In this document: one piece after another, positions 1 through 64,000 of the stretch | How positions within the stretch are numbered: the stretch's first letter is position 1 | Layout: every line of letters begins with the position of its first letter | From: a virus | Lineage: Duplodnaviria > Caudoviricetes | Virus record (IMG/VR): IMGVR_UViG_3300023178_000006 | Direction: 5' to 3' (one strand) | Length of the DNA stretch: 64,000 nt | The notes under the pieces: model-generated | What the model was told of the DNA's origin: nothing | What the model saw: the letters and a program-made list of their open reading frames with translations, nothing else | Databases searched by the model: none | Program-made: the position numbers and the translations under genes

Positions 1-2
1 TT

Positions 3-179
3 TATGTTCGTAACAATATACTAAAACATTTTGACGAAAACAAAATAAGATTTTTAGAACACGATGACCGTGAACTCGCTTTCGATGATTTAGCTTTACG
101 TAGAAAGAATTGGGAAGAAGGTCGTTCTTTTATGATGTATATTACGAATACAATTGACTGGGACCCTACCAGTTTGTAA
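3..179 (+). CDS. 3' end of a gene entering the window; probable FkbM-type methyltransferase paralogue
   Basis: Frame 3 is open from the edge: YVRNNILKHFDENKIRF...RSFMMYITNTIDWDPTSL* (TAA 177-179). The C-terminus resembles RVFMIYITNW of the 166..888 ORF. Not in the ORF track. Confidence 0.6.
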   Translation, partial: YVRNNILKHFDENKIRFLEHDDRELAFDDLALRRKNWEEGRSFMMYITNTIDWDPTSL

Positions 180-888
180 TGTAAATCATAAACACTCTAT
201 TGTTTGCAATAGTTTCCTTCCAAGAATCAGATAATATTCCTTTCCCTACTTGTTCGTTTTGCCAATTCACTTTATTCTTTTTGGCAAACGGTAATAAGAA
301 ATTTTCTCTCCATTTTGAAAATTTATCTTCACCACCATATTGACCATCTAAATAACAGCGAACTGCGATATGACGAACATTATTAGATAAGAACTCTATG
401 TTGTCTGCAGTTAAGATATTATATTCAGCACCAGATACATCAACCTTTAAGAAATCGATTTGTTTTAATTGTTGTTCTTCACATAGTTGAAGTAAAGAAA
501 TCAATCGAGGTTCTTCAAACTTTTCTTGTACTATTGCACTACGAAATATATTCGCGGAATCCATATCGACTTTTCCTACTGCAGCATTAATAGGAATAAC
601 CCTTTGTATAGTGTGGTCTATAATATAATCACTTACATTTTTAATTGCAACCTTAAGTAAATCACGATTAGGTTCAATCATATAAACTTTGTCCGCACCT
701 TTATCGAGAGATGCTGCAGCAAATAAACCAATATGAGAACCAATATCAACAACGACATCTCCTGGGAGTACTTCATACCACCAGTCAAAGTCTTTTCTTA
801 TAAAGGTTTGCTCAAAAACTTGGTTGACTTGATGAAGTGACAGACCTGTCGTATCAAGTTCGAAATTAAGAGCTTTAGGGTTTAACAT
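166..888 (-). CDS. FkbM-family SAM-dependent methyltransferase
   Basis: Motif I VVDIGSHIGLF, acidic MIEPN, and IDFLKVDVSGAE (FkbM-type K.D.EG.E variant). Confidence 0.75.
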   Translation of the reverse strand: MLNPKALNFELDTTGLSLHQVNQVFEQTFIRKDFDWWYEVLPGDVVVDIGSHIGLFAAASLDKGADKVYMIEPNRDLLKVAIKNVSDYIIDHTIQRVIPINAAVGKVDMDSANIFRSAIVQEKFEEPRLISLLQLCEEQQLKQIDFLKVDVSGAEYNILTADNIEFLSNNVRHIAVRCYLDGQYGGEDKFSKWRENFLLPFAKKNKVNWQNEQVGKGILSDSWKETIANNRVFMIYITNW

Positions 889-950
889 ATTATATCCTCA
901 CACAATGAATAAATAAACTAAAAATCAATTACAATATAGGAATTCTATAA

Positions 951-1439
951 GTGCCGATTAATAACTATTTATCTACTGGAGGCTTTGCAATCAAGATTGC
1001 GAGGTTGCCTAATGTGGAGTTTTTCAGTCAGAAGGTTTTAGTACCTGGTGTGACTGCAAACCCTGTTGAAACTCAAACACCTTTGAGAAAGTTCTACAGC
1101 GTGCCTGACCATTTAAATTATGCTGACTTAGATTTAACGTTTATCATTGATGAGAATATGGAAAACTATCGTGAGATTTACGAATGGTTAAAGGGCATTG
1201 GTACACCAGATAATTTAGAGCAATATGATAAATTAAAGAACAGTGTAGATGGTGACCAGTCAGATATAACTATTATGTTATTGAACTCTCATAAGAATCC
1301 TAATATAGAATTCACATTCTCAAACGCATTCCCAATAGGTTTAACACCTATATCACTTGACCTCGCTCAACAAGACGTTGTATATGCAGAAGCAACGGTT
1401 ACTATGAGATACGATGCTTTTGACATTAAGAAAATGTAA
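951..1439 (+). CDS. gp3: Tail completion / tube terminator protein (T4 gp3-like)
   Basis: NYLS..GF..KI..LPNVEFF..KV.VPG and LTFIIDENMENYREIYEWL pattern of T4-like gp3; GTG start. Confidence 0.75.
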   Translation: MPINNYLSTGGFAIKIARLPNVEFFSQKVLVPGVTANPVETQTPLRKFYSVPDHLNYADLDLTFIIDENMENYREIYEWLKGIGTPDNLEQYDKLKNSVDGDQSDITIMLLNSHKNPNIEFTFSNAFPIGLTPISLDLAQQDVVYAEATVTMRYDAFDIKKM

Positions 1440-1450
1440 AAGGAGTTATT

Positions 1451-1699
1451 TTGCAAAAAATAATTGAATGGTGGAAGAAAGTTATTTACGAGGAGTACCA
1501 CCTTACAGTATGGTATCAAAAAGAAGCGACCATCTCAAAAGAAGGTGTAAAAACCATCACACGAAGTAAACACGAATATAAACTCAAAAAGATTACTAAG
1601 AAATCGCCTAATCATATTGTAGGTAAAGATATTAATGGTAGAGCTTTTGAGATACGTACCGTGGAACCTTTCGATTACCAAATCAGAAAAATATACTAA
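1451..1699 (+). CDS. Hypothetical protein
   Basis: 82-aa ORF, TTG start after AGGAG. Confidence 0.6.
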   Translation: MQKIIEWWKKVIYEEYHLTVWYQKEATISKEGVKTITRSKHEYKLKKITKKSPNHIVGKDINGRAFEIRTVEPFDYQIRKIY

Positions 1700-1706
1700 T
1701 CAACAG

Positions 1707-1735
1707 TTGACAAATGCTATTTTTTATGGTATAAT
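1707..1735 (+). promoter_or_regulatory. Sigma70-type early promoter for uvsY-uvsW
   Basis: TTGACA 1707-1712, 17-nt spacer, TATAAT 1730-1735. Confidence 0.85.
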
Positions 1736-1772
1736 AGTACCGTTAATAAAAGCATAGTTGGATTTTTAAATA

Positions 1773-2210
1773 ATGGATACAAATCAAATTTCAGAAATAT
1801 GGGCAAAGGATGCTCCCATCGACGAAACAAATTTAGTTGGTGAAAGTAAGCGCATTCCTTTATTACATAGTAAATACTATAACATGTATTACAAAGAAGT
1901 TTTACGTGTTAAAAAACTCAGAGCAGAATATAAAGAACTTGAAAGATTAAAGCGTGAGTATTACGATGGTTCAATGGACCAGGAAACACTTAATGAACAG
2001 GGTTGGAAACCTTTTCAGTTAAAAGTTTTACGTAATGACTTGGATAAATATATTCAAGCGGATAAGGATATTATTAAGTTAAGTTTAACGATTGACTTTC
2101 ATTCCGCGAACGCGAACTATTTAGAAGATATTATTAAAACGATACACAGCAGAAATTTCGTTATTAAGAATATGATTGATATTCTAAAGTTCCAAGCTGG
2201 AGATTATTAA
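1773..2210 (+). CDS. uvsY: Recombination mediator UvsY
   Basis: W.KD..ID..NL..ES..IP.LHSKYY signature; lies upstream of uvsW. Confidence 0.85.
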   Translation: MDTNQISEIWAKDAPIDETNLVGESKRIPLLHSKYYNMYYKEVLRVKKLRAEYKELERLKREYYDGSMDQETLNEQGWKPFQLKVLRNDLDKYIQADKDIIKLSLTIDFHSANANYLEDIIKTIHSRNFVIKNMIDILKFQAGDY

Positions 2211-2443
2211 TGATAAAGTGGTTTCAAAAATTAATTGAGAAACCTTTAGAAGAGAATAAGGTCGACCAAGCATTAATGCATAATCTTCCCGTGATGGAAG
2301 AAGAGTCAGACCCAGAAGATTTAACCTTAGAAAACGCGTATCGTACGAGATGGATTTGGTACCATACTATTCTAGCAATACTTATCTTCTTTACGAATTT
2401 AATACTATTTGGTATTTTTATTTTATTAGCAATTAAGTTATAA
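2210..2443 (+). CDS. Small membrane protein
   Basis: 77 aa with a hydrophobic C-terminal helix; start overlaps the uvsY stop. Confidence 0.6.
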   Translation: MIKWFQKLIEKPLEENKVDQALMHNLPVMEEESDPEDLTLENAYRTRWIWYHTILAILIFFTNLILFGIFILLAIKL

Positions 2444-2446
2444 ATT

Positions 2447-3940
2447 ATGAGCGAAGTGATTAACGTCGAACACATTAATAGTGTACACATGAAAGTGACT
2501 GCCGATGGTGGTGTTCGTCAAGAAATCGCTCAACACTTTTCTTTCCGACCTGAAGGTTGGCAATTCCACCCAAAAGTTAAAATGCGAGTTTGGGATGGAT
2601 ACATTCATTTATATCAACCATTAAGACCTAAACTATACGTTGGTCTATTTCCACACCTCAAAAAATTCTGTGACGATAGAGGTTATACTCTTAATGCACC
2701 AGATAATATTGGGTTAGATGAACAGATTGATGATGATTACGGTATACAACTTGCAAAAGAAATCGATTGTAAGTTTACTCCACGTGATTATCAAAACGAA
2801 TATATCGTTAACGCTTTACGTAAAAGACGTTCACTATCATTAAGTCCTACATCTTCTGGTAAATCATTAATCATTTACTTAATTCAACAACACTACTATC
2901 AAGCATTCGGTCATCGTACTTTGATTATCGTTCCGACAATTGGATTGGTACATCAAATGGCTGGTGACTTTAAAGATTATGGATGTGACCCAGATATTAT
3001 ATACACTATTCAAGGTGGTGTTGATAAGAACACAAAAGCACCTATCGTAATTTCAACGTGGCAATCTCTCACTAAACAACCTAAGGAATGGTTTGACCAA
3101 TTTAGAGTAGTGATGGGAGATGAAGCACACACTTTCCAAGCGAAGTCACTTACGACAATTATGGAAAAACTTACGAACTGTGAGTATCGACATGGATTTA
3201 CTGGTACACTCAAATCCTCAGAATCAAAAACTCATAGGTTAGTATTAGAAGGTTGCTTTGGTCAAGTAAAGAAAATCATTAACACAAAAGAACTCATGAA
3301 CAAGGGAACAGTTGCGGACTTCAAAGTTAAAGCAATCGTTCTATCACACAACAACGATGCTCGTAAAACATTTAAGGACGCGATTAATAAGGTCAAAGAT
3401 AAAGTGAAGAAGTGGCCGGCTGAAAGAGAGTTTATCGTTAATCACGAAAAGAGAAACAATTTTATTAAGAACTTAGTACATAGTCTCGAAGGTCAGAATA
3501 ATCTCATATTATTTGATTTGGTTGAGAAACATGGTAAGGTCTTAGAACCCTTGCTTCGCAAGGACGGACGTCAATTACATTTCATCTATGGTGGAACATC
3601 AGGTGAGGAGCGCGAAAACATTCGACATCTTGTTGAGAATGACAAAGAAAAAAGACACGACATTCTCGCAAGTTATGGAGTCTTCTCCACTGGTGTGAAT
3701 TTAAAAAGATTAGATAATGTAATTTTTGCTTCAGGGTCGAAGTCTGAAATTAAGGTACTACAATCGATTGGTAGAACGTTAAGGAAAGCTGATGATTCGA
3801 AAGAAGCGACTTTATATGATATCGCGGACGACCTTTCTGTGGGAAGTTTTGAAAATTATACTTTGAAACACTTCAGGAAGAGGATTGATATCTACGGGAC
3901 GGAAGAATTCCCGTTTAAAATTTATACTGTGGAAATTTAG
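2447..3940 (+). CDS. uvsW: SF2 DNA helicase UvsW
   Basis: PRDYQ, SPTSSGKS, DEAH, GFTGT and LQSIGRTLR helicase motifs; T4-like context. Confidence 0.92.
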   Translation: MSEVINVEHINSVHMKVTADGGVRQEIAQHFSFRPEGWQFHPKVKMRVWDGYIHLYQPLRPKLYVGLFPHLKKFCDDRGYTLNAPDNIGLDEQIDDDYGIQLAKEIDCKFTPRDYQNEYIVNALRKRRSLSLSPTSSGKSLIIYLIQQHYYQAFGHRTLIIVPTIGLVHQMAGDFKDYGCDPDIIYTIQGGVDKNTKAPIVISTWQSLTKQPKEWFDQFRVVMGDEAHTFQAKSLTTIMEKLTNCEYRHGFTGTLKSSESKTHRLVLEGCFGQVKKIINTKELMNKGTVADFKVKAIVLSHNNDARKTFKDAINKVKDKVKKWPAEREFIVNHEKRNNFIKNLVHSLEGQNNLILFDLVEKHGKVLEPLLRKDGRQLHFIYGGTSGEERENIRHLVENDKEKRHDILASYGVFSTGVNLKRLDNVIFASGSKSEIKVLQSIGRTLRKADDSKEATLYDIADDLSVGSFENYTLKHFRKRIDIYGTEEFPFKIYTVEI

Positions 3941-3971
3941 ATACTAATATATCTTTAAGGCTGGTAGCCTA

Positions 3972-4000
3972 ATTATACCACAGCATTTTAGAGTTGTCAA
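3972..4000 (-). promoter_or_regulatory. Sigma70-type promoter on the minus strand, firing antisense into the uvsW 3' end
   Basis: Reverse complement reads TTGACA (4000-3995), N17, TATAAT (3977-3972). The upstream CACTTTTTT..AAAAACAG matches the element upstream of the 13932 promoter. Confidence 0.7.
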
Positions 4001-4048
4001 CTGTTTTTTGCAAAAAAGTGAAAATAATTGCATATTTTAACAAAAAGG

Positions 4049-4077
4049 TTGACATTTCGGTCATTCTGTAATATAAT
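4049..4077 (+). promoter_or_regulatory. Sigma70-type early promoter for gp55
   Basis: TTGACA 4049-4054, N17, TATAAT 4072-4077. Confidence 0.85.
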
Positions 4078-4107
4078 TTACGGATATTATAACATGGAGA
4101 ACATGAC

Positions 4108-4602
4108 ATGGCAAAGAAAAGAAACTATGTCAATAACAAGGACTTATTACAAGCCTTAATTGATTATAGGGACGCTGTGAAAGAAGCGGAAGATTCTGGT
4201 GAGCCAACACCTCAAGTTCCCGAGTACATAGGTAAGTGTATCTTGTTAATATCAACGAGACTCGCAACTAAACCAAACTTCTCAGGATACTCATACAAAG
4301 AAGAGATGATTTCAGATGGAATTGAAAATTGTCTGCAGTACTTGCACAACTTCAATCCAGATAAATCTCAAAACCCATTCGCTTATTTTACGCAAATCAT
4401 TTGGTACGCATTCTTAAGACGTATTCAAAAAGAGAAAAAGCAAACTTACATCAAATTTAAAGCATCACAAAATATGTTAACTCAGGCGATTATCAATGAT
4501 AGTTCTGACCAGAACATTCAAATGCAAGAACCACCTGAATATATTAGTGAGTTTATTGATGACTTCGAAAACAAGTTAAACAAAAATAAAAAAGGAAAAT
4601 AA
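4108..4602 (+). CDS. gp55: Late-transcription sigma factor gp55
   Basis: NYVNNKDLL, LATKPNFSGYSYKEEMISDGIENC and NPFAYFTQIIWYAFLRRI. Confidence 0.93.
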   Translation: MAKKRNYVNNKDLLQALIDYRDAVKEAEDSGEPTPQVPEYIGKCILLISTRLATKPNFSGYSYKEEMISDGIENCLQYLHNFNPDKSQNPFAYFTQIIWYAFLRRIQKEKKQTYIKFKASQNMLTQAIINDSSDQNIQMQEPPEYISEFIDDFENKLNKNKKGK

Positions 4603-5031
4603 ATGAAAGTATTAGTCTTTGGACTTCCGGGTTCAGGCAAAAGTACGTTATCAGAACCACTCGCTGAGTTGGTTGAAGGTGTCTGGTTAAATGCAGACGC
4701 AGTAAGAGAAGAATATGATGATTGGGACTTCAGTGATGAAGGTCGTATGAGACAAGCAATGAGAATGAAATATCTTTCGGATGGTGTCTCTAAAGCGGGG
4801 AAGATTGCGATTACAGATTTCGTTTGTCCGTTCCAAAAAGCACGTGACGAGTTTAAACCAGATTATACAATTTGGATGAACACAATCAAAGAGGGAAGGT
4901 TTGAAGATACAAATAAAATTTTCGAAAATCCTGAAGAAGCCGATTATATCGTTGATGCATTTAGACCTCAAGAAGAATTGAAGTTAGAACCAATCTTAGA
5001 AAGGGCATTTAGAAAATGGCAAGCTCAGTAA
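4603..5031 (+). CDS. Adenylylsulfate (APS) kinase-like P-loop kinase
   Basis: GLPGSGKST P-loop, LNADAVR (cf. LDGD.IR) and DFVCP (cf. SFISP). Confidence 0.65.
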   Translation: MKVLVFGLPGSGKSTLSEPLAELVEGVWLNADAVREEYDDWDFSDEGRMRQAMRMKYLSDGVSKAGKIAITDFVCPFQKARDEFKPDYTIWMNTIKEGRFEDTNKIFENPEEADYIVDAFRPQEELKLEPILERAFRKWQAQ

Positions 5032-5237
5032 GTGCTAAAAGACATATTGCGAAAACACTCACGTGGAGAGTATTAGCAACCACTGATACTTTTCTTATCG
5101 CATGGTTAATTACAGGTCAATGGGATTGGGCAGCAGGGATTGCATCAATCGAAGTTGCAACCAAAATGATTCTGTATTATTGGCATGAGAGAGTTTGGTA
5201 TAAACATATAAACTATGGAGTAGAAAGGAATGATTAG
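5016..5237 (+). CDS. DUF2061-like small membrane protein
   Basis: RHIAKTLTWR...K..LYYWHERVW pattern. Confidence 0.7.
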   Translation: MASSVSAKRHIAKTLTWRVLATTDTFLIAWLITGQWDWAAGIASIEVATKMILYYWHERVWYKHINYGVERND

Positions 5238-5655
5238 TCCAGAAGAAGCATTCGATTATAAGAAACCAACAGTTCAAATGTTGGGTAGATGGCAGCCTTG
5301 GCACGACGGTCATACACAATTATTCAAAAAAGCCTTGACAATCACGGGACAAGTTGTTATAATGGTACGTGACGTTTTCAATTATGATGGAGATGCGGGT
5401 GCAGGACGCACAGTAACTCAAGATGATAATCCATTTGGAATGGTACAAGTCATACATGATATTGAAAAAGGATTAGCAGAACACGGTTACTTGAATGGTC
5501 GTGAGTATTTAATATTGGAAGTACCTAACATCGTCGATATATCGTATGGACGAGGAGTTGGTTACACATTTACAGAGCATGATTTAGGAGAAGAAGTACA
5601 TAATATTTCTGCGACAAAGATTAGAGCTCAAATGAGAGAAGAAGGTAAATTATGA
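5230..5655 (+). CDS. HxGH-class nucleotidyltransferase (cytidylyltransferase-like fold)
   Basis: MLGRWQPWHDGH and C-terminal ISATKIR. Confidence 0.75.
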   Translation: MISPEEAFDYKKPTVQMLGRWQPWHDGHTQLFKKALTITGQVVIMVRDVFNYDGDAGAGRTVTQDDNPFGMVQVIHDIEKGLAEHGYLNGREYLILEVPNIVDISYGRGVGYTFTEHDLGEEVHNISATKIRAQMREEGKL

Positions 5656-6254
5656 AGTTAGTATATTTTCCAGACCCAATTTTGGCGAAGGAACTTGAGG
5701 AAGTCAATCTTGAGAATCCAGGATTTGATGCAGTTCAATTAAAGAAAGATATGGTCGAACTTATGATAAGCAAAAAGGGTTTAGGACTCAGTGCTTGTCA
5801 AGTTGGTTTAGACTATAAACTATTTGTTATGGGAGAAGATGCTGAGACCGCGATTATGGTAATCAATCCAGAAATCGTATCAGTCAGCGAAGAACAAGTC
5901 AACGAAGTTGAAGGATGTTTAAGTTTCCCAGATGTATTCATGCAAATTAAAAGACCATCATTCGTAATCGCAAAATGGTTTGACGAAAATATGCAAGAAC
6001 AAACAGGTAAGATTGAAGGTTATGGAGCGAGATGTTTCCTACATGAATATGAACACCTTCAAGGAATTACCTTTAATAAAGTCGTATCTCGTGTAAAGTA
6101 TGAAAGAGCACTTAAAAAGAAAAGTAAGATTGTGAAACAAAGAGGGATGTTAGCTAAGTATCTTTCTATGATGAAACAAACTGAAGACCATAGTGTAAAA
6201 GTTGAAAAGGCTGATGAAGACGTCACGTTAGATTTAAACACAGCCAAGGAGTAG
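5652..6254 (+). CDS. def: Peptide deformylase
   Basis: GLGLSACQVG, EGCLS and HEYEH motifs. Confidence 0.9.
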   Translation: MKLVYFPDPILAKELEEVNLENPGFDAVQLKKDMVELMISKKGLGLSACQVGLDYKLFVMGEDAETAIMVINPEIVSVSEEQVNEVEGCLSFPDVFMQIKRPSFVIAKWFDENMQEQTGKIEGYGARCFLHEYEHLQGITFNKVVSRVKYERALKKKSKIVKQRGMLAKYLSMMKQTEDHSVKVEKADEDVTLDLNTAKE

Positions 6255-6255
6255 T

Positions 6256-7317
6256 ATGAAAATTGCAATCGTCACCGACATTCATATCGGTGCAAGAGGA
6301 GATAGTCGTGTTTTCCACGAAGTTCAAAGAAAGTTTTTCCAAGAAGTATTTTTTCCATACTTGGACGAACATGGTATTACTACCGTATTTGATTTGGGCG
6401 ATACTTTTGATAGGCGTAAATATATTAACTATGTGAGTCTACAAAAGGGTAAGGAATTCTTATTTGACGAGTTAGCAAAAAGAAACATTGATTTCCACGC
6501 TTTAATTGGAAATCACGATACGTATTATAGTAATATGAACGATGTTAACAGCATGAACCTATTACTTAAAGAGTATCCACAATTTACATTATACCAAGAT
6601 GATGCAGAACATCTTACATTAGGTTCAACTAAGTTTTGTATGCTTCCTTGGATTACAAAAGAAAATGCTGAACGTAATCTTAAATTCGTAGAAGAATCCG
6701 ATGCTCATATTCTTATGGGTCACTTAGAAGTAAAAGGTTTCGAAATGATGAGAGGTGCTTTATGTACTCACGGTTTAGATATGAATGTGTTTAAACATTT
6801 TGAGTCTGCATACTCAGGTCACTTCCATCACCCATCACGTTATGGTAATGTAGAATACCTTGGTTCACCTTATGAAATGACTTGGTCTGATTATGGTGGT
6901 AGTAGAGGATTCCACGTTTTCGATACTGAAACTCGTGAGATGATTAAGATTGAGAATCCTAATCGTGTATTCTTCAAAATCGATTATGATGATGAAGAAT
7001 GGACAGTCGACGATGTCGCAAACTTCGATGTAGATAGATATAAAGACACCTATGTAAAAGTCATTATTAAGAATCGTACGAACGCTTACCTGTACGATAT
7101 GTTTATGAATAGGTTAAGTGAATGTGGTGCAGTTGATGTAAAAGCAATTGACGATAACTTAAACCTCGAAACAATTGGTGATGATGAAATACTTGATGAA
7201 ACAAAAGACACTGCCGAACTCCTTTCGGATTATATCGAATCTATCGATACTCAAGTTGACAAGGGTAAAGTAAAACGTGTAATAGATGATTTATATCATG
7301 AGGCGATGAATTTATAA
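6256..7317 (+). CDS. gp47: Recombination nuclease subunit (Mre11/SbcD-like)
   Basis: TDIH, LGDTFD, GNHD and SGHFH phosphoesterase motifs; adjacent to gp46. Confidence 0.92.
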   Translation: MKIAIVTDIHIGARGDSRVFHEVQRKFFQEVFFPYLDEHGITTVFDLGDTFDRRKYINYVSLQKGKEFLFDELAKRNIDFHALIGNHDTYYSNMNDVNSMNLLLKEYPQFTLYQDDAEHLTLGSTKFCMLPWITKENAERNLKFVEESDAHILMGHLEVKGFEMMRGALCTHGLDMNVFKHFESAYSGHFHHPSRYGNVEYLGSPYEMTWSDYGGSRGFHVFDTETREMIKIENPNRVFFKIDYDDEEWTVDDVANFDVDRYKDTYVKVIIKNRTNAYLYDMFMNRLSECGAVDVKAIDDNLNLETIGDDEILDETKDTAELLSDYIESIDTQVDKGKVKRVIDDLYHEAMNL

Positions 7318-9029
7318 TGAGAATAAACTTTAAGAAAGTAAAATACAAAAACATATTATCAACAGGAAATACATTTACTGAAATCGATTTAGGTGATAAG
7401 CCTACCACATTGATTAGTGGTTCAAACGGTTCTGGTAAAAGTACATTACTCGACGCAATCACGTTTGGTCTATATGGTAAACCTTTTCGTAAAGTAAACA
7501 AAGCTCAGCTCATTAACTCTATCAATCAGAAAGGTATGTTGGTTGAGATTTACTTTACTGCAGGTGGAAATAACTTTATGGTTAAGCGTGGTATGAAACC
7601 TAACATCTTTGAGATTTATAAAGATGGTGTGATGATTAACCAGGATGCGGCCAAGAGAGATTACCAAGAACACTTGGAGAGTAATATCCTAGGGATTAAT
7701 TATAAATCCTTTAATCAGATTGTCGTGCTTGGAAGTGCAACGTATGTTCCCTTTATGGAATTACCCGCTCAACAACGTAGAGAAATCATCGAAGATTTAC
7801 TTGACATTCAAGTCTTTAGTACAATGGGCCTATTAGCAAAAGACCAAATGAATTCAAATAAAAACGATATCAATGAGAACCAATACAAATCAGAAGTTGC
7901 TGAAAGTAATATAGCACTCGTAAAAGAAAATAACGATGCTATTCGTAAGATTAAAGAAGTAGAAGTCGATAAGATTAAAGAGAAGATGGTTGTACATATT
8001 GATGCTGTCGAAGAAAAGAATAAAATCATCGATGCTCAAGATGAAATTATCAAAACTCTTTATGATGATATATCAGACAAACCCGACGAGAAACAAAAAT
8101 TCCAAGATGCTACTGACAAGAGAACAGAACTTGAACGTGATAGGTTAGCATTAGAAAAAGAATTATCTTTCTACGAACATAATGATGATTGCCCTACATG
8201 TAAACAGGGTATTGCTCACGATTTTAAAGAAGAAATTACCACGAATCGAAATACACAAAAAGTTGAGATTGAAAAAGGTTTAGTTGATATTGCTGACGTT
8301 ATTAAAACACATCAAGACAGACTGAACTCAATCTCAAAAATAGAAGAACAAATCCAACAAGTAAACTTTAAAATCTCAGAATATAGAGCTGAGATTAAGA
8401 TGTCTAAGAACGCTCTAAAGTCTATGAAGACTGAATTAGAAAATGCTGAACGTGAAGTTGAAGAGGTCGACATTACATCTCTACAAAAACATGAATCAAA
8501 ACTTGAAAAGCTCGTAGAACAACGTAAAGAATTATTAGACCATCATGAAGTATTAGGAATTGTAAGAACAATTCTACAAGACGGTGGAATCAAAGCGAGA
8601 ATCATCAGTCAATATATTCCTGTTATGAATAAACTTATCAATAAGTATTTAGCAGCATTTGACTTATTCGTTGATTTCCAACTAGACGAAAACTTTAATG
8701 AAGTGATACGCTCAAGATTCAGAGATAAATTTACCTATGCATCTTTTAGTGAAGGTGAAAAATTACGTATCACTCTATCAATTATGTTAGCATGGAGAAG
8801 TGTTGCTAAACTACGTAACTCAGTATCCACTAACTTATTAATACTCGATGAAACATTAGATGGTGCACTCGATGGTGTAGGTATCGAAAGTTTGATTGAG
8901 ACACTACACAGTCTAAACAGTGACGATAACATATTTGTTATCTCTCATCGTGGAGACCAGTTTGCAGATAAATTTGACACATCTCTCAAGTTCGATAAGA
9001 TTAAAAACTTTAGTGAACTTGCTGCATAA
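7317..9029 (+). CDS. gp46: Recombination ATPase subunit (Rad50/SbcC-like)
   Basis: GSNGSGKS, CPTC zinc hook, FSEGE signature and LILDE. Confidence 0.93.
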   Translation: MRINFKKVKYKNILSTGNTFTEIDLGDKPTTLISGSNGSGKSTLLDAITFGLYGKPFRKVNKAQLINSINQKGMLVEIYFTAGGNNFMVKRGMKPNIFEIYKDGVMINQDAAKRDYQEHLESNILGINYKSFNQIVVLGSATYVPFMELPAQQRREIIEDLLDIQVFSTMGLLAKDQMNSNKNDINENQYKSEVAESNIALVKENNDAIRKIKEVEVDKIKEKMVVHIDAVEEKNKIIDAQDEIIKTLYDDISDKPDEKQKFQDATDKRTELERDRLALEKELSFYEHNDDCPTCKQGIAHDFKEEITTNRNTQKVEIEKGLVDIADVIKTHQDRLNSISKIEEQIQQVNFKISEYRAEIKMSKNALKSMKTELENAEREVEEVDITSLQKHESKLEKLVEQRKELLDHHEVLGIVRTILQDGGIKARIISQYIPVMNKLINKYLAAFDLFVDFQLDENFNEVIRSRFRDKFTYASFSEGEKLRITLSIMLAWRSVAKLRNSVSTNLLILDETLDGALDGVGIESLIETLHSLNSDDNIFVISHRGDQFADKFDTSLKFDKIKNFSELAA

Positions 9030-9034
9030 AGTAG

Positions 9035-9063
9035 TTGACATTTCACGGTACCTGTGTTATAAT
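9035..9063 (+). promoter_or_regulatory. Sigma70-type early promoter for gp43
   Basis: TTGACA 9035-9040, N17, TATAAT 9058-9063. Confidence 0.85.
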
Positions 9064-9086
9064 GGTACCTCTAACAAAAGTAGATT

Positions 9087-11633
9087 ATGACAATGACTTC
9101 ATTTTACACTTCCGTAGAACGCTACGGTAAGAATATTTTATGGCGAGGATATGAGAACGGTAAACGTTTCTCGTATCGTGTTCCATTTAAACCCACACTA
9201 TATCTTCATACACCAAAGAAAGGTGGTGACTTCAAGTCGTTGATTGGTGGTAAAAGTCTACATCCTCAAAAGTTTGGTGAAATGCGTGAAGCTAAAAACT
9301 TTATTGAAGAGTATAAAGGTGTCGCTGGTTTCGAAGTATTTGGTTCAACAAACTTCGTTACACAATTCATTCAAGAACATTACCCAGAAGAAGTAAGATT
9401 TAATATTGCTGATGTGAACATCGTATCTTTCGATATTGAGGTTGACATTCGTGATGGATTCGCAGATATTGAACAAGCAAATAATGAAATTACTTCTATC
9501 GCATATAAATCATCAAAGTCTAAAAAGTACTTCCTACTTGGTCGTAAAGATTATGATAAAACAAAAACGATAACTGGTATTGACCCAGATAATATCGTAT
9601 TCGCAAAATTCGATACTGAAGCTCAATTGCTCCAAGGATTTATTAAACTATGGACTGCTGACTATCCAGATATTGTAACCGGTTGGAACGTAGAATACTT
9701 TGATATACAATACATCGTAACACGTATTATAAGACTACTTGGTGAAGAATCCGCAAAGAAACTTTCTCCTTGGAAATCGATTGACCAAAAACGTAGAGAG
9801 GTATTCGGTAAAGTTCAAGCAACATACAAAATTTCTGGTATGTCTGTTATTGACTATATGGATGCGTTTAAAAAGTTTGGTTATAAGTATGGTCCACAAG
9901 AATCATATAAACTTGACCACATCGCTCATGTTATTCTTGGTGAAAAGAAACTTGATTATTCTGAATACGGTTCATTGACTGCTTTATATGACGAAAACCC
10001 ACAACTCTATCTCGACTATAACTTAAAAGATACACACCTCATTCAAAGAATGGAAGAAGAAACATCTCTTCTCGCGTTGGTAATGACTGTTGCTTATGGT
10101 GGTGGTGTAAACTATAATGATGCATTTGGTACTGTGGGTATTTGGGAATCTACAATTTATCGTAGACTCATTGCTGACAAAGTTGTTCCTCCAGTTAAAG
10201 ATTCGCCTGGTCAACGTATGGGTGAACTCGTTGGTGGTTACGTAAAAGACCCAAAACCAGGAATGTATCCTTGGGTTGTATCATTTGACTTAAACTCTCT
10301 GTATCCTCATTTAATGTTGCAATACAATATGTCACCTGAAACATATCTTCCTAATGAACGTGAAGTTGTAACACAAGACATGGTACTCAATAGTGAGTTT
10401 AAAAATACGAATACAAATATGTCGGTTGCTGCAAATGGTGTTTGTTTTAGAAACGATGAAGTTGGTATTATTCCAAGTATCATTGACGAATACTATAATA
10501 ATCGTTCTGTGATTAAGAAACAAATGATTGCAGTTGAACAACAATTCGAAGTTGAAACTGACCCTGTTGAAAAGAAAAGACTGAAACGAGAAATGAATCA
10601 ACTTCATAATTCTCAAATGTCAATCAAAATTGCTATGAACTCTCTTTATGGTGCGACAGCAAATATCTACTTCTTATACTATATTAACGAAATGGCTGAA
10701 GCAATCACTACATCTGGTCAGTTAAGTATTCGATATGCTCAAAAATCTGTAAATGATTATCTCAACAAGATACTCAACACGAAAGATAAAGATTATATCG
10801 TATACATTGATACTGATTCAATTTACGTAAACTTTGGTCCATTCATCAAAGAAGTATTCGGTACAGTAGACATTGACCGTAAGCAAGGTGAAGAATTCTT
10901 AGATAAAGTATGTTCTACTAAAATCGAACAAATCATCGAACAAGGATATGAAAAACTTGCAAATGACATGGGTGCATATCGAAACGCGATGGTTATGAAA
11001 CGTGAAAAGATTACTGACCGTTCAATCTTTATCGCAAAGAAAAGATATATCCTTAATGCTTTGAATAGTGAAGGTGTTCACTATGAAGAACCAAAAGTTT
11101 CTGTTACTGGTTTAGAATCAGTTCGCTCATCGACACCTGAAATATGTCGTGAAAAGATGAAACAAATCTTTAAGGTTATCTTGTCTGGTGATGAAACAGA
11201 AACACAACAATTTATTGCGAAGTTCCGTGATGAATTTCGTAGCTTACCTCCCGAAGATATTGCTAAAACTTCGGGCACAGACAATATCAATAAATACATG
11301 AGTAAGGAAACTCTATATAGAAAAGGATGTCCAATGCATGTTCGTGGTTGTATTCTCTACAATCACTTCCTTACACAGAAAAAACTCGATAAGAAATACG
11401 AAAAGGTTCAATCAGGTGACAAGATAAAATTCATTTATCTTAAAGTGCCTAATCCTATTCGTGAAAATATGATATCGTTCCCCGGTGTACTTCCTAAAGA
11501 ATTAGGACTCGACAAGTATATTGATTATGATACTCAATTCGATAAAGTGTTCTTAGGACCAGTCGAAAACATTATTGAACCTCTGGGTTGGAAATCCGAA
11601 AAAGTAAATACAATTGAGGACTTTTTTACATGA
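9087..11633 (+). CDS. gp43: Family B DNA polymerase
   Basis: Exonuclease DIEV and YNLKD; polymerase SFDLNSLYP, K..MNSLYG, YIDTDS and KKRY. Confidence 0.96.
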   Translation: MTMTSFYTSVERYGKNILWRGYENGKRFSYRVPFKPTLYLHTPKKGGDFKSLIGGKSLHPQKFGEMREAKNFIEEYKGVAGFEVFGSTNFVTQFIQEHYPEEVRFNIADVNIVSFDIEVDIRDGFADIEQANNEITSIAYKSSKSKKYFLLGRKDYDKTKTITGIDPDNIVFAKFDTEAQLLQGFIKLWTADYPDIVTGWNVEYFDIQYIVTRIIRLLGEESAKKLSPWKSIDQKRREVFGKVQATYKISGMSVIDYMDAFKKFGYKYGPQESYKLDHIAHVILGEKKLDYSEYGSLTALYDENPQLYLDYNLKDTHLIQRMEEETSLLALVMTVAYGGGVNYNDAFGTVGIWESTIYRRLIADKVVPPVKDSPGQRMGELVGGYVKDPKPGMYPWVVSFDLNSLYPHLMLQYNMSPETYLPNEREVVTQDMVLNSEFKNTNTNMSVAANGVCFRNDEVGIIPSIIDEYYNNRSVIKKQMIAVEQQFEVETDPVEKKRLKREMNQLHNSQMSIKIAMNSLYGATANIYFLYYINEMAEAITTSGQLSIRYAQKSVNDYLNKILNTKDKDYIVYIDTDSIYVNFGPFIKEVFGTVDIDRKQGEEFLDKVCSTKIEQIIEQGYEKLANDMGAYRNAMVMKREKITDRSIFIAKKRYILNALNSEGVHYEEPKVSVTGLESVRSSTPEICREKMKQIFKVILSGDETETQQFIAKFRDEFRSLPPEDIAKTSGTDNINKYMSKETLYRKGCPMHVRGCILYNHFLTQKKLDKKYEKVQSGDKIKFIYLKVPNPIRENMISFPGVLPKELGLDKYIDYDTQFDKVFLGPVENIIEPLGWKSEKVNTIEDFFT

Positions 11634-12382
11634 AAATATGTGTAGTCACAAACTTTAGAACTGGAAGTACCAGTTTTACGTTATTAAAAGCAGACGAATA
11701 TAATGCACCTTATAAAGGTGAAATGTTTACGTTCTATCCAAGACCTTATGGACTAGGTGCAGCAAAAGCACAATGGCAAATCGTAAATTACTTTGAAGAT
11801 TGTACAGACGAAGAAAAGACACGCTTACAATCAACAGAATTATTTGTTAATCAACTTGAGCAAGGACACTCATGTTGTTTTAAACTTATGCCTGGTCAAT
11901 TAGTCGATGAAGAACTCAGAGATAGAATGTTTAAATCAATGGATAAGATTTATTATCTTTATCGTGAAGATTTTGCAGCTCAAGCTAAGAGTTGGATTGC
12001 GGTAAGACAACAAGACCATTTGGATTTTGCGAGAACAGGATTCGTAAGAGATGAATGGTTAGAAAGACAATATTTAGAAAAAGCAGCAGAAAGACAAAAG
12101 GTACTTCACCTAGGAACACTAGGTAAAGGTGAAACTGTTCGACATCATATCGATTTTGGTCAAAGACCAGCAGCAGGACCAAATGAAACTGAAAAGCGCT
12201 TAATTAATCAATTAATAGAAGGATACGAATGGATGGGTGAAATGTATAAAAAGTATCCTGGTGAACTTGTAAGAATGGAAGATTATTTTACTGACGAAAA
12301 GTATAATCCTTATAATAGGGAAATCACTTGGGCAGTAGAACCAGAAATTCCAGATTTTATCCCAAGTAAATGTTTTGAATAA
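11630..12382 (+). CDS. Sulfotransferase-like protein (Stf0/P-loop type)
   Basis: N-terminal NFRTGSTS (5'-PSB loop-like) and YLYREDFAAQAKSW (3'-PB-like, cf. Stf0 R...L.QAVS); ATGA overlap with gp43. Confidence 0.55.
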   Translation: MKICVVTNFRTGSTSFTLLKADEYNAPYKGEMFTFYPRPYGLGAAKAQWQIVNYFEDCTDEEKTRLQSTELFVNQLEQGHSCCFKLMPGQLVDEELRDRMFKSMDKIYYLYREDFAAQAKSWIAVRQQDHLDFARTGFVRDEWLERQYLEKAAERQKVLHLGTLGKGETVRHHIDFGQRPAAGPNETEKRLINQLIEGYEWMGEMYKKYPGELVRMEDYFTDEKYNPYNREITWAVEPEIPDFIPSKCFE

Positions 12383-12387
12383 AACAG

Positions 12388-12416
12388 TTGACAAATGCGC
12401 TATTATGTGTTATAAT
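12388..12416 (+). promoter_or_regulatory. Sigma70-type early promoter
   Basis: TTGACA 12388-12393, N17, TATAAT 12411-12416. Confidence 0.85.
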
Positions 12417-12439
12417 AGCCAAAATTTAAGGAGAACACT

Positions 12440-12727
12440 ATGAGTGATATCAATATCGTAAGATTATCAACAGGTGAAGAAGTAGTAGCTAAAGTTTCAT
12501 ATGATAAAGGATTCTATACTTTAACAGATGCAATTCTATTAGTTCCTGCAGGTGAAGGAAAAATTGGAATGGTTCCATTTGTACCTTACGCTAAAAGAGG
12601 TCCAGTTGTAATCGGAGAAGCTCACGTAATGTTTATGGTTGAACCTTCAGATGAACTTAAGAAACAAGTTGTCGAAGTCACCAGTGGAATCGCATTACCA
12701 GGCAATTCAGGATTAAAATTAGTATAG
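12440..12727 (+). CDS. Hypothetical protein of a type common in T4-like phages
   Basis: IVRLSTGEEVVAK N-terminus; AAGGAG RBS. Confidence 0.6.
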   Translation: MSDINIVRLSTGEEVVAKVSYDKGFYTLTDAILLVPAGEGKIGMVPFVPYAKRGPVVIGEAHVMFMVEPSDELKKQVVEVTSGIALPGNSGLKLV

Positions 12728-12735
12728 GAGAAACT

Positions 12736-12951
12736 ATGGTAGTAATATATGGCAAAGAACAGTGTGCCTATTGTACGATGGCAAAAAATCTTTGTGAACA
12801 GAAAGGGTTGGAGTACCAATACAAAATGTTAAATGAAGATTATACTCCACCAGAATTTTTTGACTTATTCCCAGGTGCTAGAACATTCCCTCAAATTGTT
12901 GTTGATGGAAAGCACGTTGGTGGATTCAACGAACTAAAGGAAAGTTTATAA
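12736..12951 (+). CDS. Glutaredoxin (NrdC/NrdH-like)
   Basis: CAYC active site, TFPQI and GGF. Confidence 0.88.
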   Translation: MVVIYGKEQCAYCTMAKNLCEQKGLEYQYKMLNEDYTPPEFFDLFPGARTFPQIVVDGKHVGGFNELKESL

Positions 12952-13259
12952 TGAAATATTTAATTGTAATTGCAGCATTACTTATCTCTAATACAGCTAA
13001 TGCTGAAGATAGATTTGCACCTATTCGTTCAACAATGAATACTTGTGCAGCTTGCCACGGACCTCAGGGTCAAGGTGGAATCGGTCCTAAATTACAAGGA
13101 CAATCTGCTGATGAAATCATTTCAAAATTATTAGCATATAAAAATAAAGAAGTTGTAGGACCACAATCTGCAATGATGTGGCCGACAGCAGGTATGCTAT
13201 CTGAAGGTGATATTGGTATGATTGGTGTTTATATTGCACAAGGATATCCAAATGAGTAG
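12951..13259 (+). CDS. Class I monoheme cytochrome c (c553/c4-like) with signal peptide
   Basis: Hydrophobic leader ending in ANA, CAACH heme motif, P.L.GQ...I...L..YK, and distal AMM methionine. Confidence 0.82.
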   Translation: MKYLIVIAALLISNTANAEDRFAPIRSTMNTCAACHGPQGQGGIGPKLQGQSADEIISKLLAYKNKEVVGPQSAMMWPTAGMLSEGDIGMIGVYIAQGYPNE

Positions 13260-13683
13260 AAACTGGGTAGAAGACATTCACAACATGCAAACGAAATATA
13301 AAACTCGTGAATGGGTTTGGGATAATCGTGATGATGTTGAGAAGCTTAAAAAGTTTTTAGAATTTAGAATTAATTTTCTTGAGGAAGAACTAACTGAAAC
13401 GAAGAAAGCGTTTAAGGAAGGAGACCCTGAAGAAATAGTCGATGGATTAATCGACCTATGTGTTGTTGCCATAGGAACACTTGATGCTTATGGCGTTAAT
13501 CCACATGAAGCATGGGATAGAGTTCTCAATGCTAATATGGCAAAAGAAGTTGGTGTGAAAGAATCTAGACCTAATCCCTTAGGTGTTCCAGATTTAGTAA
13601 AACCTGAAGGTTGGGAAGCTCCTAATCACGAAGGTAACCACGGCCTCTTCTTAAAGAATTTATTTAATGGGAGAATAGAATGA
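13252..13683 (+). CDS. All-alpha NTP pyrophosphohydrolase (MazG/PRA-PH-like)
   Basis: LEEELTE...EEIVDGLIDL and NMAK...KP.GW; start reassigned to ATG 13252. Confidence 0.75.
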   Translation: MSRNWVEDIHNMQTKYKTREWVWDNRDDVEKLKKFLEFRINFLEEELTETKKAFKEGDPEEIVDGLIDLCVVAIGTLDAYGVNPHEAWDRVLNANMAKEVGVKESRPNPLGVPDLVKPEGWEAPNHEGNHGLFLKNLFNGRIE

Positions 13684-13904
13684 AAGAGCCAATCGTAAAC
13701 GCTCTAGTAGCGAAATATAAAGCTCAAATTGCAGAGCATAAAGTAAATATTGATGTATTGTTAGAAAAACAAGTGGGTGTCGCAGAACATCCTGGTATTA
13801 TCGAAACAATCGATTTAGAAGTTACAAAACTTGCTGAAGCTGAAGATAAACTTTACATCGTTGAAAACAATTTCGTTATTAAACCACAACCAAGACTTCC
13901 GTAA
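13680..13904 (+). CDS. Hypothetical protein
   Basis: 74-aa ORF with ATGA overlap. Confidence 0.6.
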   Translation: MKEPIVNALVAKYKAQIAEHKVNIDVLLEKQVGVAEHPGIIETIDLEVTKLAEAEDKLYIVENNFVIKPQPRLP

Positions 13905-13931
13905 AAAGTTGCACTTTTTTCACAAAAACAG

Positions 13932-13960
13932 TTGACATTTACGAAAAACTATAGTATAAT
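13932..13960 (+). promoter_or_regulatory. Sigma70-type early promoter
   Basis: TTGACA 13932-13937, N17, TATAAT 13955-13960; predicted start near 13967. Confidence 0.87.
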
Positions 13961-13966
13961 ATACTA

Positions 13967-14195
13967 GATTGTTGGGAATAGGCTATGACGGCGAGACGAA
14001 AGTTTAGGACCCACGACGGTAACGAACCAACAATCACCTTGGTAGAGGGAATACTGCTCCTAATATGGAACCCCTGAAACACCAACAGATATACCAAGCG
14101 ACGAAAGTTTCGAGGTATATCAACCGAGTGAAAGTAAGGAACACCAAAACGGACAACCTCTGCCGAGACCTATATGTGACCTAGTTGATGGTCAT
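13967..14195 (+). ncRNA. Candidate structured non-coding RNA or leader of unknown class
   Basis: About 46% GC in an AT-rich genome. Stems: 13967-13975/14027-14035, 14038-14048/14157-14167, 14088-14095/14114-14121 and 14177-14181/14190-14194. Several GNRA loops. Confidence 0.6.
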
Positions 14196-14228
14196 TGAAC
14201 TAACTTATAAATCGGAGTAGAAACGATT

Positions 14229-15572
14229 ATGGAATATAACGTAAAAGTAATGTCTGCGCAAGAGATTGTAGACCTTCTTAATACGGGAAAATTAAATCCC
14301 GACCCAATTGGCCAGAGACCTCCCGTCTCTTCCGGCGTAAAAAAATCAATCGCAATTATCAAAGGACTCATGTCCGGTTATGGTGCTGGAATGTTAACCA
14401 TTCGAGACATTCGCAATGATGTCGAAGCACAAAAGATTTATGGTTGTGATTATCTTGTAATTGATGGCGGACACCGCTGTCGAGCTCTTAAAGCTTACTA
14501 TACTGGAAAGATTCTCATCGATGGTGAGAAATACATTGATTCAGATTTTAATCTGAGTGATGTCGATATACCAGTTGACGTAAGAGTATGTACTTCTTCT
14601 GAAGCTTCACGTCTATTTAGAAATATCAACACGACAACACCAACCAACTTTATGGAAATGGTAATGTCTGATGAAGAATCTAAAGTGTGTGAGTATATAC
14701 GTAGAAAAACTTCGTATGTACGCGAGTATTCTAATGAACCACATCCGTTGTTCGAAAAACAAATTAAACCTGATGGTAAAGTTGTTGTGCCAAACTGGGT
14801 TGATGACCAACCCAACCCAAGACGTAGATGGGACGAGTTTGTTGCTATCGCAATAATCCGTTCTATGGGTAAAGGTTTAGTTGATGCTGGTCAAACAGAA
14901 ATCGAAACACTATGTCGTGAAGATAATGAGATTCCTAAAACTGTACAATCAAGAGTAGACGATTTCTTAGACGCTGCTTTAAAATTACGTGTATTCCGTA
15001 AGTTTGGTTTAAATGACGCAATCTTCTCGGCTTTTTCTGTGTATTACTTTGGATTGGTTGAACAATTCGATAAGTTTAAAATTGATAATGATGAGGACTT
15101 CTTTAAGTTCTTTATGAAAACTTATACACTACTTACTGGCAAAAATGATACGTCTCTCGAAAAAGAAACGATTGAATACAATGATACCACCTTCTTTGTT
15201 AAGGAATTTGTCAGAAAGTATCGAAGACACTCAGCTGCAGGTAATGCACAGAAACTTGTATATAAACAGTTTACAATTCACGGAAACTGTGATATAATAC
15301 CAGATGGAATTACAGTTTTAGATACGAAACGTTCTCTAGGTAAACTCGATAGAGAAGAAGCATTAGCAGCACAAGGTTATGTTTGTGCAATTGATGGAAA
15401 ACCTTTAGAACTTGACGATGCCGTATTTGGACATGATACTCCTTGGTCACAAGGTGGTAAGAGTGTAATTGAGAATGGTGCGATGGTAAGAAGCGAACAT
15501 AACAGAAACATGGGAACTCTTACTCTCGATGAATATAAAATGATTTTAACTATGAGGGAAACTAATGCCTAA
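14229..15572 (+). CDS. DUF262/ParB-like domain plus C-terminal HNH nuclease (GmrSD-like architecture)
   Basis: VIDGGHR (cf. DUF262 DGQQR), F.NINT, and C-terminal GHDTPWSQGG...N...EHN HNH motif. Confidence 0.65.
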   Translation: MEYNVKVMSAQEIVDLLNTGKLNPDPIGQRPPVSSGVKKSIAIIKGLMSGYGAGMLTIRDIRNDVEAQKIYGCDYLVIDGGHRCRALKAYYTGKILIDGEKYIDSDFNLSDVDIPVDVRVCTSSEASRLFRNINTTTPTNFMEMVMSDEESKVCEYIRRKTSYVREYSNEPHPLFEKQIKPDGKVVVPNWVDDQPNPRRRWDEFVAIAIIRSMGKGLVDAGQTEIETLCREDNEIPKTVQSRVDDFLDAALKLRVFRKFGLNDAIFSAFSVYYFGLVEQFDKFKIDNDEDFFKFFMKTYTLLTGKNDTSLEKETIEYNDTTFFVKEFVRKYRRHSAAGNAQKLVYKQFTIHGNCDIIPDGITVLDTKRSLGKLDREEALAAQGYVCAIDGKPLELDDAVFGHDTPWSQGGKSVIENGAMVRSEHNRNMGTLTLDEYKMILTMRETNA

Positions 15573-15909
15573 AAATAATAACCCCGAAGCGGTCAACGTT
15601 CTTCAAGAATGTATCGACCTTCAGTTGAAAAAATCTAGGGATTATCAGAATCCTAATTCAACTGTACAACAAGCACAATACTATCCTAATGGTATTGTAA
15701 CTATTCACGATATCATGCATGCAAAAATGCTACGTATGAAATCGGTTATGGAAGCTATGCAAAGTGATGATTATAATCCAAACTTCGAATCTCTTGAAGA
15801 TTCAGCAAAAGATTTAATTAACTATGCGAGTTTCTTTGTTTCATTTTGTCGTGGTAAAATACCAGGCCAAGATTCCCGCAATGATGCATTTAATAAGAGG
15901 ACTAAATAA
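15565..15909 (+). CDS. Nucleotide-modification-associated domain protein (Nmad1/DUF1599-like)
   Basis: KKSRDY...K..R....ESLEDSAKDLINYA pattern. Confidence 0.55.
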   Translation: MPKNNNPEAVNVLQECIDLQLKKSRDYQNPNSTVQQAQYYPNGIVTIHDIMHAKMLRMKSVMEAMQSDDYNPNFESLEDSAKDLINYASFFVSFCRGKIPGQDSRNDAFNKRTK

Positions 15910-16163
15910 TGAGTAATGTGATTATACCTTCAAGTGATGAAGATAAGAAAAGAATTAAAGGTGCTATGGAAGAAATGAGTAATTCATTTACTAGAGTAGA
16001 AGCCGAACGTGATTTTCAAAAAGAAGCAATTAATGCCTTAGCTGACGATGTAGATATTCCTAAAAATATTCTACGTAAAATGGCTAGGATTTATCATAAA
16101 CAAAATCTACCAGCAGTTGTAGCTGAACTAGATGATATTGAAACACTATTGGAAACAATTTAA
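15909..16163 (+). CDS. Small dsDNA-binding protein (T4 DsbA/GapR-like)
   Basis: 84 aa, helical, ending ..LRKMARIYHKQN..., similar to remembered DsbA homologues. Confidence 0.5.
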   Translation: MSNVIIPSSDEDKKRIKGAMEEMSNSFTRVEAERDFQKEAINALADDVDIPKNILRKMARIYHKQNLPAVVAELDDIETLLETI

Positions 16164-16834
16164 TGTTAAGAGTTAGAGATATTCGTAATCAAATCGTAAC
16201 TGATTTTCTTCAAGGTGATTGGGTTATTGATAGAACAGGTGCTAAGACTGTTGAAGTCATTGGTGCCACATTTATTGCTGATGAAGATTATGTTATTCGT
16301 AAACCAGCTTATGAATACATCAAACGTGAATTGCGTTGGTATGAAATGCAATCACTGTATGTTGATGACATCCCTGGTGAAACTCCACAAATTTGGAAAG
16401 ACATCTCATCTGAAGAAGGTAAGATTAATTCAAACTATGGTTGGTGTATCTATTCTGATGAGAATGGTAATCAATACCAAAAAGTAAAACAAGAATTAAA
16501 GTCTAATCCAAACTCAAGACGTGCGACAATGATTTATAATCGACCAAGCATGCATACTGATTTTAACAAAAATGGTATGAACGATTTTATGTGTACTTAT
16601 GCTAATACGTTCTATATCAGAAATAATAGATTAGTTTCGCATTATATTATGCGTTCAAACGATGCAGTCTTTGGTTATAATAATGATTATGCTTGGGCAA
16701 AACACGTTCAAGAAAGACTTGCAAATGACTTAGGTGTTGAAGTTGGTGAATTAATTTGGACCGCTTCTAACTTTCACGTATACGAAAGACACTTTAATTT
16801 TATACAGGAATATATTGATGGCAATAAAGGTTGA
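16163..16834 (+). CDS. gp42: dCMP hydroxymethylase-type thymidylate-synthase-family enzyme (T4 gp42-like)
   Basis: Co-linear with T4 gp42 as recalled: D.TG.KT.E.IGA.F.ADE, DIPGETP.IW, INSNYGW, SRR..MIY.RPSM, DFMCT, MRSND.VFG..NDYAW (cytosine-specifying Asp) and HVY.RHF. Confidence 0.88.
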   Translation: MLRVRDIRNQIVTDFLQGDWVIDRTGAKTVEVIGATFIADEDYVIRKPAYEYIKRELRWYEMQSLYVDDIPGETPQIWKDISSEEGKINSNYGWCIYSDENGNQYQKVKQELKSNPNSRRATMIYNRPSMHTDFNKNGMNDFMCTYANTFYIRNNRLVSHYIMRSNDAVFGYNNDYAWAKHVQERLANDLGVEVGELIWTASNFHVYERHFNFIQEYIDGNKG

Positions 16835-17036
16835 AGTTACAGATGAACAATGTGATGAAATTGTGGTTGAAAGTCTTAATAATGCAATTGAACATTTCGA
16901 AGAAGCGTTCGAAGACAGAGCAAATGACGATGGTGGTTTAAACTACGCTCATTTCTCAACTAACATTCAAGAAGATTTAGCTGAAATACAAAAACACATT
17001 GAAGCATTTAAAACAGTGAAAAGTTATTATGTATAA
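16815..17036 (+). CDS. Hypothetical acidic protein
   Basis: 73-aa ORF overlapping both neighbours. Confidence 0.55.
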   Translation: MMAIKVEVTDEQCDEIVVESLNNAIEHFEEAFEDRANDDGGLNYAHFSTNIQEDLAEIQKHIEAFKTVKSYYV

Positions 17037-17490
17037 ATGGGATTCAAGATTCCTTAATATAGCGAGAGAAATCTCAACTTGGAGTAAAGACCCATCTAAA
17101 AAAATTGGTGCAGTATTCGTATCTGATGAACGTAGAATATTAGCAACTGGTTATAATGGGTTTCCTCAAGGTATTGGAGATAGTGAAGATAGGTATTTAG
17201 ATAGAGATATCAAATATGCATATGTAGTACATGCTGAGAAGAACGCAATATATAATGCTACATATCACGGAATCACTTTAAAAGATTCAACGCTATATGT
17301 ATGGGGATTGCCCGTTTGTAGTGAATGCGCTAAAGGTGTTATTCAAGTAGGAACAAAACGAGTTGTAATGCCCTCAATGGATTCTATGGGATTTGTCGAT
17401 GAGACAAGAGAAAAGTGGATTCATTCTTGGGAATTAAGTCATTCGTTATTTAGAGAAGCATTAATTGATGTTGATTTTGTTGACATTTAG
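17029..17490 (+). CDS. cd: dCMP deaminase
   Basis: S.DP..K.GA, TGYNG, HAEKNAI and PVCSEC. Confidence 0.9.
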   Translation: MYKWDSRFLNIAREISTWSKDPSKKIGAVFVSDERRILATGYNGFPQGIGDSEDRYLDRDIKYAYVVHAEKNAIYNATYHGITLKDSTLYVWGLPVCSECAKGVIQVGTKRVVMPSMDSMGFVDETREKWIHSWELSHSLFREALIDVDFVDI

Positions 17491-17508
17491 ATAAAAGTAT
17501 GGTATAAT
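17480..17508 (+). promoter_or_regulatory. Sigma70-type early promoter for the glycosyltransferase/methyltransferase genes
   Basis: TTGACA 17480-17485, N17, TATAAT 17503-17508. Confidence 0.82.
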
Positions 17509-17510
17509 AT

Positions 17511-18743
17511 ATGGGTATGAAAAAATCAGTTTTAGTTATTGATAATCTCACAGAAACTTTCGATGGTTCTGTAGTACGTTCTGGACTTCAAAAGAGTTCT
17601 AAACTTGATGCCAGAGCCTTCAGCAAATTAGGTTATCAAACAACTTATATGTATTGTGGGAGAGTAGTAGACCCAGGATATGAATACATGCACTATGGTG
17701 TAAACTCCCTTGGTGCAAAAGACCAAGCAATGAAAGAAGGTAAGAATCCTTCTCGTGTTAGTAGACACTATATTAAAAGATATTTAGAAAGTGTTAAGGA
17801 TATAATTGAAGACCACGATTATATCATCGCTCATTGTCATAGTGTTTCTATGATTACTACACTCAATCAACTCGTCAAGAATAAAAGAATTATGTTTATT
17901 ATTCATGATGTTATTGATTTAATGTGGTGTTATGGATTCAGTGATGTTATTCGTAGAATGAGAAAGACAGATAGGAATATGTGTTATATTGCTACGAACT
18001 CAAACTACTCAATTCAAAAGATGAATGACATTCATGAGCGTGCCATTAAAGCTGGTTATGAAGATATTCCATTAAGAGGTGATGATGCTTTTGATGGATT
18101 CATCGAACACTTTGTTTGGACTGACGAAAAAGTTACATCTGAAGATATTGAACAAGTTGAGAATAAGTCAGCAATCATAGGAAGATACTCTACAGATAAG
18201 TTCCACCACAAAGTATACGGATATAATAATCCACAAAACACGATTGTTCATTATGGTGTACGTGACCCAAGACGAGATAAGACTGGAAGATACTTTGAAA
18301 ATCTTCAAAAGAAAGCAAATGCTTATATGGAAAATCTTCCAGATGAAGAATTATTCGAAGCAATTAAAACATCTCAAAGTATTATACTACCTTGTTTTCA
18401 TGAGGGATTTGGTTATACCGCATTTGAAGCTGGAATCTATGGAGTAGTTCCAGTTATTTTAGTTAAACAATTAGACCACACACAACAAATGATACACGCA
18501 ACCTCAGAATATCTTTTACGTGCTAATGTTAAACACTATACCGCAGACTTCAACGATGCAGATGACATATATAAAGCTATAGACGAAAGTATTAAGGTGA
18601 CTCCTGAAGATAGGAGAAACATAAGCCGTAATCTTTTAAAATATTTTACTGTGACTAAATACGTCGAAGAAAGAATTTCACTATTAGATGGAATGGAAGA
18701 ACGTATTTCTAGTGAGGTTGACCTTGAGGATTTTTTTGTATGA
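17511..18743 (+). CDS. GT-B (GT4-like) glycosyltransferase, candidate DNA hmC glycosyltransferase
   Basis: PCFHEGFGYTAFEAG contains the E-x7-E motif of retaining GT-B enzymes; lies next to gp42. Confidence 0.72.
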   Translation: MGMKKSVLVIDNLTETFDGSVVRSGLQKSSKLDARAFSKLGYQTTYMYCGRVVDPGYEYMHYGVNSLGAKDQAMKEGKNPSRVSRHYIKRYLESVKDIIEDHDYIIAHCHSVSMITTLNQLVKNKRIMFIIHDVIDLMWCYGFSDVIRRMRKTDRNMCYIATNSNYSIQKMNDIHERAIKAGYEDIPLRGDDAFDGFIEHFVWTDEKVTSEDIEQVENKSAIIGRYSTDKFHHKVYGYNNPQNTIVHYGVRDPRRDKTGRYFENLQKKANAYMENLPDEELFEAIKTSQSIILPCFHEGFGYTAFEAGIYGVVPVILVKQLDHTQQMIHATSEYLLRANVKHYTADFNDADDIYKAIDESIKVTPEDRRNISRNLLKYFTVTKYVEERISLLDGMEERISSEVDLEDFFV

Positions 18744-19933
18744 TTAAACACGCATCTATCGTACCACTTATCGGTGGTGAAACTATTGGCTCAGAATTAG
18801 CGTTTGGTGAAAAGCCAACGTATATGATGTCATACGAGGCATTCGAAGCAAATGATGCTCATGCCCGTAATTACTATAGTGGTACTCCGTACTATGTTCT
18901 AGATAAGGGTGAGAATCCCTCTGAGAGTGTAGATGTAGTATCTTCTGTATGTCCATGTGCTGGACTATCTCAGCTATCCCACGGATTTGGTGATGATAAT
19001 CCAAATAACCAATGGATGGAAATTACCGCAAGACATGTACTTGAAAATGTAAAACCAAAAGTATTTTGGGGAGAAAATGCTCCAGGGTTTGCAGGTAAAA
19101 TTGGTGATACAGTAAGAAACAAACTAAAACAGATTGGAAAAGAAAACGGATATACTATGAGTGTATATCGAACAAGGTCACTATTACATGGTGGTCCACA
19201 AATTCGAGAGCGTTCATTCTATTTCTTTTGGAAAGACGAACGTACTCCTCTTTTAAGTTGGTACAATAAAGAACATACTAAAATCGAAGATGTTATTCGA
19301 AGTGTAGCAGGCTCAAATAGTTTTACTGACCCAATCAATCCAAAAACTCCAAGTAAAGATGACCTTTATTATAAGTTCGTATTAGACCATATACATGGTG
19401 GAATTACTCATAAAGAATTCTTTGAAATTGCTGAACCACAAAGAGTAAGAGCACAAGACATGTTTTCATATATAGAACGTAGCGGTTATGATTACAAGCA
19501 AGTCGGCGAATGGATGGAACAAAATGGATACGAAAAAGAAGTCGAGAAGTGTAATTACAAGTATGAGAAACTCAAAGCAGGCGGAAATATTATGCGACGT
19601 GGGACGATTATTCCTAAGGATTATATTGGTGCCTTTGTTGGGCACTATCCTACTTGTCTTACTCACCCTGATGATGATAGGTATATTAATTATCGCGAAG
19701 CTATGGCGATTATGGGATTACCTAACGATTTTGAATTACTCAACCCCAAAAAATCGGCGAACCACATCTGTCAAAACGTACCCGTACAAACAGCCCGAGA
19801 CATGGCTACGGAAGTAAAGAAATACTTAGAGGGTAAATTACAAATGGTTGATACTGATTACGTAGTTCAGTATAATCATCAACAGAAAAATAACTACGTA
19901 GAAAAATGCGATACACTTGAGGCTTTTATATGA
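18740..19933 (+). CDS. DNA cytosine-C5 methyltransferase-like protein with atypical motif I
   Basis: CPCAGLS (IV), GENAPG (VI), PQIRER (VIII), REAMAIMGLP (IX) and QNVP (X); motif I reads IVPLIGG. Confidence 0.7.
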   Translation: MIKHASIVPLIGGETIGSELAFGEKPTYMMSYEAFEANDAHARNYYSGTPYYVLDKGENPSESVDVVSSVCPCAGLSQLSHGFGDDNPNNQWMEITARHVLENVKPKVFWGENAPGFAGKIGDTVRNKLKQIGKENGYTMSVYRTRSLLHGGPQIRERSFYFFWKDERTPLLSWYNKEHTKIEDVIRSVAGSNSFTDPINPKTPSKDDLYYKFVLDHIHGGITHKEFFEIAEPQRVRAQDMFSYIERSGYDYKQVGEWMEQNGYEKEVEKCNYKYEKLKAGGNIMRRGTIIPKDYIGAFVGHYPTCLTHPDDDRYINYREAMAIMGLPNDFELLNPKKSANHICQNVPVQTARDMATEVKKYLEGKLQMVDTDYVVQYNHQQKNNYVEKCDTLEAFI

Positions 19934-20532
19934 AACACATGATTTTTGATTTTGAGACAATGGGTACAGAACCTATTGACTGTGCGGTTGTCGATGTATC
20001 AGCATTTGTTTTTGATTGGGATAGATTCGAAACTCGTCCATATACTTTAAAAGACGTACAGAACGTTAAAAGATGGAAGCTCTCAGTAAAAGACCAAGTA
20101 GAAAATTATAACTATAAGGTTGAAAATTCTGTAATTGAATTTTGGCAACAACAAGACAAAGAAGTACGTGATAAAGTAAAACCACAACCAACAGATTTAA
20201 CAGTAAAAGAATTCGTAAATGAGTTTCACGATTTTATTATTGATTCAAACATAAAATACTGGTGGAGTCGTAGTAACGCTTTCGACCCAGTAATTTTAAC
20301 AAGACTATTCGATTCACAAGGAAAGAAACAACACTTATATGAGTATTGTAAATATTATCTCGTACGTGACACCCGTACGTGGATTGATGCAAAATTAAAC
20401 TTTCCTAAGAAAAATGGATTTACAATTCCTGAGTGGGACGAAGCGTTTAAAGCACATGATAGTTCATGGGATATACTTATTGATGTATTAAGAATGCAAC
20501 TAATTCATAGAGCAGAATTTGATTTAGATTAA
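19930..20532 (+). CDS. dexA: DEDD 3'-5' exonuclease (DexA-like)
   Basis: IFDFET, WSR..AFD and H.S..D...D motifs. Confidence 0.7.
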   Translation: MKHMIFDFETMGTEPIDCAVVDVSAFVFDWDRFETRPYTLKDVQNVKRWKLSVKDQVENYNYKVENSVIEFWQQQDKEVRDKVKPQPTDLTVKEFVNEFHDFIIDSNIKYWWSRSNAFDPVILTRLFDSQGKKQHLYEYCKYYLVRDTRTWIDAKLNFPKKNGFTIPEWDEAFKAHDSSWDILIDVLRMQLIHRAEFDLD

Positions 20533-20542
20533 GGATTATATT

Positions 20543-21397
20543 ATGGAAATAAAAATACCAGTAGAAAATTTAAGAGATTATAAGTTGTTCGTTGGCGCAC
20601 CAATGTATGGTGGTCAATGTTCTGGACTATTTACAAAATCAACTAATGATTTGAGTATGTTATGTACTCAATATGGAATACCAATTAAATACTATTTCTT
20701 ATTCAATGAGAGTCTAGTACAAAGAGCTCGTAACTATGTCGTTGATGAGTTTATGAGAAGTGATTGTACTCACTTATTGTTTATTGATAGTGATATTGGT
20801 TTCAATCCTAGAGATGCTCTAGCACTTTTAGGTATTCAAACACAGGACCCAGAAAAATACGATATTGTAACAGGTCCTTATCCAAAGAAAACTATCGCTT
20901 GGGAAAAGATTGCTCAAGCAGCTGATAGAGGATTTCATAAAGAGAATCCATTTAATTTGGAACAATTCACATCAGACTTTGTCTTTAATCCTGTAAAAGG
21001 AACTAAAGAATTTAAAGTATCAGAACCCGTTGAAGTTCAAGAAGCCGGGACAGGATTTATGCTTATCCCAAGGTCAGCATTAGAAAAATATCGTGATGCT
21101 TATCCTGAACTTCAATACAAACCAGACCATGCACGTACTGATAACTTTGATGGGTCAAGAAAGATTACAGCATTCTTTGATTGTGTAATCGACCCACAAA
21201 CGAATAGGTACTTGTCAGAGGATTATTTCTTTTGTCATAAAGCAAGAGACATAGGACTCTCAGTTTGGATGTGTCCTTGGATGCAGATAAACCATGTTGG
21301 AACTTATATTTTCAAAGGTAATATGGCAGCACTAGGTCAACTAGGCGCTTCCCCTACTGCTAATGCTTCTTCTAACAAAAAAGCGTATAAAAAGTAA
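20543..21397 (+). CDS. GT-A fold glycosyltransferase-like protein
   Basis: SLVQRARN, HLLFIDSDI (DxD), GTGFMLI and LSEDYFFC. Confidence 0.7.
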   Translation: MEIKIPVENLRDYKLFVGAPMYGGQCSGLFTKSTNDLSMLCTQYGIPIKYYFLFNESLVQRARNYVVDEFMRSDCTHLLFIDSDIGFNPRDALALLGIQTQDPEKYDIVTGPYPKKTIAWEKIAQAADRGFHKENPFNLEQFTSDFVFNPVKGTKEFKVSEPVEVQEAGTGFMLIPRSALEKYRDAYPELQYKPDHARTDNFDGSRKITAFFDCVIDPQTNRYLSEDYFFCHKARDIGLSVWMCPWMQINHVGTYIFKGNMAALGQLGASPTANASSNKKAYKK

Positions 21398-21405
21398 AAT
21401 AACAG

Positions 21406-21434
21406 TTGACAACGCAACCAACTTGGTATATAAT
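21406..21434 (+). promoter_or_regulatory. Sigma70-type early promoter for gp45
   Basis: TTGACA 21406-21411, N17, TATAAT 21429-21434. Confidence 0.83.
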
Positions 21435-21468
21435 ATACCAGTAATATTAACATCGGAGAATCTATATT

Positions 21469-22131
21469 ATGAAATTTTCGAATGAAACATTGAGTGTTCT
21501 CAAAAGTTTTACCGCAATCAACAAATCAATTTTGATGAAAGAAGGTAATATTTTGAAAACCATCACTCCAGAAAAGACTTTGATTGCTATTGCAGAAATC
21601 CCAGATGAGATTCCAAGCGAAGCTTGTGTATATGACTTATCAAGATTTCTTTCAATTTTAAGTCTTTATAATGACCCAGACGTTGAGTTTGGAGATAAAT
21701 ACTTTATTATCTCTGAAGGTAAACGTAGAACTAAGTACGTCTACGCCGATATCTCTATGATACATACCCCGCCGGAAAAAGAAATTTCTCTTCCTTCGGC
21801 AGATGTTCAAGTGAGTGTATCAAACGGAGACTTGTCTTCTGTATTGAAGGCAGCAGGGGTACTCCAATTTTCAGAAATCGCATTTGTTGGCGAAAGTGGC
21901 AAGTGTTATCTGAAAGCAATCGACAGTACGAACGAAAACGCAGATGACTTTGGCGTTGAAATCGGTGAGACTGACGATGACTTCAAGATTATTATCAAAA
22001 CTGATAACTTGAAGTTAATGCCTTTAGATTATGAGGTTACACTTTGTTCAAAAGGTATCTCAGAATTTAAAGGTCAAGGTGTCACATATTATGTGGCTAT
22101 TGATTCAAAGTCGACTTATAATAAAAGGTGA
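21469..22131 (+). CDS. gp45: Sliding clamp
   Basis: MKFSNETLSVLKSF..IN.SI, IYDL..FL pattern and 220-aa size. Confidence 0.88.
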   Translation: MKFSNETLSVLKSFTAINKSILMKEGNILKTITPEKTLIAIAEIPDEIPSEACVYDLSRFLSILSLYNDPDVEFGDKYFIISEGKRRTKYVYADISMIHTPPEKEISLPSADVQVSVSNGDLSSVLKAAGVLQFSEIAFVGESGKCYLKAIDSTNENADDFGVEIGETDDDFKIIIKTDNLKLMPLDYEVTLCSKGISEFKGQGVTYYVAIDSKSTYNKR

Positions 22132-22427
22132 TTAATATGAATGAACCAGTAAATGGAAACTTTGGTGGCCAACAGCCCCAACAGCAACAAGAAGTTAAGA
22201 TTACTCTTAATGACTTGTCTACCGTCTTACAATTGATTGACATTGTCTCTCAACGTGGCGGGTTCCAAGGAAACGAACTGGCAGGTGTAGGTATGCTAAG
22301 AAATAAAATCGAAGCATTCTTACGTCAAAATGCACCACAACAAGAGCAACTCGACGGTGTCGGCGCTCAAGAAGTGGATGTAGATTTGCCAGCTGAAGGT
22401 CCCTTGGCTGATAAAGTAGTTGATTAA
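22128..22427 (+). CDS. Hypothetical protein
   Basis: Gln-rich N-terminus and L.DL..VLQLID...RGGF; lies between gp45 and gp44. Confidence 0.6.
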   Translation: MINMNEPVNGNFGGQQPQQQQEVKITLNDLSTVLQLIDIVSQRGGFQGNELAGVGMLRNKIEAFLRQNAPQQEQLDGVGAQEVDVDLPAEGPLADKVVD

Positions 22428-22454
22428 TAACAACTACGCTCTTTCTCGAGAACA

Positions 22455-22480
22455 GGGGACTTGGCCATAAACCAGTCCCC
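22455..22480 (+). terminator. GC-rich hairpin, possible terminator or processing site
   Basis: GGGGACT-TGG...CCA-GTCCCC stem in an intergenic gap; U-tract is weak. Confidence 0.45.
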
Positions 22481-22520
22481 GCCCTTTATCTCAACTTTTA
22501 TATTATGAATATGGTGACCT

Positions 22521-23471
22521 ATGGAAACAAAAACAAATGAAGTACTTTGGGTAGAAAAGTATCGTCCTCAAAATATTGAGGATACTATTCTTCCTGAAAC
22601 TATGAAAAACACTTTTCGCAAATTTGTATCAGACGAAAGTGTTCCCAATCTCTTATTAACTGGTGGACCAGGTGTAGGTAAAACAACAATTGCAAAAGCA
22701 ATGCTTGAAGAACTTGGTTGTGATTACATTATTAAAAATGGTTCGCTTAACGTTAACATCGATTCTATTCGATATGACATTTCAACTTTCGCATCTGCCG
22801 TATCTCTCACAGGTACAGGTCGAAAGTATGTAATATTTGATGAAGCAGATTATTTGAACGCAGCAAATGTTCAACCTGCTCTTCGTAATTTTATTGAAGA
22901 ATACTCCGCTAACTGTGGATTTATCTTTACTTGTAATTTTAAGAATAGAATCATCTCTCCACTTCGCTCTCGTCTTTCTGAAGTGGACTTTACAATTGCA
23001 CAAGAAGAAAGACCACAACTCGCAATGCAGTTCTTTAAGCGAGTTATCAATATTCTCGAAAACGAAAATGTACAATATGACAAAGCTGTCGTAGCAAAAG
23101 TTATTGAAAAACATTTCCCAGATTTTCGTAGAGTATTAACTGAATTACAATCCTATGCAGCATCAGGTAAAATTGACGAAGGTATCTTTGTTAATTTAAA
23201 ACAAGAATCTATTGACGAACTCTTTACATTCTTAAAAGCTAAAAACTTTACTGAAATGCGCAAATGGGTTGCAAGAAATTCTGACCAAGACATGAATGAA
23301 ATGTTTCGTAGATTTTATGACATGGCATCAGATAAAGTAGAATTTAGAACGCAACCAGGTTTTATCGTCACCCTTGCAGATTACATGTATAAAAGTAATT
23401 TTGTAGCTGACCAAGAAATTAACATGGTTGCCTTTTTAACAGAGGTAATGATTGAATCGGAATTCGTCTAA
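22521..23471 (+). CDS. gp44: Clamp loader large subunit
   Basis: LWVEKYRP, GGPGVGKTT, DEAD and SRL. Confidence 0.93.
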   Translation: METKTNEVLWVEKYRPQNIEDTILPETMKNTFRKFVSDESVPNLLLTGGPGVGKTTIAKAMLEELGCDYIIKNGSLNVNIDSIRYDISTFASAVSLTGTGRKYVIFDEADYLNAANVQPALRNFIEEYSANCGFIFTCNFKNRIISPLRSRLSEVDFTIAQEERPQLAMQFFKRVINILENENVQYDKAVVAKVIEKHFPDFRRVLTELQSYAASGKIDEGIFVNLKQESIDELFTFLKAKNFTEMRKWVARNSDQDMNEMFRRFYDMASDKVEFRTQPGFIVTLADYMYKSNFVADQEINMVAFLTEVMIESEFV

Positions 23472-23671
23472 TGGCACTCAACATATTAAGTAACGGAAAG
23501 AAATGTTTTAACTGTGCTTGTCGTATAAAAGGAGGTGAAGAATATACGATAAAGCTGGAAACATTAGAAGGACCACATCAGGTTTTAATGTGTGAAGAAT
23601 GTGCTAAAGACTTTGACAAAATCATGATTGAATTAGAGGACGTAATAAGTGAAAGAAATAAGTCCGTTTGA
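23471..23671 (+). CDS. Small CxxC-CxxC zinc-finger protein
   Basis: CFNC...CEEC. Confidence 0.55.
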   Translation: MALNILSNGKKCFNCACRIKGGEEYTIKLETLEGPHQVLMCEECAKDFDKIMIELEDVISERNKSV

Positions 23672-24041
23672 TTTTATGAATGCAGCTTCTTTCAGTAAGG
23701 AAGATGTAATTCGTAATAGTGAAAATCCAGATATAACTGAAAAACAATATAACGCATACATCGTCAATCGAGGTTTCGCAAACTTCGAAGATACTATATT
23801 ACACGCAAATGAAATGAATCAACGTCATGAATTGTTCCTTGGTGCTCAATTCGATTATTACCGCTCTGTACTAAGAAAAAGAAAAAGATTTTCAAAATGG
23901 CATAAAGCAGAAAAGAGTAATGACCTTGATGCGATACAAGAAGTGTATCAGTGTAATAGGACTGTAGCAAAGCAATATTTGAAAGTGTTATCTAAAGAAG
24001 AACTTCAAACGGTACATGATAAGCTTATCACTGGTGGCTAA
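23649..24041 (+). CDS. gp62: Clamp loader small subunit
   Basis: Y..YIVNR.F, HANEMN and RKRKRFSKW; GTG start. Confidence 0.85.
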   Translation: MKEISPFDFMNAASFSKEDVIRNSENPDITEKQYNAYIVNRGFANFEDTILHANEMNQRHELFLGAQFDYYRSVLRKRKRFSKWHKAEKSNDLDAIQEVYQCNRTVAKQYLKVLSKEELQTVHDKLITGG

Positions 24042-24119
24042 GTTTCCTTATTAATAAATAAGGTTATAATATGGTTATATACCATGCCACAAGTAAAATT
24101 ATAAAGGTGAATATAAATC

Positions 24120-24524
24120 ATGGAAAACGAAGACATTTTCAGAGGAGTGGGTGTAGAAGTTACTTTACCAACACCAGACTCCTTTCTAAAAATCAAAGAG
24201 ACACTAACTCGTATTGGAATCTCTTCTCGTAAAGAAAAGAAGTTATTTCAGTCATGCCATATTCTTCATAAGCAAGGTAGATATTCGATTCTACATTTTA
24301 AAGAATTGTTTATCTTAGATGGTAAGCATAATACGTTTACAGAAGAAGACCACGCAAGACGTAATACGATTGTTAACCTATTAGAAGAGTGGGAATTAAT
24401 TAAAATTGTCGACCCTTCTAAAACTAAAGAGCCCGTTGCTTCTCTTAATCAGATAAAGATTATCGCTTTTAAAGAGAAAGACGAATGGGACCTTACAGTA
24501 AAATATAATATTGGTAAGAAATAG
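24120..24524 (+). CDS. regA: Translational repressor RegA
   Basis: FLKIKETLTRIGI.SRK, QSCHILHKQGRY.I.HFKELF.LDG and RRNTI. Confidence 0.93.
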   Translation: MENEDIFRGVGVEVTLPTPDSFLKIKETLTRIGISSRKEKKLFQSCHILHKQGRYSILHFKELFILDGKHNTFTEEDHARRNTIVNLLEEWELIKIVDPSKTKEPVASLNQIKIIAFKEKDEWDLTVKYNIGKK

Positions 24525-24553
24525 TTGACATTCTAAATAGAATGTGTTATAAT
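24525..24553 (+). promoter_or_regulatory. Sigma70-type early promoter for dUTPase
   Basis: TTGACA 24525-24530, N17, TATAAT 24548-24553. Confidence 0.82.
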
Positions 24554-24662
24554 ATAATGATTAGGCAGGTGCAACAACCTTCTACTTCAGAAAAAGAAAA
24601 GAAGGAAAGAATAAAACAGGCACAGAATCCTAGAAACGGTTGAATAGGAATTTGAATACATA

Positions 24663-25178
24663 ATGAGTTTATTATCAGTTTATAGAAAGAACTCTCAAAT
24701 CGATATCCCTACCCTCGCTACTGAAGGGTCAGCATGTTTTGACATTAAATCTTATTTTAAATCAGGACAAAAGATTCGTTGCTTCAATCCAGTCAATAAA
24801 GAGGTTGAAGTATTAACAAAAGAAATTCAACAAGAAGTATCATTCCTTCTTCATCCAGCTCATAGAGCATTTATACCAACAGGTTTAATATTCGACATTC
24901 CCGAAAATCACGTATTGAAAATGTATATTCGTAGTAGTGTGGCAGCTAAAAAGGGATTAGCATTAACAAATGGTGTTGGTATTATTGATAGTGATTACGT
25001 AGACGAAACACATATTTTAGTGACTAATATTTCAGATGCTATTGTACGTATTAATAGTGGTGAAAGGTTAGCGCAGTGTAAGTTGGAAAGAAATTTAGAA
25101 ACAGAAATATGGGAGACCGATAAACCACCTTCTCAGAAAACTGATAGAGAAGGTGGGATAGGAAGTACTGGAGATTAA
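24663..25178 (+). CDS. dut: Trimeric dUTPase
   Basis: GSACFD, RSS...K.G, GIIDSDY, GERLAQ and R.GG.GSTG. Confidence 0.92.
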   Translation: MSLLSVYRKNSQIDIPTLATEGSACFDIKSYFKSGQKIRCFNPVNKEVEVLTKEIQQEVSFLLHPAHRAFIPTGLIFDIPENHVLKMYIRSSVAAKKGLALTNGVGIIDSDYVDETHILVTNISDAIVRINSGERLAQCKLERNLETEIWETDKPPSQKTDREGGIGSTGD

Positions 25179-25258
25179 GCCAAGAACTTTTCAGAGACTG
25201 TTAATAAATCGCCAGACTTCATTAATTCGTCGAATTTTTTAAATAAATCGTATAGCAT
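25175..25258 (-). CDS. 27-aa peptide MLYDLFKKFDELMKSGDLLTVSEKFLA
   Basis: ATG at 25258, AGGAG RBS at 25270-25266, minus-strand TATAAATA at 25299-25292; below the ORF-track cutoff. Confidence 0.55.
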   Translation of the reverse strand: MLYDLFKKFDELMKSGDLLTVSEKFLA

Positions 25259-25269
25259 TGTATTTCTCC

Positions 25270-25299
25270 TATAAATATTTTGTATATACTTTATTTATA
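25270..25299. promoter_or_regulatory. Face-to-face pair of T4-type late promoters
   Basis: TATAAATA on + at 25270-25277 and on - at 25299-25292. Confidence 0.6.
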
Positions 25300-25336
25300 T
25301 CAAATGTTACATGTGTGTGACAAAAAGGTGACAAAA

Positions 25337-25486
25337 ATGAAAAAAGATGACACGTTAATCATTAAGATTAACAAAGAACAAAAGAAAGAATTCATACAGA
25401 TATGCAAAGATGATGACACATCTGCATCGCGTGAAGTACGTAATTTTATTAAAAACTTTATTAAAACACACGCAGAAGCTGTATAA
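25337..25486 (+). CDS. Ribbon-helix-helix (CopG/Arc-like) DNA-binding protein
   Basis: 49 aa: beta-strand LIIKI, helix EQKKEFIQIC, then SASREVRNFIKNFI; start reassigned to ATG 25337 after AAGGTGA. Confidence 0.6.
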   Translation: MKKDDTLIIKINKEQKKEFIQICKDDDTSASREVRNFIKNFIKTHAEAV

Positions 25487-25489
25487 ATA
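25482..25489 (+). promoter_or_regulatory. Late promoter upstream of hsp20
   Basis: TATAAATA. Confidence 0.6.
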
Positions 25490-25577
25490 AGTTTTGTATA
25501 CGCCGAGAGGGTATACGAAAATGGTGGCGCGCTAACTAGCGGCCGAATAATAATATCTAGCTTAATAGGAGATAAAA

Positions 25578-26024
25578 ATGACTGGATTAAATATAAACCA
25601 CTTAACCCCTTTTGCTGTCGGATTCGATAGAGTGTTTGACAGATTAGTTGAATTCCCACAAACTCACGCAGCAACAGGATTCCCACCTTATAATATCAGA
25701 AGAAATAAAGACGGTGATAAGTTCTCTATTGAACTTGCATTGGCTGGTCTCGATATTAATGATGTGGATATTGAAGTTAAAGAAGATGTACTTACAGTAA
25801 AATCTACTTGGGACGAAAAACCAGAAGATAATACTTTAGTAATACACAAAGGAATTTCTCAAAAGAAATTTACTCGTAGCTTTACATTAGCTGACGACTT
25901 AAAAGTAGTTGGTGCTAACTTCAAAAATGGTTTGTTGGTCATTGGACTCGAAAGGATTATTCCTGAAGATAAAAGACCACAAAAAATCAAAATTGACAAC
26001 AAGAAAGAATTCTTGGTAGGTTAA
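25578..26024 (+). CDS. hsp20: Small heat-shock protein (Hsp20/IbpA-like)
   Basis: FPPYNI, IELALAG, HKGIS...FTRSFTL and NGLL.I.LER.IPE. Confidence 0.93.
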   Translation: MTGLNINHLTPFAVGFDRVFDRLVEFPQTHAATGFPPYNIRRNKDGDKFSIELALAGLDINDVDIEVKEDVLTVKSTWDEKPEDNTLVIHKGISQKKFTRSFTLADDLKVVGANFKNGLLVIGLERIIPEDKRPQKIKIDNKKEFLVG

Positions 26025-26029
26025 TTTTT

Positions 26030-26059
26030 AATCCGGGAGGGCGCAATGCTCTCCCGATT
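26030..26059 (+). terminator. Intrinsic terminator after hsp20
   Basis: CGGGAG...CTCCCG stem followed by ATTTT. Confidence 0.6.
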
Positions 26060-26091
26060 TTATAACATGTTATTGAAAGGAAATTTAAATT

Positions 26092-26625
26092 ATGACTATT
26101 GAAGGAAATAAGGTACCTAACGTTACCTTTAAAGTTAGGGAACTCAATAAGGAAACTGCAGAATACGAATGGACTCACCCAAATACCGATTGGTACTTTG
26201 CTGGTAAGCGAGTAATTGTATTCTCACTACCTGGTGCATTCACACCAACTTGCTCAACTTTCCAAGTGCCTGGATTTGAAGCTCGTTATGATGATTTCGT
26301 AAAAGAAGGAATTGATGATATATATTGTATGTCTTGTAATGATTCTTTTGTTATGAATGCTTGGGCAAAAGACCAAGGAGTGAAAAAAGTAAAATTCATT
26401 CCAGATGGTTCATGTGAATTTACCGCAGGTATGGATATGTTAGTTGCGAAAGACAATGTAGGATTCGGTAAAAGGTCTTGGAGATATGCTATGATTGTAA
26501 ATGATGGTGTAGTTGAAAAGGTTTTTGAAGAGCCTGGCAAATCTGATGATTGTGCAGATGACCCTTATGGAGAAACTTCGCCTGGAAATATTCTTGCATT
26601 TTTACAAGGTACTCTAGAAAATTAA
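26092..26625 (+). CDS. Peroxiredoxin (Prx5-like)
   Basis: LPGAFTPTCS peroxidatic motif, S.ND.FVM.AW and RSWRYAM. Confidence 0.9.
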   Translation: MTIEGNKVPNVTFKVRELNKETAEYEWTHPNTDWYFAGKRVIVFSLPGAFTPTCSTFQVPGFEARYDDFVKEGIDDIYCMSCNDSFVMNAWAKDQGVKKVKFIPDGSCEFTAGMDMLVAKDNVGFGKRSWRYAMIVNDGVVEKVFEEPGKSDDCADDPYGETSPGNILAFLQGTLEN

Positions 26626-26650
26626 AAACTTCGTGACATCGAGGTTTTTG

Positions 26651-26676
26651 AGGGGACAAGGACGTCCCCTTTTTTT
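26651..26676 (+). terminator. Intrinsic terminator between convergent transcription units
   Basis: AGGGGAC...GTCCCCT stem followed by a T-run. Confidence 0.75.
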
Positions 26677-28522
26677 ATCCTACTAAACCAGGGATTGCTA
26701 TGCCGAATCCTGACTTATCACCACTACCATAACCAACTGCATAAGAAGTTACAGATGACATGTTCTGAGCACTTGATGACGCGATATTATAAACAATAGG
26801 TGCACCAGAATTATTTACATACGAGAATCCATTATTACCACCACTCATACCAAACATATTAGACAGGTCTATCATTTCAGGAGTCATTGTATCTTGGTAT
26901 TGTTTATCAATTAATTCTTGTTGTCTTTGTGCTTCTGCTACTCTCTTATTATAATCTTCTAATGATTCATTACGTCTCTGTAATATATTTGAAGATGTAT
27001 CAACTTGGCGTTGAAGAAGGTCTCTATCTTCTTCGGCTTCTGCAATCATTCTTTCTAAACGTCTCTTAGTAACTGACCTACCATTTACTGTATAAGTTCC
27101 AGTAGCATTAGGTTCTGCGTCTAGAATTGCTTGTAAACTATTGACTTCTTCTATAGAAGTGTTAAGTGCTTCTGTGTTATCATCGACGAATTTTTTCGCT
27201 GCATCTCTAACGGCGGTTAGTGCAGCAAGTTGTTCTTCAACACTTCCACCTATAGCATCTTGTTCTGCTCTTAGTGCATCTTCAACTGAGTTAGGTAATT
27301 CGTCAATACCTTCACCAGAATCTTCGAACCATCTCTTAACTCCTAATAACGCTGAAGTACCAAATCCCCATGCAGCACCTGATATAGCACCTGCTAATGC
27401 GCCGGGTCCAGCACCAACTCCCATTCCCAATGCACCGACTGCGGCACCTGTACCAGCACCAACTCCAGCACTAATTACTGTATCAGTTACTAAATCACTA
27501 ATACCCGTATCACGTGCTTCAATTGCTGCTAATAAATCTGCTTCTGCGGTATTTGCTGCCTCTAACTCTTGTTCATCTATTAAACCAATCACAGTTGCTG
27601 CAGTTATCCCCGCACCTACCATTCCTGGCTTTTTACTTCTTAATAAGGAGTTTTTAGTTCTATTCCACCAAGAATTTGCAGCTCTGTCACCGGCAGCTGT
27701 TCTTAGTGCAGTTTCTCTAGCACCACCTGTTAATAATTGTCCTGTTCTATTACTTCTTGGATTACCGTCATCATCTATTGTAAAGTTTCTTGGAGGAGTT
27801 CTAGGAGGTGGTTGATTTCTACCTCCGCCTGCACCTGCAGTTCCTGGATTAACTACGGGTGGAGTTCCACCTCGTCCAAGTAGACTTTTAAGTCCTAATA
27901 TACCTAAAGCTGCTGAACCTACCCCAGCGAGAATTTTTCCTAAAACTACAAGTGATGCTATTGTTGCGAATCCTGCAGCAACTTTATCCCATTCAACTTT
28001 TCCTAAGAAATCTACGAGTTTTCGAAAGCCATCTGCTATTGTTGGTATCTCTACACCAAACTGTTCTTCAATCATACCAGCGATGAATTCATAAGCGAAT
28101 GCACCACCAACTAATAAATTACCCCACCTTTTGAAGAAACCAGCGATACCACCAAAAATGCTTTTCATCGATTTAATTAAGGAGTTATTATTTCTGTCTG
28201 CTTTCTTTTGTGCTTTTAAATCAGCAATAGATTTACGCTTCGCAGTCTCTTGGTCTCTCTTAGCGTTTTCAGCTTCAACTTCATAATACTTCTGACGTTC
28301 TTCATCAGACAATGCTCGAAGTTTTGCTTCTTGTTCAGCTAGTGAAGCGGCCGCCGCAGACGATTGACTAATTCCCTTAAATGCCTGAGACATCTCATTG
28401 AATACGCCATTAAATTTCGCAAGTTCAACCTTGACTTCTTTAATAGAGTCAGGTCCTTTGGAGCGAAGTGCTTCACCCTCTTCTTTTAACTGATTGACAA
28501 TAGCTTCTGTTTCTGGTGACAT
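26675..28522 (-). CDS. Tape-measure / baseplate hub-like protein (gp29-like position and size)
   Basis: 615 aa; coiled-coil, Gly/Ala-rich and hydrophobic segments; follows gp26/gp51. Confidence 0.45.
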   Translation of the reverse strand: MSPETEAIVNQLKEEGEALRSKGPDSIKEVKVELAKFNGVFNEMSQAFKGISQSSAAAASLAEQEAKLRALSDEERQKYYEVEAENAKRDQETAKRKSIADLKAQKKADRNNNSLIKSMKSIFGGIAGFFKRWGNLLVGGAFAYEFIAGMIEEQFGVEIPTIADGFRKLVDFLGKVEWDKVAAGFATIASLVVLGKILAGVGSAALGILGLKSLLGRGGTPPVVNPGTAGAGGGRNQPPPRTPPRNFTIDDDGNPRSNRTGQLLTGGARETALRTAAGDRAANSWWNRTKNSLLRSKKPGMVGAGITAATVIGLIDEQELEAANTAEADLLAAIEARDTGISDLVTDTVISAGVGAGTGAAVGALGMGVGAGPGALAGAISGAAWGFGTSALLGVKRWFEDSGEGIDELPNSVEDALRAEQDAIGGSVEEQLAALTAVRDAAKKFVDDNTEALNTSIEEVNSLQAILDAEPNATGTYTVNGRSVTKRRLERMIAEAEEDRDLLQRQVDTSSNILQRRNESLEDYNKRVAEAQRQQELIDKQYQDTMTPEMIDLSNMFGMSGGNNGFSYVNNSGAPIVYNIASSSAQNMSSVTSYAVGYGSGDKSGFGIAIPGLVG

Positions 28523-28684
28523 TTATCGTGCCTTTGCTTTCTCGTTTTCTTGTTCTATCCAATTAATTAACATTTGGAAATATAAATCCCTTTCATAAGG
28601 AATCAATCTTTCTATTTCATCTATACTGTATTTATGGTGCTGGGCCAAACTGAAGACAATTTGATAATAGTCTTCAAGCCTCAA
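28523..28684 (-). CDS. gp51: Baseplate hub assembly chaperone C-terminal domain (gp51-like); no ATG, candidate -1 frameshift extension of gp26
   Basis: Reads LRLEDYYQIVFSLAQHHKYSIDEIERLIPYERDLYFQMLINWIEQENEKAKAR*; not in the ORF track. Confidence 0.75.
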   Translation of the reverse strand: MRLEDYYQIVFSLAQHHKYSIDEIERLIPYERDLYFQMLINWIEQENEKAKAR

Positions 28685-28695
28685 ATGGACCAGCG

Positions 28696-29397
28696 CTAGG
28701 TAAAAAAAGCGCGCATCCCCTCAATTACAAATGTTTTTTCGTCTCCGTTCTTATTTGTATAAGGTAATTCGTGCCTCAATTTTGGAGAAGTCTCAAAGAA
28801 TTTTTGTATGTCTTTAACTACTTCACCACTCAAATCGTCCATAAATGCGTCAATTTGTTCTTGGTCGTACTCTTTAAAATAATGTACTTCATCTTCTGAA
28901 GCTACAAAATCTAAACATGTACATAATGATAAGTAATCCGTTAACGGGTCATCTTCTTCAATAGTAGAAATCTTAATGAATTCGTCTATTGTTGGATACT
29001 TTAAGAAGAGTGTATACTCGTCATTAATTTTAATTTCTTTACTATGCTCTTCGTTTTTCGTTATCGATACATTGTCAATATCAAGCGTCAATGTAATTTG
29101 TTCTTCAGTATCTGAATCTTTAATATTAAACTCAACAATATTGTTTACAGACCTTGCACGTAATACTAATAGAACGTACTCAAGGTCAAATACTGCAAGT
29201 TCAGATACATCAACATCAATTAAACAATTATTAATAACTTGTTTTGCCGCGAGCATTTCTTGCATTGGGTCTTCTGAAGCTTGACCAATCAAAAGAATTT
29301 TTTCTTCTTTTACAGTGAAAGGTCGGTACTTCACTTTTTCACCTGATGAAGGAAGCGTAAGCTCCAAAATCGGCAAATCAATTTTTGGCAGTGCCAT
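28696..29397 (-). CDS. gp26: Baseplate hub subunit / assembly protein gp26-like
   Basis: MALPKID.P..EL.LPS.G..VKYRPFTVKEEKILL and D.EY..L.LRARSV. Confidence 0.85.
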   Translation of the reverse strand: MALPKIDLPILELTLPSSGEKVKYRPFTVKEEKILLIGQASEDPMQEMLAAKQVINNCLIDVDVSELAVFDLEYVLLVLRARSVNNIVEFNIKDSDTEEQITLTLDIDNVSITKNEEHSKEIKINDEYTLFLKYPTIDEFIKISTIEEDDPLTDYLSLCTCLDFVASEDEVHYFKEYDQEQIDAFMDDLSGEVVKDIQKFFETSPKLRHELPYTNKNGDEKTFVIEGMRAFFT

Positions 29398-29422
29398 AAT
29401 ATATTTCTCCTATAATATAAAT

Positions 29423-30205
29423 TTAATCGCCAGTCAATCTATCCCAAGAATTTCTTACTCTTGTTAATCGATTAACCGCATCTTGTATAGATGTAGGTCT
29501 TCCGGCGTCTTTTGTCTGTTTTAAAACATCAACCACTCCAGCTAAATTAGATAGAGTTTCTAAGAATCCACCATTGGTTCTTCTTGATGGTTTACCAGTT
29601 TTATCACCACTATACCATATTCTGTCGTATGCAAAAGTTACTGGCATCGTTAAGAATGAATTTTGACTATCCCAGTCTAATGCTAAATCTCCAATGCTAT
29701 ATGGATAAACATTTTCTAAAACAACTTCATAATACTTATCGTCATTACTAAAACTTTCAGTGGAATAATGTCTTATTGTAATACGACATGCATAGTCGTC
29801 TTTATATCCCATTTCAAAAGGCATTTGGCCTTGAGTTGCAAATTCTCCGTCGATTGCAGAAAAAGAACCTTCTTTTGTACTAAAGTTTAAAACTCTTTGA
29901 ATCCAGTTATGAAAAAACTGTAAAACTTGGTGGTCTGAGTCAACCATAAAATTTGCAGTAATAGGTGAGCTTGACATCTCTAATGGGAATTGAGTTGTAA
30001 GTTGAGCGACCGCAGTAAACTGTCCGTTCTCAATATTAATGCCTGGGAAGTTTACACTACTACAAAACAATCTAATATCTCGTTCTGTTAAACCAGAACC
30101 TGTTTCAACTGGAAATTGGTCAATACGTACTTCAAATAACGAAGTACGAGCTAGTCCGCCATATTTGTCTAATGTTGTTTTAAAGTCACTAATTTTAAAT
30201 GGCAT
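29423..30205 (-). CDS. Baseplate tail-tube initiator (gp54/gp19-like fold)
   Basis: GLAR..LFEV, FC.SVNFPG, FF.NW and VTFAY. Confidence 0.65.
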   Translation of the reverse strand: MPFKISDFKTTLDKYGGLARTSLFEVRIDQFPVETGSGLTERDIRLFCSSVNFPGINIENGQFTAVAQLTTQFPLEMSSSPITANFMVDSDHQVLQFFHNWIQRVLNFSTKEGSFSAIDGEFATQGQMPFEMGYKDDYACRITIRHYSTESFSNDDKYYEVVLENVYPYSIGDLALDWDSQNSFLTMPVTFAYDRIWYSGDKTGKPSRRTNGGFLETLSNLAGVVDVLKQTKDAGRPTSIQDAVNRLTRVRNSWDRLTGD

Positions 30206-30209
30206 TTAA

Positions 30210-30908
30210 TTATCCTTTTAGTATTGCTTTACGTGAGTCTGCATATACTTTCTGTTTAGATGCACCTTGGAACATTGCTGTTGGTAAGAACAATGCAATA
30301 TCCCACTCAGACGGATTAATGTAAATAAATCTTGACCTAATTTGTTTATTTAAATAATGCTTTATTGCTGGTTTAAAGAACCTATATTTAGAAGCACTAT
30401 TTAATAATTCGTAATTAGCAATAACTCTTGTTGTTTCGTCGTATTTTTTATTATTGACGATTCCATACAAAGCATCCATTAGTTGACCTCTCATCACTGG
30501 AGGTAAGTAATGGAAGTTAATTCCTAAAAATCCACCTTTAGCTTTATTTATTGGGAATATCAAAGGGAACCTATCATAATATGGAAGCGTATCTTTATGT
30601 TTAGCATCGTATTCAAAGGTATACATACTTCCCATCATCATACGACTTTGTGCAACGGCACGTATTCTTTCTTGACCTGCTGATTGAATGAATGTTTCAC
30701 CGGTGATACCGGTTGCAGCTGAACCTGCACGTGTTACTTTCATTGCAGCATTTCTATACCATTCACGTGCGGCCTTCGAACGTGCGGGTACCTCACCCGC
30801 GCGGATGCCTTTTGCTAAAATATCAGTAAATACTTGTGCACCTCGTGCTGTACCACTTGGTTGCTTTTCTGCTTCACTTAATACTTGTTCAAATGATTTT
30901 GCTGCCAA
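30210..30908 (-). CDS. gp2: DNA end protector protein
   Basis: LPYYDRFPLI, GFLGINFHYLPP..R and KHYL. Confidence 0.88.
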   Translation of the reverse strand: MAAKSFEQVLSEAEKQPSGTARGAQVFTDILAKGIRAGEVPARSKAAREWYRNAAMKVTRAGSAATGITGETFIQSAGQERIRAVAQSRMMMGSMYTFEYDAKHKDTLPYYDRFPLIFPINKAKGGFLGINFHYLPPVMRGQLMDALYGIVNNKKYDETTRVIANYELLNSASKYRFFKPAIKHYLNKQIRSRFIYINPSEWDIALFLPTAMFQGASKQKVYADSRKAILKG

Positions 30909-30909
30909 C

Positions 30910-31368
30910 TTATCTGACTCCTAATTCTTTTTCGGTCATGATTACAAATTCCCACCCTCGGTCAGCACAATATTGTCTTGCTGCTTTCCATTTAGCACTA
31001 TTGATACCATAATTCTTAACTTCATTAAGATATCTTCTCGATACTCTTCCAGATGGTGTGTTATTTTTCTTAGAAGGGTCTGGAGGTAACGTTTGCTTAT
31101 ATGGTTTAATTTCTATCATAATAGTCTGTATTTTACCTTCTGGACTCTTCTTATGCACTATTACATCAGGAAAGTATCTGTGTACTCTACTATCTATAGG
31201 ACTCCTATAAGGAACTATCACTTCTTCGCTTTGCCACCATATAACATCAGGATGTTCATCAACAAATCTGAAGAATTTAAATTCCCAAAGTGACCTATAA
31301 ATTATCTTCGTCGGGTCTCCTTTGTATTTAGCTGGATTCTTTGGACGAAAACGACCCTTGTATGCCAT
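30910..31368 (-). CDS. gp4: Head completion nuclease
   Basis: MAYKGRFRPKNP.KYKGDPT.IIYRSLWE, HRYFPD, EIKP and KW.AA; start reassigned to 31368. Confidence 0.9.
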   Translation of the reverse strand: MAYKGRFRPKNPAKYKGDPTKIIYRSLWEFKFFRFVDEHPDVIWWQSEEVIVPYRSPIDSRVHRYFPDVIVHKKSPEGKIQTIMIEIKPYKQTLPPDPSKKNNTPSGRVSRRYLNEVKNYGINSAKWKAARQYCADRGWEFVIMTEKELGVR

Positions 31369-31389
31369 AATATTCTCTTCACTACTCCA

Positions 31390-31425
31390 TATAAATAATT
31401 GAAAGATATCCACAGTTATTTATTA
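31390..31425. promoter_or_regulatory. Opposed late promoters between gp4 and gp48
   Basis: TATAAATA on + at 31390-31397; TAATAAATA variant on - at 31425-31417. Confidence 0.55.
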
Positions 31426-31465
31426 AAACTGTATGGAAAACAATTTTACTTAAAAAGAGACTCTT

Positions 31466-32548
31466 ATGGCCAGACCCGAACAGCTTAGGTATATTAGAAG
31501 CAATGACTCTCGTGTAACGACTTATTCGTTTCCTTCTAAACCTTTACCTCATAGTTTTCAAATGATTTTTCATGATTATGATTTTAGTAAGTTTGCTGCA
31601 TCTACAACAATCGAAAGAGCTGATGAAGATGTTCCTGTATTCAGCGCAAATCAGCGTTTAGGATTAATACCTGAAAGAAATCCAGTACAAGAAAATTCTA
31701 CATCTTCAGTAGAGTTACCATTCCCAAGAAGTTTAAGAGATGCAACTGGTACTCAGGTTACTGCATTTGAAAGAGATTTCTTAACTGAAAAATTCGCATC
31801 AGTAATAGCAGGTGCTTCAAACACAGGGAATCTAGATGCAATTGGTAAACTCGCAGAAGAGGCATTAGGTGTTGCAAAGGATGCAGGTAAAGCGGCAATG
31901 GGTAATAATGAAGCACGTCAGAAACTTATTGAGGGAATTCAAGGATTAGAAGGAAATTCATCTGATGCTATGACTGCAGGTACTTACCTTGCAAAAAAAT
32001 ATCTTTCTGGAGATTTAGCGAAAACAGTAGGACAAGTTGCAGGACAAATTGTTAACCCACAAGCTACACTAGCATTCGAAGGTGTTAACTTAAGAGAATT
32101 TAGTTTTGAATGGGATTTATTTCCATCAAACGCAGCAGATACAGAACAGATAACAAACATTGTAAACTTCTTAAAATCTAAGATGTTACCAACAACATCA
32201 GAAGTTTTAGAGTTAGAGAGTTTGAGTAAAGCGATTCTAAAATATCCGTCAATTGTTGAACCTAGTTTATTAGGTGTACAAGAAAGACACTTCCCAAGAT
32301 TTAAGAGATGTATGATTGATAATGTTACAGTTGATTATACAGGTGGTGGTGCCAAGGTTGGTATTATTAAAGGTGGTGTACCTGCATCGGTAACTTTATC
32401 AATATCATTTAGAGAACTTACAATTCAAACTGCAGAAGATTACGCTACATTATTACCACAACCCGAAGCAGTGGGTTCGCCAGATACCGGTGAATCCGCA
32501 GAACAAAACCCACTTCGAGGAGCGGGTGGGCCTATAGCCGGCCTATAG
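31466..32548 (+). CDS. gp48: Baseplate tail-tube cap
   Basis: NP...LAFEGVNLREFSFEW.L.P, LKYP, C.I.NVTVDYT and L.F.E. Confidence 0.8.
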   Translation: MARPEQLRYIRSNDSRVTTYSFPSKPLPHSFQMIFHDYDFSKFAASTTIERADEDVPVFSANQRLGLIPERNPVQENSTSSVELPFPRSLRDATGTQVTAFERDFLTEKFASVIAGASNTGNLDAIGKLAEEALGVAKDAGKAAMGNNEARQKLIEGIQGLEGNSSDAMTAGTYLAKKYLSGDLAKTVGQVAGQIVNPQATLAFEGVNLREFSFEWDLFPSNAADTEQITNIVNFLKSKMLPTTSEVLELESLSKAILKYPSIVEPSLLGVQERHFPRFKRCMIDNVTVDYTGGGAKVGIIKGGVPASVTLSISFRELTIQTAEDYATLLPQPEAVGSPDTGESAEQNPLRGAGGPIAGL

Positions 32549-32564
32549 CCTAACGGAGAAATAA

Positions 32565-32939
32565 ATGAAATATTTTGAAAATTTTCCAGTAATAGAATAT
32601 CAAGGTCGTAGAGTTAGAGACATTACTCGACGTACTGCATTTAAAAGAGCTATTGCAAATAATCCATATCTCTATTATCCTTATACAGTAAAAGAAGGTG
32701 AACGCGCAGAAGACGTTGCAAGATTCTATTATGGTTCAGTAGATTATGTTTGGTTGGTGTATCTATCAAATAATATTATTGACCCATATCACGAATGGCC
32801 TATGGACCCACAAACATTTAATAATTATCTTGTCGAAAAATATTCAGAACAATCTGGTGAGGTTGGTGAAGATGTTATTGACTGGACAAGAGACCCAGAT
32901 AACGACGAAAATATTTTATATTACGTAAGGAAAGTATAA
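32565..32939 (+). CDS. gp53: Baseplate wedge gp53, N-terminal part (LysM-like)
   Basis: YFENFP, Y.VKEGERAE.VA..YYG...Y.W and NNIIDPY.EWP. Confidence 0.82.
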   Translation: MKYFENFPVIEYQGRRVRDITRRTAFKRAIANNPYLYYPYTVKEGERAEDVARFYYGSVDYVWLVYLSNNIIDPYHEWPMDPQTFNNYLVEKYSEQSGEVGEDVIDWTRDPDNDENILYYVRKV

Positions 32940-33196
32940 TGGCAGTTGATGAAATTATTTTAGCACCCGAATCATTTAGAACGATTTATCTTCGTAGAGA
33001 AGACCGTGTTATTATGCGTACAGAACAAGGTCGTAAGATTATTATTAAACGTATTATCCCTGAAGAATGGGTTCCTTATCGTATCTTTGATTTCGAAACT
33101 ACAATAAATGAAAACAAAAAAGAGATTTACTTATTTGATAACAAGTATCTAGGCCAAATTACAAGAGAATTTAGACAAAACTTGAGTACTGAATAA
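32939..33196 (+). CDS. Probable gp53 C-terminal part as a separate ORF
   Basis: FDFET.INENKKEI.L....YL.QI..EF resembles gp53 C-termini; TAATG coupling. Confidence 0.55.
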   Translation: MAVDEIILAPESFRTIYLRREDRVIMRTEQGRKIIIKRIIPEEWVPYRIFDFETTINENKKEIYLFDNKYLGQITREFRQNLSTE

Positions 33197-33198
33197 TT

Positions 33199-34629
33199 AT
33201 GACAGTAACGGCGTCCAATTTTAATCCTTCAAATTGTGAGATAACCAAAGCAACTGTTACACCTTATGGTCAAGAAGCTGCTGTTGGTATTGATATCTCA
33301 GCTACCATTTATGCATGGCACGTTGAACATGGTATATCTACTGTGTCATTGTCTGGTAGTATTAGTGTTTTAGATAATGAAGGATTTTTAGAAGAATTGC
33401 CGTTAAGAGGAGAAGAAACTCTTGAACTAGAATTTAAAGGTGAAGACCTGAACGTAACAAGAAGAATTACAGCTCAAGTTCATAAGATTGATAATGTAAA
33501 TTCTAGTCTTTCAAACAAAGGTGTAACATACACATTACACTGGGTAAGTAAACCAAGCTGGGATGGATTTACAAGAAGTCTTATTAAATCTTATAAACAG
33601 AAAAAAGTATCGTCTATTGTAAAAGATATTTTCGACAAATATATTTTAAAAACAAAAGAATATACTACTGCGCGACAAGGCGAAACATTTCCAGAGAATA
33701 CTGAAAAGTATGATTTATCAGGTGCTGACAACGTAGGTAGGAAACTCTATATTCAAACAACTGATGGTAACATAGATGTTATTATACCAGATTATATGCC
33801 AACAGAAGCGATATCGTTTGTGTTAAAAAGAGCGCACAATAACACCACAACCACTTCTTCTTCATATCGTTTTTTTGAAAGATGGGATGGATTCTATTGT
33901 GTTAGTGATGAATGGTTATATGAACACTTTGCCAAACTTTCAAATAAACGTACTAGAAAAATGAATTTCTCAGCTGATGTTGATATGGATGCAACAAGCG
34001 CAGAAGAACAAATTAAAGCATTAACTAGTTTTACAAATAATACTAGAGCAAACCCCGCAAAAGAATTAGTTAATGGTGCTTATAAAAATACGATTGTAGA
34101 AATAGATTTATTGAAACATCACGCAAGAAGATACAACTACACATATAACGAAGGAAAGAATAAATTTACAGATGTAACTGGTAATAAGAGTAGTTGGGAA
34201 TCAGATATTCATACTAAAAAGTATGCTGATGATACATTTACAAACGAGAACGCAAAACAATTTATGATTATAAGAGATTACAGAGATTTTGATGATGGAA
34301 AAAGTTTTACGGGCGAAAGACATTTTAGAGATGTTGTTGCAAGAAGAATTATGTACTTAAATCATATGCACTCAACATCTGTATCTGCATCAACAGACGG
34401 AAGACTCGATATTAATGCGGGTGACGTAATTAATGTTGATGTTATGGAATTAAACCAGAGTTCAAATCAAAGTGAGAAGAACCCACAATTAAGTGGAAAT
34501 TATTTAGTGACCCATGTAATTAATTCGTGTGAAAAAGATATGCTGAAAACTGAATTAACCTTATTTAAGTATGGTTGGTCTGGTGCAGGCTCAGATTCAC
34601 GAAGTGGAAGAATGGGCGGGATGGCATAA
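33199..34629 (+). CDS. Baseplate hub protein (gp27-like)
   Basis: Located between gp53 and gp5; YRFFER..GF and G.V.NV....LSG.YLVTHV motifs. Confidence 0.55.
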   Translation: MTVTASNFNPSNCEITKATVTPYGQEAAVGIDISATIYAWHVEHGISTVSLSGSISVLDNEGFLEELPLRGEETLELEFKGEDLNVTRRITAQVHKIDNVNSSLSNKGVTYTLHWVSKPSWDGFTRSLIKSYKQKKVSSIVKDIFDKYILKTKEYTTARQGETFPENTEKYDLSGADNVGRKLYIQTTDGNIDVIIPDYMPTEAISFVLKRAHNNTTTTSSSYRFFERWDGFYCVSDEWLYEHFAKLSNKRTRKMNFSADVDMDATSAEEQIKALTSFTNNTRANPAKELVNGAYKNTIVEIDLLKHHARRYNYTYNEGKNKFTDVTGNKSSWESDIHTKKYADDTFTNENAKQFMIIRDYRDFDDGKSFTGERHFRDVVARRIMYLNHMHSTSVSASTDGRLDINAGDVINVDVMELNQSSNQSEKNPQLSGNYLVTHVINSCEKDMLKTELTLFKYGWSGAGSDSRSGRMGGMA

Positions 34630-36455
34630 TGAGAGGAATGGGAATATCAAATCCGTTATTTTTTGTCGGAGTAGTTGAAGATAATAACGACCCAAGTTTT
34701 CAAGGTCGTGTAAGAGTACGTGCTTTTGGTGTACATGGAACACATTCAGAAGTTCCCGTACAAAGTTTACCTTGGGCAATGTGTGTTAGTGGTGCGTATA
34801 CAGCAGACGACCCTTTACCACCTTTAAACTCTTTCGTATTTGGAATGTTTTTAGATGGTGATGAAGCACAGAACCCATTAATATTAGGAATGATTCCTAC
34901 TCAATACTATGAGGCAATGAATCCTAACTTAGATGGTTATGGTGTAATTCCAGATAAAGATGGTGATATCCTCGCAAAAGGTTTTACACCTGAAGATATT
35001 GGAGAACACCAAAGGTCAAAAGTTGGAAGAGCCGAACGTATTGATAATACTTTCCATAATCAAATTAGTACTAACGCACTTCAAAATCAAAAAGTTGGTG
35101 GAACAGAAGATACATGGGACCAACCTTCTTCTGCATACTCAGCAAAATATCCTTATAATAGAGTAATCGAAACAGCAAGACATACAATTGAATTAGATGA
35201 TACACCTGGTGGTGAGCGTATTTCAATACATCATACTTCAGGTTCATTTATTCAAATTGATGCTAAGGGTACAACAACCGAAAGAGCTGAGGGTGACAGA
35301 TACGAAATTAATATTGGAACAAAACACGAATCTTCTGGACATAGTGTTGTAACAGTTAATGGTAATGCTCATGTCTATGTGAAAGGTAACAAGACAGAAG
35401 AAATCATGGGCAACTATAAGTTGATGGTTCATGGTAACTCTGAGTTTAACACTGGACAGAGTTCATTCGTACATGCTGGAAACAGTTTACAAATGAGAGG
35501 TGGTAATCTTAAACTTGAAGCGAATGCAGATATCTTAACAATATTTGGTAAAGAAGAAGTTCAGATTGAAGCAGAAAAACAAATTAATAGTGTATCAGCT
35601 AATATTAAAAATACTGCATTAATGAACTATGATTGTTATGCAAATAAGAATATTAAATTTACTACACTAATGGATTTCCACGCTCAAGCTTCAAATATGG
35701 TATTGACTGCGACGGGTTTAATTCCAAGTAGTCCACTTTCGGGTACAATACCTCTTGCAACAGGATTTAGTTTAACAACTCCTCAAGTATCAATATTATC
35801 AGCATTCGGAAGCTTCTCAGGTATCTGGAATGCCGCAACACTCAATGGTGGTATTGTATCAGGTACAACAGGAAACTTTGCAACCTGTAATGCTACAATC
35901 CTCGCAGCACCTCCACCTATTAGTGCCGCACCAGGAAGTCCATGTGCACCAGGACCTGGAAGATTAACAACCCCAGCAGCAATGCCGACTCTTCCTGTAC
36001 TTACACCTCCATCACAGAGTTTATTAGTAGTACCTCCACTTAATGTTGGTATATCTTCTGGATATGCTTATCCATCACCAAATGGAGATATTGCAGCTTT
36101 CTTTTCAGGTGTATTAACATCACCTTTCGCAGCATTAGGTATTCCTAACCCATTGGGAATTGGTGGTTATGGTATAAGTAGAGTACAAGCACCTGAACCA
36201 GTAAGTGCAGCAACATCAATTGTTGAAGGTGGATACTTTAATACTGGAAGTGCAGGTGGTTGGTCATCTCCTCCCGCGGATACCGCGAAGAATGATGGTC
36301 AAACATATCCATTATTTGGTGCTATAACAAGCGCATTTGAAAATATATTTGGAGGAAACGAAGAAGAACCAGTAGCCGCAGGATTTGATGCTAATGGTGC
36401 TATCATCGTAACTCAACCAGAATATGATGCAAACGGACAAATCATAGAGAGTTAA
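34629..36455 (+). CDS. gp5: Baseplate central spike gp5-like, no lysozyme domain seen
   Basis: FFVGVVEDNNDP...GRVRVR OB-fold and YPYNRVIET..H.IE.DDTPG.ERI...H.SG; start reassigned to 34629. Confidence 0.8.
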   Translation: MRGMGISNPLFFVGVVEDNNDPSFQGRVRVRAFGVHGTHSEVPVQSLPWAMCVSGAYTADDPLPPLNSFVFGMFLDGDEAQNPLILGMIPTQYYEAMNPNLDGYGVIPDKDGDILAKGFTPEDIGEHQRSKVGRAERIDNTFHNQISTNALQNQKVGGTEDTWDQPSSAYSAKYPYNRVIETARHTIELDDTPGGERISIHHTSGSFIQIDAKGTTTERAEGDRYEINIGTKHESSGHSVVTVNGNAHVYVKGNKTEEIMGNYKLMVHGNSEFNTGQSSFVHAGNSLQMRGGNLKLEANADILTIFGKEEVQIEAEKQINSVSANIKNTALMNYDCYANKNIKFTTLMDFHAQASNMVLTATGLIPSSPLSGTIPLATGFSLTTPQVSILSAFGSFSGIWNAATLNGGIVSGTTGNFATCNATILAAPPPISAAPGSPCAPGPGRLTTPAAMPTLPVLTPPSQSLLVVPPLNVGISSGYAYPSPNGDIAAFFSGVLTSPFAALGIPNPLGIGGYGISRVQAPEPVSAATSIVEGGYFNTGSAGGWSSPPADTAKNDGQTYPLFGAITSAFENIFGGNEEEPVAAGFDANGAIIVTQPEYDANGQIIES

Positions 36456-36456
36456 T

Positions 36457-38010
36457 ATGGCTAGTAAGTGTATTGATTATTCAGACCAAACAGTAAGAAA
36501 CCAATTAGCATTAAGCGCTGGTCCTACTGTAAATGCTGATGGGTCTTTCACAGTCAATCAGATTGATGTATGGTCAAAAGAACTCGCAGAAAATATTTTA
36601 CAAGAAGCTGAGAATAATCCAGTTCAAATTGCTGTTAATAGATATGGTTCAGGATTCTACGATGCAGTTAATTATTTAAATGGTGAATTTCGTAATCGAG
36701 TAAGAGATGGATTAGATGGGTTTGATGATTTAGCAAGACGTTGGGAAAAAGGAGATATTACAAGTCTCGAAGCAGCGGACTTTATGAATGTTTCAAACTA
36801 TACACCTGATGGAATTCAATCTCAGAGAGATTACGTAAAACTTACTCGAAATCTTGATGCGTATTATAAGGATTCATTTGCTCAAAGTATTATGGGTGGA
36901 TTCTGTCAATCCATGGAAAATATATTTGCAAATATTGACCAGTTCTATGAGTTGATTGGAGTCATTGATGGATACATTAAAGATGCAGCAGCACTTCTAG
37001 AAAAGATTCGTAATTTTGATGGAATATCTGCAGTCGCAGTTCAAGCTGCTATTACAGCATTAATTAAGAAGATTAAAGATGAGATTGTAAAAGTTGTTGA
37101 TGAGATTATTCAAGAGATTGAAGATGCTATATCGAACTTTGACATTTCAAATCTTATTGATGAAATTCAAGATGGTCATACAAAAAGTGTTAAAGCAATC
37201 ATGACCGCAAAGGAACAAATGTGCGCAGCATTTACAGAAGAAAATAAAAAGTCAGTAAGAGATAAAGCAAAAGGATTAATTGATTATGCAGTAAGTCTTT
37301 TTGAAAGTCCAAATATTGAACAAATCCAGTTTATGGTTTATAGATTCTGTGCGTTAGCTACAAACATTGAATTATTATTTAAAGAACTCAAACAACCTCT
37401 CGATGATTATGGATTTAGATATAGACGTATTACACAAAGATTAAGTGCTATTTCGAATGTCAACACATCAACTGCTATTCGAAATGGAGCAATAAGATTT
37501 TCTCCAGAAAAACGAGAAGAAACGATAAATAGTTTAAGAGCGCTGTGGGACGGTGAAGGTGGTGAAAGAATTACACCAAGCGGTGAAGAACCTATTACTG
37601 TTAAACCAATTAAAGCCGAAGAATACCAGAACTTACCACACTGTGGAGCTGTATTTTCAGGTAAACACGAATGGTTAAGTGTTAAGGGCGATTCTTTTGA
37701 TGAAAAAGAAGGTATAGGTATAAGAGCTTATACAAGAGTTGACCTTGACGTTAAAGTATATTTAGCAAGAATTCGTGAAGATATTGGTGGAGAGTATGTC
37801 ATAACTGATGGCTGGGTCAGTAAAAAATGGAATGATAAACAAGAAAATGACTCAGATAACACACACTTGAGTGGTTTGGTTATAGATATAGAAAGAACAG
37901 CAGATTTAGACATAGATACATTTACTGAAGCAGCTTATAAAGCCGGGTTTAAAAATGTAGTTGCATATGAAAAGCATATACATTTAGACATAAGGGAATT
38001 ACCTCGATGA
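36457..38010 (+). CDS. Virion protein with a C-terminal peptidase M15-like domain
   Basis: ITDGWVS...HLSGLVIDI...HIHLD zinc-peptidase motifs after a long helical region. Confidence 0.65.
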   Translation: MASKCIDYSDQTVRNQLALSAGPTVNADGSFTVNQIDVWSKELAENILQEAENNPVQIAVNRYGSGFYDAVNYLNGEFRNRVRDGLDGFDDLARRWEKGDITSLEAADFMNVSNYTPDGIQSQRDYVKLTRNLDAYYKDSFAQSIMGGFCQSMENIFANIDQFYELIGVIDGYIKDAAALLEKIRNFDGISAVAVQAAITALIKKIKDEIVKVVDEIIQEIEDAISNFDISNLIDEIQDGHTKSVKAIMTAKEQMCAAFTEENKKSVRDKAKGLIDYAVSLFESPNIEQIQFMVYRFCALATNIELLFKELKQPLDDYGFRYRRITQRLSAISNVNTSTAIRNGAIRFSPEKREETINSLRALWDGEGGERITPSGEEPITVKPIKAEEYQNLPHCGAVFSGKHEWLSVKGDSFDEKEGIGIRAYTRVDLDVKVYLARIREDIGGEYVITDGWVSKKWNDKQENDSDNTHLSGLVIDIERTADLDIDTFTEAAYKAGFKNVVAYEKHIHLDIRELPR

Positions 38011-38423
38011 CAATCGATATAAAAACACCTGTTAGTAAAAAACAGAATTTATATTCAGACCTGAAAAAGGATTTGACGATTAGTCCTATCTCTAAAGACC
38101 TCGCTTTATTAAAAGACGAAGATTCAGTAAAAGAATCAATTAAAAATTTAGTACTAACAGACCCAGGCGAAAGATTGATGCAACCATTTATCGGTGGTGG
38201 TATCAGAGGTTTATTATTCGAAAACCTTACACCTGGTACATTAAAACTCATTGAAAGCAGAGTTAAGACAACGATTAACACATATGAACCAAGAGCTGAA
38301 ATCATTAGTGTTACAGCATCTGCTAAAGATAATGACAACACAGTAAATGTAGTTGTAGTATTCTATGTAAGAAATTCAGAAATTCCAGTAACGTTGGATT
38401 TAATATTAACAAGGGTAAGATAA
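38007..38423 (+). CDS. gp25: Baseplate wedge gp25
   Basis: SIKNLVLT.PGER.MQP..G and I.TYEPRA. Confidence 0.9.
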   Translation: MTIDIKTPVSKKQNLYSDLKKDLTISPISKDLALLKDEDSVKESIKNLVLTDPGERLMQPFIGGGIRGLLFENLTPGTLKLIESRVKTTINTYEPRAEIISVTASAKDNDNTVNVVVVFYVRNSEIPVTLDLILTRVR

Positions 38424-38424
38424 G

Positions 38425-40302
38425 ATGGCCAAATCAGTAAAAACACCTATAACAGAATTGGATTTCGATTCAATTAAAACGCAGTTGAGGACTCACCTCA
38501 GCACACAGACTCAATTTAAAGATTATAACTTTGAAGGTTCAAACATGAGTGCACTACTCGATGTACTAGCATTCAATACCTTCCAAAATAATTTCTATAC
38601 AAACATGGCACTCAATGAGATGTTCTTAGATTCGGCCGTCCTAAAGAACTCAATTGTTTCCCATGCTAAAGAATTAAATTATATTCCAAGGTCTCGTAAA
38701 TCTGCTCGAGCAAGAGTTAATGTTACTATCACAGATGAATTTGAAACAGCATCTACAATTACCATTCCTACATATTCAAATTTTAGTTCAAACTATCAAG
38801 GTGAATTATTTAACTTCGTAACTAATGAAACATATGTTGCAAGACGTACAGCACCTGGTGTTTATGTCGCAGAAAATGTAGAATTGTTTGAAGGTCAAAT
38901 GCTTTCAAGTTTCCAAAGAGAAGGATTCATCGTTGATGAAGATGGAGTATTACGTGTTCAATTAACAAACAATGAAGTTGATACTGATTCACTCGTTGTA
39001 TTCGTTGACGCAGAAGCAACTGAAGACCAAAATGTATTTACAAGAGCGAATACAATTTATGGAGTTAAATCAGACGATAAAGTATTTTATTTAGAACCTT
39101 ATCTCGATGATAGGTATGCTATTTACTTTGGTAAAAACGAATTTGGTTTACAACCCGAAGAGTTCGAAGATGTACGTGTAAGATATCGTATTTGTTCGGG
39201 TGTTGAAGCCAATGGTGCAAATACTTTCTCAGCATCTTTTATTGATGGTGCAACAATTAGTGTTGAAACAATATCAGCAGCAACAGGTGGTGAAGAAAGA
39301 GAATCAATGGAATCTATTCGTTACTTTGCTCCTAAAGCATTACAAATTCAAGAACGCGCAGTAACAAATAATGATTACGAAGTTTTATTACAACAAGCAT
39401 TCCCAGAAATTACAGCGGTTTCTGCTTATGGTGGTGAACAACTTGAACCACCTCAATTTGGTAAGGTTGCAATCTCTGTTTATATTTCAGACAACACTAC
39501 ATTAATTTCTTCAACAGCAGCTAATGCTTATATTAAATATCTTTCAGATAAGAGTCCTTTAGGTATTGAACCTTTCTTTGTTCAAACAGAATTCGTATAT
39601 GCAGACATTGTTGTTGATGCAACATATAGTAATAAAGCAACAGACAAGAGTTCAGCAGAACTTGAAGCATTAATACGTAGTACAATTCAAACATATTCAG
39701 ACGATAAACTTGAAAACTTTAATAGAACATTTAGAGAATCTCAGTTGTCTGGATTGATTGATAGTGCTGATGAAGGTATACAATCAAACGATATTACAGT
39801 AATGCCTATTATTGAATACGCACCTGCAGTTAACGTTAAAACAGCACCTTCATTTAAATTTGAAGCAGAGCTTATTAAACCATATCCTTTCAGAAGTGCG
39901 AATGGATTTACAGATTACAAACCTGCTATCAAATCAAGTTCATTTGATATTTTAGGTGTATGTGTTTATTTACAAGATGATGGTATTGGAAATATGATGA
40001 CAGTTACAGATGACGCAACCAACCCTCAGATTGTAAACCCAACCGCAGGAACAGTTGATTATACAACGGGTGAAGTAAAACTTACAAACTTTACAGTAGA
40101 ATCATATCCTGGTAGCGCAATTAAGATTATGGCAAGAATGAAGAACGCAGATATTAAAGCACCACAAGGACGTGTGTTTATATTAAGAGATAATGATGTC
40201 GTAGTGAATATGACATTAGAAGAAAGAATATCACCAAGTACAGTAACTTCATCATCGACTATCGGTACACTGAGTACCGTAAGTAGTGGTGGAAGCTATT
40301 AA
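38425..40302 (+). CDS. gp6: Baseplate wedge gp6
   Basis: LDFDSIK, FKDYNFEGSN.S.LLDVLAFNT and QERAVT..DY. Confidence 0.92.
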   Translation: MAKSVKTPITELDFDSIKTQLRTHLSTQTQFKDYNFEGSNMSALLDVLAFNTFQNNFYTNMALNEMFLDSAVLKNSIVSHAKELNYIPRSRKSARARVNVTITDEFETASTITIPTYSNFSSNYQGELFNFVTNETYVARRTAPGVYVAENVELFEGQMLSSFQREGFIVDEDGVLRVQLTNNEVDTDSLVVFVDAEATEDQNVFTRANTIYGVKSDDKVFYLEPYLDDRYAIYFGKNEFGLQPEEFEDVRVRYRICSGVEANGANTFSASFIDGATISVETISAATGGEERESMESIRYFAPKALQIQERAVTNNDYEVLLQQAFPEITAVSAYGGEQLEPPQFGKVAISVYISDNTTLISSTAANAYIKYLSDKSPLGIEPFFVQTEFVYADIVVDATYSNKATDKSSAELEALIRSTIQTYSDDKLENFNRTFRESQLSGLIDSADEGIQSNDITVMPIIEYAPAVNVKTAPSFKFEAELIKPYPFRSANGFTDYKPAIKSSSFDILGVCVYLQDDGIGNMMTVTDDATNPQIVNPTAGTVDYTTGEVKLTNFTVESYPGSAIKIMARMKNADIKAPQGRVFILRDNDVVVNMTLEERISPSTVTSSSTIGTLSTVSSGGSY

Positions 40303-40321
40303 TTAAAAAGAGAAAGTACTA

Positions 40322-42682
40322 ATGGAAGTACAAAAAGATATAGCATTTTTTATCGAGCAACAATTTCCCGGCATCTATAGGGAAGATGGTCAAGAGCTTG
40401 TACAACTTGCTAGAGATTATTATAAATGGTTAGAGATTACAACTAATCAATCTAACTATGTGTCTCGTCGATTCTTTGAATATAAAGATGTTGATACTAC
40501 TATTAAAGAACTTTTAATATTTTATCAGAAAAAATATCTCGCTGACCTTGAACTCAAACCAACCATTGTATCTTTCTTAGTTAAAAATATTCTCGACCTT
40601 TATAGAAGAAAAGGTACACCCGGTGGTATCGAATTATTTTTTAGTATCTTTTATAAAGAATATGATATTGATGTTATCTATCCTGCGAAAAGGATGCTTA
40701 AGATTTCTAATAGTACTTGGAAACAAGGTGTATATCTTCAAATGTTTCCTAACGATAATTTCTTTTTATCGAAAACAGATGTCGAATATAGTTATGCAGA
40801 TTTAATATCTCGTAATATTACTGGTAGCGCATCTGGTGCTAAAGCTGCGGTTTCAAAAATTAACTTTATTATTCTAAATGGTATTAAAACACCAATCATT
40901 TATATTGATGAAGTACAAGGAAACTTCGATAAGTATGATGATATTATTACAAATATTAATGGTGAAGTGATATCTTTCGGTAAAGTTAATGGTTCACTTA
41001 ATGGTATCGACGTTGACTTAACATATAAAGGAACAACAGGAAACGAAATCGGTGATAAGTATATTGCTAAATCAAGTCGTGGAAGTGGTGGTGATGTAAT
41101 TGTTACCGAAACACAAGATAAAATAACAGGTCAAATTGATTATGAACTTGACAATGGTGGTTACGGTTATACAATAGATAACACTAGGTTATTAGTTTCA
41201 AATCAAACATTAATTTTAGATAATGAAGATTTAACTTTTACAGAATATGAAAGAATACAAGATACCGCAGGAACTCAAGGTTATGTTGTAGGTCAATCAC
41301 CTCAAGCAGTCGGGATATATATTACGTCAGCATCCCCTGCAAAATTTAATGGTGTTGAAGCAATCACAACACTTGACCGTGTCGATGCTCAAGGAAATCC
41401 AGATAATGTTACTTTAACGTTTGATGCTTTCTCAGATAGAAATGATTCTTCACCTGGTCCTTTATATCCGGATACAGGATTAGCAACCGATGTTAAAGTT
41501 CGTTCATTAACAAACATTTCAACTGCATCAGTTATTACTGACCAAGTTTTACCTTTTGTTGCAACGAATATTAATGCAGCAGATTATGAAGCAACCGCAC
41601 CTATGAGTGGTAGTGCTTCACCAGTTAATTTAACAACACCTTTAAATCAAGCATTCGACATCCAGGCTTTACAGATTGGTAAGATTACAGGATTTGATAA
41701 TATTAATCCTGGCACAGATTATACTAATGACGTTTTTGCAAGAGCAAAAGACGATGTATTCTTTAACTTTGATAGAAGAAATCAGATTATAAGATTCCCA
41801 CTTCCTGGTGATGCTGGTGTATTCTCAATTGGTGAAATCATTACAGAGAAAAACACAAGTATTCAAGGTGAAGTACGAGCAATTAATACAGAACAAGGTT
41901 GGGTATCTGTAACACCATTTGATTATTACGGATTTAGTGGTACAAATAATATTATAAGAGGTAACGGAGACGAAGTTACAGTTGTAGGTATTCAAGTAGA
42001 TTATAACAGTCCACGTATTGGTGATAATGCAAACATTAATACTACAACCGAATTTGCAACAGGGCGTATTTCTAAAGTTGCAGTAGAGAATTCTGGTTTT
42101 GGATATGTTGATGGTGATGATGTCGAAATTGTAGATGAGAATAATAATATACAAGCAATTGGTACATTAAGTGCAAATACACAAGGTGTTACTGGTGGTT
42201 ACTGGGCAGATTTCAGTTCTCACTTAAACGGATATATTCCTAGTGAAGCAAACAATCAAATACTTGAATATTTCACATCAGGACAAAGAGTACAAGACAG
42301 TGATTTCTATCAAGAATATTCATATCAAATTAAATCAACTCTTGATAAAAGTCAATATGAGAAACTATTAAAACAAAACGTTCACTTAGCTGGTTCTAAG
42401 ATGTTTGGTGATTTCATTTATAAAGTTGAGATACCATTTAACACTAAGACTAGATTTATGAGAATGTTTAATGATGATGGAAGTGGTTCACCACTTGACC
42501 AAGCGAATGTTGTGAATTTAGAAGCATCAGTAACAAACTTCACTGTTGATTCTACATACATAACTGCAGACCATGTGAACAATGGTGGTTGGACAGGAAG
42601 TAATACACTAGATTTAAATTCTCTTGGTGTAAGTGATACCAACGGAAATTATCCAAGTACAACAACAATAACGGTGAGCTAA
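40322..42682 (+). CDS. Baseplate wedge initiator (gp7-like)
   Basis: YRRKGT..GIE.FF...Y and QDS.FYQEYSYQIK; follows gp6. Confidence 0.65.
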   Translation: MEVQKDIAFFIEQQFPGIYREDGQELVQLARDYYKWLEITTNQSNYVSRRFFEYKDVDTTIKELLIFYQKKYLADLELKPTIVSFLVKNILDLYRRKGTPGGIELFFSIFYKEYDIDVIYPAKRMLKISNSTWKQGVYLQMFPNDNFFLSKTDVEYSYADLISRNITGSASGAKAAVSKINFIILNGIKTPIIYIDEVQGNFDKYDDIITNINGEVISFGKVNGSLNGIDVDLTYKGTTGNEIGDKYIAKSSRGSGGDVIVTETQDKITGQIDYELDNGGYGYTIDNTRLLVSNQTLILDNEDLTFTEYERIQDTAGTQGYVVGQSPQAVGIYITSASPAKFNGVEAITTLDRVDAQGNPDNVTLTFDAFSDRNDSSPGPLYPDTGLATDVKVRSLTNISTASVITDQVLPFVATNINAADYEATAPMSGSASPVNLTTPLNQAFDIQALQIGKITGFDNINPGTDYTNDVFARAKDDVFFNFDRRNQIIRFPLPGDAGVFSIGEIITEKNTSIQGEVRAINTEQGWVSVTPFDYYGFSGTNNIIRGNGDEVTVVGIQVDYNSPRIGDNANINTTTEFATGRISKVAVENSGFGYVDGDDVEIVDENNNIQAIGTLSANTQGVTGGYWADFSSHLNGYIPSEANNQILEYFTSGQRVQDSDFYQEYSYQIKSTLDKSQYEKLLKQNVHLAGSKMFGDFIYKVEIPFNTKTRFMRMFNDDGSGSPLDQANVVNLEASVTNFTVDSTYITADHVNNGGWTGSNTLDLNSLGVSDTNGNYPSTTTITVS

Positions 42683-42683
42683 C

Positions 42684-43532
42684 ATGCCAACAATGAGAAT
42701 CCAATCAGACGGTGACCCTTATCCAGCTAAAGCTGGAGTAACGGTATTAACCAATGATGGAACGACTGCTCGTTCAGGATTTGGGGGAAATAATCAAATT
42801 TCAGACCAAACACATGATTTTCAATTTGAATATCGTGGAGGTCAGAATACTGAGAATCCTCAAGCAACAACATTGGGCGCAATGGGATGTGCACTAAATG
42901 GTGTAGTATTATTTAATCCTAGTGCTGCTCCAGGACCCTTACCAGGTGGAAATCAACCACCAGCTCAAGGGTTTACCTATAACGCAGTATTTAATGAATC
43001 TGCTTATGGTGTAGATGCATGTGGTGGACACCCAGAACAAAATGGTGAATATCATTATCATTCTGGTTCATTCTTAATTAATTGTTGGAATGACCCAAAG
43101 TTTATTGGTGCTAATCCATATTATAATGATACCGACAACAGTGGAGATAATTTTAGACACACTGATGGTCACAGTAAAATCTTAGGATTTTGCTTTGATG
43201 GTTATCCTTTATATGGACCTTATGGATATTCAAATCCAAATGATAACACGAGTTTAGTAAAACAATTGTTAAGTAGTTGGCAGACACTTGCAACTGAAGC
43301 AACAGGTAGAGGATTTACTTATGCACAAGAACCTGCAGGAAGTTTTGTTCAAGACTACGAGTACGTAGATGGATTAGGAGATTTAGATGAGTACAATGGA
43401 AGATATTGTATTACTCCAGATTATCCAACAGGAACTTACGCATATTTCTTAACATTTGAAAACGGTGATTTTAATTCACCAGCCTTTCCATATATTTTTG
43501 GATTGAGTACAAAAGAACAAAGAGGCGTTTAA
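42684..43532 (+). CDS. YHYH-domain protein
   Basis: LNGV..FNP, D.CGGH, YHYH, HSKILGF.FDGYP.YGP and DLDEYNGR. Confidence 0.8.
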   Translation: MPTMRIQSDGDPYPAKAGVTVLTNDGTTARSGFGGNNQISDQTHDFQFEYRGGQNTENPQATTLGAMGCALNGVVLFNPSAAPGPLPGGNQPPAQGFTYNAVFNESAYGVDACGGHPEQNGEYHYHSGSFLINCWNDPKFIGANPYYNDTDNSGDNFRHTDGHSKILGFCFDGYPLYGPYGYSNPNDNTSLVKQLLSSWQTLATEATGRGFTYAQEPAGSFVQDYEYVDGLGDLDEYNGRYCITPDYPTGTYAYFLTFENGDFNSPAFPYIFGLSTKEQRGV

Positions 43533-43575
43533 CGCCTAATAAATATTAAATTAAATATTTTAAATAGAGGACGCT

Positions 43576-45261
43576 ATGGCCAAGCAAATTATTAATATAG
43601 GAGCATCTGCGAATGATGGGAGTGGTGACCCAATACGTAATGCTTTTGATAAAACAAACGACAACTTTAACGAATTATATTTCGCACTTGGTGGACCAAA
43701 CCAAGCGACATCCATGTTTAATGGAGATGGTGAACTTGACTTCCCAGGCAAGGCACACAAAATATCTTTCTACTATGCTACAAAGGCAGAACTTGACGCA
43801 GTTAATGCAAGTACATATCACGGAGCAATAGGACACGCTCATGATACAGGAAAACTTTATTATGCTCATAATGGAGCATGGAATCAACTTGCAAACTATT
43901 CAGATTTATCTTCACTAGCAGTTACTGAAGCATTCACAACAATATCAATCGCTGGCCAGAATGATGTTGTCGCTGATAGCGCCACTGATACACTTACTCT
44001 AGTTGCTGGTACAAATATCACCCTTGAAACTGATGAGAACGGAGATTCAATTACAATTACTGCAGCAGGTGGTGGAGGTAGTGGTTCTTCAAACTTCACT
44101 GGATTATCTGACACACCTTCTTCTTTAGGAAGTGCTAATCAATATGTAAGAGTTAATGGTGCTGGAAACGCATTGGAATTTGCAACTCTACCTACTGGTT
44201 ATGCAGATGGTGATGTAGATACTCATTTAAATACTTCAACTGCACAATCAGGTCAAGTATTAAGTTGGGACGGTTCTGATTATGATTGGGTTGCACAGTC
44301 AGGTGGTGGTGGAGGTGGTGGCTCAGTTGCTATGACTGACATTACTGATACGACAATTACAAATCCACAAAGTGGAGATATTCTAACTTATTTCCCAAAT
44401 GATAGTACATGGAGAAACGTAACATTCACTCCATCTTTCGCAGATATAGACCAACAACCAGCAGGTTCAACTGATAAAGCATTATTTGAAAATATTTTCG
44501 AAAACGCATCGACAGTATTAACTGTATCAGCAAACGGTACAACTGCATATCGTTTTGACCAATATGGAACAACAGACAATCCAACTATTTACGTAAAAGC
44601 TGGAACAACAATCGGTTTCGATTTATCCTATGACACAGGTGGAACACATCCATTTAAAATTCAAACATCAGGTGGTGTTGATTATAATACTGGATTAGTT
44701 GCTTTACAAGAAGGAAGCAAATACGAAGGAAGTAACGCACAAGGTACCTATGCAGGAACATTATTCTGGAAAGTACCAGCATCAATTTCTGGTAATTACA
44801 AATATGTTTGTTCATCTCACTCAGGAATGACAGGAACAATCGTTGTTGAAGCTGCCGCAGGTGGTGGAGGTGGTGGAGGAAGTTCCGCTACTCGAAATAC
44901 TGAAGCTGAAACAACAGGTTCAATTGCGGATGGTGCAGCAGGTAATGTTGCTTACGCAGATTTAGGTGTTTCATATGTTCTTTATTCAGTACAAACTGAT
45001 AAAGCCGCGTGGGTACGTATCTACGATGAAGTTGCATCAAGAACAGCAGACGCATCAAGAAACCAAGGAGACGACCCTGCTGAAGGTTCAGGTGTAATTG
45101 CAGAATTTATCACAGGTGGTGCTGCAACAGTTAAAGTAACACCAGGTGTATTTGGTTGGGTAGGAAACAGTGAAACCACTGTACCAGTCTCAGTAACAAA
45201 TTTAAGTGGTTCAACAGGAACCGTACAGGTAACAATAACAGCATTAACATTAGAGACTTAA
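43576..45261 (+). CDS. Structural/fibre protein with a cupredoxin-like domain
   Basis: MAKQIINIG...NDG.GD..R.AF.K.NDNF.ELY N-terminus, Gly linkers, and HPF...YVCSSHSGM. Confidence 0.65.
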   Translation: MAKQIINIGASANDGSGDPIRNAFDKTNDNFNELYFALGGPNQATSMFNGDGELDFPGKAHKISFYYATKAELDAVNASTYHGAIGHAHDTGKLYYAHNGAWNQLANYSDLSSLAVTEAFTTISIAGQNDVVADSATDTLTLVAGTNITLETDENGDSITITAAGGGGSGSSNFTGLSDTPSSLGSANQYVRVNGAGNALEFATLPTGYADGDVDTHLNTSTAQSGQVLSWDGSDYDWVAQSGGGGGGGSVAMTDITDTTITNPQSGDILTYFPNDSTWRNVTFTPSFADIDQQPAGSTDKALFENIFENASTVLTVSANGTTAYRFDQYGTTDNPTIYVKAGTTIGFDLSYDTGGTHPFKIQTSGGVDYNTGLVALQEGSKYEGSNAQGTYAGTLFWKVPASISGNYKYVCSSHSGMTGTIVVEAAAGGGGGGGSSATRNTEAETTGSIADGAAGNVAYADLGVSYVLYSVQTDKAAWVRIYDEVASRTADASRNQGDDPAEGSGVIAEFITGGAATVKVTPGVFGWVGNSETTVPVSVTNLSGSTGTVQVTITALTLET

Positions 45262-45264
45262 TAG

Positions 45265-47694
45265 ATGGCAATCGACAAGTCAGCACAGTTTATATCAGAA
45301 GAACTTTTTAAGGTTATTCCTCATGAAGCAGATTCTAATGGTAGAAAAAATTACACAATTCTTTTAAGCGAAGGAACTGACTGCGAGGCTTTTTGTGAAG
45401 ATTTAAATTCACAAGGATTTGAGTGTGTTGCTAATCCTTCTTCGTTTCATAGAGTATGCGCGTTTAAATTTACTGAAGAAGAAGCAAATACTATTTCAGA
45501 AAGAGATGATGTAGAGAGTTTAGATTACCAAAGAGACTTCGTACTTAATAGTTATAACCCACAAAATCGTAACGGTAAAACTACCGTTGAAACATACTTC
45601 GATACTTCTTATCCTTCAAGTACTTTTGATGGAACTGATTTTATTCCAGCTAAATTTTTCTGGGATACAAATACAACAGCACCAACACCAAATGGAAGGC
45701 CTTTAGGTTTCTTTAATAACGCTCAGTTTGGTGGTGGAACTCAAGAAGATACTTACGCATCAACAAATACGACTATATCTCATAATTTTGATGGAAGCAC
45801 AGTTGATATTGTTATTGTAGAACCTAGTGCTGGTATTGTTGAACAGCCATCGTGGGCTCAAGCACATCCAGATTTCAAAGACTCATCTAATAATTTTAGA
45901 TTTGTTGCTGTTGATTGGAGTGATTATGATTCAGGAGTAACTAACGTAAGAAATAATCAAGTCACAAATGGTTGGACAGACCTTGGTAAACACGCACTTG
46001 CATCCGCATCAGTTGCAGCAGGTACTTATTGTGGTTGGGCAAAAAACGCAAACCTTTATTATGCTGATACGACTTATGATAGTTACCTTTCAATATATTC
46101 CGCAATTTATGCATGGCACCAAGCAAAACCGGTCAACCCAGATACAGGAAAAAGAAACGCTACTATCGTAAACAATTCTTGGGGTTTTTATGCTGATAGA
46201 AGAGCCGAAAATATTATACCTATCGAAGAAATTTCTTCTTTTAACGCATTTGATGATGATGGAAATCAAACAACAGTAACTAGACCAGGTGGTGGTTGGG
46301 GAAGTGATTACTCAGATTTCGTAGACAACGGATTCAACGTTGTTAACACAACTGGTGCTAATGGAACTGATAAGTGGGGAATCGCAACTTTTCGTTCAAA
46401 CACTTCTAGAGACGCAACATGGGATTTTATTTTAGATTACTTTAATTCTATTGAAGGTTGCTATCAATTCTTCTCAGCTGGTAATACTCCAGTTGTTTTT
46501 GCAAGAACAGACCAGCCTCAGTATAATAATCAAATCTTTTTAGATGCAAATTATTTTTACTATGACTTAAACGAATTCAACAATAATAAAGTTACGGCAA
46601 CCGAAAATACTTATGCACCTGTAACTGGTACAGAATATACTCATAGGTGTGAGTTCATCGGCCATCGATATTCATTTTATGTTTCAACATATCAATTCAG
46701 TACAACAAACCCAATGATAGAGTCTTATCCCGCAAGAGGTCCGGCGATTGATGCATTAGGACAAGGAAGAGGTTCATGGTGTGCTGCAAGTAGTTATAAT
46801 CTTAAAACTGACTCAAATGGATTTCAATGGGGAACATTTTCGGGAACTTCAGCTGGATGCCCAAATGTAGTTGGTGCAGTTGCATTAATGCTTGACCATT
46901 ATTATTATGGAGAAGGTGGAGCGTCTTGGCCAACGATTGCAGAATTAAGAACTATGATAAGAAGTACTTTCTCTCAACACCCTCTTCAATTAGTAGAAGA
47001 TTTAGGAAAAGACAGAGATGGTAATGCAGTAAGTAAAACCGCTTTTCCTGCTGCAGGTACAGAAATGTGGAACCACAGGTTACAAGGTTCTTATTTCCAA
47101 AACCAAACTATGACTCAGCGCACGACGATAACTGAAAGAGTACAAGACAGAAACACTTATAACGATAACTATGTTCTTACTGTAGGAAATAGTGGAAGCA
47201 CAAGTTATACTTTTACAGGAACTGCTGGGCCAAATACATTTAGTGCTAGTAATGACCCAATGATAGTTATAAGAAAAGGTGACACACTAACTTTTAACAT
47301 ATCAACAAGTGGGCATCCTCTCTACATTAAACAATACGATGGTGAAATTGGTATTGTACAAGGAAGTACGGGCGGCTATAGTAATGGTGTAACAAATAAT
47401 GGCGCTTCATCAGGATTCATTGTTTGGAATACAAATACTGCAGACACTGGTATCTATTATTATATTTGTTCGAACCACGCTGCAATGGGTAATTATATTG
47501 TCGTATTAAGTGAAGATGAGGAATATTATCAAGGTACTGGAATCATGGGCACCACTCCGAATACAAGAGTTTGGTTACCTTGGTCAATAAGAAATGGAAC
47601 AGTAGGAAAAACAAAACAACCGAGAAGTATAACTTATACTTCTAGACCTTCAACAGGACAAACATATCCTAGAAGGAAAATCAGAGTAGCTTAG
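45265..47694 (+). CDS. S8 subtilisin-like protease with a cupredoxin-like insert
   Basis: HALASASVAAG, NNSWG, SAGN, FSGTSAGCPNVVG, and HPL...YICSNHAAM. Confidence 0.72.
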   Translation: MAIDKSAQFISEELFKVIPHEADSNGRKNYTILLSEGTDCEAFCEDLNSQGFECVANPSSFHRVCAFKFTEEEANTISERDDVESLDYQRDFVLNSYNPQNRNGKTTVETYFDTSYPSSTFDGTDFIPAKFFWDTNTTAPTPNGRPLGFFNNAQFGGGTQEDTYASTNTTISHNFDGSTVDIVIVEPSAGIVEQPSWAQAHPDFKDSSNNFRFVAVDWSDYDSGVTNVRNNQVTNGWTDLGKHALASASVAAGTYCGWAKNANLYYADTTYDSYLSIYSAIYAWHQAKPVNPDTGKRNATIVNNSWGFYADRRAENIIPIEEISSFNAFDDDGNQTTVTRPGGGWGSDYSDFVDNGFNVVNTTGANGTDKWGIATFRSNTSRDATWDFILDYFNSIEGCYQFFSAGNTPVVFARTDQPQYNNQIFLDANYFYYDLNEFNNNKVTATENTYAPVTGTEYTHRCEFIGHRYSFYVSTYQFSTTNPMIESYPARGPAIDALGQGRGSWCAASSYNLKTDSNGFQWGTFSGTSAGCPNVVGAVALMLDHYYYGEGGASWPTIAELRTMIRSTFSQHPLQLVEDLGKDRDGNAVSKTAFPAAGTEMWNHRLQGSYFQNQTMTQRTTITERVQDRNTYNDNYVLTVGNSGSTSYTFTGTAGPNTFSASNDPMIVIRKGDTLTFNISTSGHPLYIKQYDGEIGIVQGSTGGYSNGVTNNGASSGFIVWNTNTADTGIYYYICSNHAAMGNYIVVLSEDEEYYQGTGIMGTTPNTRVWLPWSIRNGTVGKTKQPRSITYTSRPSTGQTYPRRKIRVA

Positions 47695-47746
47695 GCAATG
47701 AAGATAAATAAAACTAACAATTCAAATTTTTTAATGAGCTCATAAA

Positions 47747-49624
47747 ATGCCAGAGATATTAAGTAATAGTTTCAAAACAGACATCACAAGATTGTTTATT
47801 GACGATATTGCCAATAACAATTATTTCTTGTATGTGTCTGGTATTGATTCTTTTGACCCAGTAGATTCTCAGAAATCCAAAAACGAATTTTTGGAGCGTA
47901 CTCTATTCGGTAAAAAAATAGAAATCAATGACATTCATTTTATGATTAAATATTATCCTTGGCAGGTAGGTCAAGTATATGTTGAATATGATGACCAAGT
48001 CGATTTAACAGACCAAAGATTTTATGCGGTTGTTGGACCTAACGATAACGAAACTGGTGATTATCGTGTTTATAAGTGTTTAAATAATAATAGTGGTGCT
48101 GCAGTTACTTCACCTCCTAATTATAACCCAACAACTACAAACCAAGTTTATGAAACAGCAGACGGATATGTTTGGAAATTTATGTATGTTATTAGTGACT
48201 TACAATTCGAAGCATATAACGCTTTAGGTTATGTTCCTATTATTGGAACATTCAATACGAATCCACCATACGGAGGTGGTTCAAGAGTTTCAGACATAGT
48301 AGTAGAAAATAATTTAGATAATTCTGGATATGTAAAAGAAAGTGGTGGTTTAATTTCTTCACCATTTACAAGCGGAACTATGTTAGTTGACCCATTTACT
48401 ACATGGAGTCCTATTACAAACTATTATGTCGGCCAAAACATTTACACACTTAATGCTAATGGTGTTGCAAACTTATTTACGATTAATTATTATAATTTTA
48501 ATACAACTACAGGTAATGCAGAAATACGTGTAGGTAATGAATTAATTTATGGTAAGAAAACAATTAATGTTGAAGGAGTAACAACAACAAATCCAGTTGT
48601 TGTAACAGCAACTGCTCACGGATTAGTTGATGGAACACAAATAAGATTTAGCAATGTAGGTGGAACAACAGAATTAAATAGTGGTGTTACATATTACGCA
48701 GTAAAAATTAGTGATGACACATTCTCTTTGAAAGTTGATAGAAACTTAACTTCAAATTTAGATGGTAGTGCATTTACAGCATACACATCTGGTGGAACTT
48801 TTACCGCCGAAAGAGATGCAGTGGCAGCAGGGGTTGCAAGTAACGCATCATTCACAATATTCCCAAGAGTTAAAGTCACTGGGGACGGAAATGGTGCAGT
48901 CGCAATTCCAGAAATTGTAGACAATAGAATAAGTAGAGTTACAGTTTTAGAACAGGGTAGTGGTTATAGAAACGCTTTCTGTGAAGTTGTAGACCCTGCG
49001 TTTGACTTTGACCCAGAAGATACGACAACAACTGATGTTCGTGCAACGGTTAGACCAAGATTATCACCAGACAGTGGACATGGATATAATTTACTAGATG
49101 AGTTTAGATGTAAACACTTTAGTTTTTATGCTTATATTTCTGCTGATGATAATACAAGAATTGGAGATACGAATACTTACTCAGGTGTAGGTATTGTTCG
49201 CTCACCTTCATTTGCAAGTTCTGTACCAACTGTTTTCGATAATAGAATTTCAGTCACGACAAATGATATAGATAGATTAACAGCGAATAGTACTGTTACT
49301 CAAGTAAACTCAGATAATGAGATTACTTTTTCTGGGAAAGTACACGAAGTTGACGCATCTGCAAACACATTCTATATTGCGGAATATATGGGACCATACC
49401 AAAACAACGCAGATACAGGACAAGGAGATACTTCACTAGATTTAACATTACCATTTAGGAATGAAGCTGGACAGACAATCACTATAAATAGTCCAGTAAT
49501 AGATAATGTAGTGACATCAGATTATACTCAAAGAACCGGAGAGGTTTATTTTATGGAAGACTTCTTCCCATTAGCAAGAACAGAGCTCTCTAGAGAAGAA
49601 TTTAAGTTTGTCTTGGAATTTTAA
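47747..49624 (+). CDS. gp8: Baseplate wedge gp8
   Basis: YRVYKCLNNN, ETADGYVWKFMY and PRLSP..GHG. Confidence 0.8.
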   Translation: MPEILSNSFKTDITRLFIDDIANNNYFLYVSGIDSFDPVDSQKSKNEFLERTLFGKKIEINDIHFMIKYYPWQVGQVYVEYDDQVDLTDQRFYAVVGPNDNETGDYRVYKCLNNNSGAAVTSPPNYNPTTTNQVYETADGYVWKFMYVISDLQFEAYNALGYVPIIGTFNTNPPYGGGSRVSDIVVENNLDNSGYVKESGGLISSPFTSGTMLVDPFTTWSPITNYYVGQNIYTLNANGVANLFTINYYNFNTTTGNAEIRVGNELIYGKKTINVEGVTTTNPVVVTATAHGLVDGTQIRFSNVGGTTELNSGVTYYAVKISDDTFSLKVDRNLTSNLDGSAFTAYTSGGTFTAERDAVAAGVASNASFTIFPRVKVTGDGNGAVAIPEIVDNRISRVTVLEQGSGYRNAFCEVVDPAFDFDPEDTTTTDVRATVRPRLSPDSGHGYNLLDEFRCKHFSFYAYISADDNTRIGDTNTYSGVGIVRSPSFASSVPTVFDNRISVTTNDIDRLTANSTVTQVNSDNEITFSGKVHEVDASANTFYIAEYMGPYQNNADTGQGDTSLDLTLPFRNEAGQTITINSPVIDNVVTSDYTQRTGEVYFMEDFFPLARTELSREEFKFVLEF

Positions 49625-49642
49625 ACAGGAAAGTAATACGAT

Positions 49643-52600
49643 ATGCCTATTAATACGAACCTAAACCAATCACCATATTTCGATGATTTCGATATCGAAA
49701 ATCAATATTATCGTGTGCTCTTTAAGCCTGGGTTCGCTGTACAGGCAAGGGAATTAACGCAATTACAATCTATGCTCCAAAATCAGGTGGAGCAATTCGG
49801 AGATAATATCTTTAAAGAAGGTAGTATCGTAAAAGGTTGTTCATTTACAAACTTAGATGATTTAAGATTTGTTAAGCTTATCGATGTCGTAGGATTTGAC
49901 CCAACTAGTTATATTAGTAGAAGAGTTATTGAAAACTCAGTACAAACAGGTGGACAAGATTTAGAACTTGATTATATTTACGAAGTTACTGGTGCAAACT
50001 CTGGGTTGAAAGCACAAATCATTTCAGCTGCAAGAGGTTTCGAAACAAGACCACCTGATTTAAATACTTTCTTTATTAACTATCTTGCACCTACTGACCC
50101 AGCAACTACAGATACAGAATTTAGAGCAGGTGAACCATTAACTGTTGTATTGAAGAAATACAAAGTCGGTGTCACCAATACAGTATTCGCAGAAGAGACA
50201 CAATCAATTCCTGGTTTAGCAGTAACATCTCTTTCAAACCATGTTGGTAAATCATTCGGTATTCAATCTTCGCCGGGTGTTGTTTTCCAAAAAGGACATT
50301 TCTTATTCGCTGCTGACCAAGTACTTGTTATTTCAAAATATAATAATTTACCTGATGGTGTTTCAGTAGGTTATTCTGTACAAGAAAAACAAGTTAACGC
50401 ACTACAAGACAACGATTTATATGACAACGCAAATGGTTCATCTAACGAGAATGCACCAGGCGCAGACAGACTTCAATTAATTCCAACACTTACAGTATTA
50501 CCAACAACTGATGCAAATACTGACTCAGCGTTCTTTACACTTATTCGATATCAAAACGGAAACGCTATTACACTAAGAGACGTTTCTCAATATAACGTAT
50601 TAGGTGAAGAACTTGCAAGACGTACTTTTGAAGAGTCTGGTAACTATGTACTGAAACAATTCCCAGTTGCTACAGATGATAGAGATGGAGATGTTAATGT
50701 ATTATTAGGAACAGGTACAGCATATGTTAAAGGATTTAGAGTTGAGAATTCTGGTGAAAGGTCGTTTGTAGTTGACCAAATCACACAAACAGAAGTTCAA
50801 AATAATAACTCAGTATCTTTTGATTATGGAAACTATGTAGATGTAACAGCATTCACTGGTACACTTGATATCGATTGGACTCCTGTAAATTTACAAGATA
50901 GTGGTGGTAGTAATATCGGTACAGCAATTGCGATTAACGCATCACCAACAAGAGTTTATTTAACTGCAGTTACATTCACGGGTTCAAATAAAGCTGCTGA
51001 CTTAGCGAGAATCAGTGATGGTTCTGGATTCTTAGAAGTAGGAAATAGATTACACGAAACAGCAAGAAAATCTTTATTGTTCGACACAGGAATGAAGAGT
51101 TTATTCGCTACATCAGATACACTACTTCCTGTAAGAGAAAAAATTGCAGCAACACATAATGCGAATGTTATTACATTAACAGCAAATCCTGGTGAAGACT
51201 TTGATGTTCAACAAGATGATATATTAGTTGTTGATGGTTCTAATACACAAATTCCAGTTACTGGTACATTAAAAACTTTAAACAATAGTCAACTTGACAT
51301 TTATTTAGATGCTTCTGCAAACTCAGCTACTAACGTCACACTCTATTATAATAAGAGATTAGTTGGTGCTGGTTCTAATGGTGTTGAACCATATAATAAG
51401 ACAGTTGCAGAACCTTATATTAAAGTTAACTTTACAAGTGCAACAACACAATATAGTTTAGGTTTCCCAGATGTATTTGATATTACAGAAGTAAAAGACG
51501 CTTCTGGTAATGATTTTACAAGTAGTTTCAAACTTGTTAATAACCAAAAAGATACTTATTACGATATTTCATACATGGAATATATTCAAGGAAGACCAGT
51601 TCCTGCAAATGGTGTATTAACCATTAAACTTAAGGTATTCCAATTAAGTACATCATCTGGAGAGTATTTCTTTACAATTAATAGTTATCCTAATTCATTA
51701 GATGCTTATGACATTCCAGTGTACGTATCTCAATCAGGCAACCGTTTTAATTTAAGAGAATGCTTTGACTTTAGACCTTATCTTAATAAAGACGCATCTG
51801 CAGACTATTCTGCAGTGACTGAAGGTGCGGCACCAACAATTACAACAGCGGTTGGAGCTCATTCACTTGATTGGAGCACTTATGGTCCTGCACTTATTCC
51901 TGCACGTTCAGCTAGTGCAACAACAGACATTGAATATTATTTAAGTAGAATCGATGTTATTGTCGCAGACTCTTATGGTGAAATTAGTTTAATTAAAGGT
52001 AAAGAAGAAAAATTACCAGCACCTCCTCGAGTTGAATCTGAAAAACTCGTTATTGCTGAAGTCACAGTTCCAGGATTCCCTGCATTAAGTTCAGCTGGTG
52101 CGAATACTGCGAAGAAGAGAGAATACGCAGTTAAAGCACGTTCAACAGGAATTAAAAACTATACCATGAAAGACCTTCACTCGTTAGAGAAGAAGATTGA
52201 TAACATGGCATATTATATTTCATTAAACCAATTAGAATCTGAAACTCAAAACTTATCAGTACTTGACGAAAATGGTTTAAACAGATTTAAAAATGGATTT
52301 ATTGTTGACCCATTCAATGATTTATCTTTAGCAGATATTCAAAATCCAAACTTTATGGCAGCGGTTCCATTTAATCAAAAGATTTTAACACCTGCTGTTA
52401 AAACTTATGCACTCGATTTAACATACAAAACAAGTAGTAATGCTTCAATTTTCCCATCGACATCTGAAGCAAAGGCTGGAACATTATCTCGAAATCAGAA
52501 CGTTGATATTATTAGTCAACCTTATGCTTCTGGTTTCCGTAATGCAGTAAGTAACTTCTACAAATATCAAGGTGATGGAATTATTTCTCCACCTTATGAT

Positions 52601-55024
52601 GCTGCATACGATACAACAACAAATCCAGTTACTATTGACATTGATATGTCAACAGCTTTCGAAGAATTTGTCGATAACATTCAAGAGTTTTTACCACTTA
52701 CTGACACAACTCAAACAGTTGAATTGCAAGAAGATAGATGGGGTTGGGGAAGAAGGTTTGGTGGAAGAGGACGTGGTGCTACTGAAGTTACAACAATCAC
52801 AACAAGAACAAGTGAAATTAGTGTAAATCAGGGTTCAACTCAAGAACAATTCGTAGGAGACTTTGTATCTAACTTCTCTATGAAACCATATATGGCAGGT
52901 AGAGATATTAAAGTTTATATGTCTGGTTTACGTCCAAATATACAACACTACTTCTTCTTTGATGGTGTTGATGTAAATGCTCATGTAATTCCTGGTTCAC
53001 CTGACGATTCTGCTGGTAACATTAAGCGTAATGGTAATAAAGGTGATGCAGTAACAACTGACGAAAATGGTGTACTCAGAGCGGTATTCTCATTACCACC
53101 TGAAACATTCTTTGTCGGTGATAGAGTATTAGAAATTGCTGATGTTAATTTATATAACAGTATTGAAAGTGGTTCTACATCAAGAGGTTTCGTAACTTAT
53201 AGAGCATATAACTTCGCAGTTGAGAAGACTGCTTTAACAACTTCAACACGACAACCTGATTTTGATATCAACACAACGACAACAACAAGAAACGTTGCAA
53301 GAAGACCAAGAGGTCGTGACCCAATCGCTCAAACATTCTTTATTAAGAAAGGTATGGGCCAAGGTTCAAACTCTGTTTACTTATCAGAAGTTGACGTATT
53401 CTTCAAACGTGTAAGTACAACCAACGGTGTATCATTACAAGTAAGAGAAGTTGTAAATGGTTATCCATCTAATCAGATTGTTCCATTCTCAGTAGTACAT
53501 AAGATTCCAACAGAATTAACAAGTGCTTCATCTGACGATGCTTCAGTCGCAACTACATTTGCTTTCGAAGCACCTGTAAGATTAGATGTAGAAAAAGAAT
53601 ATGCAATTGTAATTCAACCAGATGCATCTGACCCGAACTACTTAGTATACACTTCAAAAGTTGGTGGAACTGATTTAACACCAGGTGATACTCAAGGTGC
53701 TGCTATTGTACAAGACTGGGGTGATGGTGTTCTATTTAGTTCTACAAACAATAGTGCTTGGAAATCTTATCAAGACGAAGATATGAAGTTTACTTTACGT
53801 AGACACGACTTCAACCAAACAACAGGTAGTGTTACATTAACAAATAATGACCACGAATTCTTAACAGTTAATAACTTTAATGGAAGATTTAATTTAGGTG
53901 AAACAATTTACCAAGAGAAATCTTTACAAGGTTCAACTAGTGCGACAGTAAATGTACCTCTTAATTCTGCAACAATGACAGGTACAAACCTCGATGATAC
54001 TTACGCGGATAATGACTTTATTCTTATTTCGAATGCAGGTAATACTGAATCTGATATTTTCAAGGTTGTAAGTGTATTGAACTCAACAACAATTACACTC
54101 GATAAGCCAGCATCCTTCGCAGTATCTAATGGCACAGGAACACCAGTTGTTGTAGGAAGGTTATCTTATTACAATAAGAATAATCCTTACGAGATGCACT
54201 TAGAAGAGTCCTCAGTAAGGTCTTCAAACATATTCTCTCCTGGATTGCCTATCGTAGGACTTGATAGTGGTAAAACTGCAGACATCGTAAGTATCGATAA
54301 TATTAACTTCAGTTATGTTCAACCTCTTATTAATAGAGCAGTTGATTCAACATCGAAAACTTTACTTGGTGGAACTTTTGTACCACCTACAAATGTAAAC
54401 ACAACTTACACATTACCAATGGAATTCAATAATAATAATCACTTCAGTAAAGAAGGTGTGATTGTTTACAGTAAATCTAATGACCCAAATAGAAGTAAAG
54501 CTTTTGATTTAACTGTTGATTTCGATAATGGTAATAACACTACATCAACTCCTTTCTTAGATATTGAAACATCTAAGTTATTAGCATACACATACAAGAT
54601 TACAAATTCATCTGCGACAACTTCGAAATATATTTCTAAAATTATTGAACTTGCTCCAGATGCAGATGCTGAAGATTTACATTTAATAGTAACAGGATAT
54701 CGTCCAACGGGTTCTGATATTAAGTGTTATATTAAACCTCAAAATTCTTATGATAGTGATGTATTTGATTTAAATCCTTGGATTGAACTCGAACTCTTTG
54801 AAGGAAACGGAGTATTTTCAAGTAATTCAAATCTTAACGATTATAGAGAATTTAAGTTTAGAGTATCAGATGCAAACAAAGCAACCGGTGTATTAACATA
54901 TGCAAACGCACTTGGAACTAATTTTGATGGTTTCAGAAGGTTCGCAATTAAGATTGAAATGTTATCACCTAATGTATATAACGCTCCAACGCTAAGAGAT
55001 TATCGTGGAATTGCACTAACGTAG
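49643..55024 (+). CDS. Large virion structural protein (DUF4815/VrlC-like)
   Basis: PYFDDFD...YYRVLFKPGFAVQARELTQLQS, LARRTFEESGNY, NRFKNGFIVDPF and DPIAQTF. Confidence 0.75.
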   Translation: MPINTNLNQSPYFDDFDIENQYYRVLFKPGFAVQARELTQLQSMLQNQVEQFGDNIFKEGSIVKGCSFTNLDDLRFVKLIDVVGFDPTSYISRRVIENSVQTGGQDLELDYIYEVTGANSGLKAQIISAARGFETRPPDLNTFFINYLAPTDPATTDTEFRAGEPLTVVLKKYKVGVTNTVFAEETQSIPGLAVTSLSNHVGKSFGIQSSPGVVFQKGHFLFAADQVLVISKYNNLPDGVSVGYSVQEKQVNALQDNDLYDNANGSSNENAPGADRLQLIPTLTVLPTTDANTDSAFFTLIRYQNGNAITLRDVSQYNVLGEELARRTFEESGNYVLKQFPVATDDRDGDVNVLLGTGTAYVKGFRVENSGERSFVVDQITQTEVQNNNSVSFDYGNYVDVTAFTGTLDIDWTPVNLQDSGGSNIGTAIAINASPTRVYLTAVTFTGSNKAADLARISDGSGFLEVGNRLHETARKSLLFDTGMKSLFATSDTLLPVREKIAATHNANVITLTANPGEDFDVQQDDILVVDGSNTQIPVTGTLKTLNNSQLDIYLDASANSATNVTLYYNKRLVGAGSNGVEPYNKTVAEPYIKVNFTSATTQYSLGFPDVFDITEVKDASGNDFTSSFKLVNNQKDTYYDISYMEYIQGRPVPANGVLTIKLKVFQLSTSSGEYFFTINSYPNSLDAYDIPVYVSQSGNRFNLRECFDFRPYLNKDASADYSAVTEGAAPTITTAVGAHSLDWSTYGPALIPARSASATTDIEYYLSRIDVIVADSYGEISLIKGKEEKLPAPPRVESEKLVIAEVTVPGFPALSSAGANTAKKREYAVKARSTGIKNYTMKDLHSLEKKIDNMAYYISLNQLESETQNLSVLDENGLNRFKNGFIVDPFNDLSLADIQNPNFMAAVPFNQKILTPAVKTYALDLTYKTSSNASIFPSTSEAKAGTLSRNQNVDIISQPYASGFRNAVSNFYKYQGDGIISPPYDAAYDTTTNPVTIDIDMSTAFEEFVDNIQEFLPLTDTTQTVELQEDRWGWGRRFGGRGRGATEVTTITTRTSEISVNQGSTQEQFVGDFVSNFSMKPYMAGRDIKVYMSGLRPNIQHYFFFDGVDVNAHVIPGSPDDSAGNIKRNGNKGDAVTTDENGVLRAVFSLPPETFFVGDRVLEIADVNLYNSIESGSTSRGFVTYRAYNFAVEKTALTTSTRQPDFDINTTTTTRNVARRPRGRDPIAQTFFIKKGMGQGSNSVYLSEVDVFFKRVSTTNGVSLQVREVVNGYPSNQIVPFSVVHKIPTELTSASSDDASVATTFAFEAPVRLDVEKEYAIVIQPDASDPNYLVYTSKVGGTDLTPGDTQGAAIVQDWGDGVLFSSTNNSAWKSYQDEDMKFTLRRHDFNQTTGSVTLTNNDHEFLTVNNFNGRFNLGETIYQEKSLQGSTSATVNVPLNSATMTGTNLDDTYADNDFILISNAGNTESDIFKVVSVLNSTTITLDKPASFAVSNGTGTPVVVGRLSYYNKNNPYEMHLEESSVRSSNIFSPGLPIVGLDSGKTADIVSIDNINFSYVQPLINRAVDSTSKTLLGGTFVPPTNVNTTYTLPMEFNNNNHFSKEGVIVYSKSNDPNRSKAFDLTVDFDNGNNTTSTPFLDIETSKLLAYTYKITNSSATTSKYISKIIELAPDADAEDLHLIVTGYRPTGSDIKCYIKPQNSYDSDVFDLNPWIELELFEGNGVFSSNSNLNDYREFKFRVSDANKATGVLTYANALGTNFDGFRRFAIKIEMLSPNVYNAPTLRDYRGIALT

Positions 55025-55031
55025 GTGACTT

Positions 55032-55223
55032 ATGAGTGATATGAAAAGAGACAACATCGGCGCGGTAATAAACACAGACATCGAAGCTCTAAATAAATAT
55101 AAGGTAGAAAGAAGTTATTATCGTAAAGTAGATAAACTTCAAAACGATATTCTCGAGATTAAAAGAAGCATCATTACAATTTACGAAAAAATAGAGAAAT
55201 TGGAAACTAAAGACAATGGCTAA
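55032..55223 (+). CDS. Hypothetical coiled-coil protein
   Basis: 63-aa ORF coupled to neighbours. Confidence 0.55.
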   Translation: MSDMKRDNIGAVINTDIEALNKYKVERSYYRKVDKLQNDILEIKRSIITIYEKIEKLETKDNG

Positions 55224-56526
55224 ACCAGCACTAAGTACAATTAATACATCACAGACTTTCCAAAACTGGTTTGATAAGACCAACGAGGTTGTTAATATCT
55301 TCAGAACTGATGCAATCACAGCTTCAGGAACTGGTGATACAACAACAGGTGATGCTACATTAATTGGTGATTTCACGTCAACCAATTTAATTGCAAGTAC
55401 TCTACTTCAATCTGATACAATTGCTTCACGTACGGGTGGCGCGACAATCAACTTTAATTCAGATATTAAAATCAATGGTGCTAGTCAAACAACAGCAGAA
55501 TTTAATTTTGGTTCAGGTGGACAAGTAAGATTTACAGACGGAAGTCTCGCATGGGATGTTGGATTAGAAAATTCAAATCCTGGCAACTTTATAATCGATA
55601 CAGGTACAGCACCTACTAAGTTTCAATTATCAACTGCAGGTACTTTATCAGTTCCAAATATTATTGTTGGTGAAGACCTGACTGTTGCAGCTGATGCTGA
55701 AGTAACAGGAACATTAACTGTAGGAACACTCTCAATTGGTGGAGGTGGTGCAGGTTTAAGTACCGATGATGTTTCTGAAGGTTCAACAAACAAATATTAC
55801 ACAGATGCTAGAGCAAGAGGTGCTTTCTCAGGTGGAGACGGAATCAACATCGCAAATGATGGAACAATTTCATTTGATGGAGATGGTGAACTTCAAACTT
55901 ATACAGGTAATGAGTTTATTCCTACAGGTTCTAAAACCGGAAGTGGGAGTACATTCGCTAGAGCTTATATAGATGGTGCAAATAATGTCGGTGTTGGATT
56001 TGGAAGATTAAGATGTGATTGGTCAGGTAATACTTACGATGTATTAACTTGGATGCCAGCAGGTATTGATGTAAATGGTTATGGTCGTTTTGAAGATGAC
56101 GTAAGAGTTACAGGTGGAGATGTTGTTGTAAGAAATAGCTCTAATGATATTGTTGCGTTTATGGACCAAAACGGCAATGGTCACTTTTCAGGTGACGTAA
56201 CAACATACGGTGCTACATCAGACGAAAGATTAAAAGAAAACATCGAGCCAATTGATAATGCTTTAGCAAAAGTTTTAGAGATTAACGGATACACATTTAA
56301 CTATAAAGACAATCCTGAGAAAAGATTACCTGGTGTGATTGCTCAGGAAATTGAAAAAGTTTTACCAGAAGTAGTATATAATGTTGATAATGTAAATGGT
56401 GATGAGGAAGAATATAAAGCGGTAAGATACGCACACGTTGTTCCATTGCTAATCGAGGCAATTAAAGAATTGACAGGAAAGGTAAATGATTTAGAAAATC
56501 GCTTAGCGAACGGCGATAATTCGTAA
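55216..56526 (+). CDS. Tail fibre with C-terminal intramolecular chaperone (peptidase S74-like)
   Basis: TSDERLKENI..I.NAL.KV..I.GYTF, GVIAQEIEKVLPEVV and V.LLIEAIKEL. Confidence 0.85.
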   Translation: MAKPALSTINTSQTFQNWFDKTNEVVNIFRTDAITASGTGDTTTGDATLIGDFTSTNLIASTLLQSDTIASRTGGATINFNSDIKINGASQTTAEFNFGSGGQVRFTDGSLAWDVGLENSNPGNFIIDTGTAPTKFQLSTAGTLSVPNIIVGEDLTVAADAEVTGTLTVGTLSIGGGGAGLSTDDVSEGSTNKYYTDARARGAFSGGDGINIANDGTISFDGDGELQTYTGNEFIPTGSKTGSGSTFARAYIDGANNVGVGFGRLRCDWSGNTYDVLTWMPAGIDVNGYGRFEDDVRVTGGDVVVRNSSNDIVAFMDQNGNGHFSGDVTTYGATSDERLKENIEPIDNALAKVLEINGYTFNYKDNPEKRLPGVIAQEIEKVLPEVVYNVDNVNGDEEEYKAVRYAHVVPLLIEAIKELTGKVNDLENRLANGDNS

Positions 56527-56533
56527 TTGGTCT

Positions 56534-56541
56534 TATAAATA
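56534..56541 (+). promoter_or_regulatory. Late promoter
   Basis: TATAAATA 25 nt upstream of ATG 56566. Confidence 0.7.
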
Positions 56542-56565
56542 AAAAGAAAAAGGGAAGACTAATCA

Positions 56566-59500
56566 ATGTCAAAAATTTCAGAACTAGGTTCAATTACAGG
56601 TGCTAATACCAGGTCGGAAGACCTGTTTGTTATTGTCAACCTTGTTCAAGGTGACGATGGTACCAAGAATATTACTCGTAAAGAATTAGTCGAAGCTATT
56701 CAATACGAGATTTTCTCAAGAATCACAATCACTGGAGGTACTATCTCCGGTGTTGTCATGTCAGACTCTAGACTTGATAATGTAATCATCGACAACTCAA
56801 ACATTGAAGATACTGATTTTGTTCGTGGTTCTATTGATGATACAGCAATTACAGACAGTACTGCTAATAACATCACACAATCATATTCAACTTTCCAATT
56901 AGGTACAATATTCGCAACTGTAGCGAATACAATGACAATTACCGATTCTGATTTCTCAGATGGTACTGCAAACAATGTCGTTATCACAAATTCTCAGTTC
57001 AATGAAGGTACTGGTAATAATGTAGTACTTACAAATTCAACCATTGATAATTCCACATTTATTAACGGTGATGTTAATAACTCTGTTATTGAAACATCCG
57101 AGTTTAATAATGGTACAATGGATACAGTTACTGGTGTTAATTTAGACATATCTAATTCAGATATTACAACATCAGATATCACAGATTCAACAGCTAACAA
57201 CTTAACGATTACAAGTTCTGAGTTTAACTCAGGAACAATGGACACTGTTACTGGTGTCGATATAACATTATCGAATTCTGAAATTAGTACAACTAATATT
57301 CAAACTTCTAATTTCTATGAAGGCAATATTAGTAACACGGTTATCGTAACATCAGAATTCAATGATGGTACATCTAATAATGTTGTTATAACAAATTCAC
57401 AGTTTAATGATGGCACAGGAAATAATGTCACATTAACAAATTCAACCATTGACGATTCTTTAATTCAAGATAGCACCATCGCTAATACCTCATTTACAGG
57501 TACAATGAGTGATGTAACAGCAGTCAATATGACAATCACAAGTTCATCTGCTGATGGATTAGGTGCTAATAATTCTACATTCGAAAATGGTACAGTTTCT
57601 TCTTCAACATTCTCAGGTGGAGTCATTGACCAATCAAAACTTGTCGACTTTGACATGGAACTTACCAAAGAGTTCGAACCACCTATTGATGATGAAAGTT
57701 ATTTCGCAATTCGAAATGAACAAACTGGTGAAACAGAACAAATTAACTTTGGTCAATTATTTGACGAAGTTTCTGCAAGAACAGCTCAAGCACTTAAAGT
57801 TCACGTTGACGCAGCTTCAGGAGACGATAAAAATCCGGGTACTCAATTAGCACCTGTTAGAACTCTTGAACGTGGTTGTGAACTTATGTTAGAAAAAGCG
57901 GGTGGTTCTTTTGACAGAAACGCATTGAACAACGCAGTTCATATGTCAGTTGGCCCAGGTGCTTATTATACAAAAGGTGAACTTGCAATTCCTGATGACT
58001 GTTCAGTAACTTCTACTGCAGGTCAGTATGCTACGGTTATTGAAGCACTTCCAGGTTATGAAAATAATAACTGTTGGTTAGTAGGTTCAGGTAACTATGT
58101 TCAAGGTTTCGGTTATCAAAACTGGAAGATTGACAACTTCGATTTCCCAGAAGGTGGATTCGCTATTGCTTACAGACCTGGTGCTAAGTTACTCCGTTCA
58201 CCATACATCAGAGACAGTTCTCAATTATCTAACTTTAACAGGGTAGATGTTGAACCACCTCTAAACCCATATAACACCAAAGGTACACTTGACGACTTAG
58301 GTAGAGAGTTTACATTAAGTAATGTTTCAAGTGTTTCTGGATTTGCGGTTGATGATGAGATTACATTCTCATCTGGTGCAGTTGGTTTCGTATCTTACGT
58401 TTCTGAACTTGCTTCTGATAATAAGATTCACGTAAGAAACTTAAAGAACAACAAAGGTTTTGCGGTTGGGGATACTATTACATCTGAATCTGGTGGTACT
58501 GCTACAATCGACGTAATTGGTATCGACGACTTCCCTAACAGATTAGTTGGAAGAGGTGGTGGATGTCTACTTGCAGATAGAAGAGTATTAGACCCAGATT
58601 CATTATATACTTACGTATTATGTTTCGGTTTCACACCTCGTTCTCAAAACGGTATGGGTTATGTTGCTAGGGATGGTGCTGGTGTAAACGGTATCGGTTC
58701 TCTATCCATCTTCGTACGATGCGCATTCTACGCATTGAACGGTGGACAAATGACATTGAACAACTCAGGTACTCAGTTCGGTGACATCTCAATGAGAGCT
58801 AAGGGTACAACTCAGTTCTTCGCACCTAAAGCAACCAATGCAACTATATTCGGTAACACAGTATTTGCTGACACTATTGAGAATGCTTATGACGATATCG
58901 TCGATGATATGGTTGACTATCTCACATCAAATACAGCGAACGGTGGATTAAATTACACAGGATACGATGCTGGTAAATGTGAAAGAGATACAAGAATTAT
59001 TGTTGATGGATTAGGTTATGACGTTGCATTAGATTCTAACTACTGGGGTAGATTAGCTGGTATTACATATCGTTCACCTATCTCACAAAAAGTTGTAGGT
59101 GACCAATTAGAACAAACAGTCGCAGCAAACGAATATTTACAAGACCAGATTGAAGGTATTTTCGAAGGCTCAACAAATATTATTAATAGAGCAAATACTT
59201 CAATGCAAGAACTCTTTAATGTTCTTCAATATGGTGAAGAAAACATGAACCCAATTACATGGGTTGACGACATTTATAATCCTGAAAGAACAGCAGCTAG
59301 AGAGTTAATACAAGACAACAGGTCATTTATTCAAGATGAATTAACAGATTGGATTGATAATAATGATGAGTTCTTCTCTTATGATAGTGTAGCATGTAGA
59401 AGAGATACAACTGATTATATTCTTCCAGCTGTTAAGTATGATATGTTATTGGGAACAAACTATAATGCAGTAACTGCGGGTAATGCTTATTACATGAATG

Positions 59501-62500
59501 CAGCTGCTAAAGTAGTTGATAAACAACGTAATGAAACAATTGCAGCATATCGTCATCTTAAAGATAAAACAAACGAACTCATCGATGCAAATACAGAAAT
59601 TGGTCACGTAAGAGCTGATGAAGCATTTGACGAAATCATCGGTCAATTAGAAGGTAATGGAATTAAGTTATTACCTGAACCTGCTTCTTATACACCTACA
59701 GATGCTTCTTATGACCACGTAAGTGGTTTAATGGAAGTTACCATAGGTGACCATGCATTTAAAGTTGGAGATGGTATCTTTATTAAAGAGAATGGAATGA
59801 CATTCTCATGTCCAGAAGATGGAACAGGAAATCCAATCAATATTTCACATCCACGTCCAAGTGACCCATTGTGGAATCAGAAATTTGATATTGTATCGAT
59901 AACACAAACAACTATAACGGTTGATGCAAAACCGGCAGGTGTCAATAAAGTACATACATTCGTAAGTGCATATAAGGACGCAATCCAAGCAGCTACTACA
60001 TACACATGGACACCGACAGGCGGAACATATGATGCAGCAACTGGTTATATGACGTTAACTCTTGGAAGTAAGCATGGTCTATCCAAAGGTGATAGAGTAT
60101 TCTTCAAACCAGAGAGTATAACATTCTCATGTGAAGGTGATGGTACAGTTACACAATTATCACACCCAAGACCACATGACCCAACATACAAAACACCAGT
60201 AGAGATTGACTCTGTCACATCTAATTCGATTACAGTGTTAGTTGGTCCTTCAGCTTATGTTGCACCACATACATTCGTATCAGCTGATGTTAACTCAGTT
60301 ATTTTAGCGAATTCTAAGATTTACTTCTCTGATGATACATCAATCACAGCAAGTAAGCGTAATGCTAGAATTCAATTACAAGAAAACAAAGAATTTATTC
60401 AAGACTTAATGCTTGGTTATATTGATTATAACTACTTTAGATATGATTCAGAAAAATGTGAGAGAGATGTTCTTAAACACATCTTACCTGCAGTTGAAAG
60501 AGATATTATTACAGGTTCAAACTATAATGCTAAACAAGCAGGTATAGCATACAGGTCTAAAACTTCTGCAGAAGATACTTGGTTAAATGAAAGACCAGAA
60601 ACCGTTGGTTCAATGACAGAGTTGAAGCAATTAGTTGCTAACAACACAATCACAGACCTTGGAAGTATTCATAGGTCAAATGAATCATTCAGACAATTAA
60701 TTGATATTACAAACAGTAATGGTAAATCATATACACCTGCAGCAGGAACAACTTATGACCCAACATCTGGTAAATTAGTATTATCAATTGGTGCTCATGA
60801 TTTCGAACCTGGTCAAAACATCGTACTTGACGATGAGAGTGTTACATTTACATGCGCATTAGACGGTAATGCAACACAACATTCTTACCCAAGAAAAGGT
60901 GACCCTGCTTACAGAACACCAGTATTAATTAACAAAGTAACATCAACAACGATTGAAGTAAATGTTGGTGGATACGAAAATGGTACAGCACATACATTTG
61001 TATCAGCAACTGCTAACAGTGTTAAAGCATCTGATTACATTTCATCTTTCACACCTTCAACTGCTACATACGACCCAGCAACTGGAGTATTTGAAGCAAC
61101 AATAGGTAATCACTCATTTGAAGTAGGTGATTATGTTGAGTTGAAACCTGAAAGTATCGTATTTACATGTGCACAAGATTCAAATACAGTTGAGCATGCT
61201 TATCCAGCAACTCACCACCCTGCATATAAAACTCCAGTTAAATTAACAGGAGTAACTGCGACAACAATCACAATGAATGTTGGTGTAGGTTCTGGTGGTG
61301 CTCATACATTCGTTAGAGCTGACGTTGGTGCTATCGAGGGTGACCCAATTATTTGGACTGACCCATCTAAGTACTTAAAATATTATACACCAACAACTGC
61401 AACATACAACCCAGGAACTGGTGAAAGTGTAGTTACAATTCCAGGCCACGACTTATTAGTTGATGACTTTATCGAATTCGCACCTTACAGTTTCACATTT
61501 ACATGTTCTCAAGATGGAGATGCTACTGAACATTCATATCCAAGAAAAGGAGATGGTAACTTCAATACACCAATGCAAATTACTGCAGTGAATGGTGATG
61601 ATATTACTGTCGATGTTGGAGCAGGTTCAGGTGGTACACATACATTTGTAAGAGTTTCAAACGAAGCGGTTGCTAAGGTTACAACAAATTCAGACGGATT
61701 CTATGCCGCTCAACAATTACAAGCTAACCGTAATATGATTCAAGATGAAGTAATGGCTTATCTTGATAATAATTACTTTGTATTCGATGGTGCTAAATGT
61801 TCAAGAGATACAGGATTTATTTTAGATGCTGTAAGACGTGACGTTGCAACAGGTGCAAACTATAATGCGGTATTCAATGGATTAGGATACAGAATCGGTA
61901 CTGTCGGTGCTAACAAAGTTATTAATGACCAATTACCACAAACAACTGGTTCAATCAATTATCTTAAATCAGAAATTGCAGCTGAACTTTCTGGTAACTC
62001 ATTAGCAAGAGCAAACGCAGCATTTGACGAAATTATAGACATTATCACTAACGGTTCTGCAAATGCAAACACACTAGCATTTGGTGCTAATGGTGTAAGT
62101 GCTCAAACAATCGAAGCAAGGAATGCATTACAAAATAACAGAGCATTTATCCAAGCTGAAATTACAGCTTATATTGCTCAAGAATTCCCTAACTTAAATT
62201 ACGATGTTGCTGATTGTGAAAGAGATACAGGTTATCTAGTTGATGCATTATCTTGGGATATTCAACACGGTTCTAACTCGGCTTCTATCAACTTTGCAAG
62301 ATTATACTTTGAAAATGCGATTGCAGTTCTACCTGGTGACCAAAAGATACCAACAGCGAAAGCATGGCAACATATTGCTGATGTAGCATATCAAGTTGTA
62401 AGAGACCAAGCAGTCACACCTACATCTGGAAATGCTGCTTCTCAAGACCAATCATTAACTGATGTTGGAATCGCCATTGCAAATGATGTTAAAGACTTAG

Positions 62501-64000
62501 TGAATATCGTTACAGATACAATAAGAAACGAATCACTTGATTGGTTACCTGAATATATTGAACCAACAATTGAAGCAACTTATGAAGATGCTGTTAATAA
62601 GATTGATGGTCAAACAGAACCTCTTTCAATCGATGTTATCGGATATGTACAAAGAGAATGGAAAGGTTTACCATACGAAAAAGCTAAGTGTAGAAGAGAC
62701 GTTGGTCTTATTGTTGATGCTGCTTCTAAAGACATTATCTATGGTGGTAATGCAAATGTTATCGAAGCTGCTAAATACTACTTTAGACTTGACGATGAAC
62801 AATCAGCAGATTACGAACAATTAAGAAGTGTTAACGTATTACCTCTCGAAGTACTTGGTCAGTTTAAAGATACTGCCGAAGAATACAAGACAGCAAACGT
62901 TTCAGGTTTACGTACACTAACAAACATATTACCTATTGAACAACGCATTCCAACAATGGAAGCATTTAGACATTTAGCAGATGTTGCAAGTAATGTAGTA
63001 CAAGAAATTGCGATTACACCTTCAGCAAACAATGTACCTTCACAAGATACTTCAGGTACTCCGGCTGATGCAGCAACTGGTACAGCAATTCACGACCTGA
63101 TTGAAATTGTTGCTAATGTAGTTGATGATGATTCAGATGAGAACTTAACAACTACACTAGTGAGTCCAACAGTTGATTCAAACAGAACAGCAGCACGTGT
63201 TCAAATACAAAGAAACAAAGACTTTATTGCTGAAGACGTCATTGCTAAGTTGAAGAAAGATTACTACACATTCGATGGAGATAAGTGTAAGCGTGATGTT
63301 GGAATTCTTATTGATGCGGTTAAACGTGATGTACTTACAAACTCTAACTTTAACGCAGTGTTCAATGGATTAGCATATAGAATTGGAACAACTGGTGCTG
63401 ATGCGGTTATTACAGAACAACTTTCAGAAACAATTAAAGCAATTGAATACACAAGAGACATTGCAGTTAACAACGTAACATCTAGCGTTGGAAAACAAAG
63501 AGCAATGACAGCATTTAATGAAATCCTTGACATCATGAAGAATGGTTCTACTAATGCTGATGCAATCACTTATGGTAGTGTTTCTCAAGCGGGTAATAAC
63601 GGTATTAATGCAAGAGAACAATTACTTAATAACAAAGCATTCTTACAAGCTGAAATCACAGCTTGGATTGCACAGAATTATGGTTCACTAGTTTATGATT
63701 CAGCTAAGTGTGAAAGAGATTTAGGATACTTAATTGATGCTGTTATCTTTGATGCAATGCATGGTGGTAATAGTGCTTCAATTAATGATACAAAACTTTA
63801 CTTCGAAAATGCAATCAGTGTTTTACCAGAAGACCAGAGAGCACCTACAGCGGCAGCCTTTAATCATATAGGTACTGTTGCAAGAAGTGTTGTACTCGAC
63901 ACCGCAGTTACTCCAACAACAGGAAATGCGGAATCACAGAACTTCTCAGCTGGGTCAGTAGGTACACCACTTGCAGATAAGATTGAAGGTCTATTTGGAT
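56566..64000 (+). CDS. Giant repeat-containing virion protein, truncated by the window edge (>2,400 aa)
   Basis: ATG 56566 (MSKISELGSITG...); the same frame was coding at every point sampled through to 64000 (GTPLADKIEGLFG); absent from the track, consistent with no stop inside the window. Confidence 0.8.
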   Translation, partial: MSKISELGSITGANTRSEDLFVIVNLVQGDDGTKNITRKELVEAIQYEIFSRITITGGTISGVVMSDSRLDNVIIDNSNIEDTDFVRGSIDDTAITDSTANNITQSYSTFQLGTIFATVANTMTITDSDFSDGTANNVVITNSQFNEGTGNNVVLTNSTIDNSTFINGDVNNSVIETSEFNNGTMDTVTGVNLDISNSDITTSDITDSTANNLTITSSEFNSGTMDTVTGVDITLSNSEISTTNIQTSNFYEGNISNTVIVTSEFNDGTSNNVVITNSQFNDGTGNNVTLTNSTIDDSLIQDSTIANTSFTGTMSDVTAVNMTITSSSADGLGANNSTFENGTVSSSTFSGGVIDQSKLVDFDMELTKEFEPPIDDESYFAIRNEQTGETEQINFGQLFDEVSARTAQALKVHVDAASGDDKNPGTQLAPVRTLERGCELMLEKAGGSFDRNALNNAVHMSVGPGAYYTKGELAIPDDCSVTSTAGQYATVIEALPGYENNNCWLVGSGNYVQGFGYQNWKIDNFDFPEGGFAIAYRPGAKLLRSPYIRDSSQLSNFNRVDVEPPLNPYNTKGTLDDLGREFTLSNVSSVSGFAVDDEITFSSGAVGFVSYVSELASDNKIHVRNLKNNKGFAVGDTITSESGGTATIDVIGIDDFPNRLVGRGGGCLLADRRVLDPDSLYTYVLCFGFTPRSQNGMGYVARDGAGVNGIGSLSIFVRCAFYALNGGQMTLNNSGTQFGDISMRAKGTTQFFAPKATNATIFGNTVFADTIENAYDDIVDDMVDYLTSNTANGGLNYTGYDAGKCERDTRIIVDGLGYDVALDSNYWGRLAGITYRSPISQKVVGDQLEQTVAANEYLQDQIEGIFEGSTNIINRANTSMQELFNVLQYGEENMNPITWVDDIYNPERTAARELIQDNRSFIQDELTDWIDNNDEFFSYDSVACRRDTTDYILPAVKYDMLLGTNYNAVTAGNAYYMNAAAKVVDKQRNETIAAYRHLKDKTNELIDANTEIGHVRADEAFDEIIGQLEGNGIKLLPEPASYTPTDASYDHVSGLMEVTIGDHAFKVGDGIFIKENGMTFSCPEDGTGNPINISHPRPSDPLWNQKFDIVSITQTTITVDAKPAGVNKVHTFVSAYKDAIQAATTYTWTPTGGTYDAATGYMTLTLGSKHGLSKGDRVFFKPESITFSCEGDGTVTQLSHPRPHDPTYKTPVEIDSVTSNSITVLVGPSAYVAPHTFVSADVNSVILANSKIYFSDDTSITASKRNARIQLQENKEFIQDLMLGYIDYNYFRYDSEKCERDVLKHILPAVERDIITGSNYNAKQAGIAYRSKTSAEDTWLNERPETVGSMTELKQLVANNTITDLGSIHRSNESFRQLIDITNSNGKSYTPAAGTTYDPTSGKLVLSIGAHDFEPGQNIVLDDESVTFTCALDGNATQHSYPRKGDPAYRTPVLINKVTSTTIEVNVGGYENGTAHTFVSATANSVKASDYISSFTPSTATYDPATGVFEATIGNHSFEVGDYVELKPESIVFTCAQDSNTVEHAYPATHHPAYKTPVKLTGVTATTITMNVGVGSGGAHTFVRADVGAIEGDPIIWTDPSKYLKYYTPTTATYNPGTGESVVTIPGHDLLVDDFIEFAPYSFTFTCSQDGDATEHSYPRKGDGNFNTPMQITAVNGDDITVDVGAGSGGTHTFVRVSNEAVAKVTTNSDGFYAAQQLQANRNMIQDEVMAYLDNNYFVFDGAKCSRDTGFILDAVRRDVATGANYNAVFNGLGYRIGTVGANKVINDQLPQTTGSINYLKSEIAAELSGNSLARANAAFDEIIDIITNGSANANTLAFGANGVSAQTIEARNALQNNRAFIQAEITAYIAQEFPNLNYDVADCERDTGYLVDALSWDIQHGSNSASINFARLYFENAIAVLPGDQKIPTAKAWQHIADVAYQVVRDQAVTPTSGNAASQDQSLTDVGIAIANDVKDLVNIVTDTIRNESLDWLPEYIEPTIEATYEDAVNKIDGQTEPLSIDVIGYVQREWKGLPYEKAKCRRDVGLIVDAASKDIIYGGNANVIEAAKYYFRLDDEQSADYEQLRSVNVLPLEVLGQFKDTAEEYKTANVSGLRTLTNILPIEQRIPTMEAFRHLADVASNVVQEIAITPSANNVPSQDTSGTPADAATGTAIHDLIEIVANVVDDDSDENLTTTLVSPTVDSNRTAARVQIQRNKDFIAEDVIAKLKKDYYTFDGDKCKRDVGILIDAVKRDVLTNSNFNAVFNGLAYRIGTTGADAVITEQLSETIKAIEYTRDIAVNNVTSSVGKQRAMTAFNEILDIMKNGSTNADAITYGSVSQAGNNGINAREQLLNNKAFLQAEITAWIAQNYGSLVYDSAKCERDLGYLIDAVIFDAMHGGNSASINDTKLYFENAISVLPEDQRAPTAAAFNHIGTVARSVVLDTAVTPTTGNAESQNFSAGSVGTPLADKIEGLFG
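56700..57650 (+). repeat. Coding S/T/N/D-rich beta-helix-like repeats
   Basis: NNVVITNSQFN.GTGNNV.LTNSTID occurs near 56971 and 57376; SEFN.GTMDTVTG occurs near 57100 and 57220. Confidence 0.7.
58963..63720 (+). repeat. Coding repeats: 8 x [Y/F]D..KC.RD helical units and 5 x F[T/S]C...H..P...HTFV units
   Basis: KC.RD-type units begin at 58963, 59380, 60442, 61783, 62200, 62674, 63271 and 63694; F[T/S]C at 59803, 60124, 60847, 61162 and 61498. Confidence 0.75.

Follow-up and report, generated by a model that had tools for sequence, protein, structure and literature searches.

Sulfotransferases carry a 5'-phosphosulfate loop of the form (K/R)-x-G-(S/T)-(S/T), which replaces the Walker A sequence GK(S/T), and a 3'-phosphate motif in which an arginine at the end of a strand is followed about eight residues later by a serine at the start of a helix. 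Among described enzymes of this kind, the Mycobacterium trehalose 2-sulfotransferase Stf0 (PF09037; 1tex) acts on a carbohydrate, and NodH and RaxST travel with dedicated activated-sulfate genes (NodPQ and RaxPQ, respectively). In T-even phages, hmC is made by gp42 and decorated by alpha- and beta-glucosyltransferases; to our knowledge, no described hmC pathway includes a sulfotransferase. Thymidine-hypermodifying phages have a P-loop enzyme, 5-HMUDK, that attaches an anionic leaving group to a 5-hydroxymethylpyrimidine within DNA, but it is a genuine ATP-using kinase that retains the Walker A lysine.

Here, we describe a sulfotransferase-like gene, P0001, from an uncultured, T4-like salt-marsh phage, carried on a stretch of 64,000 nucleotides (the window; Table 1). 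P0001 resembles Stf0 in its size (about 240 to 270 aa), its single P-loop-derived alpha/beta domain, its R-S/T-G-S-T type 5'-phosphosulfate loop, and its YLxRxDxxxQAxS-type 3'-phosphate segment; unlike for Stf0, no sign of a trehalose or sulfolipid context was seen for its family. As at the Nod and Rax loci, the sulfotransferase gene is accompanied by putative activated-sulfate genes, and the kinase among them (P0100) aligns with the APS-kinase domains of PAPSS1/2 and of the bifunctional SAT/APS kinase 2gks. The phage genes differ from the Nod and Rax loci, PAPSS1/2, and Sat-CysC fusions in that the first enzyme is NMNAT-like (141 aa) rather than Sat or CysDN, a DUF2061 membrane protein is interposed, and the sulfotransferase gene lies about 6 kb away in the window. 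With the T-even hmC system, the phage shares an early gene location among replication genes, a gp42 orthologue, and a variable glycosyltransferase cassette, but its sulfotransferase is linked to that system only by gene position, and only in the smaller part of the genomes. Unlike 5-HMUDK, P0001 has a sulfotransferase loop, and the two would be functional analogues only if the acceptor were hmC.

Table 1. Positions and supporting evidence of the genes and sites considered in this study
Feature	Position	Strand	Basis
Cut-down APS-kinase-like P-loop kinase P0100, 142 aa	4603..5031	+	Pfam APS_kinase 1.3e-9; TIGR00455 2.2e-9
DUF2061 membrane protein, 73 aa, overlaps both neighbors	5016..5237	+	PF09834 E 1.7e-22
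Minimal HxGH nucleotidyltransferase P0101, 141 aa, candidate sulfate adenylyltransferase	5230..5655	+	GRWQPWHDGH, ISATKIR
Perfect sigma-70-type promoter (12/12, TG-extended) before polB	9035..9063	+	Consensus match only
polB, family B DNA polymerase, gp43-like	9087..11633	+	Pfam; 45% identity to cyanomyophage gp43
GAGGA Shine-Dalgarno sequence of P0001	11617-11621	+	8 nt upstream of start
ATGA start/stop overlap of P0001 with polB	11630..11633	+	ATG 11630-11632, polB stop TGA 11631-11633
Sulfotransferase-like gene P0001, 250 aa	11630..12382	+	ORF, motifs, family conservation, AF2 model
Predicted 5'-phosphosulfate-binding loop of P0001	residues 8-15, NFRTGSTS		Motif and family conservation
Predicted 3'-phosphate motif of P0001	residues 108-122, YYLYREDFAAQAKSW		Motif and family conservation
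Perfect sigma-70-type promoter directly after P0001 stop	12388..12416	+	Consensus match; opens next unit (p95, glutaredoxin)
dCMP hydroxymethylase, T4 gene-42-type	16163..16834	+	Pfam; identity to T-even gene 42
Variable sugar cassette: dCMP deaminase, 410-aa glycosyltransferase, 397-aa C5-DNA-methylase-like	17029..19933	+	Pfam, synteny

P0001 belongs to a conserved family in marine and estuarine phages

The P0001 reading frame is intact in the window, and both motifs named in a preliminary description of this DNA are present: RTGST at residues 10 to 14 (NF-RTGST) and R.D..AQA.SW at residues 112 to 122 (R-E-D-F-A-AQA-K-SW). Because they are invariant or nearly so across the family, these motifs are not chance occurrences. 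Across 21 close relatives, N8, R10, S13, Y108 to R112, and S121 are among the invariant positions; a wider comparison of 43 relatives, reaching as low as 25% identity, leaves N8 and R10 invariant, with S13, K85, Y111, R112, and S121 shared by 90% or more of the sequences. The loop T-N-F-R10-T-G12-S13-T14 fits the 5'-phosphosulfate pattern of sulfotransferases. The 3'-phosphate pattern is matched in the AF2 model, where R112/R113 stand just after a strand (residues 106 to 111) and S121 lies in a helix (residues 115 to 127).

The family comprises at least 58 clusters at 90% identity, all of them metagenomic proteins without names, and is confined to marine and estuarine phages. The family is widespread: a single probe retrieved 66 IMG/VR contigs with relatives of P0001, and one Atlas cluster of similar structure contains 1,864 members. 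Atlas clusters resembling the protein are 92 to 100% viral; a search of BFVD gave weak matches only. Pfam, PHROG, and NCBIfam profiles yielded no match to P0001 except one chance match to a transposase, and neither P0001 nor its short-form relative P0057 had a tblastn match among 50,697 phage records or a match in a cultured phage. When PDB sequences were searched with P0001, A1, A2, and P0057 (phmmer and hmmsearch), only chance matches were returned and Stf0 was not found; P0001 had no significant match to any sulfotransferase profile or PDB sequence. P0001 would found a phage-only sulfotransferase family that domain libraries do not recognize.

Fold, profile, and motif evidence favors a sulfotransferase

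The preliminary description had raised the question of whether the protein models as a kinase. The AF2 model, which is confident (pLDDT 87.6, pTM 0.87), was compared with 48,161 PDB representatives using a tool for which best Z scores of 7 to 8 are common even for unrelated models; the best match was Stf0 (1tex_A, Z 8.7 over 162 residues, rmsd 4.0, 15% identity in the structural alignment). The second match was the OLS sulfotransferase domain 4gox (Z 7.8), and many further sulfotransferases scored between 6.3 and 7.1. Shikimate kinase reached Z 7.5, leaving a small margin over P-loop kinases. Foldseek ranked an APS kinase first and 1tex second (E 8e-4).

Profile comparisons across the family bear on the same question. 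P0001 itself does not match PF09037 (Stf0) even at an E value of 10. The profile is matched by 9 of 43 distant relatives, all over the segment DKIxYLYRRDFxAQxxS (profile positions about 94 to 163), which is the part of P0001 that holds the 3'-phosphate motif; the best of them scores 22.1 bits against a cut-off of 22 and is the one relative to reach the gathering score. The named language-model neighbors of P0001 all belong to sulfotransferase families (PF09037, PF13469, or PF00685). The Walker A pattern GxxxxGK(S/T) was found in none of 43 family members, and in all close relatives a serine (S13) occupies the position of the lysine. Since its P-loop reads R-x-G-S-T and has no Walker A lysine, P0001 is not a kinase, and the earlier assignment as Stf0-type and sulfotransferase-like is upheld. 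Together, the fold match, the PF09037 matches of relatives, the language-model neighbors, and the P-loop pattern point to a very divergent Stf0-like sulfotransferase.

The gene lies among early replication genes and is coupled to polB in some lineages

The ATGA overlap with the gp43 gene was confirmed from the sequence, and the same 4-nt overlap with polB occurs in two relatives (L001 and L008). As a conserved feature, however, the coupling did not hold up: the sulfotransferase gene follows polB in only 18 of the 66 related contigs. Its commonest position is after rnh, between the RNase H and PhoH genes (35/66); in 8 contigs it lies inside the hmC-sugar cassette, and in 5 it follows p95. With four alternative locations for the gene among these related phages, coupling to polB is lineage-specific; the idea of a replisome-associated enzyme, suggested by the coupling, was rejected because the position is not conserved. 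All four positions are among early replication and nucleotide-metabolism genes, which places the family there rather than in glycan or structural islands.

The promoter upstream of polB probably starts a two-gene early unit consisting of polB and the sulfotransferase gene, and no T4 late promoter motif was found near this pair. Metatranscriptome contigs from two salt-marsh studies cover positions 11633-11783 and 11818-12061 at a depth of 2-3, where DNA carry-over is possible; this coverage is compatible with transcription of P0001.

A putative sulfate-activation module lies upstream

The region at 4603-5655 had been described as a PAPS module. Its APS-kinase-like gene is borne out, but the second enzyme is NMNAT-like, with no recognizable ATP sulfurylase, and the region holds three genes, not two. 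P0100 scores 38.7 bits against PF01583 (cut-off 21.1), covering only profile positions 5-93 of 152, and 37 bits against TIGR00455, far under the cut-off of 138.7. Its top 14 PDB sequence matches are all APS kinases and align beyond the P-loop: the DxxR, FSxExR, and FVxPxxxAR motifs of solved APS kinases are aligned in P0100, with the first Asp of LDGD replaced by Asn. The DUF2061 gene, which lies between those of the kinase and the nucleotidyltransferase, is also found in relatives; looking for fusions of DUF2061 to longer proteins was uninformative, and a literature search for this domain returned nothing relevant. P0101 covers the second half of phrog_10255 and has only weak matches, to archaeal NMNAT, PPAT, and cytidylyltransferase, with none to the Sat (PF01747) or CysD families. 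Because the nucleotidyltransferase resembles NMNAT and not ATP sulfurylase, PAPS synthesis by the module is best called putative.

The kinase and the nucleotidyltransferase are fused in two related contigs (L071 and L137), in Xylella phage Salvo and Stenotrophomonas phage DLP_6, and in SAR11 and SAR86 bacteria. In L069-L071, the genes are tightly packed in the order polB-p92-ST-Grx-KIN::NT-MazG, with the fusion one gene from the sulfotransferase. The phage's own small set of enzymes probably makes the sulfate donor. The sulfotransferase and kinase genes are both present in three long records (G025, G003, and G004), whereas one 68-kb record (G005) has the sulfotransferase and not the kinase. 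No member of the P0001 family was found in Salvo, Sano, or DLP_6, cultured phages that carry the fusion. Many partial IMG/VR records have the kinase alone or the sulfotransferase alone, and most of them are 5-25% complete; absences in these records were left out of the comparison because of this low completeness and because the sulfotransferase may lie 28 kb away (G004).

Proposed mechanism

We regard as fairly probable an explanation in which P0001 is a PAPS-dependent O-sulfotransferase that is made early, is coupled to polB, draws its donor from the phage's own module, and likely acts on a sugar. P0001 would be an active enzyme of a phage-only family, very distant from the Stf0 carbohydrate sulfotransferases. 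Transcription of its gene would begin at the sigma-70-type promoter before polB, with translation coupled to the polB stop codon. In the module, adenylylation of sulfate would fall to the minimal HxGH nucleotidyltransferase and phosphorylation of the 3'-OH to the cut-down APS kinase; SAR11 and SAR86 bacteria have these two enzymes in one protein. PAPS is predicted to be bound through its 5'-phosphosulfate by the NFRTGST loop and through its 3'-phosphate by R112/R113 and S121, and the conserved E31 or K85 may help transfer the sulfo group onto the acceptor hydroxyl. The acceptor would most likely be a sugar hydroxyl, as for Stf0, whether the sugar belongs to hmC DNA, to a nucleotide-sugar, or to a glycan other than DNA. 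Phages with both the sulfotransferase and the module would be devoting genes to the production and use of activated sulfate while their DNA replicates, and a non-DNA acceptor would still be an early-infection target.

Candidate acceptors and alternative readings

The sulfated target could be the phage's own modified DNA, at a sugar on 5-hydroxymethylcytosine or at the hydroxymethyl group itself, and we consider this target possible but rather unlikely. The expected hmC synthesis genes are in the window, where the dCMP hydroxymethylase is 47-50% identical to T-even gene 42 versus about 26% to other thymidylate-synthase-type genes; of two glycosyltransferases previously described, one is clear (17511-18743), and a second was not identified in the window. 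The phage also has a dCMP deaminase and a dUTPase/dCTPase-like gene. In the eight contigs with the cassette position, the sulfotransferase gene directly follows the dCMP deaminase, in a cassette that ends at the methylase-like gene. It immediately precedes the 410-aa glycosyltransferase in L030, and in L005 the genes that come after it are APH/choline-kinase-like, a cytidylyltransferase, and a T4 beta-glucosyltransferase-like glycosyltransferase (the kinase-like and glycosyltransferase names being language-model leads only and the cytidylyltransferase a precomputed Pfam match). All four gene positions lie in early replication and nucleotide-metabolism surroundings, and the sole long record without gene 42 (170 kb, 77% complete) also lacks the sulfotransferase and the kinase. 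This context gives only moderate support for a sulfated glycosyl-hmC. Against it, the rnh-phoH position is far commoner than the cassette position, and the gene is kept across differing cassettes (GT410; TAGT, epimerase, and UDP-glucose dehydrogenase; epimerase and galactopyranose mutase), so that it tracks no one sugar. P0001 is acidic (pI 5.3, net charge -8; family median pI 6.4), which is unexpected for an enzyme acting on duplex DNA, its short-form relatives occur in unrelated contexts, and a full-text literature search found no paper joining a phage sulfotransferase with hypermodification. The fuller version, in which the phage sulfates glycosyl-hmC sugar or hmC in its own hypermodified DNA with PAPS from a hitherto unrecognized miniature PAPS synthase shared with SAR11 and SAR86, seems to us unlikely. 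If true, it would be the first sulfated nucleic-acid base modification. A DNA acceptor would also mean a chemically new class of phage DNA modification, which would matter for the evasion of restriction and for detection methods based on sequencing. Sulfate on the hydroxymethyl group could serve as a leaving group, in analogy to the phosphate that P-loop DNA kinases place on 5-hmdU in thymidine hypermodification; displacement of the sulfate would open a sulfate-activated route to further cytosine hypermodification.

Two other readings appear less probable still. Bacterial and phage operons that join 2OG-Fe(II) dioxygenases, sulfotransferases, and PAPS synthetases have been proposed to sulfate proteins, and tail-collar or collagen-like proteins in such neighborhoods are predicted to be hydroxylated and then sulfated (PMC2938197). 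Two short-form relatives (P0057 and P0049) fit this picture, lying directly after a Peptidase_S8/S74 tail-spike-like gene and one or a few genes from a 2OG-Fe(II) oxygenase, with a PAAR gene near. The window gene and all 66 close relatives are, however, in early replication regions behind sigma-70-type promoters, outside late structural modules; the window ORFs that were scanned include no 2OG oxygenase, and the closest fold is that of a carbohydrate sulfotransferase. Sulfation by P0001 of a protein, such as hydroxylated residues of a tail-fiber or collagen-like virion protein, is very improbable. That P0001 is not a sulfotransferase at all, and is instead a degenerate P-loop kinase-fold enzyme for another nucleotide or a noncatalytic nucleotide-binding protein, would accord with the lack of a direct profile match and with the near-equal scores of kinases in both fold searches. 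We judge it improbable, given that serine replaces the Walker A lysine, that conservation within the family is highest in the sulfotransferase-type R/K-x-G-S/T-S/T loop and the R...S 3'-phosphate motif, and that the Pfam and language-model leads are all sulfotransferases, with no kinases.

The fused kinase-nucleotidyltransferase in SAR11 and SAR86

The fused protein is 50-63% identical to the product of a gene in dozens of Pelagibacteraceae and SAR86 genomes. In five SAR11/SAR86 genomes, the fused gene was the only APS_kinase match, no Sat-type ATP sulfurylase was found, and PAPS_reduct-family matches were weak and partial only, none of them convincing as a CysD-type enzyme. An ATP-sulfurylase-like role for P0101 is suggested by this fusion and by the lack of another candidate in these genomes. 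The P0001 family (A2 HMM) was absent within 8 kb of the fused gene at 80 SAR11/SAR86 loci. The two-part enzyme is relevant to the possible origin of PAPS in these abundant bacteria, a question that may be more testable biochemically than the phage acceptor. Sulfotransfer_3 genes are present in four of the five genomes.

P0001 and its family of phage proteins

P0001, the 250-residue product of the sulfotransferase-like gene (see table), matched no Pfam, PHROGs, or NCBIfam profile, no PDB sequence, and, by tblastn, none of 50,697 phage records. Sequence comparison indicates that its family is real despite this invisibility to domain libraries. The family comprises 21 clusters at 38 to 98% identity, with 50 representatives recovered by exhaustive search and 58 by profile, all of them unnamed metagenomic proteins; similar clusters in the Atlas are 92 to 100% viral. 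Conserved blocks are TN(F/Y)R(T/S/A)(G/A)S near the N terminus, FK.MP, DK.(Y).YLYRRDF.AQ..S, and PGE...ED...PYN. Both motifs named in the preliminary description were located, RTGST within NF-RTGST (approximately residues 9 to 14) and R.D..AQA.SW as R-E-D-F-A-A-Q-A-K-S-W (residues 112 to 122).

A confident AlphaFold2 model of P0001 from a 21-sequence alignment (pLDDT 87.6, pTM 0.87) was aligned without prefiltering to 48,161 PDB representatives. The top structural match was mycobacterial Stf0 (1tex_A; Z 8.7, rmsd 4.0, 162 residues), followed by an olefin synthase sulfotransferase domain (4gox; Z 7.8) and by shikimate kinase (Z 7.5); below these, kinases and sulfotransferases were intermixed. 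Foldseek gave weak, mixed matches, with an APS kinase ranked first and Stf0 second. By itself, the modeled fold would assign P0001 to the P-loop kinase/sulfotransferase superfamily and favor Stf0 only slightly. The sulfotransferase reading was decided by PF09037 (Stf0) matches in relatives, by language-model neighbors, and by the R-x-G-S-T loop. Nine of 43 distant family members matched PF09037 in Pfam searches, one attaining the gathering score, and in all nine the DKIxYLYRRDFxAQxxS segment aligned to profile positions ~94 to 163. Every language-model neighbor bearing a name was PF09037, PF13469, or PF00685, and a structural neighbor in the Atlas is a viral cluster annotated as Stf0. The phosphate loop reads R10-x-G12-S13-T14, and the Walker A lysine position is Ser in every member. 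The earlier concern that the protein might model as a kinase was not borne out. Sequence and model make it fairly likely that P0001 is a PAPS-dependent sulfotransferase, distantly Stf0-like; by profile criteria it is not a demonstrable PF09037 member. Stf0 is the closest known enzyme by fold and motifs, and phage sulfotransferases have already been annotated elsewhere (e.g., Synechococcus phage S-SCSM1).

Features of the window, with coordinates and strand
Feature	Position	Strand	Remark
Kinase gene	4603-5031	+	first module gene
DUF2061 gene	5016-5237	+	second module gene
Nucleotidyltransferase gene	5230-5655	+	third module gene
Perfect TG-extended sigma-70 consensus promoter (12/12)	5335-5363		inside nucleotidyltransferase gene, directed into peptide deformylase gene
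Perfect sigma-70-type promoter (12/12)	9035-9063	+	ahead of polB
Family B DNA polymerase gene polB	9087-11633	+	directly upstream of P0001 gene
Sulfotransferase-like gene (P0001)	11630-12382	+	intact ORF, 250 aa
Perfect sigma-70-type promoter (12/12)	12388-12416	+	immediately 3′ of P0001 stop
Class I cytochrome c, Hsp20, and peroxiredoxin-like Redoxin genes	12951-13259 and 25578-26625		all among early genes
dCMP hydroxymethylase gene	16163-16834		gene 42
Sugar cassette	17029-19933
TnsA-like endonuclease N-terminal domain gene	30910-31413	-	Pfam E 3.6e-21; amid baseplate/tail-tube genes

Transcription context and gene position

Direct reading of the sequence confirmed the ATGA overlap reported earlier: the ATG of P0001 overlaps the polB TGA, with GAGGA 8 nt 5′ of the start codon. 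A motif search found no T4-type late motif TATAAATA within 12 kb, and from these signals polB and the P0001 gene look like a single early transcription unit. Short metatranscriptome contigs of two salt-marsh studies partly cover the ORF at low depth, which is compatible with expression but no proof of it.

We mapped 66 IMG/VR contigs, found with a family-alignment probe, against the genes of the window and of the related contig L083. The family gene lies between RNase H/DUF6433 and p195/PhoH in 35 contigs, directly 3′ of polB, as in the window, in 18, between p95 and glutaredoxin in 5, and in the remaining 8 directly after dCMP deaminase, in a variable cassette ending at a C5-methylase-like gene. 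The long record G004 carries the RNase H-PhoH arrangement, and its polB is 77% identical, so it belongs to the same phage group. Because the gene occupies four positions within one phage group, coupling to polB is a lineage feature and does not indicate a functional tie to the polymerase.

A putative PAPS-forming module

The three genes of the proposed PAPS module (4603-5655) overlap. The first (142 aa) matches APS_kinase in Pfam, and its 14 best PDB sequence matches are all APS kinases or kinase domains of PAPS synthases, with alignment running past the P-loop through DxxR, FSxExR, and FVxPxxxAR; it is truncated and falls well under NCBIfam cutoffs. The second encodes a DUF2061 protein of 73 aa. 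The third (141 aa) contains GRWQPWHDGH and ISATKIR and resembles archaeal NMNAT only weakly; as an ATP sulfurylase it is not recognizable.

The kinase and nucleotidyltransferase genes match the two halves of a single PHROG, and they are fused in Xylella phage Salvo, Stenotrophomonas phage DLP_6, and the related contigs L071 and L137. A species-genome scan detected this fusion (~260 aa) across dozens of genomes of Pelagibacteraceae and SAR86 (loci L162 to L240), 50 to 63% identical to the phage form, which hints at a SAR11- or SAR86-like host. It was the sole APS_kinase-family match in all five SAR11/SAR86 genomes tested, in which no Sat-type ATP sulfurylase was found and CysD had no convincing match; Sulfotransfer_3 genes were present in four of them. 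The fusions, and the lack of any other convincing match to an ATP sulfurylase or APS kinase in these five genomes, lend support, short of proof, to PAPS synthesis by the pair, in which the nucleotidyltransferase is the candidate sulfate adenylyltransferase. In Salvo (NC_042345.1, 10970-15913), the fused gene, gp32, is annotated "kinase" and lies 3.5 kb downstream of an annotated cysteine dioxygenase gene and a MazG-like gene, a further sulfur-related neighbor in a cultured phage. In L137, the DUF2061 gene (5738) is still in its usual spot between a gp55-like gene and gp47, and the fused gene (12478-13260) has relocated directly after polB, ahead of a 408-aa ORF.

In the window, the module and the P0001 gene are ~6 kb apart. 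Contigs L069 to L071 have the order polB, p92, sulfotransferase, glutaredoxin, fused kinase::nucleotidyltransferase, MazG, with intergenic gaps of 3 to 31 nt plus one overlap. Sulfotransferase and kinase are both present in the long records G025, G003, and G004; G032 (170 kb, 77% complete) lacks both, as well as gene 42, and G005 (68 kb) has the sulfotransferase without the kinase. By tblastn of phage records, the P0001 family was absent from cultured phages bearing the fused enzyme. The closest system logic is that of NodPQ/NodH, RaxPQ/RaxST, and PAPS synthases, where a sulfation locus supplies its own PAPS. Compared with those loci, the phage sulfotransferase family is phage-only and unrecognized by libraries, the putative PAPS synthase is noncanonical and probably miniature, and expression is predicted to be early, among replication genes.

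Acceptor of the predicted sulfotransferase

The preliminary description proposed a sulfated glycosyl-hmC in phage DNA. Its premise of hmC synthesis held: the window encodes a T4 gene-42-type dCMP hydroxymethylase (47 to 50% identity to T-even gene 42), together with dCMP deaminase, a 410-aa glycosyltransferase, and a methylase-like gene. We nonetheless regard a DNA-linked acceptor as unlikely. The placement of the sulfotransferase gene inside the sugar cassette in 8 contigs argues for it, as does the location of all four gene positions among early replication genes; however, most copies lie outside the cassette, P0001 is acidic (pI 5.3), and the gene is retained whatever the cassette contains. 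Three alternative sets of sugar genes occupy the cassette spot among relatives (e.g., L001:8767-12428 and L008:11991-14865 differ there), including TAGT (PF20691) with NDP-sugar epimerase and UDP-glucose dehydrogenase, and an epimerase with a 363-aa ORF and UDP-galactopyranose mutase. Neither gene 42 nor the methylase-like gene was seen in the cassette region of the L001 lineage. In another relative (L005:3370-8367), the order is dCMP deaminase, sulfotransferase, 68-aa ORF, APH/choline-kinase-like (343 aa), cytidylyltransferase (144 aa), T4-beta-glucosyltransferase-like (419 aa), and methylase-like; the APH-like and beta-glucosyltransferase-like names come from language-model leads only, and that of the cytidylyltransferase from a precomputed Pfam match. 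This cassette looks like a LicA/LicC-type activation pair supplying a DNA glycosyltransferase.

The neighbors of short-form relatives (~205 to 240 aa) also weigh against a DNA acceptor. The short forms at L011:6104-10223 and L084:5826-10895, which belong to another lineage of large phages, follow a tail-spike-like Peptidase_S8/S74 gene and have 2OG-Fe(II) oxygenase and PAAR genes nearby. This context fits the prediction that, in such gene neighborhoods, proteins are hydroxylated and then sulfated (PMC2938197).

Follow-up and report, generated by a model that had tools for sequence, protein, structure and literature searches.

What occupies the long gene-free space between a perfect promoter and a predicted nuclease gene in an uncultured phage, and does it serve that nuclease? 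The locus lies in a 64,000-nucleotide stretch of DNA (IMG/VR record IMGVR_UViG_3300023178_000006; here called the window) from an uncultured T4-like phage. Its family B DNA polymerase (positions 9087 to 11633) is 45% identical to gp43 of the cyanophages S-RIM12 and Syn33, and the closest of the records searched is a 12-kb IMG/VR fragment, identical in sequence, from a salt marsh. On the plus strand, a sigma70-type promoter that matches the consensus at 12 of 12 positions (TTGACA-17-TATAAT, 13932 to 13960; predicted transcription start, approximately 13967) is followed by 268 gene-free nucleotides, up to the start codon of a gene for a 447-amino-acid protein. An earlier note, made from the letters alone, had placed a structured RNA in this space and proposed that it is a partner or leader of the downstream protein.

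A structured RNA behind a consensus promoter

Near-perfect TTGACA-N17-TATAAT promoters number 13 in the window, versus 1.6 expected by chance. Because the remaining 12 have short leaders with little predicted structure, the structured start is special to the promoter at 13932 to 13960, and we rejected the idea that such a start is a general feature of early leaders. A near-consensus promoter (TTTACA-17-TGnTATAAT, 15270 to 15298) also lies inside the 3' part of the downstream gene and faces the genes that follow.

The GC content over 13967 to 14195 is 46.3%, matching the earlier estimate of about 46%, versus 35.5% in the whole window. The minimum free energy fold of 13967 to 14228 reaches -66.8 kcal/mol (z = -3.3), and none of 200 shuffles was as stable; the fold goes beyond chance because both closing stems covary in homologues. 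The helices proposed from the letters were borne out: a 9-bp stem (GATTGTTGG/CCAACAATC, 13967 to 13975 with 14027 to 14035), an 11-bp stem with two G-U pairs (CTTGGTAGAGG/CCTCTGCCGAG, 14038 to 14048 with 14157 to 14167), an 8-bp arm (GATATACC/GGTATATC, 14088 to 14095 with 14114 to 14121), and a final hairpin, at 14176 to 14195. The first of these stems, P1 of domain 1, begins 7 nt past the -10 element of the perfect promoter, and the RNA starts at or within a few bases of it, as had been predicted. The final hairpin (6 bp, plus strand) stands between the modules and the ribosome-binding site and is seen in the folds with no U-tract behind it; hairpins of other sequence occupy its position in two relatives (L003 and L007). 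The terminator scan did not call this hairpin and found no terminator between the RNA and the downstream gene in the window.

In keeping with the view of a discrete, promoter-proximal structured RNA outside the known families, the RNA is without a match in any Rfam family. At gathering thresholds, a search of the whole window against Rfam 15 came back empty; with E values of up to 10 allowed for 13800 to 14400, just two chance matches appeared, neither of them in the RNA body; ten related loci yielded tRNAs only. We conclude that the stretch is a real folded noncoding RNA of two modules and a new phage RNA family.

Type A modules combine covarying stems with invariant loops

Domain 1 of the RNA, the type A module (13967 to 14035, plus strand), scores 70.6 bits (E = 4e-16) with covariance model R1 and is its single occurrence in the window, where the next-best match reaches 12 bits. 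Its helices are P1 (13967 to 13975/14027 to 14035), P2 (13982 to 13984/14018 to 14020), and a variable P3 hairpin (13990 to 14012), and its internal loops, GAAUAG/AACGAA and AUGAC/ACGAC, are invariant. Pattern scans of IMG/VR and JGI metagenomes, filtered for the closing stem, provided 14 distinct copies. Their consensus reads, 5' to 3', P1 (9 to 15 bp), GAAUWG, P2 (GCY), AHGRC, variable P3, AYGAC, P2' (GGU), AACGAA, and P1', with GAAUWG opposite AACGAA in a 6-by-6 internal loop and AHGRC opposite AYGAC in a two-fold symmetric 5-by-5 loop.

Compensatory changes occur at all 11 P1 pairs. In total, 92.5% of P1 cells are paired, versus 28 to 44% when the partner column is slid by 1 to 3, and the observed covariation score was reached by none of 500 shuffles. 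P3 also covaries, with GCUC/GAGC in some copies replaced by GAGC/GCUC in another, P2 shows no variation, and RNAalifold independently recovers all three helices. The G-U pairs, including an invariant one in P2, fit only the plus strand, which is the strand transcribed from the promoter. Approximately 25 loop bases are invariant (23 invariant alignment columns among the 14 distinct copies). Since a scan anchored on the 3' half alone returned no copies without the 5' half and no new variants, the conservation of the 5' half is not an artifact of the search pattern; the family is small, and a recent spread among phages could account for part of the loop invariance. Readings of the GAAUAG/AACGAA loop as a K-turn or a sarcin-ricin motif were tried by hand and set aside, as neither appears to fit the P1 register fixed by covariation.

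The 30-codon upstream open reading frame at 13985 to 14077, which the earlier note had named as a competing explanation, does not account for the region, because its ATG is missing from most homologues. Only the copies in the window, L057, and L039 have it, and the other 11 carry ACG or AAG at the AHG triplet (alignment columns 25 to 27). The length of P3 varies by non-multiples of three, which likewise argues against a conserved frame.

Type B modules and a common platform

Domain 2, the type B module (14038 to 14167, plus strand), is closed by its own P1 (14038 to 14048 with 14157 to 14167) around the core GAAUACUG...GUGAAAGUAAGGAACACC...ACGGACAA. A scan with a 17-nt string from this domain found stand-alone type B copies in five near-identical contigs (L258, L259, L260, L264, and L269), directly after a consensus promoter and 15 nt ahead of a phrog_27048 gene, as well as a copy in L057, where the order is promoter, B, A, U-tract, and bS21 gene, the reverse of the A-then-B order of the window. 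The cores of L259 and L057 are almost identical, and the closing stems are unrelated (CUUGGUAGAGG/CCUCUGCCGAG in the window, GAAUUGGUGG/CCACCAUUUC in L259, and AUAUAUCGGUAG/CUAACGAUAUAU in L057); this covariation was read directly from the sequences rather than counted, and MAFFT misaligns the type B 3' strand.

Both types have P1, GAAUA on the 5' side, and the 3' strand RGG(U)AACGA(A), in which GG(N) pairs with a short P2; to judge from these shared elements, they appear to be a single platform that varies in its distal part. The earlier reading of the two domains as a diverged tandem module therefore holds for two related modules on a common basal platform but not for the GAC-GAAA-GUUU hairpin that had been counted as part of the likeness. 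The string GACGAAAGTTT is present twice, at 13995 and 14100, and the second hairpin is not a truly shared feature because it falls within a lineage-specific insertion. This optional arm of 40 nt (14088 to 14127, plus strand) consists of an 8-bp stem (14088 to 14095/14114 to 14121) capped by a GAC-GAAA-GUU hairpin. It is missing from the type B copies of L259 and L057; the 6 nt TACTGC stand in its place in the L259 core and in a strain variant from the seawater metatranscriptome run X20.

Several loci carry further structural features beside the modules. In L057 (1103 to 1279), the P1 strands of type B and type A have nearly the same sequence, and an alternative fold joining the two modules is possible because the type B 3' strand and the type A 5' strand form a perfect palindrome (CGATATAT-G-ATATATCG). 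A possible third module, with a GAAUA start as in types A and B, lies directly 3' of type A at L126:499-547, L013:14317-14365, L066:1407-1455, and on the minus strand of L028, and is not present in the otherwise similar L140; it runs from stem AUCUGGU through GAAUAUACCG... and ...GACGUGAAA to stem ACCAGAU. The approximately 200 nt between type A and a phrog_27048 gene in L021 (5190 to 5390; also in L151 and L012) hold an 11-bp stem (GAGUGACACGG/CCGUGUCACUC) inside an outer stem and look like another structured RNA.

Distribution among phages

To date, every type A or type B copy comes from an uncultured T4-like phage of marine or estuarine origin, jumbo phages among them. Two complete jumbo phage genomes (221 kb and 194 kb) contain a single type A copy each, as do three partial records. 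Searches of 50,697 GenBank phage records (megablast and tblastn with the locus and the nuclease gene; blastn with three RNA variants) returned only promoter look-alikes and chance hits, and a scan of 185,579 prokaryote species genomes for the exact type A pattern yielded nothing but chance hits, none of them with P1. Four bacterial genomes gave no match to model R1, in a search that had no positive control.

Two ideas about cellular counterparts were dropped. Scores for similarity or complementarity of the RNA to the Escherichia coli rRNA operon (16S, 23S, 5S, and the Ile, Ala, and Asp tRNAs) all lay within the shuffled null, as regards both mimicry of this operon and an antisense role. A link to Y RNA/Ro or RtcB found no footing in the two complete type A genomes, which have no TROVE or RtcB gene.

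A literature search found no description of the motif, with the candidate catalogue of Fremin et al. (2023; PMC10690425) compared at the level of its main text. According to that text, the catalogue comprises 8,495 covarying intergenic motifs of approximately 65 nt from IMG/VR, many of them upstream of genes or terminator bearing. The main text gives no function applicable to this RNA, and our motif may be among the 8,495 unnamed candidates.

Expression and the downstream gene

In two salt-marsh metatranscriptome assemblies, the locus is covered by single contigs (13921 to 15193 at depth 19 and 13898 to 15473 at depth 16) whose neighbors have depths of 2 to 5. Contigs from a third RNA run break between 13945 and 13989, around the predicted start. 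Contig depth downstream of the promoter is 2.6 to 5.5 times the upstream depth in three of four RNA libraries. The contigs are consistent with transcripts that start at the promoter and continue across the RNA into the gene, with the reservation that neither RNA ends nor a single transcript can be proved from contigs and that such libraries lose small RNAs.

The gene at 14229 to 15572 (plus strand) encodes a 447-amino-acid protein with a DUF262 domain (ParB-like, IDGGHR) and a C-terminal HNH domain. Homologues carry PF03235, the C-terminal part contains the HNH-like motif GHDTPWSQGG...HNRN, and the PADLOC REase_II profile matches residues 368 to 424 weakly (E = 1e-5), which makes "nuclease" a reasonable reading of this predicted protein. 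A Shine-Dalgarno sequence (GGAG, 14214 to 14217) and the start codon at 14229 can be read at 14214 to 14231 on the plus strand, and AATCGGAGTAGAAACGAT in this ribosome-binding and start region is conserved in L003 to L007.

The cassette is flanked by MazG-like open reading frames (13222 to 13683 and 15565 to 15909) that match N-terminal (49 to 145) and C-terminal (170 to 257) positions of the phrog_18404 profile, respectively, and the segment comprising the phrog_1811 gene, the promoter, the RNA, and the DUF262-HNH gene may have been inserted between two halves or domains. In L003 to L006, the RNA-nuclease cassette has a different upstream neighbor than in the window. Within 13222 to 18743 of the window, the MazG-like pyrophosphatase genes, a thymidylate-synthase-like gene (16163 to 16834), and a glycosyltransferase gene (17511 to 18743) adjoin the DUF262-HNH gene, a neighborhood suggestive of a pathway for modified-base DNA whose nuclease would distinguish DNA by its modification.

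The RNA and the nuclease occur apart

The arrangement of promoter, RNA, and nuclease gene had led the earlier note to suggest an RNA partner of the nuclease (antitoxin, scaffold, or guide) or a riboswitch-like leader for it. The same layout is found in L003 to L006, whose proteins are 74 to 76% identical to that of the window, and RNA and gene are apparently cotranscribed. Conservation upstream of nuclease homologues, which had been proposed as a check on the RNA itself, is also seen there: behind the same kind of promoter, these four loci have a shorter RNA that keeps the domain 1 core with a different closing stem. Dedicated partnership does not extend further, however. L007 (74% identity) has lost the type A core and has a 10-bp hairpin with a GAAUAGA loop behind its promoter (L007:2912-2948), the homologues in L008 to L010 (48 to 51% identity) have no such RNA, and the two complete type A genomes have no nuclease homologue. 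In addition, the RNA contains no direct repeats of 30 to 40 nt and no HEARO match, and the protein is not ToxN, IscB, or TnpB like. Because the two complete type A genomes lack the nuclease and distant nuclease homologues lack the RNA, and with other genes downstream of the module elsewhere, the RNA is not a dedicated partner of the DUF262-HNH nuclease, and a riboswitch-like leader reserved for that gene finds no support either; the RNA is apparently cotranscribed with the gene but not obligately tied to it. A type III-like antitoxin, a HEARO/omega RNA-like guide, or a scaffold for this protein is thus already largely refuted by distribution, and we regard any such role as very improbable.

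Genomic contexts and possible functions

The modules always lie in sense orientation directly after a strong promoter, heading transcription units. The distance from the -10 element to the start of P1 is approximately 5 to 10 nt in 12 of 14 type A copies, and the same holds for both stand-alone or leading type B copies. Downstream of type A are the DUF262-HNH gene in the window and L003 to L006; tRNA genes or arrays in L013, L016, L023, L026, L028, L031, L039, and L140; a further structured stretch and then a phrog_27048 gene in L021; a bS21 gene in L057; and a second complete promoter in L031, L097, and L143. Type A lies inside or heads phage tRNA arrays in at least five lineages, and both complete jumbo phages have it within such arrays. 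Phage-encoded genes for the ribosomal protein bS21 stand directly beside modules in two lineages, downstream of B-then-A at L057:1324-1617 and upstream of the type B promoter at L259:6680-6931.

This range of contexts bears on whether the RNA could be a riboswitch-like aptamer, or a tandem pair of them, in which a metabolite or signaling nucleotide would bind the loops, stabilize P1, and switch downstream termination or translation. The rod-like hairpin with invariant internal loops and variable stems, the two-fold symmetry of the AHGRC/AYGAC loop, and the tandem arrangement of modules suit such a device, and type A has the covarying stems and invariant loop bases of a conserved aptamer that are general among riboswitches. 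Moreover, P1 doubles as a terminator stem in three lineages, and the window RNA lies among nucleotide-metabolism genes (MazG-like and thymidylate-synthase-like) and a glycosyltransferase gene. However, no common pathway is found downstream (tRNAs, bS21, phrog_27048, the HNH nuclease, or another promoter), no alternative antiterminator or antisequestor pairing is evident, and no Rfam riboswitch matches even at E = 10. The association with one pathway and the expression platform that generally mark riboswitches are absent from the modules, a U-tract being present in three lineages only, and we consider a riboswitch improbable.

A plainer role at the 5' end would be that of a mere stabilizer, whose stem shields the transcript from 5'-end-dependent decay, or of a processing signal or self-cleaving ribozyme, with the module marking or performing cleavage from the tRNAs or mRNA behind it. 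P1 begins at approximately transcript position +1 to +4, L007 has lost the core but still has a bare 10-bp hairpin at the 5' end, and the tRNA arrays that contain a module need processing. A stabilizer, however, would not need approximately 25 invariant loop bases, the RNA matches no known ribozyme family, and the contigs show no break between module and gene, which is weak evidence against processing. We think it quite unlikely that any of these roles explains the modules.

The main rival of the reading that we favor below is a cis-acting transcription elongation element, that is, a nut/put-like antiterminator or attenuator in which the nascent module would bind RNA polymerase or Nus-type factors, or in which P1 and a U-tract would form a regulated terminator. 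The sense-strand, promoter-proximal position of the modules at the head of transcription units agrees with such an element, as do the RNA contigs of the window, which continue into the gene. So do the terminator-like ends of L057, L093, and L151, where 6 or 7 T fall in the 9 nt after P1; these are only 3 of approximately 9 lineages, and neither the window nor the jumbo-phage copies have a U-tract there. A boxA-like sequence lies 2 to 67 nt downstream of type A in L039, L143, and the L031 group, against a background of 0.04 per kb. In L039, the module stands directly before it, at the boxB position, and in L031 and L143 the boxA-like leader follows less than 70 nt after the module, ahead of tRNA arrays. 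These boxA-like neighbors in three lineages point to a role in transcription elongation and against one in trans. Other observations fit a cis-acting element poorly. There is no boxA near the module in the window, L057, L093, or L021 (the window and nine others are without one), and a single copy serves a genome of 194 to 221 kb. L007 retains the gene and a bare hairpin without the core. In L031, L097, and L143, a complete second promoter intervenes between module and boxA, so that most transcripts of the operon would lack the module. An elongation element is a possibility that we take seriously without thinking it likely.

Apart from the modules, the boxA-like sequences at L031:690-720, L039:14175-14195, and L143 (approximately 905 to 925) (GCTCTTTGAAAATTT, GTTCTTTGAAATTG, and GCTCTTTGACAATTT, respectively) follow consensus promoters and head tRNA arrays, and a GGAAU-GAAA-AUUCC hairpin precedes the one in L031 at the place of boxB. 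The tRNA operons of jumbo T4-like phages may be transcribed with the help of rrn-type Nus antitermination.

A tentative model: an early RNA acting in trans

Our preferred, though tentative, explanation is a stable, early, factor-binding RNA that acts in trans and is here fused to an mRNA as its leader. The trans-acting reading best fits the 5'-terminal stem, the strongest promoter class, the single copy per genome, the terminator-like ends of some copies, and the shuffling of contexts. The modules are autonomous: downstream genes vary, the nuclease is missing from the two complete type A genomes, type B is alone in L258 to L269, and L057 has B then A.

A consensus early-type sigma70 promoter would drive two concatenated autonomous modules, A and then B. 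We infer that a conserved trans-factor would bind the invariant purine-rich internal loops, with a protein of the host or the phage as the most likely candidate and a small molecule as a less likely one. The module would then be a stable, abundant early RNA that serves as a decoy, a sponge, or a scaffold for a ribonucleoprotein. In the three relatives with a U-tract directly after P1, a free RNA of approximately 70 to 190 nt would be released; in the window, where the terminator is missing, the modules would be fused to the DUF262-HNH mRNA as a leader of 262 nt. A purely cis role is equally compatible with the window itself, because no terminator precedes the gene and the RNA contigs cross both.

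The compact, phage-specific RNA family pair is new, and its secondary structure is well supported. Structured RNAs with approximately 25 invariant bases and fully covarying stems are rarely functionless. With A alone, B alone, A then B, and B then A, the RNA is modular, and it shifts context in the manner of accessory and counterdefense genes. If they bind a host factor or a signaling molecule, an RNA-only device would be added to the means of phage takeover and antidefense, and if RNA polymerase is the target, they would be relevant to the long-standing question of early-terminator read-through in T4-type phages. In both cases, the module is a defined object of 70 nt with clear mutational targets. 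We venture, as a rather unlikely speculation, that types A and B, possibly with a third type, are RNA decoys or sponges of earliest infection whose loops capture a host factor or an immune signal as part of a counterdefense or takeover cassette, or else that they are the first put-like, RNA-only antiterminator of a T4-type phage.

Comparison with known systems

HEARO, the omega RNA of IscB (RF02033), is similarly a large structured RNA beside an HNH-containing protein. Our RNA differs in having no Rfam match even at E = 10, and the protein has a DUF262 N-terminal domain and no detected RuvC or IscB-type domain. In type III toxin-antitoxin systems, the antitoxin consists of tandem direct repeats of approximately 30 to 40 nt that are processed by the toxin, and phages carry antitoxin-like RNAs. 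The order of promoter, noncoding RNA, and possibly toxic nuclease recalls ToxI/ToxN and phage pseudo-ToxI. However, the domains of the window RNA measure 69 nt and 130 nt, each with its own closing stem and without direct repeats, and its only repeated 11-mer falls in the optional insertion. Furthermore, the protein is DUF262-HNH rather than a ToxN/AbiQ/CptN-type endoribonuclease, and RNA and protein occur apart.

The nut sites of rrn operons and lambda (boxB-boxA) and the put sites of HK022 give rise to structured sense-strand RNAs that lie shortly after strong promoters and act on the polymerase transcribing them. The modules share the promoter-proximal, sense-strand placement, and that of L039 stands at the boxB position before a boxA-like sequence; the put RNA was compared by its general description rather than by sequence. 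They differ from nut and put in that the window has no boxA, each genome has one module, and a second promoter often lies between module and boxA.

Phage T4 has two small non-tRNA RNAs, species 1 and 2 (rnaC and rnaD), in its tRNA cluster, and they are transcribed with it; to our knowledge, their function is still unassigned. Homology was rejected, as the best R1 match in T4 positions 66000 to 76000 (12 bits, E = 0.2) does not lie at rnaC or rnaD. The likeness is one of placement, with type A in or heading phage tRNA arrays in at least five lineages. Whereas the T4 RNAs stand at the end of their cluster and lack a separate promoter, type A comes with a consensus promoter and is also found away from tRNAs, as in the window.

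Follow-up and report, generated by a model that had tools for sequence, protein, structure and literature searches.

The question raised by this locus is how the cytosines of an uncultured T4-like phage, known from salt-marsh and marine metagenomes, are modified, and whether the outcome is the glucosylated hydroxymethylcytosine (hmC) of T4 or a different base. The window, i.e. the whole stretch of 64,000 nucleotides analysed here, had been described in a sequence-only reading as carrying a contiguous cytosine-modification cluster at 15565-21397. Our analysis confirms that this cluster is real: its ORFs are co-directional (+ strand) and tightly packed, with intergenic gaps of -20 to +20 nt, and all the genes named in that reading are present, although dsbA and a 73-aa ORF were missing from its list. 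The interval corresponds to the cytosine-modification portion of the early/replication module of a T4-like phage. The reading that we favor, with a probability of roughly two in three, is that hmC is made by a T4-type route and then glycosylated by a cassette-encoded GT-B enzyme, and maybe by a GT-A enzyme, the cassette being swapped among relatives. The features on which the argument draws are the following.

4603..5655, + strand: APS-kinase-like P-loop kinase, DUF2061 and small HIGH-type nucleotidyltransferase (PF01583 1.3e-9; PF09834 1.7e-22)
11630..12382, + strand: Stf0-like sulfotransferase candidate, outside the 15565-21397 interval (model pLDDT 89.6)
13932..13960, + strand: perfect sigma70-type promoter match (12/12 consensus) ahead of the nuclease-Nmad1-dsbA-gp42-cd unit; a consensus match only, as promoter-like sites are in total no more numerous than chance would give
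14229..15572, + strand: nuclease-like protein of 447 aa with a DGGHR motif and a C-terminal HNH-like region; 8-nt overlap with the next gene
15565..15909, + strand: Nmad1/DUF1599-like helical protein of 114 aa (phrog_18404 'hydrolase' 6.9e-13)
15909..16163, + strand: dsbA-like late transcription regulator, an ordinary T4 gene (PF11126 3.5e-6; phrog_639 9.3e-15)
16163..16834, + strand: dCMP hydroxymethylase, gp42 homologue (E 2.8e-69 to T4 dCMP hydroxymethylase 1b5e)
16815..17036, + strand: 73-aa ORF
17029..17490, + strand: dCMP deaminase, cd (PF00383 1.6e-18; phrog_174 5.9e-38)
17480..17508, + strand: perfect sigma70-type promoter match with extended -10 (12/12 with TG), directly 5' of the GT-B gene
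17511..18743, + strand: GT-B (GT4-like) glycosyltransferase, sole cassette occupant here (PF00534 2.7e-4, weak)
18740..19933, + strand: cytosine-C5 DNA methyltransferase-family protein (PF00145 1.1e-18, 68 bits against a cut-off of 22)
19930..20532, + strand: DexA-like 3'-5' exonuclease (DEDD), an ordinary T4-type gene (PF16473 7.9e-16; phrog_255 1.7e-33)
20543..21397, + strand: GT-A fold glycosyltransferase, conserved neighbour of the clamp gene (phrog_1574 1.9e-61)

Dozens of metagenomic phage contigs show this gene order, and hence the arrangement is not a product of chance. Every gene is covered in part, at uneven depth, by contigs from three metatranscriptome studies (two of salt marsh, one of seawater), in contrast to the flat depth (~80x) of a DNA run. 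The 73-aa ORF has no family match in Pfam and PHROG searches, and no homologue has been reported in related loci.

The first step of the pathway is read from the gp42 homologue, which is ~55% identical to that of T4 and keeps all catalytic and specificity residues: Asp145, Cys148, Asp171 and Asp179 (T4 numbering), together with the motifs NDFMCT and RSNDAVFGYNNDYAW. These four residues are retained in all 23 distinct clade homologues. The catalytic Cys (148) and cytosine-specifying Asp (179) noticed earlier are borne out. According to PMC13326640, N177D confers dCMP specificity, L143D/E a hydroxymethyl-type product, and D169N is the hallmark of the 5-hydroxy-dCMP synthases, which were described in 2026. 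The 169-equivalent position is Asp in this protein and in all 23 clade homologues; since the diagnostic Asn is absent, the predicted base is hydroxymethyl-C rather than hydroxy-C. Judged by every diagnostic residue known, the enzyme is a 5-hydroxymethyl-dCMP synthase, and a pre-replicative hmC route of the T4 type, with the full hydroxymethylase residue signature, is present. As in T4, dCMP would be hydroxymethylated, phosphorylated and incorporated by gp43 instead of C. It counts against this pathway that neither a dNMP kinase nor a proven dCTPase was identified within the window; the T-even pathway of T4 comprises gp42, gp56, gp1 and alpha- and beta-glucosyltransferases, and homologues of gp56 and gp1 were not found in the window. 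A 171-aa protein at 24663-25178 is of the trimeric dUTPase/dCTP-deaminase type.

The comparative analysis over related loci places the GT-B gene in a variable slot between conserved genes. In the IMG/VR loci that extend 4 kb or more upstream of the methyltransferase, gp42 lies 1.3-4.9 kb upstream of that gene in 37/37 cases (34 contigs), always in the order gp42-cd-cassette-methyltransferase, and GT-A is found downstream of the methyltransferase in 40 of 45 related loci, a conservation that, inside a single phage clade, reflects inheritance in part and is not independent proof of functional coupling. A semi-independent recurrence is provided by Pseudoalteromonas phage XG4, whose DNA polymerase is only 33% identical to that of the window and in which gp42, an NTP-transferase-kinase, two GT-B-like proteins and a methyltransferase homologue are consecutive. 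What changes is the cassette. Its largest protein cluster in relatives (21 ORFs, about 410 aa) matches T4 alpha-glucosyltransferase (AGT; PF11440, 1.2e-72), and other relatives carry there an NAD-epimerase with a UDP-galactopyranose mutase, GT1, a cytidylyltransferase, an hmU-DNA-kinase-like (HMUDK-like) kinase, a GT10-like gene, an NTP-transferase-kinase, a ribulose-P epimerase, an inositol-1-P synthase, a UDP-glucose dehydrogenase or, in some cases, a sulfotransferase-like gene. Against one relative (L024), identity is 98% for dsbA, 80% for gp42, 72% for cd, 77% for the methyltransferase, 84% for dexA, 88% for GT-A, 89% for gp45 and 93% for gp43, and divergence is maximal in the cassette, which has no homology. 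The cassette is a hypervariable gene-replacement hot spot, and its turnover would diversify the DNA sugar among related phages.

The cassette GT-B itself is unrelated to AGT: hhalign gives a probability of 1.3% for a relation to the AGT-type cassette proteins. It weighs against the favored reading that sequence comparison links the protein to none of the characterised DNA glycosyltransferases. All six of its IMG/VR homologues occupy the same slot, and none was found in INPHARED. Its ESM-Atlas model matches GT4 clusters (TM 0.68-0.72), and the AlphaFold model of the GT-A (pLDDT 88.8) has GT-A matches in PDB, BFVD and Atlas, with top PDB matches that are all GT-A enzymes (best, STIV A197, E 9e-9); both folds are confirmed. 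Following replication, GT-B, under its own consensus promoter, would move a sugar from a host-pool NDP-sugar onto the hydroxymethyl group, in the slot filled in sister phages by AGT homologues or other sugar genes. Glycosylated hmC is likely, and the phage probably decorates its DNA with a sugar by means of glycosyltransferases of a non-T4 kind. The earlier proposal of a base different from T4 glucosyl-hmC remains plausible, because GT-B sits where sister phages have AGT homologues and is unrelated to them.

The role of GT-A is less clear. The enzyme has invariant R61/R63, D82, D84 and E226-D227-Y228, i.e. the R...DxD...EDY motif reported for phage DNA GT-As, and relatives lie near Tet/JBP genes in Cr30 and DLP6. 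Orthologues ~50% identical and in the same position are nonetheless found in phiM19, where TS is canonical, and in Ochrobactrum phage OC; these two phages and HTVC023P, ACG-2014f and ctz7E20, all GT-A-bearing, lack both a gp42-type enzyme and Tet/JBP, a distribution that counts against the favored reading. A two-step glycosylation is for this reason no more than a possibility: GT-A may attach a further or alternative sugar, its acceptor being uncertain.

The methyltransferase was invoked earlier for methyl capping of the sugar, a notion at odds with its PC, ENx and QxRxR motifs, which denote C6/C5 attack on cytosine in DNA and not a sugar O-methyltransferase. It also matches PADLOC MTase_II (3.6e-21), in alignments that always begin at residue ~61, and its non-canonical motif I (PLVGG) is family-wide in an alignment of 43 sequences. 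ATGA overlaps at both ends couple it translationally to GT-B and dexA. Its targets are most likely non-hydroxymethylated cytosines, whether C left over in phage DNA or C in other DNA, and it would have no part in sugar capping. Two observations here count against the favored reading. The methyltransferase is under purifying selection, which argues that unmodified cytosine is available somewhere, and GATC is absent from the whole window (0 against about 214 expected), denoting a strong site-specific pressure of a kind that glycosylation of cytosine, if fully protective, might have been expected to lift.

Several alternatives must be weighed against this background. The DNA may contain plain or singly glucosylated hmC, with one or both glycosyltransferases acting on host envelope glycans, virion proteins or small molecules and residing in the module by inheritance only. 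The cell-wall-type GT4 enzymes that are the nearest structural neighbours of GT-B favor a non-DNA acceptor, as do the GT-A orthologues that directly precede the clamp gene in phages lacking an enzyme that generates hydroxymethyl-pyrimidines and the ~65% of mined phage GT contigs in which Pyle et al. saw no base-modification neighbour. We nevertheless consider this unlikely, given the occupation of the AGT slot by GT-B, the invariable position of the cassette between gp42/cd and the methyltransferase, and the motif and Tet/JBP neighbours of GT-A.

It is more improbable still that the methyltransferase serves a post-replicative back-up, methylating escaped cytosines that a 2OG-Fe(II) oxygenase, present in some strains, would hydroxylate for the glycosyltransferases to finish. 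Pathways of this kind (MT, 5mYOX and GT) are established in phages (PMC8256090; preprint), six contigs with ThyS and 5mYOX near GT-A have been reported, and PF13640 oxygenase ORFs occur between the methyltransferase and dexA (199 aa; L009, L010) or before gp42 (241 aa; L017-L019). The window's own cluster, however, has no oxygenase, a search of the 101-kb and 68-kb relatives and of the complete XG4 genome gave no Tet_JBP match, the oxygenases found are of a prolyl-hydroxylase type frequent in marine phages, and S-TIM5-type cyanophages have the methyltransferase alone. Very little probability attaches to the methyltransferase marking host DNA with 5mC for a phage modification-dependent nuclease (DGGHR/HNH, 14229-15572) that would spare glycosyl-hmC DNA. 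The nuclease gene comes first in the same transcription unit and runs into the following gene, and nuclease and methyltransferase co-occur in about half of the loci; yet many methyltransferase-bearing loci lack it, and its family assignment is weak, with no Pfam match and a single PADLOC hit (REase_II, 1.1e-5) covering only residues 368-424, in the HNH part. We know of no precedent for such a scheme.

The favored reading, of hmC glycosylated by a swapped cassette, relates the locus to several known systems. The cd, dexA and dsbA genes, the location within the replication module and the true AGT-family proteins of sister cassettes recall T4, which differs in lacking both a GT-A and a C5-cytosine methyltransferase, just as this phage lacks AGT and BGT homologues. 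The ThyS- or 5mYOX-associated phage DNA GT clusters (Burke et al. 2021, PMC8256090; Pyle et al. 2023, bioRxiv 10.1101/2023.12.21.572611) likewise adjoin GT-A and GT-B to a thymidylate-synthase homologue, dCMP deaminase, clamp gene, methyltransferases, epimerases and APH-type kinases, with an R...DxD...EDY/F motif in GT-A. ThyS-linked clusters have been mined already and the present one extends a known kind, in which it stands apart by a C5-methyltransferase that accompanies a pre-replicative ThyS route without 5mYOX, and by a cassette, with putative products, that conserved genes flank and that is exchanged as a whole from one close relative to another. The arabinosyl-5-hydroxycytosine clusters of the T4-like phages RB69, DLP3 and Thanatos (PMC13326640, PMC12838424) also set a TS homologue beside GTs and NDP-sugar synthesis genes, and their NTP-transferase-kinase fusion resembles that of XG4 and one related locus (L050); D169N separates them from this clade. 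The S-TIM5-type orphan methyltransferase shares ~31% identity over 93% of its length, motif I PLVGG and the catalytic motifs, but is solitary in its own genomes: a canonical ThyA is close by, and gp42, Tet/JBP and GT genes are missing from its neighbourhood.

Sulfate capping of the sugar, also suggested earlier, is a contextual proposal. The Stf0-like model finds its best structural match in Stf0 (1tex, Z 9.3), followed by a sulfotransferase domain (Z 8.4), and also matches P-loop kinases from Z 8.1; R10, S13, R112 and S121 are invariant, Atlas neighbours bear sulfotransferase Pfams, and homologues lie between cd and GT, i.e. in the cassette, in three related loci (L011, L020, L021). The PF01583 match of the upstream kinase covers its N-terminal half only, and the nucleotidyltransferase has weak NMN/PPAT-type matches. 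The pair recurs in L051, and the kinase lies near a sulfotransferase-like gene in L013. These genes could supply PAPS; alternatively, the kinase may act on nucleotides.

The Nmad1-like gene is a lead: it matches PHROG 'hydrolase' families, and 76 of its 100 nearest ESM-Atlas clusters bear PF07659 DUF1599, presumably the Pfam family behind the name Nmad1. The Pfam search itself gave no match. The protein has no profile similarity to the window's MazG. Homologues 65% identical abut gp42 in Serratia PS2-like phages and others sit next to the TS homologue in Xp12-like phages, making this possibly nucleotide pyrophosphatase-related protein a recurrent neighbour of thymidylate-synthase-family enzymes.

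The interval 15565-21397 is real and expressed: a T4-type 5-hydroxymethylcytosine (hmC) module to which glycosyltransferases unlike those of T4 are attached, at a site of cassette exchange. It constitutes a new variant among the ThyS-linked phage DNA-glycosylation clusters, which employ a thymidylate synthase homologue and have already been mined bioinformatically. The surrounding genes are those of an uncultured T4-like phage (gp41, gp47/46, gp43, gp45, gp44/62, regA, uvsY and baseplate genes), whose DNA polymerase shares no more than about 45% identity with that of any isolate. Near-identical DNA is present in many salt-marsh metagenomes, and a megablast search of INPHARED with the interval returned no match. 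The analysis bore out every gene that the sequence-only reading had placed in the interval, and brought to light two that it had not listed, dsbA and a 73-aa reading frame. The genes on which the argument turns are the following.

14229-21397 (+): eleven reading frames, with intergenic gaps of -20 to +20 nt
14229-15572 (+): 447-aa protein heading the operon, in which a DGGHR motif and, at the C-terminal end, an HNH-like region are seen; its gene shares 8 nt with the following one
17511-18743 (+): 410-aa GT-B glycosyltransferase, alone in the cassette
18740-19933 (+): cytosine-C5 methyltransferase homologue (MT)
20543-21397 (+): GT-A glycosyltransferase
11630-12382 (+): 250-aa protein encoded after gp43
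4603-5655 (+): APS-kinase-like gene, DUF2061 gene and small nucleotidyltransferase gene, flanked by a gp55-like gene and by the peptide deformylase gene ahead of gp47

Full (12/12) matches to a sigma70-type consensus occur at 13932, at 17480, directly before GT-B, and at 21406, before gp45. Metatranscriptome contigs from three runs contain pieces of every gene, at uneven depth as opposed to flat DNA coverage, and are not informative on transcript ends or levels.

The nature of the base is best approached through gp42. The 223-aa homologue (PF00303, 5.8e-24) aligns with the T4 structure 1b5e over residues 3-216 (E 2.8e-69), and the catalytic cysteine and cytosine-specifying aspartate attributed to it from sequence are indeed in place, since its DFMCT and NNDYAW align with the DFMCT and RNDYAW of T4 (C148 and D179). 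A 2026 paper shows that the so-called gp42 proteins of RB69 type in fact synthesise 5-hydroxy-dCMP (PMC13326640). In the E. coli ThyA numbering of that work, C146 is catalytic and N177D confers dCMP specificity, whereas L143D/E correlates with a hydroxymethyl product and D169N marks the 5-hydroxy enzymes (PMC13326640). The window enzyme has an acidic residue at the L143 position (N-D-FMCT) and keeps Asp at the D169 position (RSN-D), where RB69-type enzymes carry their marker Asn. Its motifs NDFMCT and RSNDAVFGYNNDYAW place Asp, Cys, Asp and Asp at the four diagnostic positions, and the same four residues recur in all 23 distinct gp42 homologues of the related loci. Because gp42 carries all four, it is predicted to make 5hm-dCMP from dCMP and methylene-THF, and the predicted base is hydroxymethyl-C, as in T4.

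Searches with the back-translated methyltransferase gathered 61 IMG/VR loci with identities of 47-93%. Gene-by-gene BLAST comparison of these loci reveals a conserved order: Nmad1-like, (dsbA), gp42, cd (dCMP deaminase), cassette, MT, (dexA), GT-A and gp45. The gp42 gene lies 1.3-4.9 kb upstream of MT in each of the 37 loci, on 34 contigs, whose upstream DNA extends for 4 kb or more, and GT-A lies downstream of MT in 40 of 45. The cassette between cd and MT comprises one to five genes and differs among otherwise close phages.

Cassette contents in syntenic relatives of the window
T4 alpha-glucosyltransferase (AGT) homologues (PF11440, 1.2e-72): most frequent type
NAD-epimerase, 363-aa protein without assignment and UDP-galactopyranose mutase: L024, the closest core relative, 7134-10008, replacing GT-B
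GT1 and 374-aa protein: relatives
Cytidylyltransferase: relatives
5-hmdU-DNA-kinase-like (HMUDK-like; PF18723, 3e-8 and 6e-8): L047, 5683-6750, and L044, 12-1067
GT10-like, NTP-transferase-kinase fusion, ribulose-phosphate epimerase, myo-inositol-1-phosphate synthase and UDP-glucose dehydrogenase: relatives, L047 included for the inositol-phosphate synthase
Homologue of the sulfotransferase-like gene of the window: L011, L020, L021

The cassette of L024 suggests a galactofuranosyl modification of hmC. The HMUDK-like cassettes, one of which (L047) has myo-inositol-1-phosphate synthase next to the kinase-like gene, hint at a phospho-activated, non-sugar hypermodification of hmC. In the distant Pseudoalteromonas phage XG4, gp42 is followed by an NTP-transferase-kinase and two glycosyltransferases, and the row closes with an MT homologue. 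Identity between the window and L024 drops towards the cassette from both flanks, through dsbA (98%), gp42 (80%) and cd (72%) upstream and through gp45 (89%), GT-A (88%), dexA (84%) and MT (77%) downstream, gp43 being 93% identical. Such a dip marks a hot spot of gene replacement whose flanking genes are linked to it. Divergence of MT in step with cassette type was considered as a sign of functional coupling and rejected; gp42, cd and dexA decay alike, so the pattern is attributed to linkage to the cassette. Contigs from the DNA run break at 19054, within the methyltransferase gene, which is consistent with co-occurring strain variants.

The two-step glycosylation put forward from sequence would involve both GT-B and GT-A. 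GT-B has a GT-B fold of two Rossmann domains, the C-terminal one of GT1/GT4 type: its ESM-Atlas model superposes on GT4 clusters with TM of 0.68-0.72 over 326-357 residues and the protein has weak GT1-type Pfam matches (PF00534, 2.7e-4). It shares with T4 AGT the position in the slot and not the sequence family: there is no PF11440 match, and hhalign gives a probability of 1.3% against the AGT-type cassette proteins. No homologue was found among isolated phages by tblastn, BLASTP against the two glycosyltransferases of XG4 was not significant, and a PDB sequence search yielded glycosyltransferase fragments alone (E > 0.2). The gene's position makes GT-B a putative DNA glycosyltransferase.

For GT-A, the leading matches of the confident structural model (pLDDT 88.8) in PDB, BFVD and the Atlas are all GT-A enzymes, and R61/R63, D82, D84 and E226-D227-Y228 are invariant in 22 sequences; sequence searches of PDB, Pfam, NCBIfam and PADLOC gave no match. 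The motif R...DxD...EDY/F has been described as the active site of phage GT-As that modify DNA and are relatives of the base-J glucosyltransferase (Pyle et al., bioRxiv 10.1101/2023.12.21.572611), and GT-A fits these enzymes in fold and, as far as the motif description goes, in active site. In Caulobacter phage Cr30, Stenotrophomonas phage DLP6, phages of the phiM12 type and Ochrobactrum phage OC, the orthologue lies just before the clamp gene. A Tet/JBP protein is encoded a few kb from the orthologue in Cr30 (8.7e-23; locus L004, 59353-60681) and DLP6 (1.1e-20; locus L003, 27179-28525), where these genes are annotated as 'SNF2 DNA repair protein'; both genomes lack a C5-methyltransferase, and a base-J-like glycosylation of hmU is possible in both. 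A hydroxymethyl-pyrimidine-making enzyme thus accompanies GT-A in the window, its clade, Cr30 and DLP6. Searches for Tet_JBP and PF00303 found neither a Tet/JBP nor a gp42-type enzyme in phiM19, OC, HTVC023P, ACG-2014f and ctz7E20, the sole PF00303 match among them being the canonical ThyA of phiM19. Since orthologues occur in phages without such a source of hydroxymethyl-pyrimidines, GT-A is a plausible but unproven DNA-modifying enzyme, and the same holds for its part as the second step of a two-step glycosylation.

A cytosine-C5 methyltransferase conserved in phages expected to contain no unmodified cytosine is the puzzle posed by this clade. MT matches PF00145 with 68 bits (cut-off 22) and many type II C5 enzyme models in PADLOC, and has motifs IV, VI, VIII, IX and X (PCAGLS, ENAPG, QIRERS, REAMAIMGLP and QNVPV). 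Across 43 aligned family members ENxP, QxRxR and QNVP are invariant or nearly so, and the Pro of PC is replaced by Val in XG4. Motif I, on the other hand, reads VPLIGG and not FxGxGG, with Phe replaced by Val/Ile and the first Gly by Leu throughout the family, including S-TIM5 and XG4; the acidic residue of motif II varies (E/D/S), and the Pfam and all PADLOC profile alignments begin only near residue 60. Marine metagenomes contain many members of the family, 2535 proteins with E <= 1e-5, and in S-TIM5-type cyanophages it occurs alone, with neither gp42 nor Tet. The window cluster differs from the post-replicative MT-5mYOX(TET)-GT pathway in having no Tet/JBP dioxygenase beside MT; Tet_JBP had no match among the cluster proteins, in relatives G002 (101 kb) and G003 (68 kb), or in the complete XG4 genome. 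Some relatives have 2OG-Fe(II) oxygenase reading frames (PF13640) directly after MT (L009, 11194-11793; L010) or before gp42 (L017, 4809-5534; L018; L019), and the window has none at either place. Our literature search found no account of a C5-methyltransferase within a ThyS-type cluster, and Pyle et al. list merely 'methyltransferases' as glycosyltransferase neighbours (bioRxiv 10.1101/2023.12.21.572611).

The simplest reading is that MT patches residual cytosine. The proposal that it caps the sugar with a methyl group fails, because its chemistry is aimed at cytosine C5. Sulfate capping, the other option raised from sequence, is a possibility through the 250-aa protein and the APS-kinase-like gene. 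The model of this protein (pLDDT 89.6) matches the trehalose sulfotransferase Stf0 best (Z 9.3) and next another sulfotransferase domain (Z 8.4), followed by P-loop kinases from Z 8.1, and Foldseek is ambiguous; there is no match in Pfam or among PDB sequences. R10, S13, R112 and S121 are invariant and no Walker GK[ST] is present, and the RTGST-type loop (compare the 5'-PSB R-[ST]-G-S-T) and the Arg/Ser pair (3'-PB) appear to resemble PAPS-binding motifs. The APS-kinase-like gene, for its part, could equally encode the missing nucleotide kinase. Sulfation of the hmC sugar, to a sulfated glycosyl-hydroxymethylcytosine, by the Stf0-like protein at 11630-12382, homologues of which occupy the cassette in three relatives, with PAPS supply helped by the APS-kinase-like gene and the small nucleotidyltransferase, is an unlikely outcome. 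Less likely still is an MT family with an altered cofactor pocket that acts on hmC or uses a non-SAM donor. The conserved methyltransferase and the possible sulfation are the two points deserving experiments, and the parts of the cluster are small and suit the E. coli reconstitution assays already applied to related clusters. More generally, whether restriction, CRISPR or type IV defences succeed is decided by hypermodification of phage DNA, and the enzymes behind it are also put to use in epigenetic sequencing. In this clade, which is plentiful in metagenomes from the sea and from salt marshes, nature has assembled a collection of alternative sugar cassettes at one fixed site beside a T4-type hmC synthase, with galactofuranose, inositol, phospho and sulfo chemistries as candidates.

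Upstream of gp42, the 114-aa Nmad1-like protein has no Pfam match, and its nearest Atlas clusters carry DUF1599. T4-like phages of the Serratia PS2 type encode homologues with 65% identity directly next to gp42, and weaker ones adjoin the TS homologue in phages of the Xp12 type, in whose DNA 5-methyl-C fully replaces C, a composition given for Xp12 (PMC8256090). The protein recurs beside base-modifying enzymes of the TS family. Its assignment as a MazG type was rejected: it matches the C-terminal part of the two-domain phrog_18404 and the window's MazG the N-terminal part, and hhalign to the MazG family of the window gives a probability of 1%. The 447-aa protein, which roughly half of the related loci encode (36-78% identity), has its sole match on the HNH part (PADLOC REase_II, 1.1e-5) and could be a modification-aware nuclease.

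The 64-kb window contains not one GATC, whereas shuffled sequences predict 214 +/- 14 (Markov z = -14.8); CATG is low as well (130 vs 213). The absence of GATC points to a GATC-directed pressure on the lineage despite its presumed modified cytosines. Counts of GATC are normal in most syntenic relatives (e.g. 76 vs 76 in L024), and the motif is also avoided in a scattered subset comprising L058-L063, L067, XG4 (8 vs 51) and ctz7E20 (0 vs 39). From these counts, the loss looks like a lineage-specific, host-driven avoidance.

Several further genes lie outside the interval. After regA, a 171-aa protein of the trimeric dUTPase/dCTP-deaminase family (24663-25178, +; PF00692, 2.7e-15) could have a role in clearing dCTP/dUTP. 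Auxiliary genes, for glutaredoxin, peptide deformylase, peroxiredoxin, Hsp20 and a cytochrome c-like protein, are found among the replication genes (12736-13259, 5652-6254 and 25578-26625). On the opposite strand, 15 kb upstream, lies an FkbM-family methyltransferase (166-888, -; PF05050, 4.8e-11), a family in which O-methylation of sugars is frequent.
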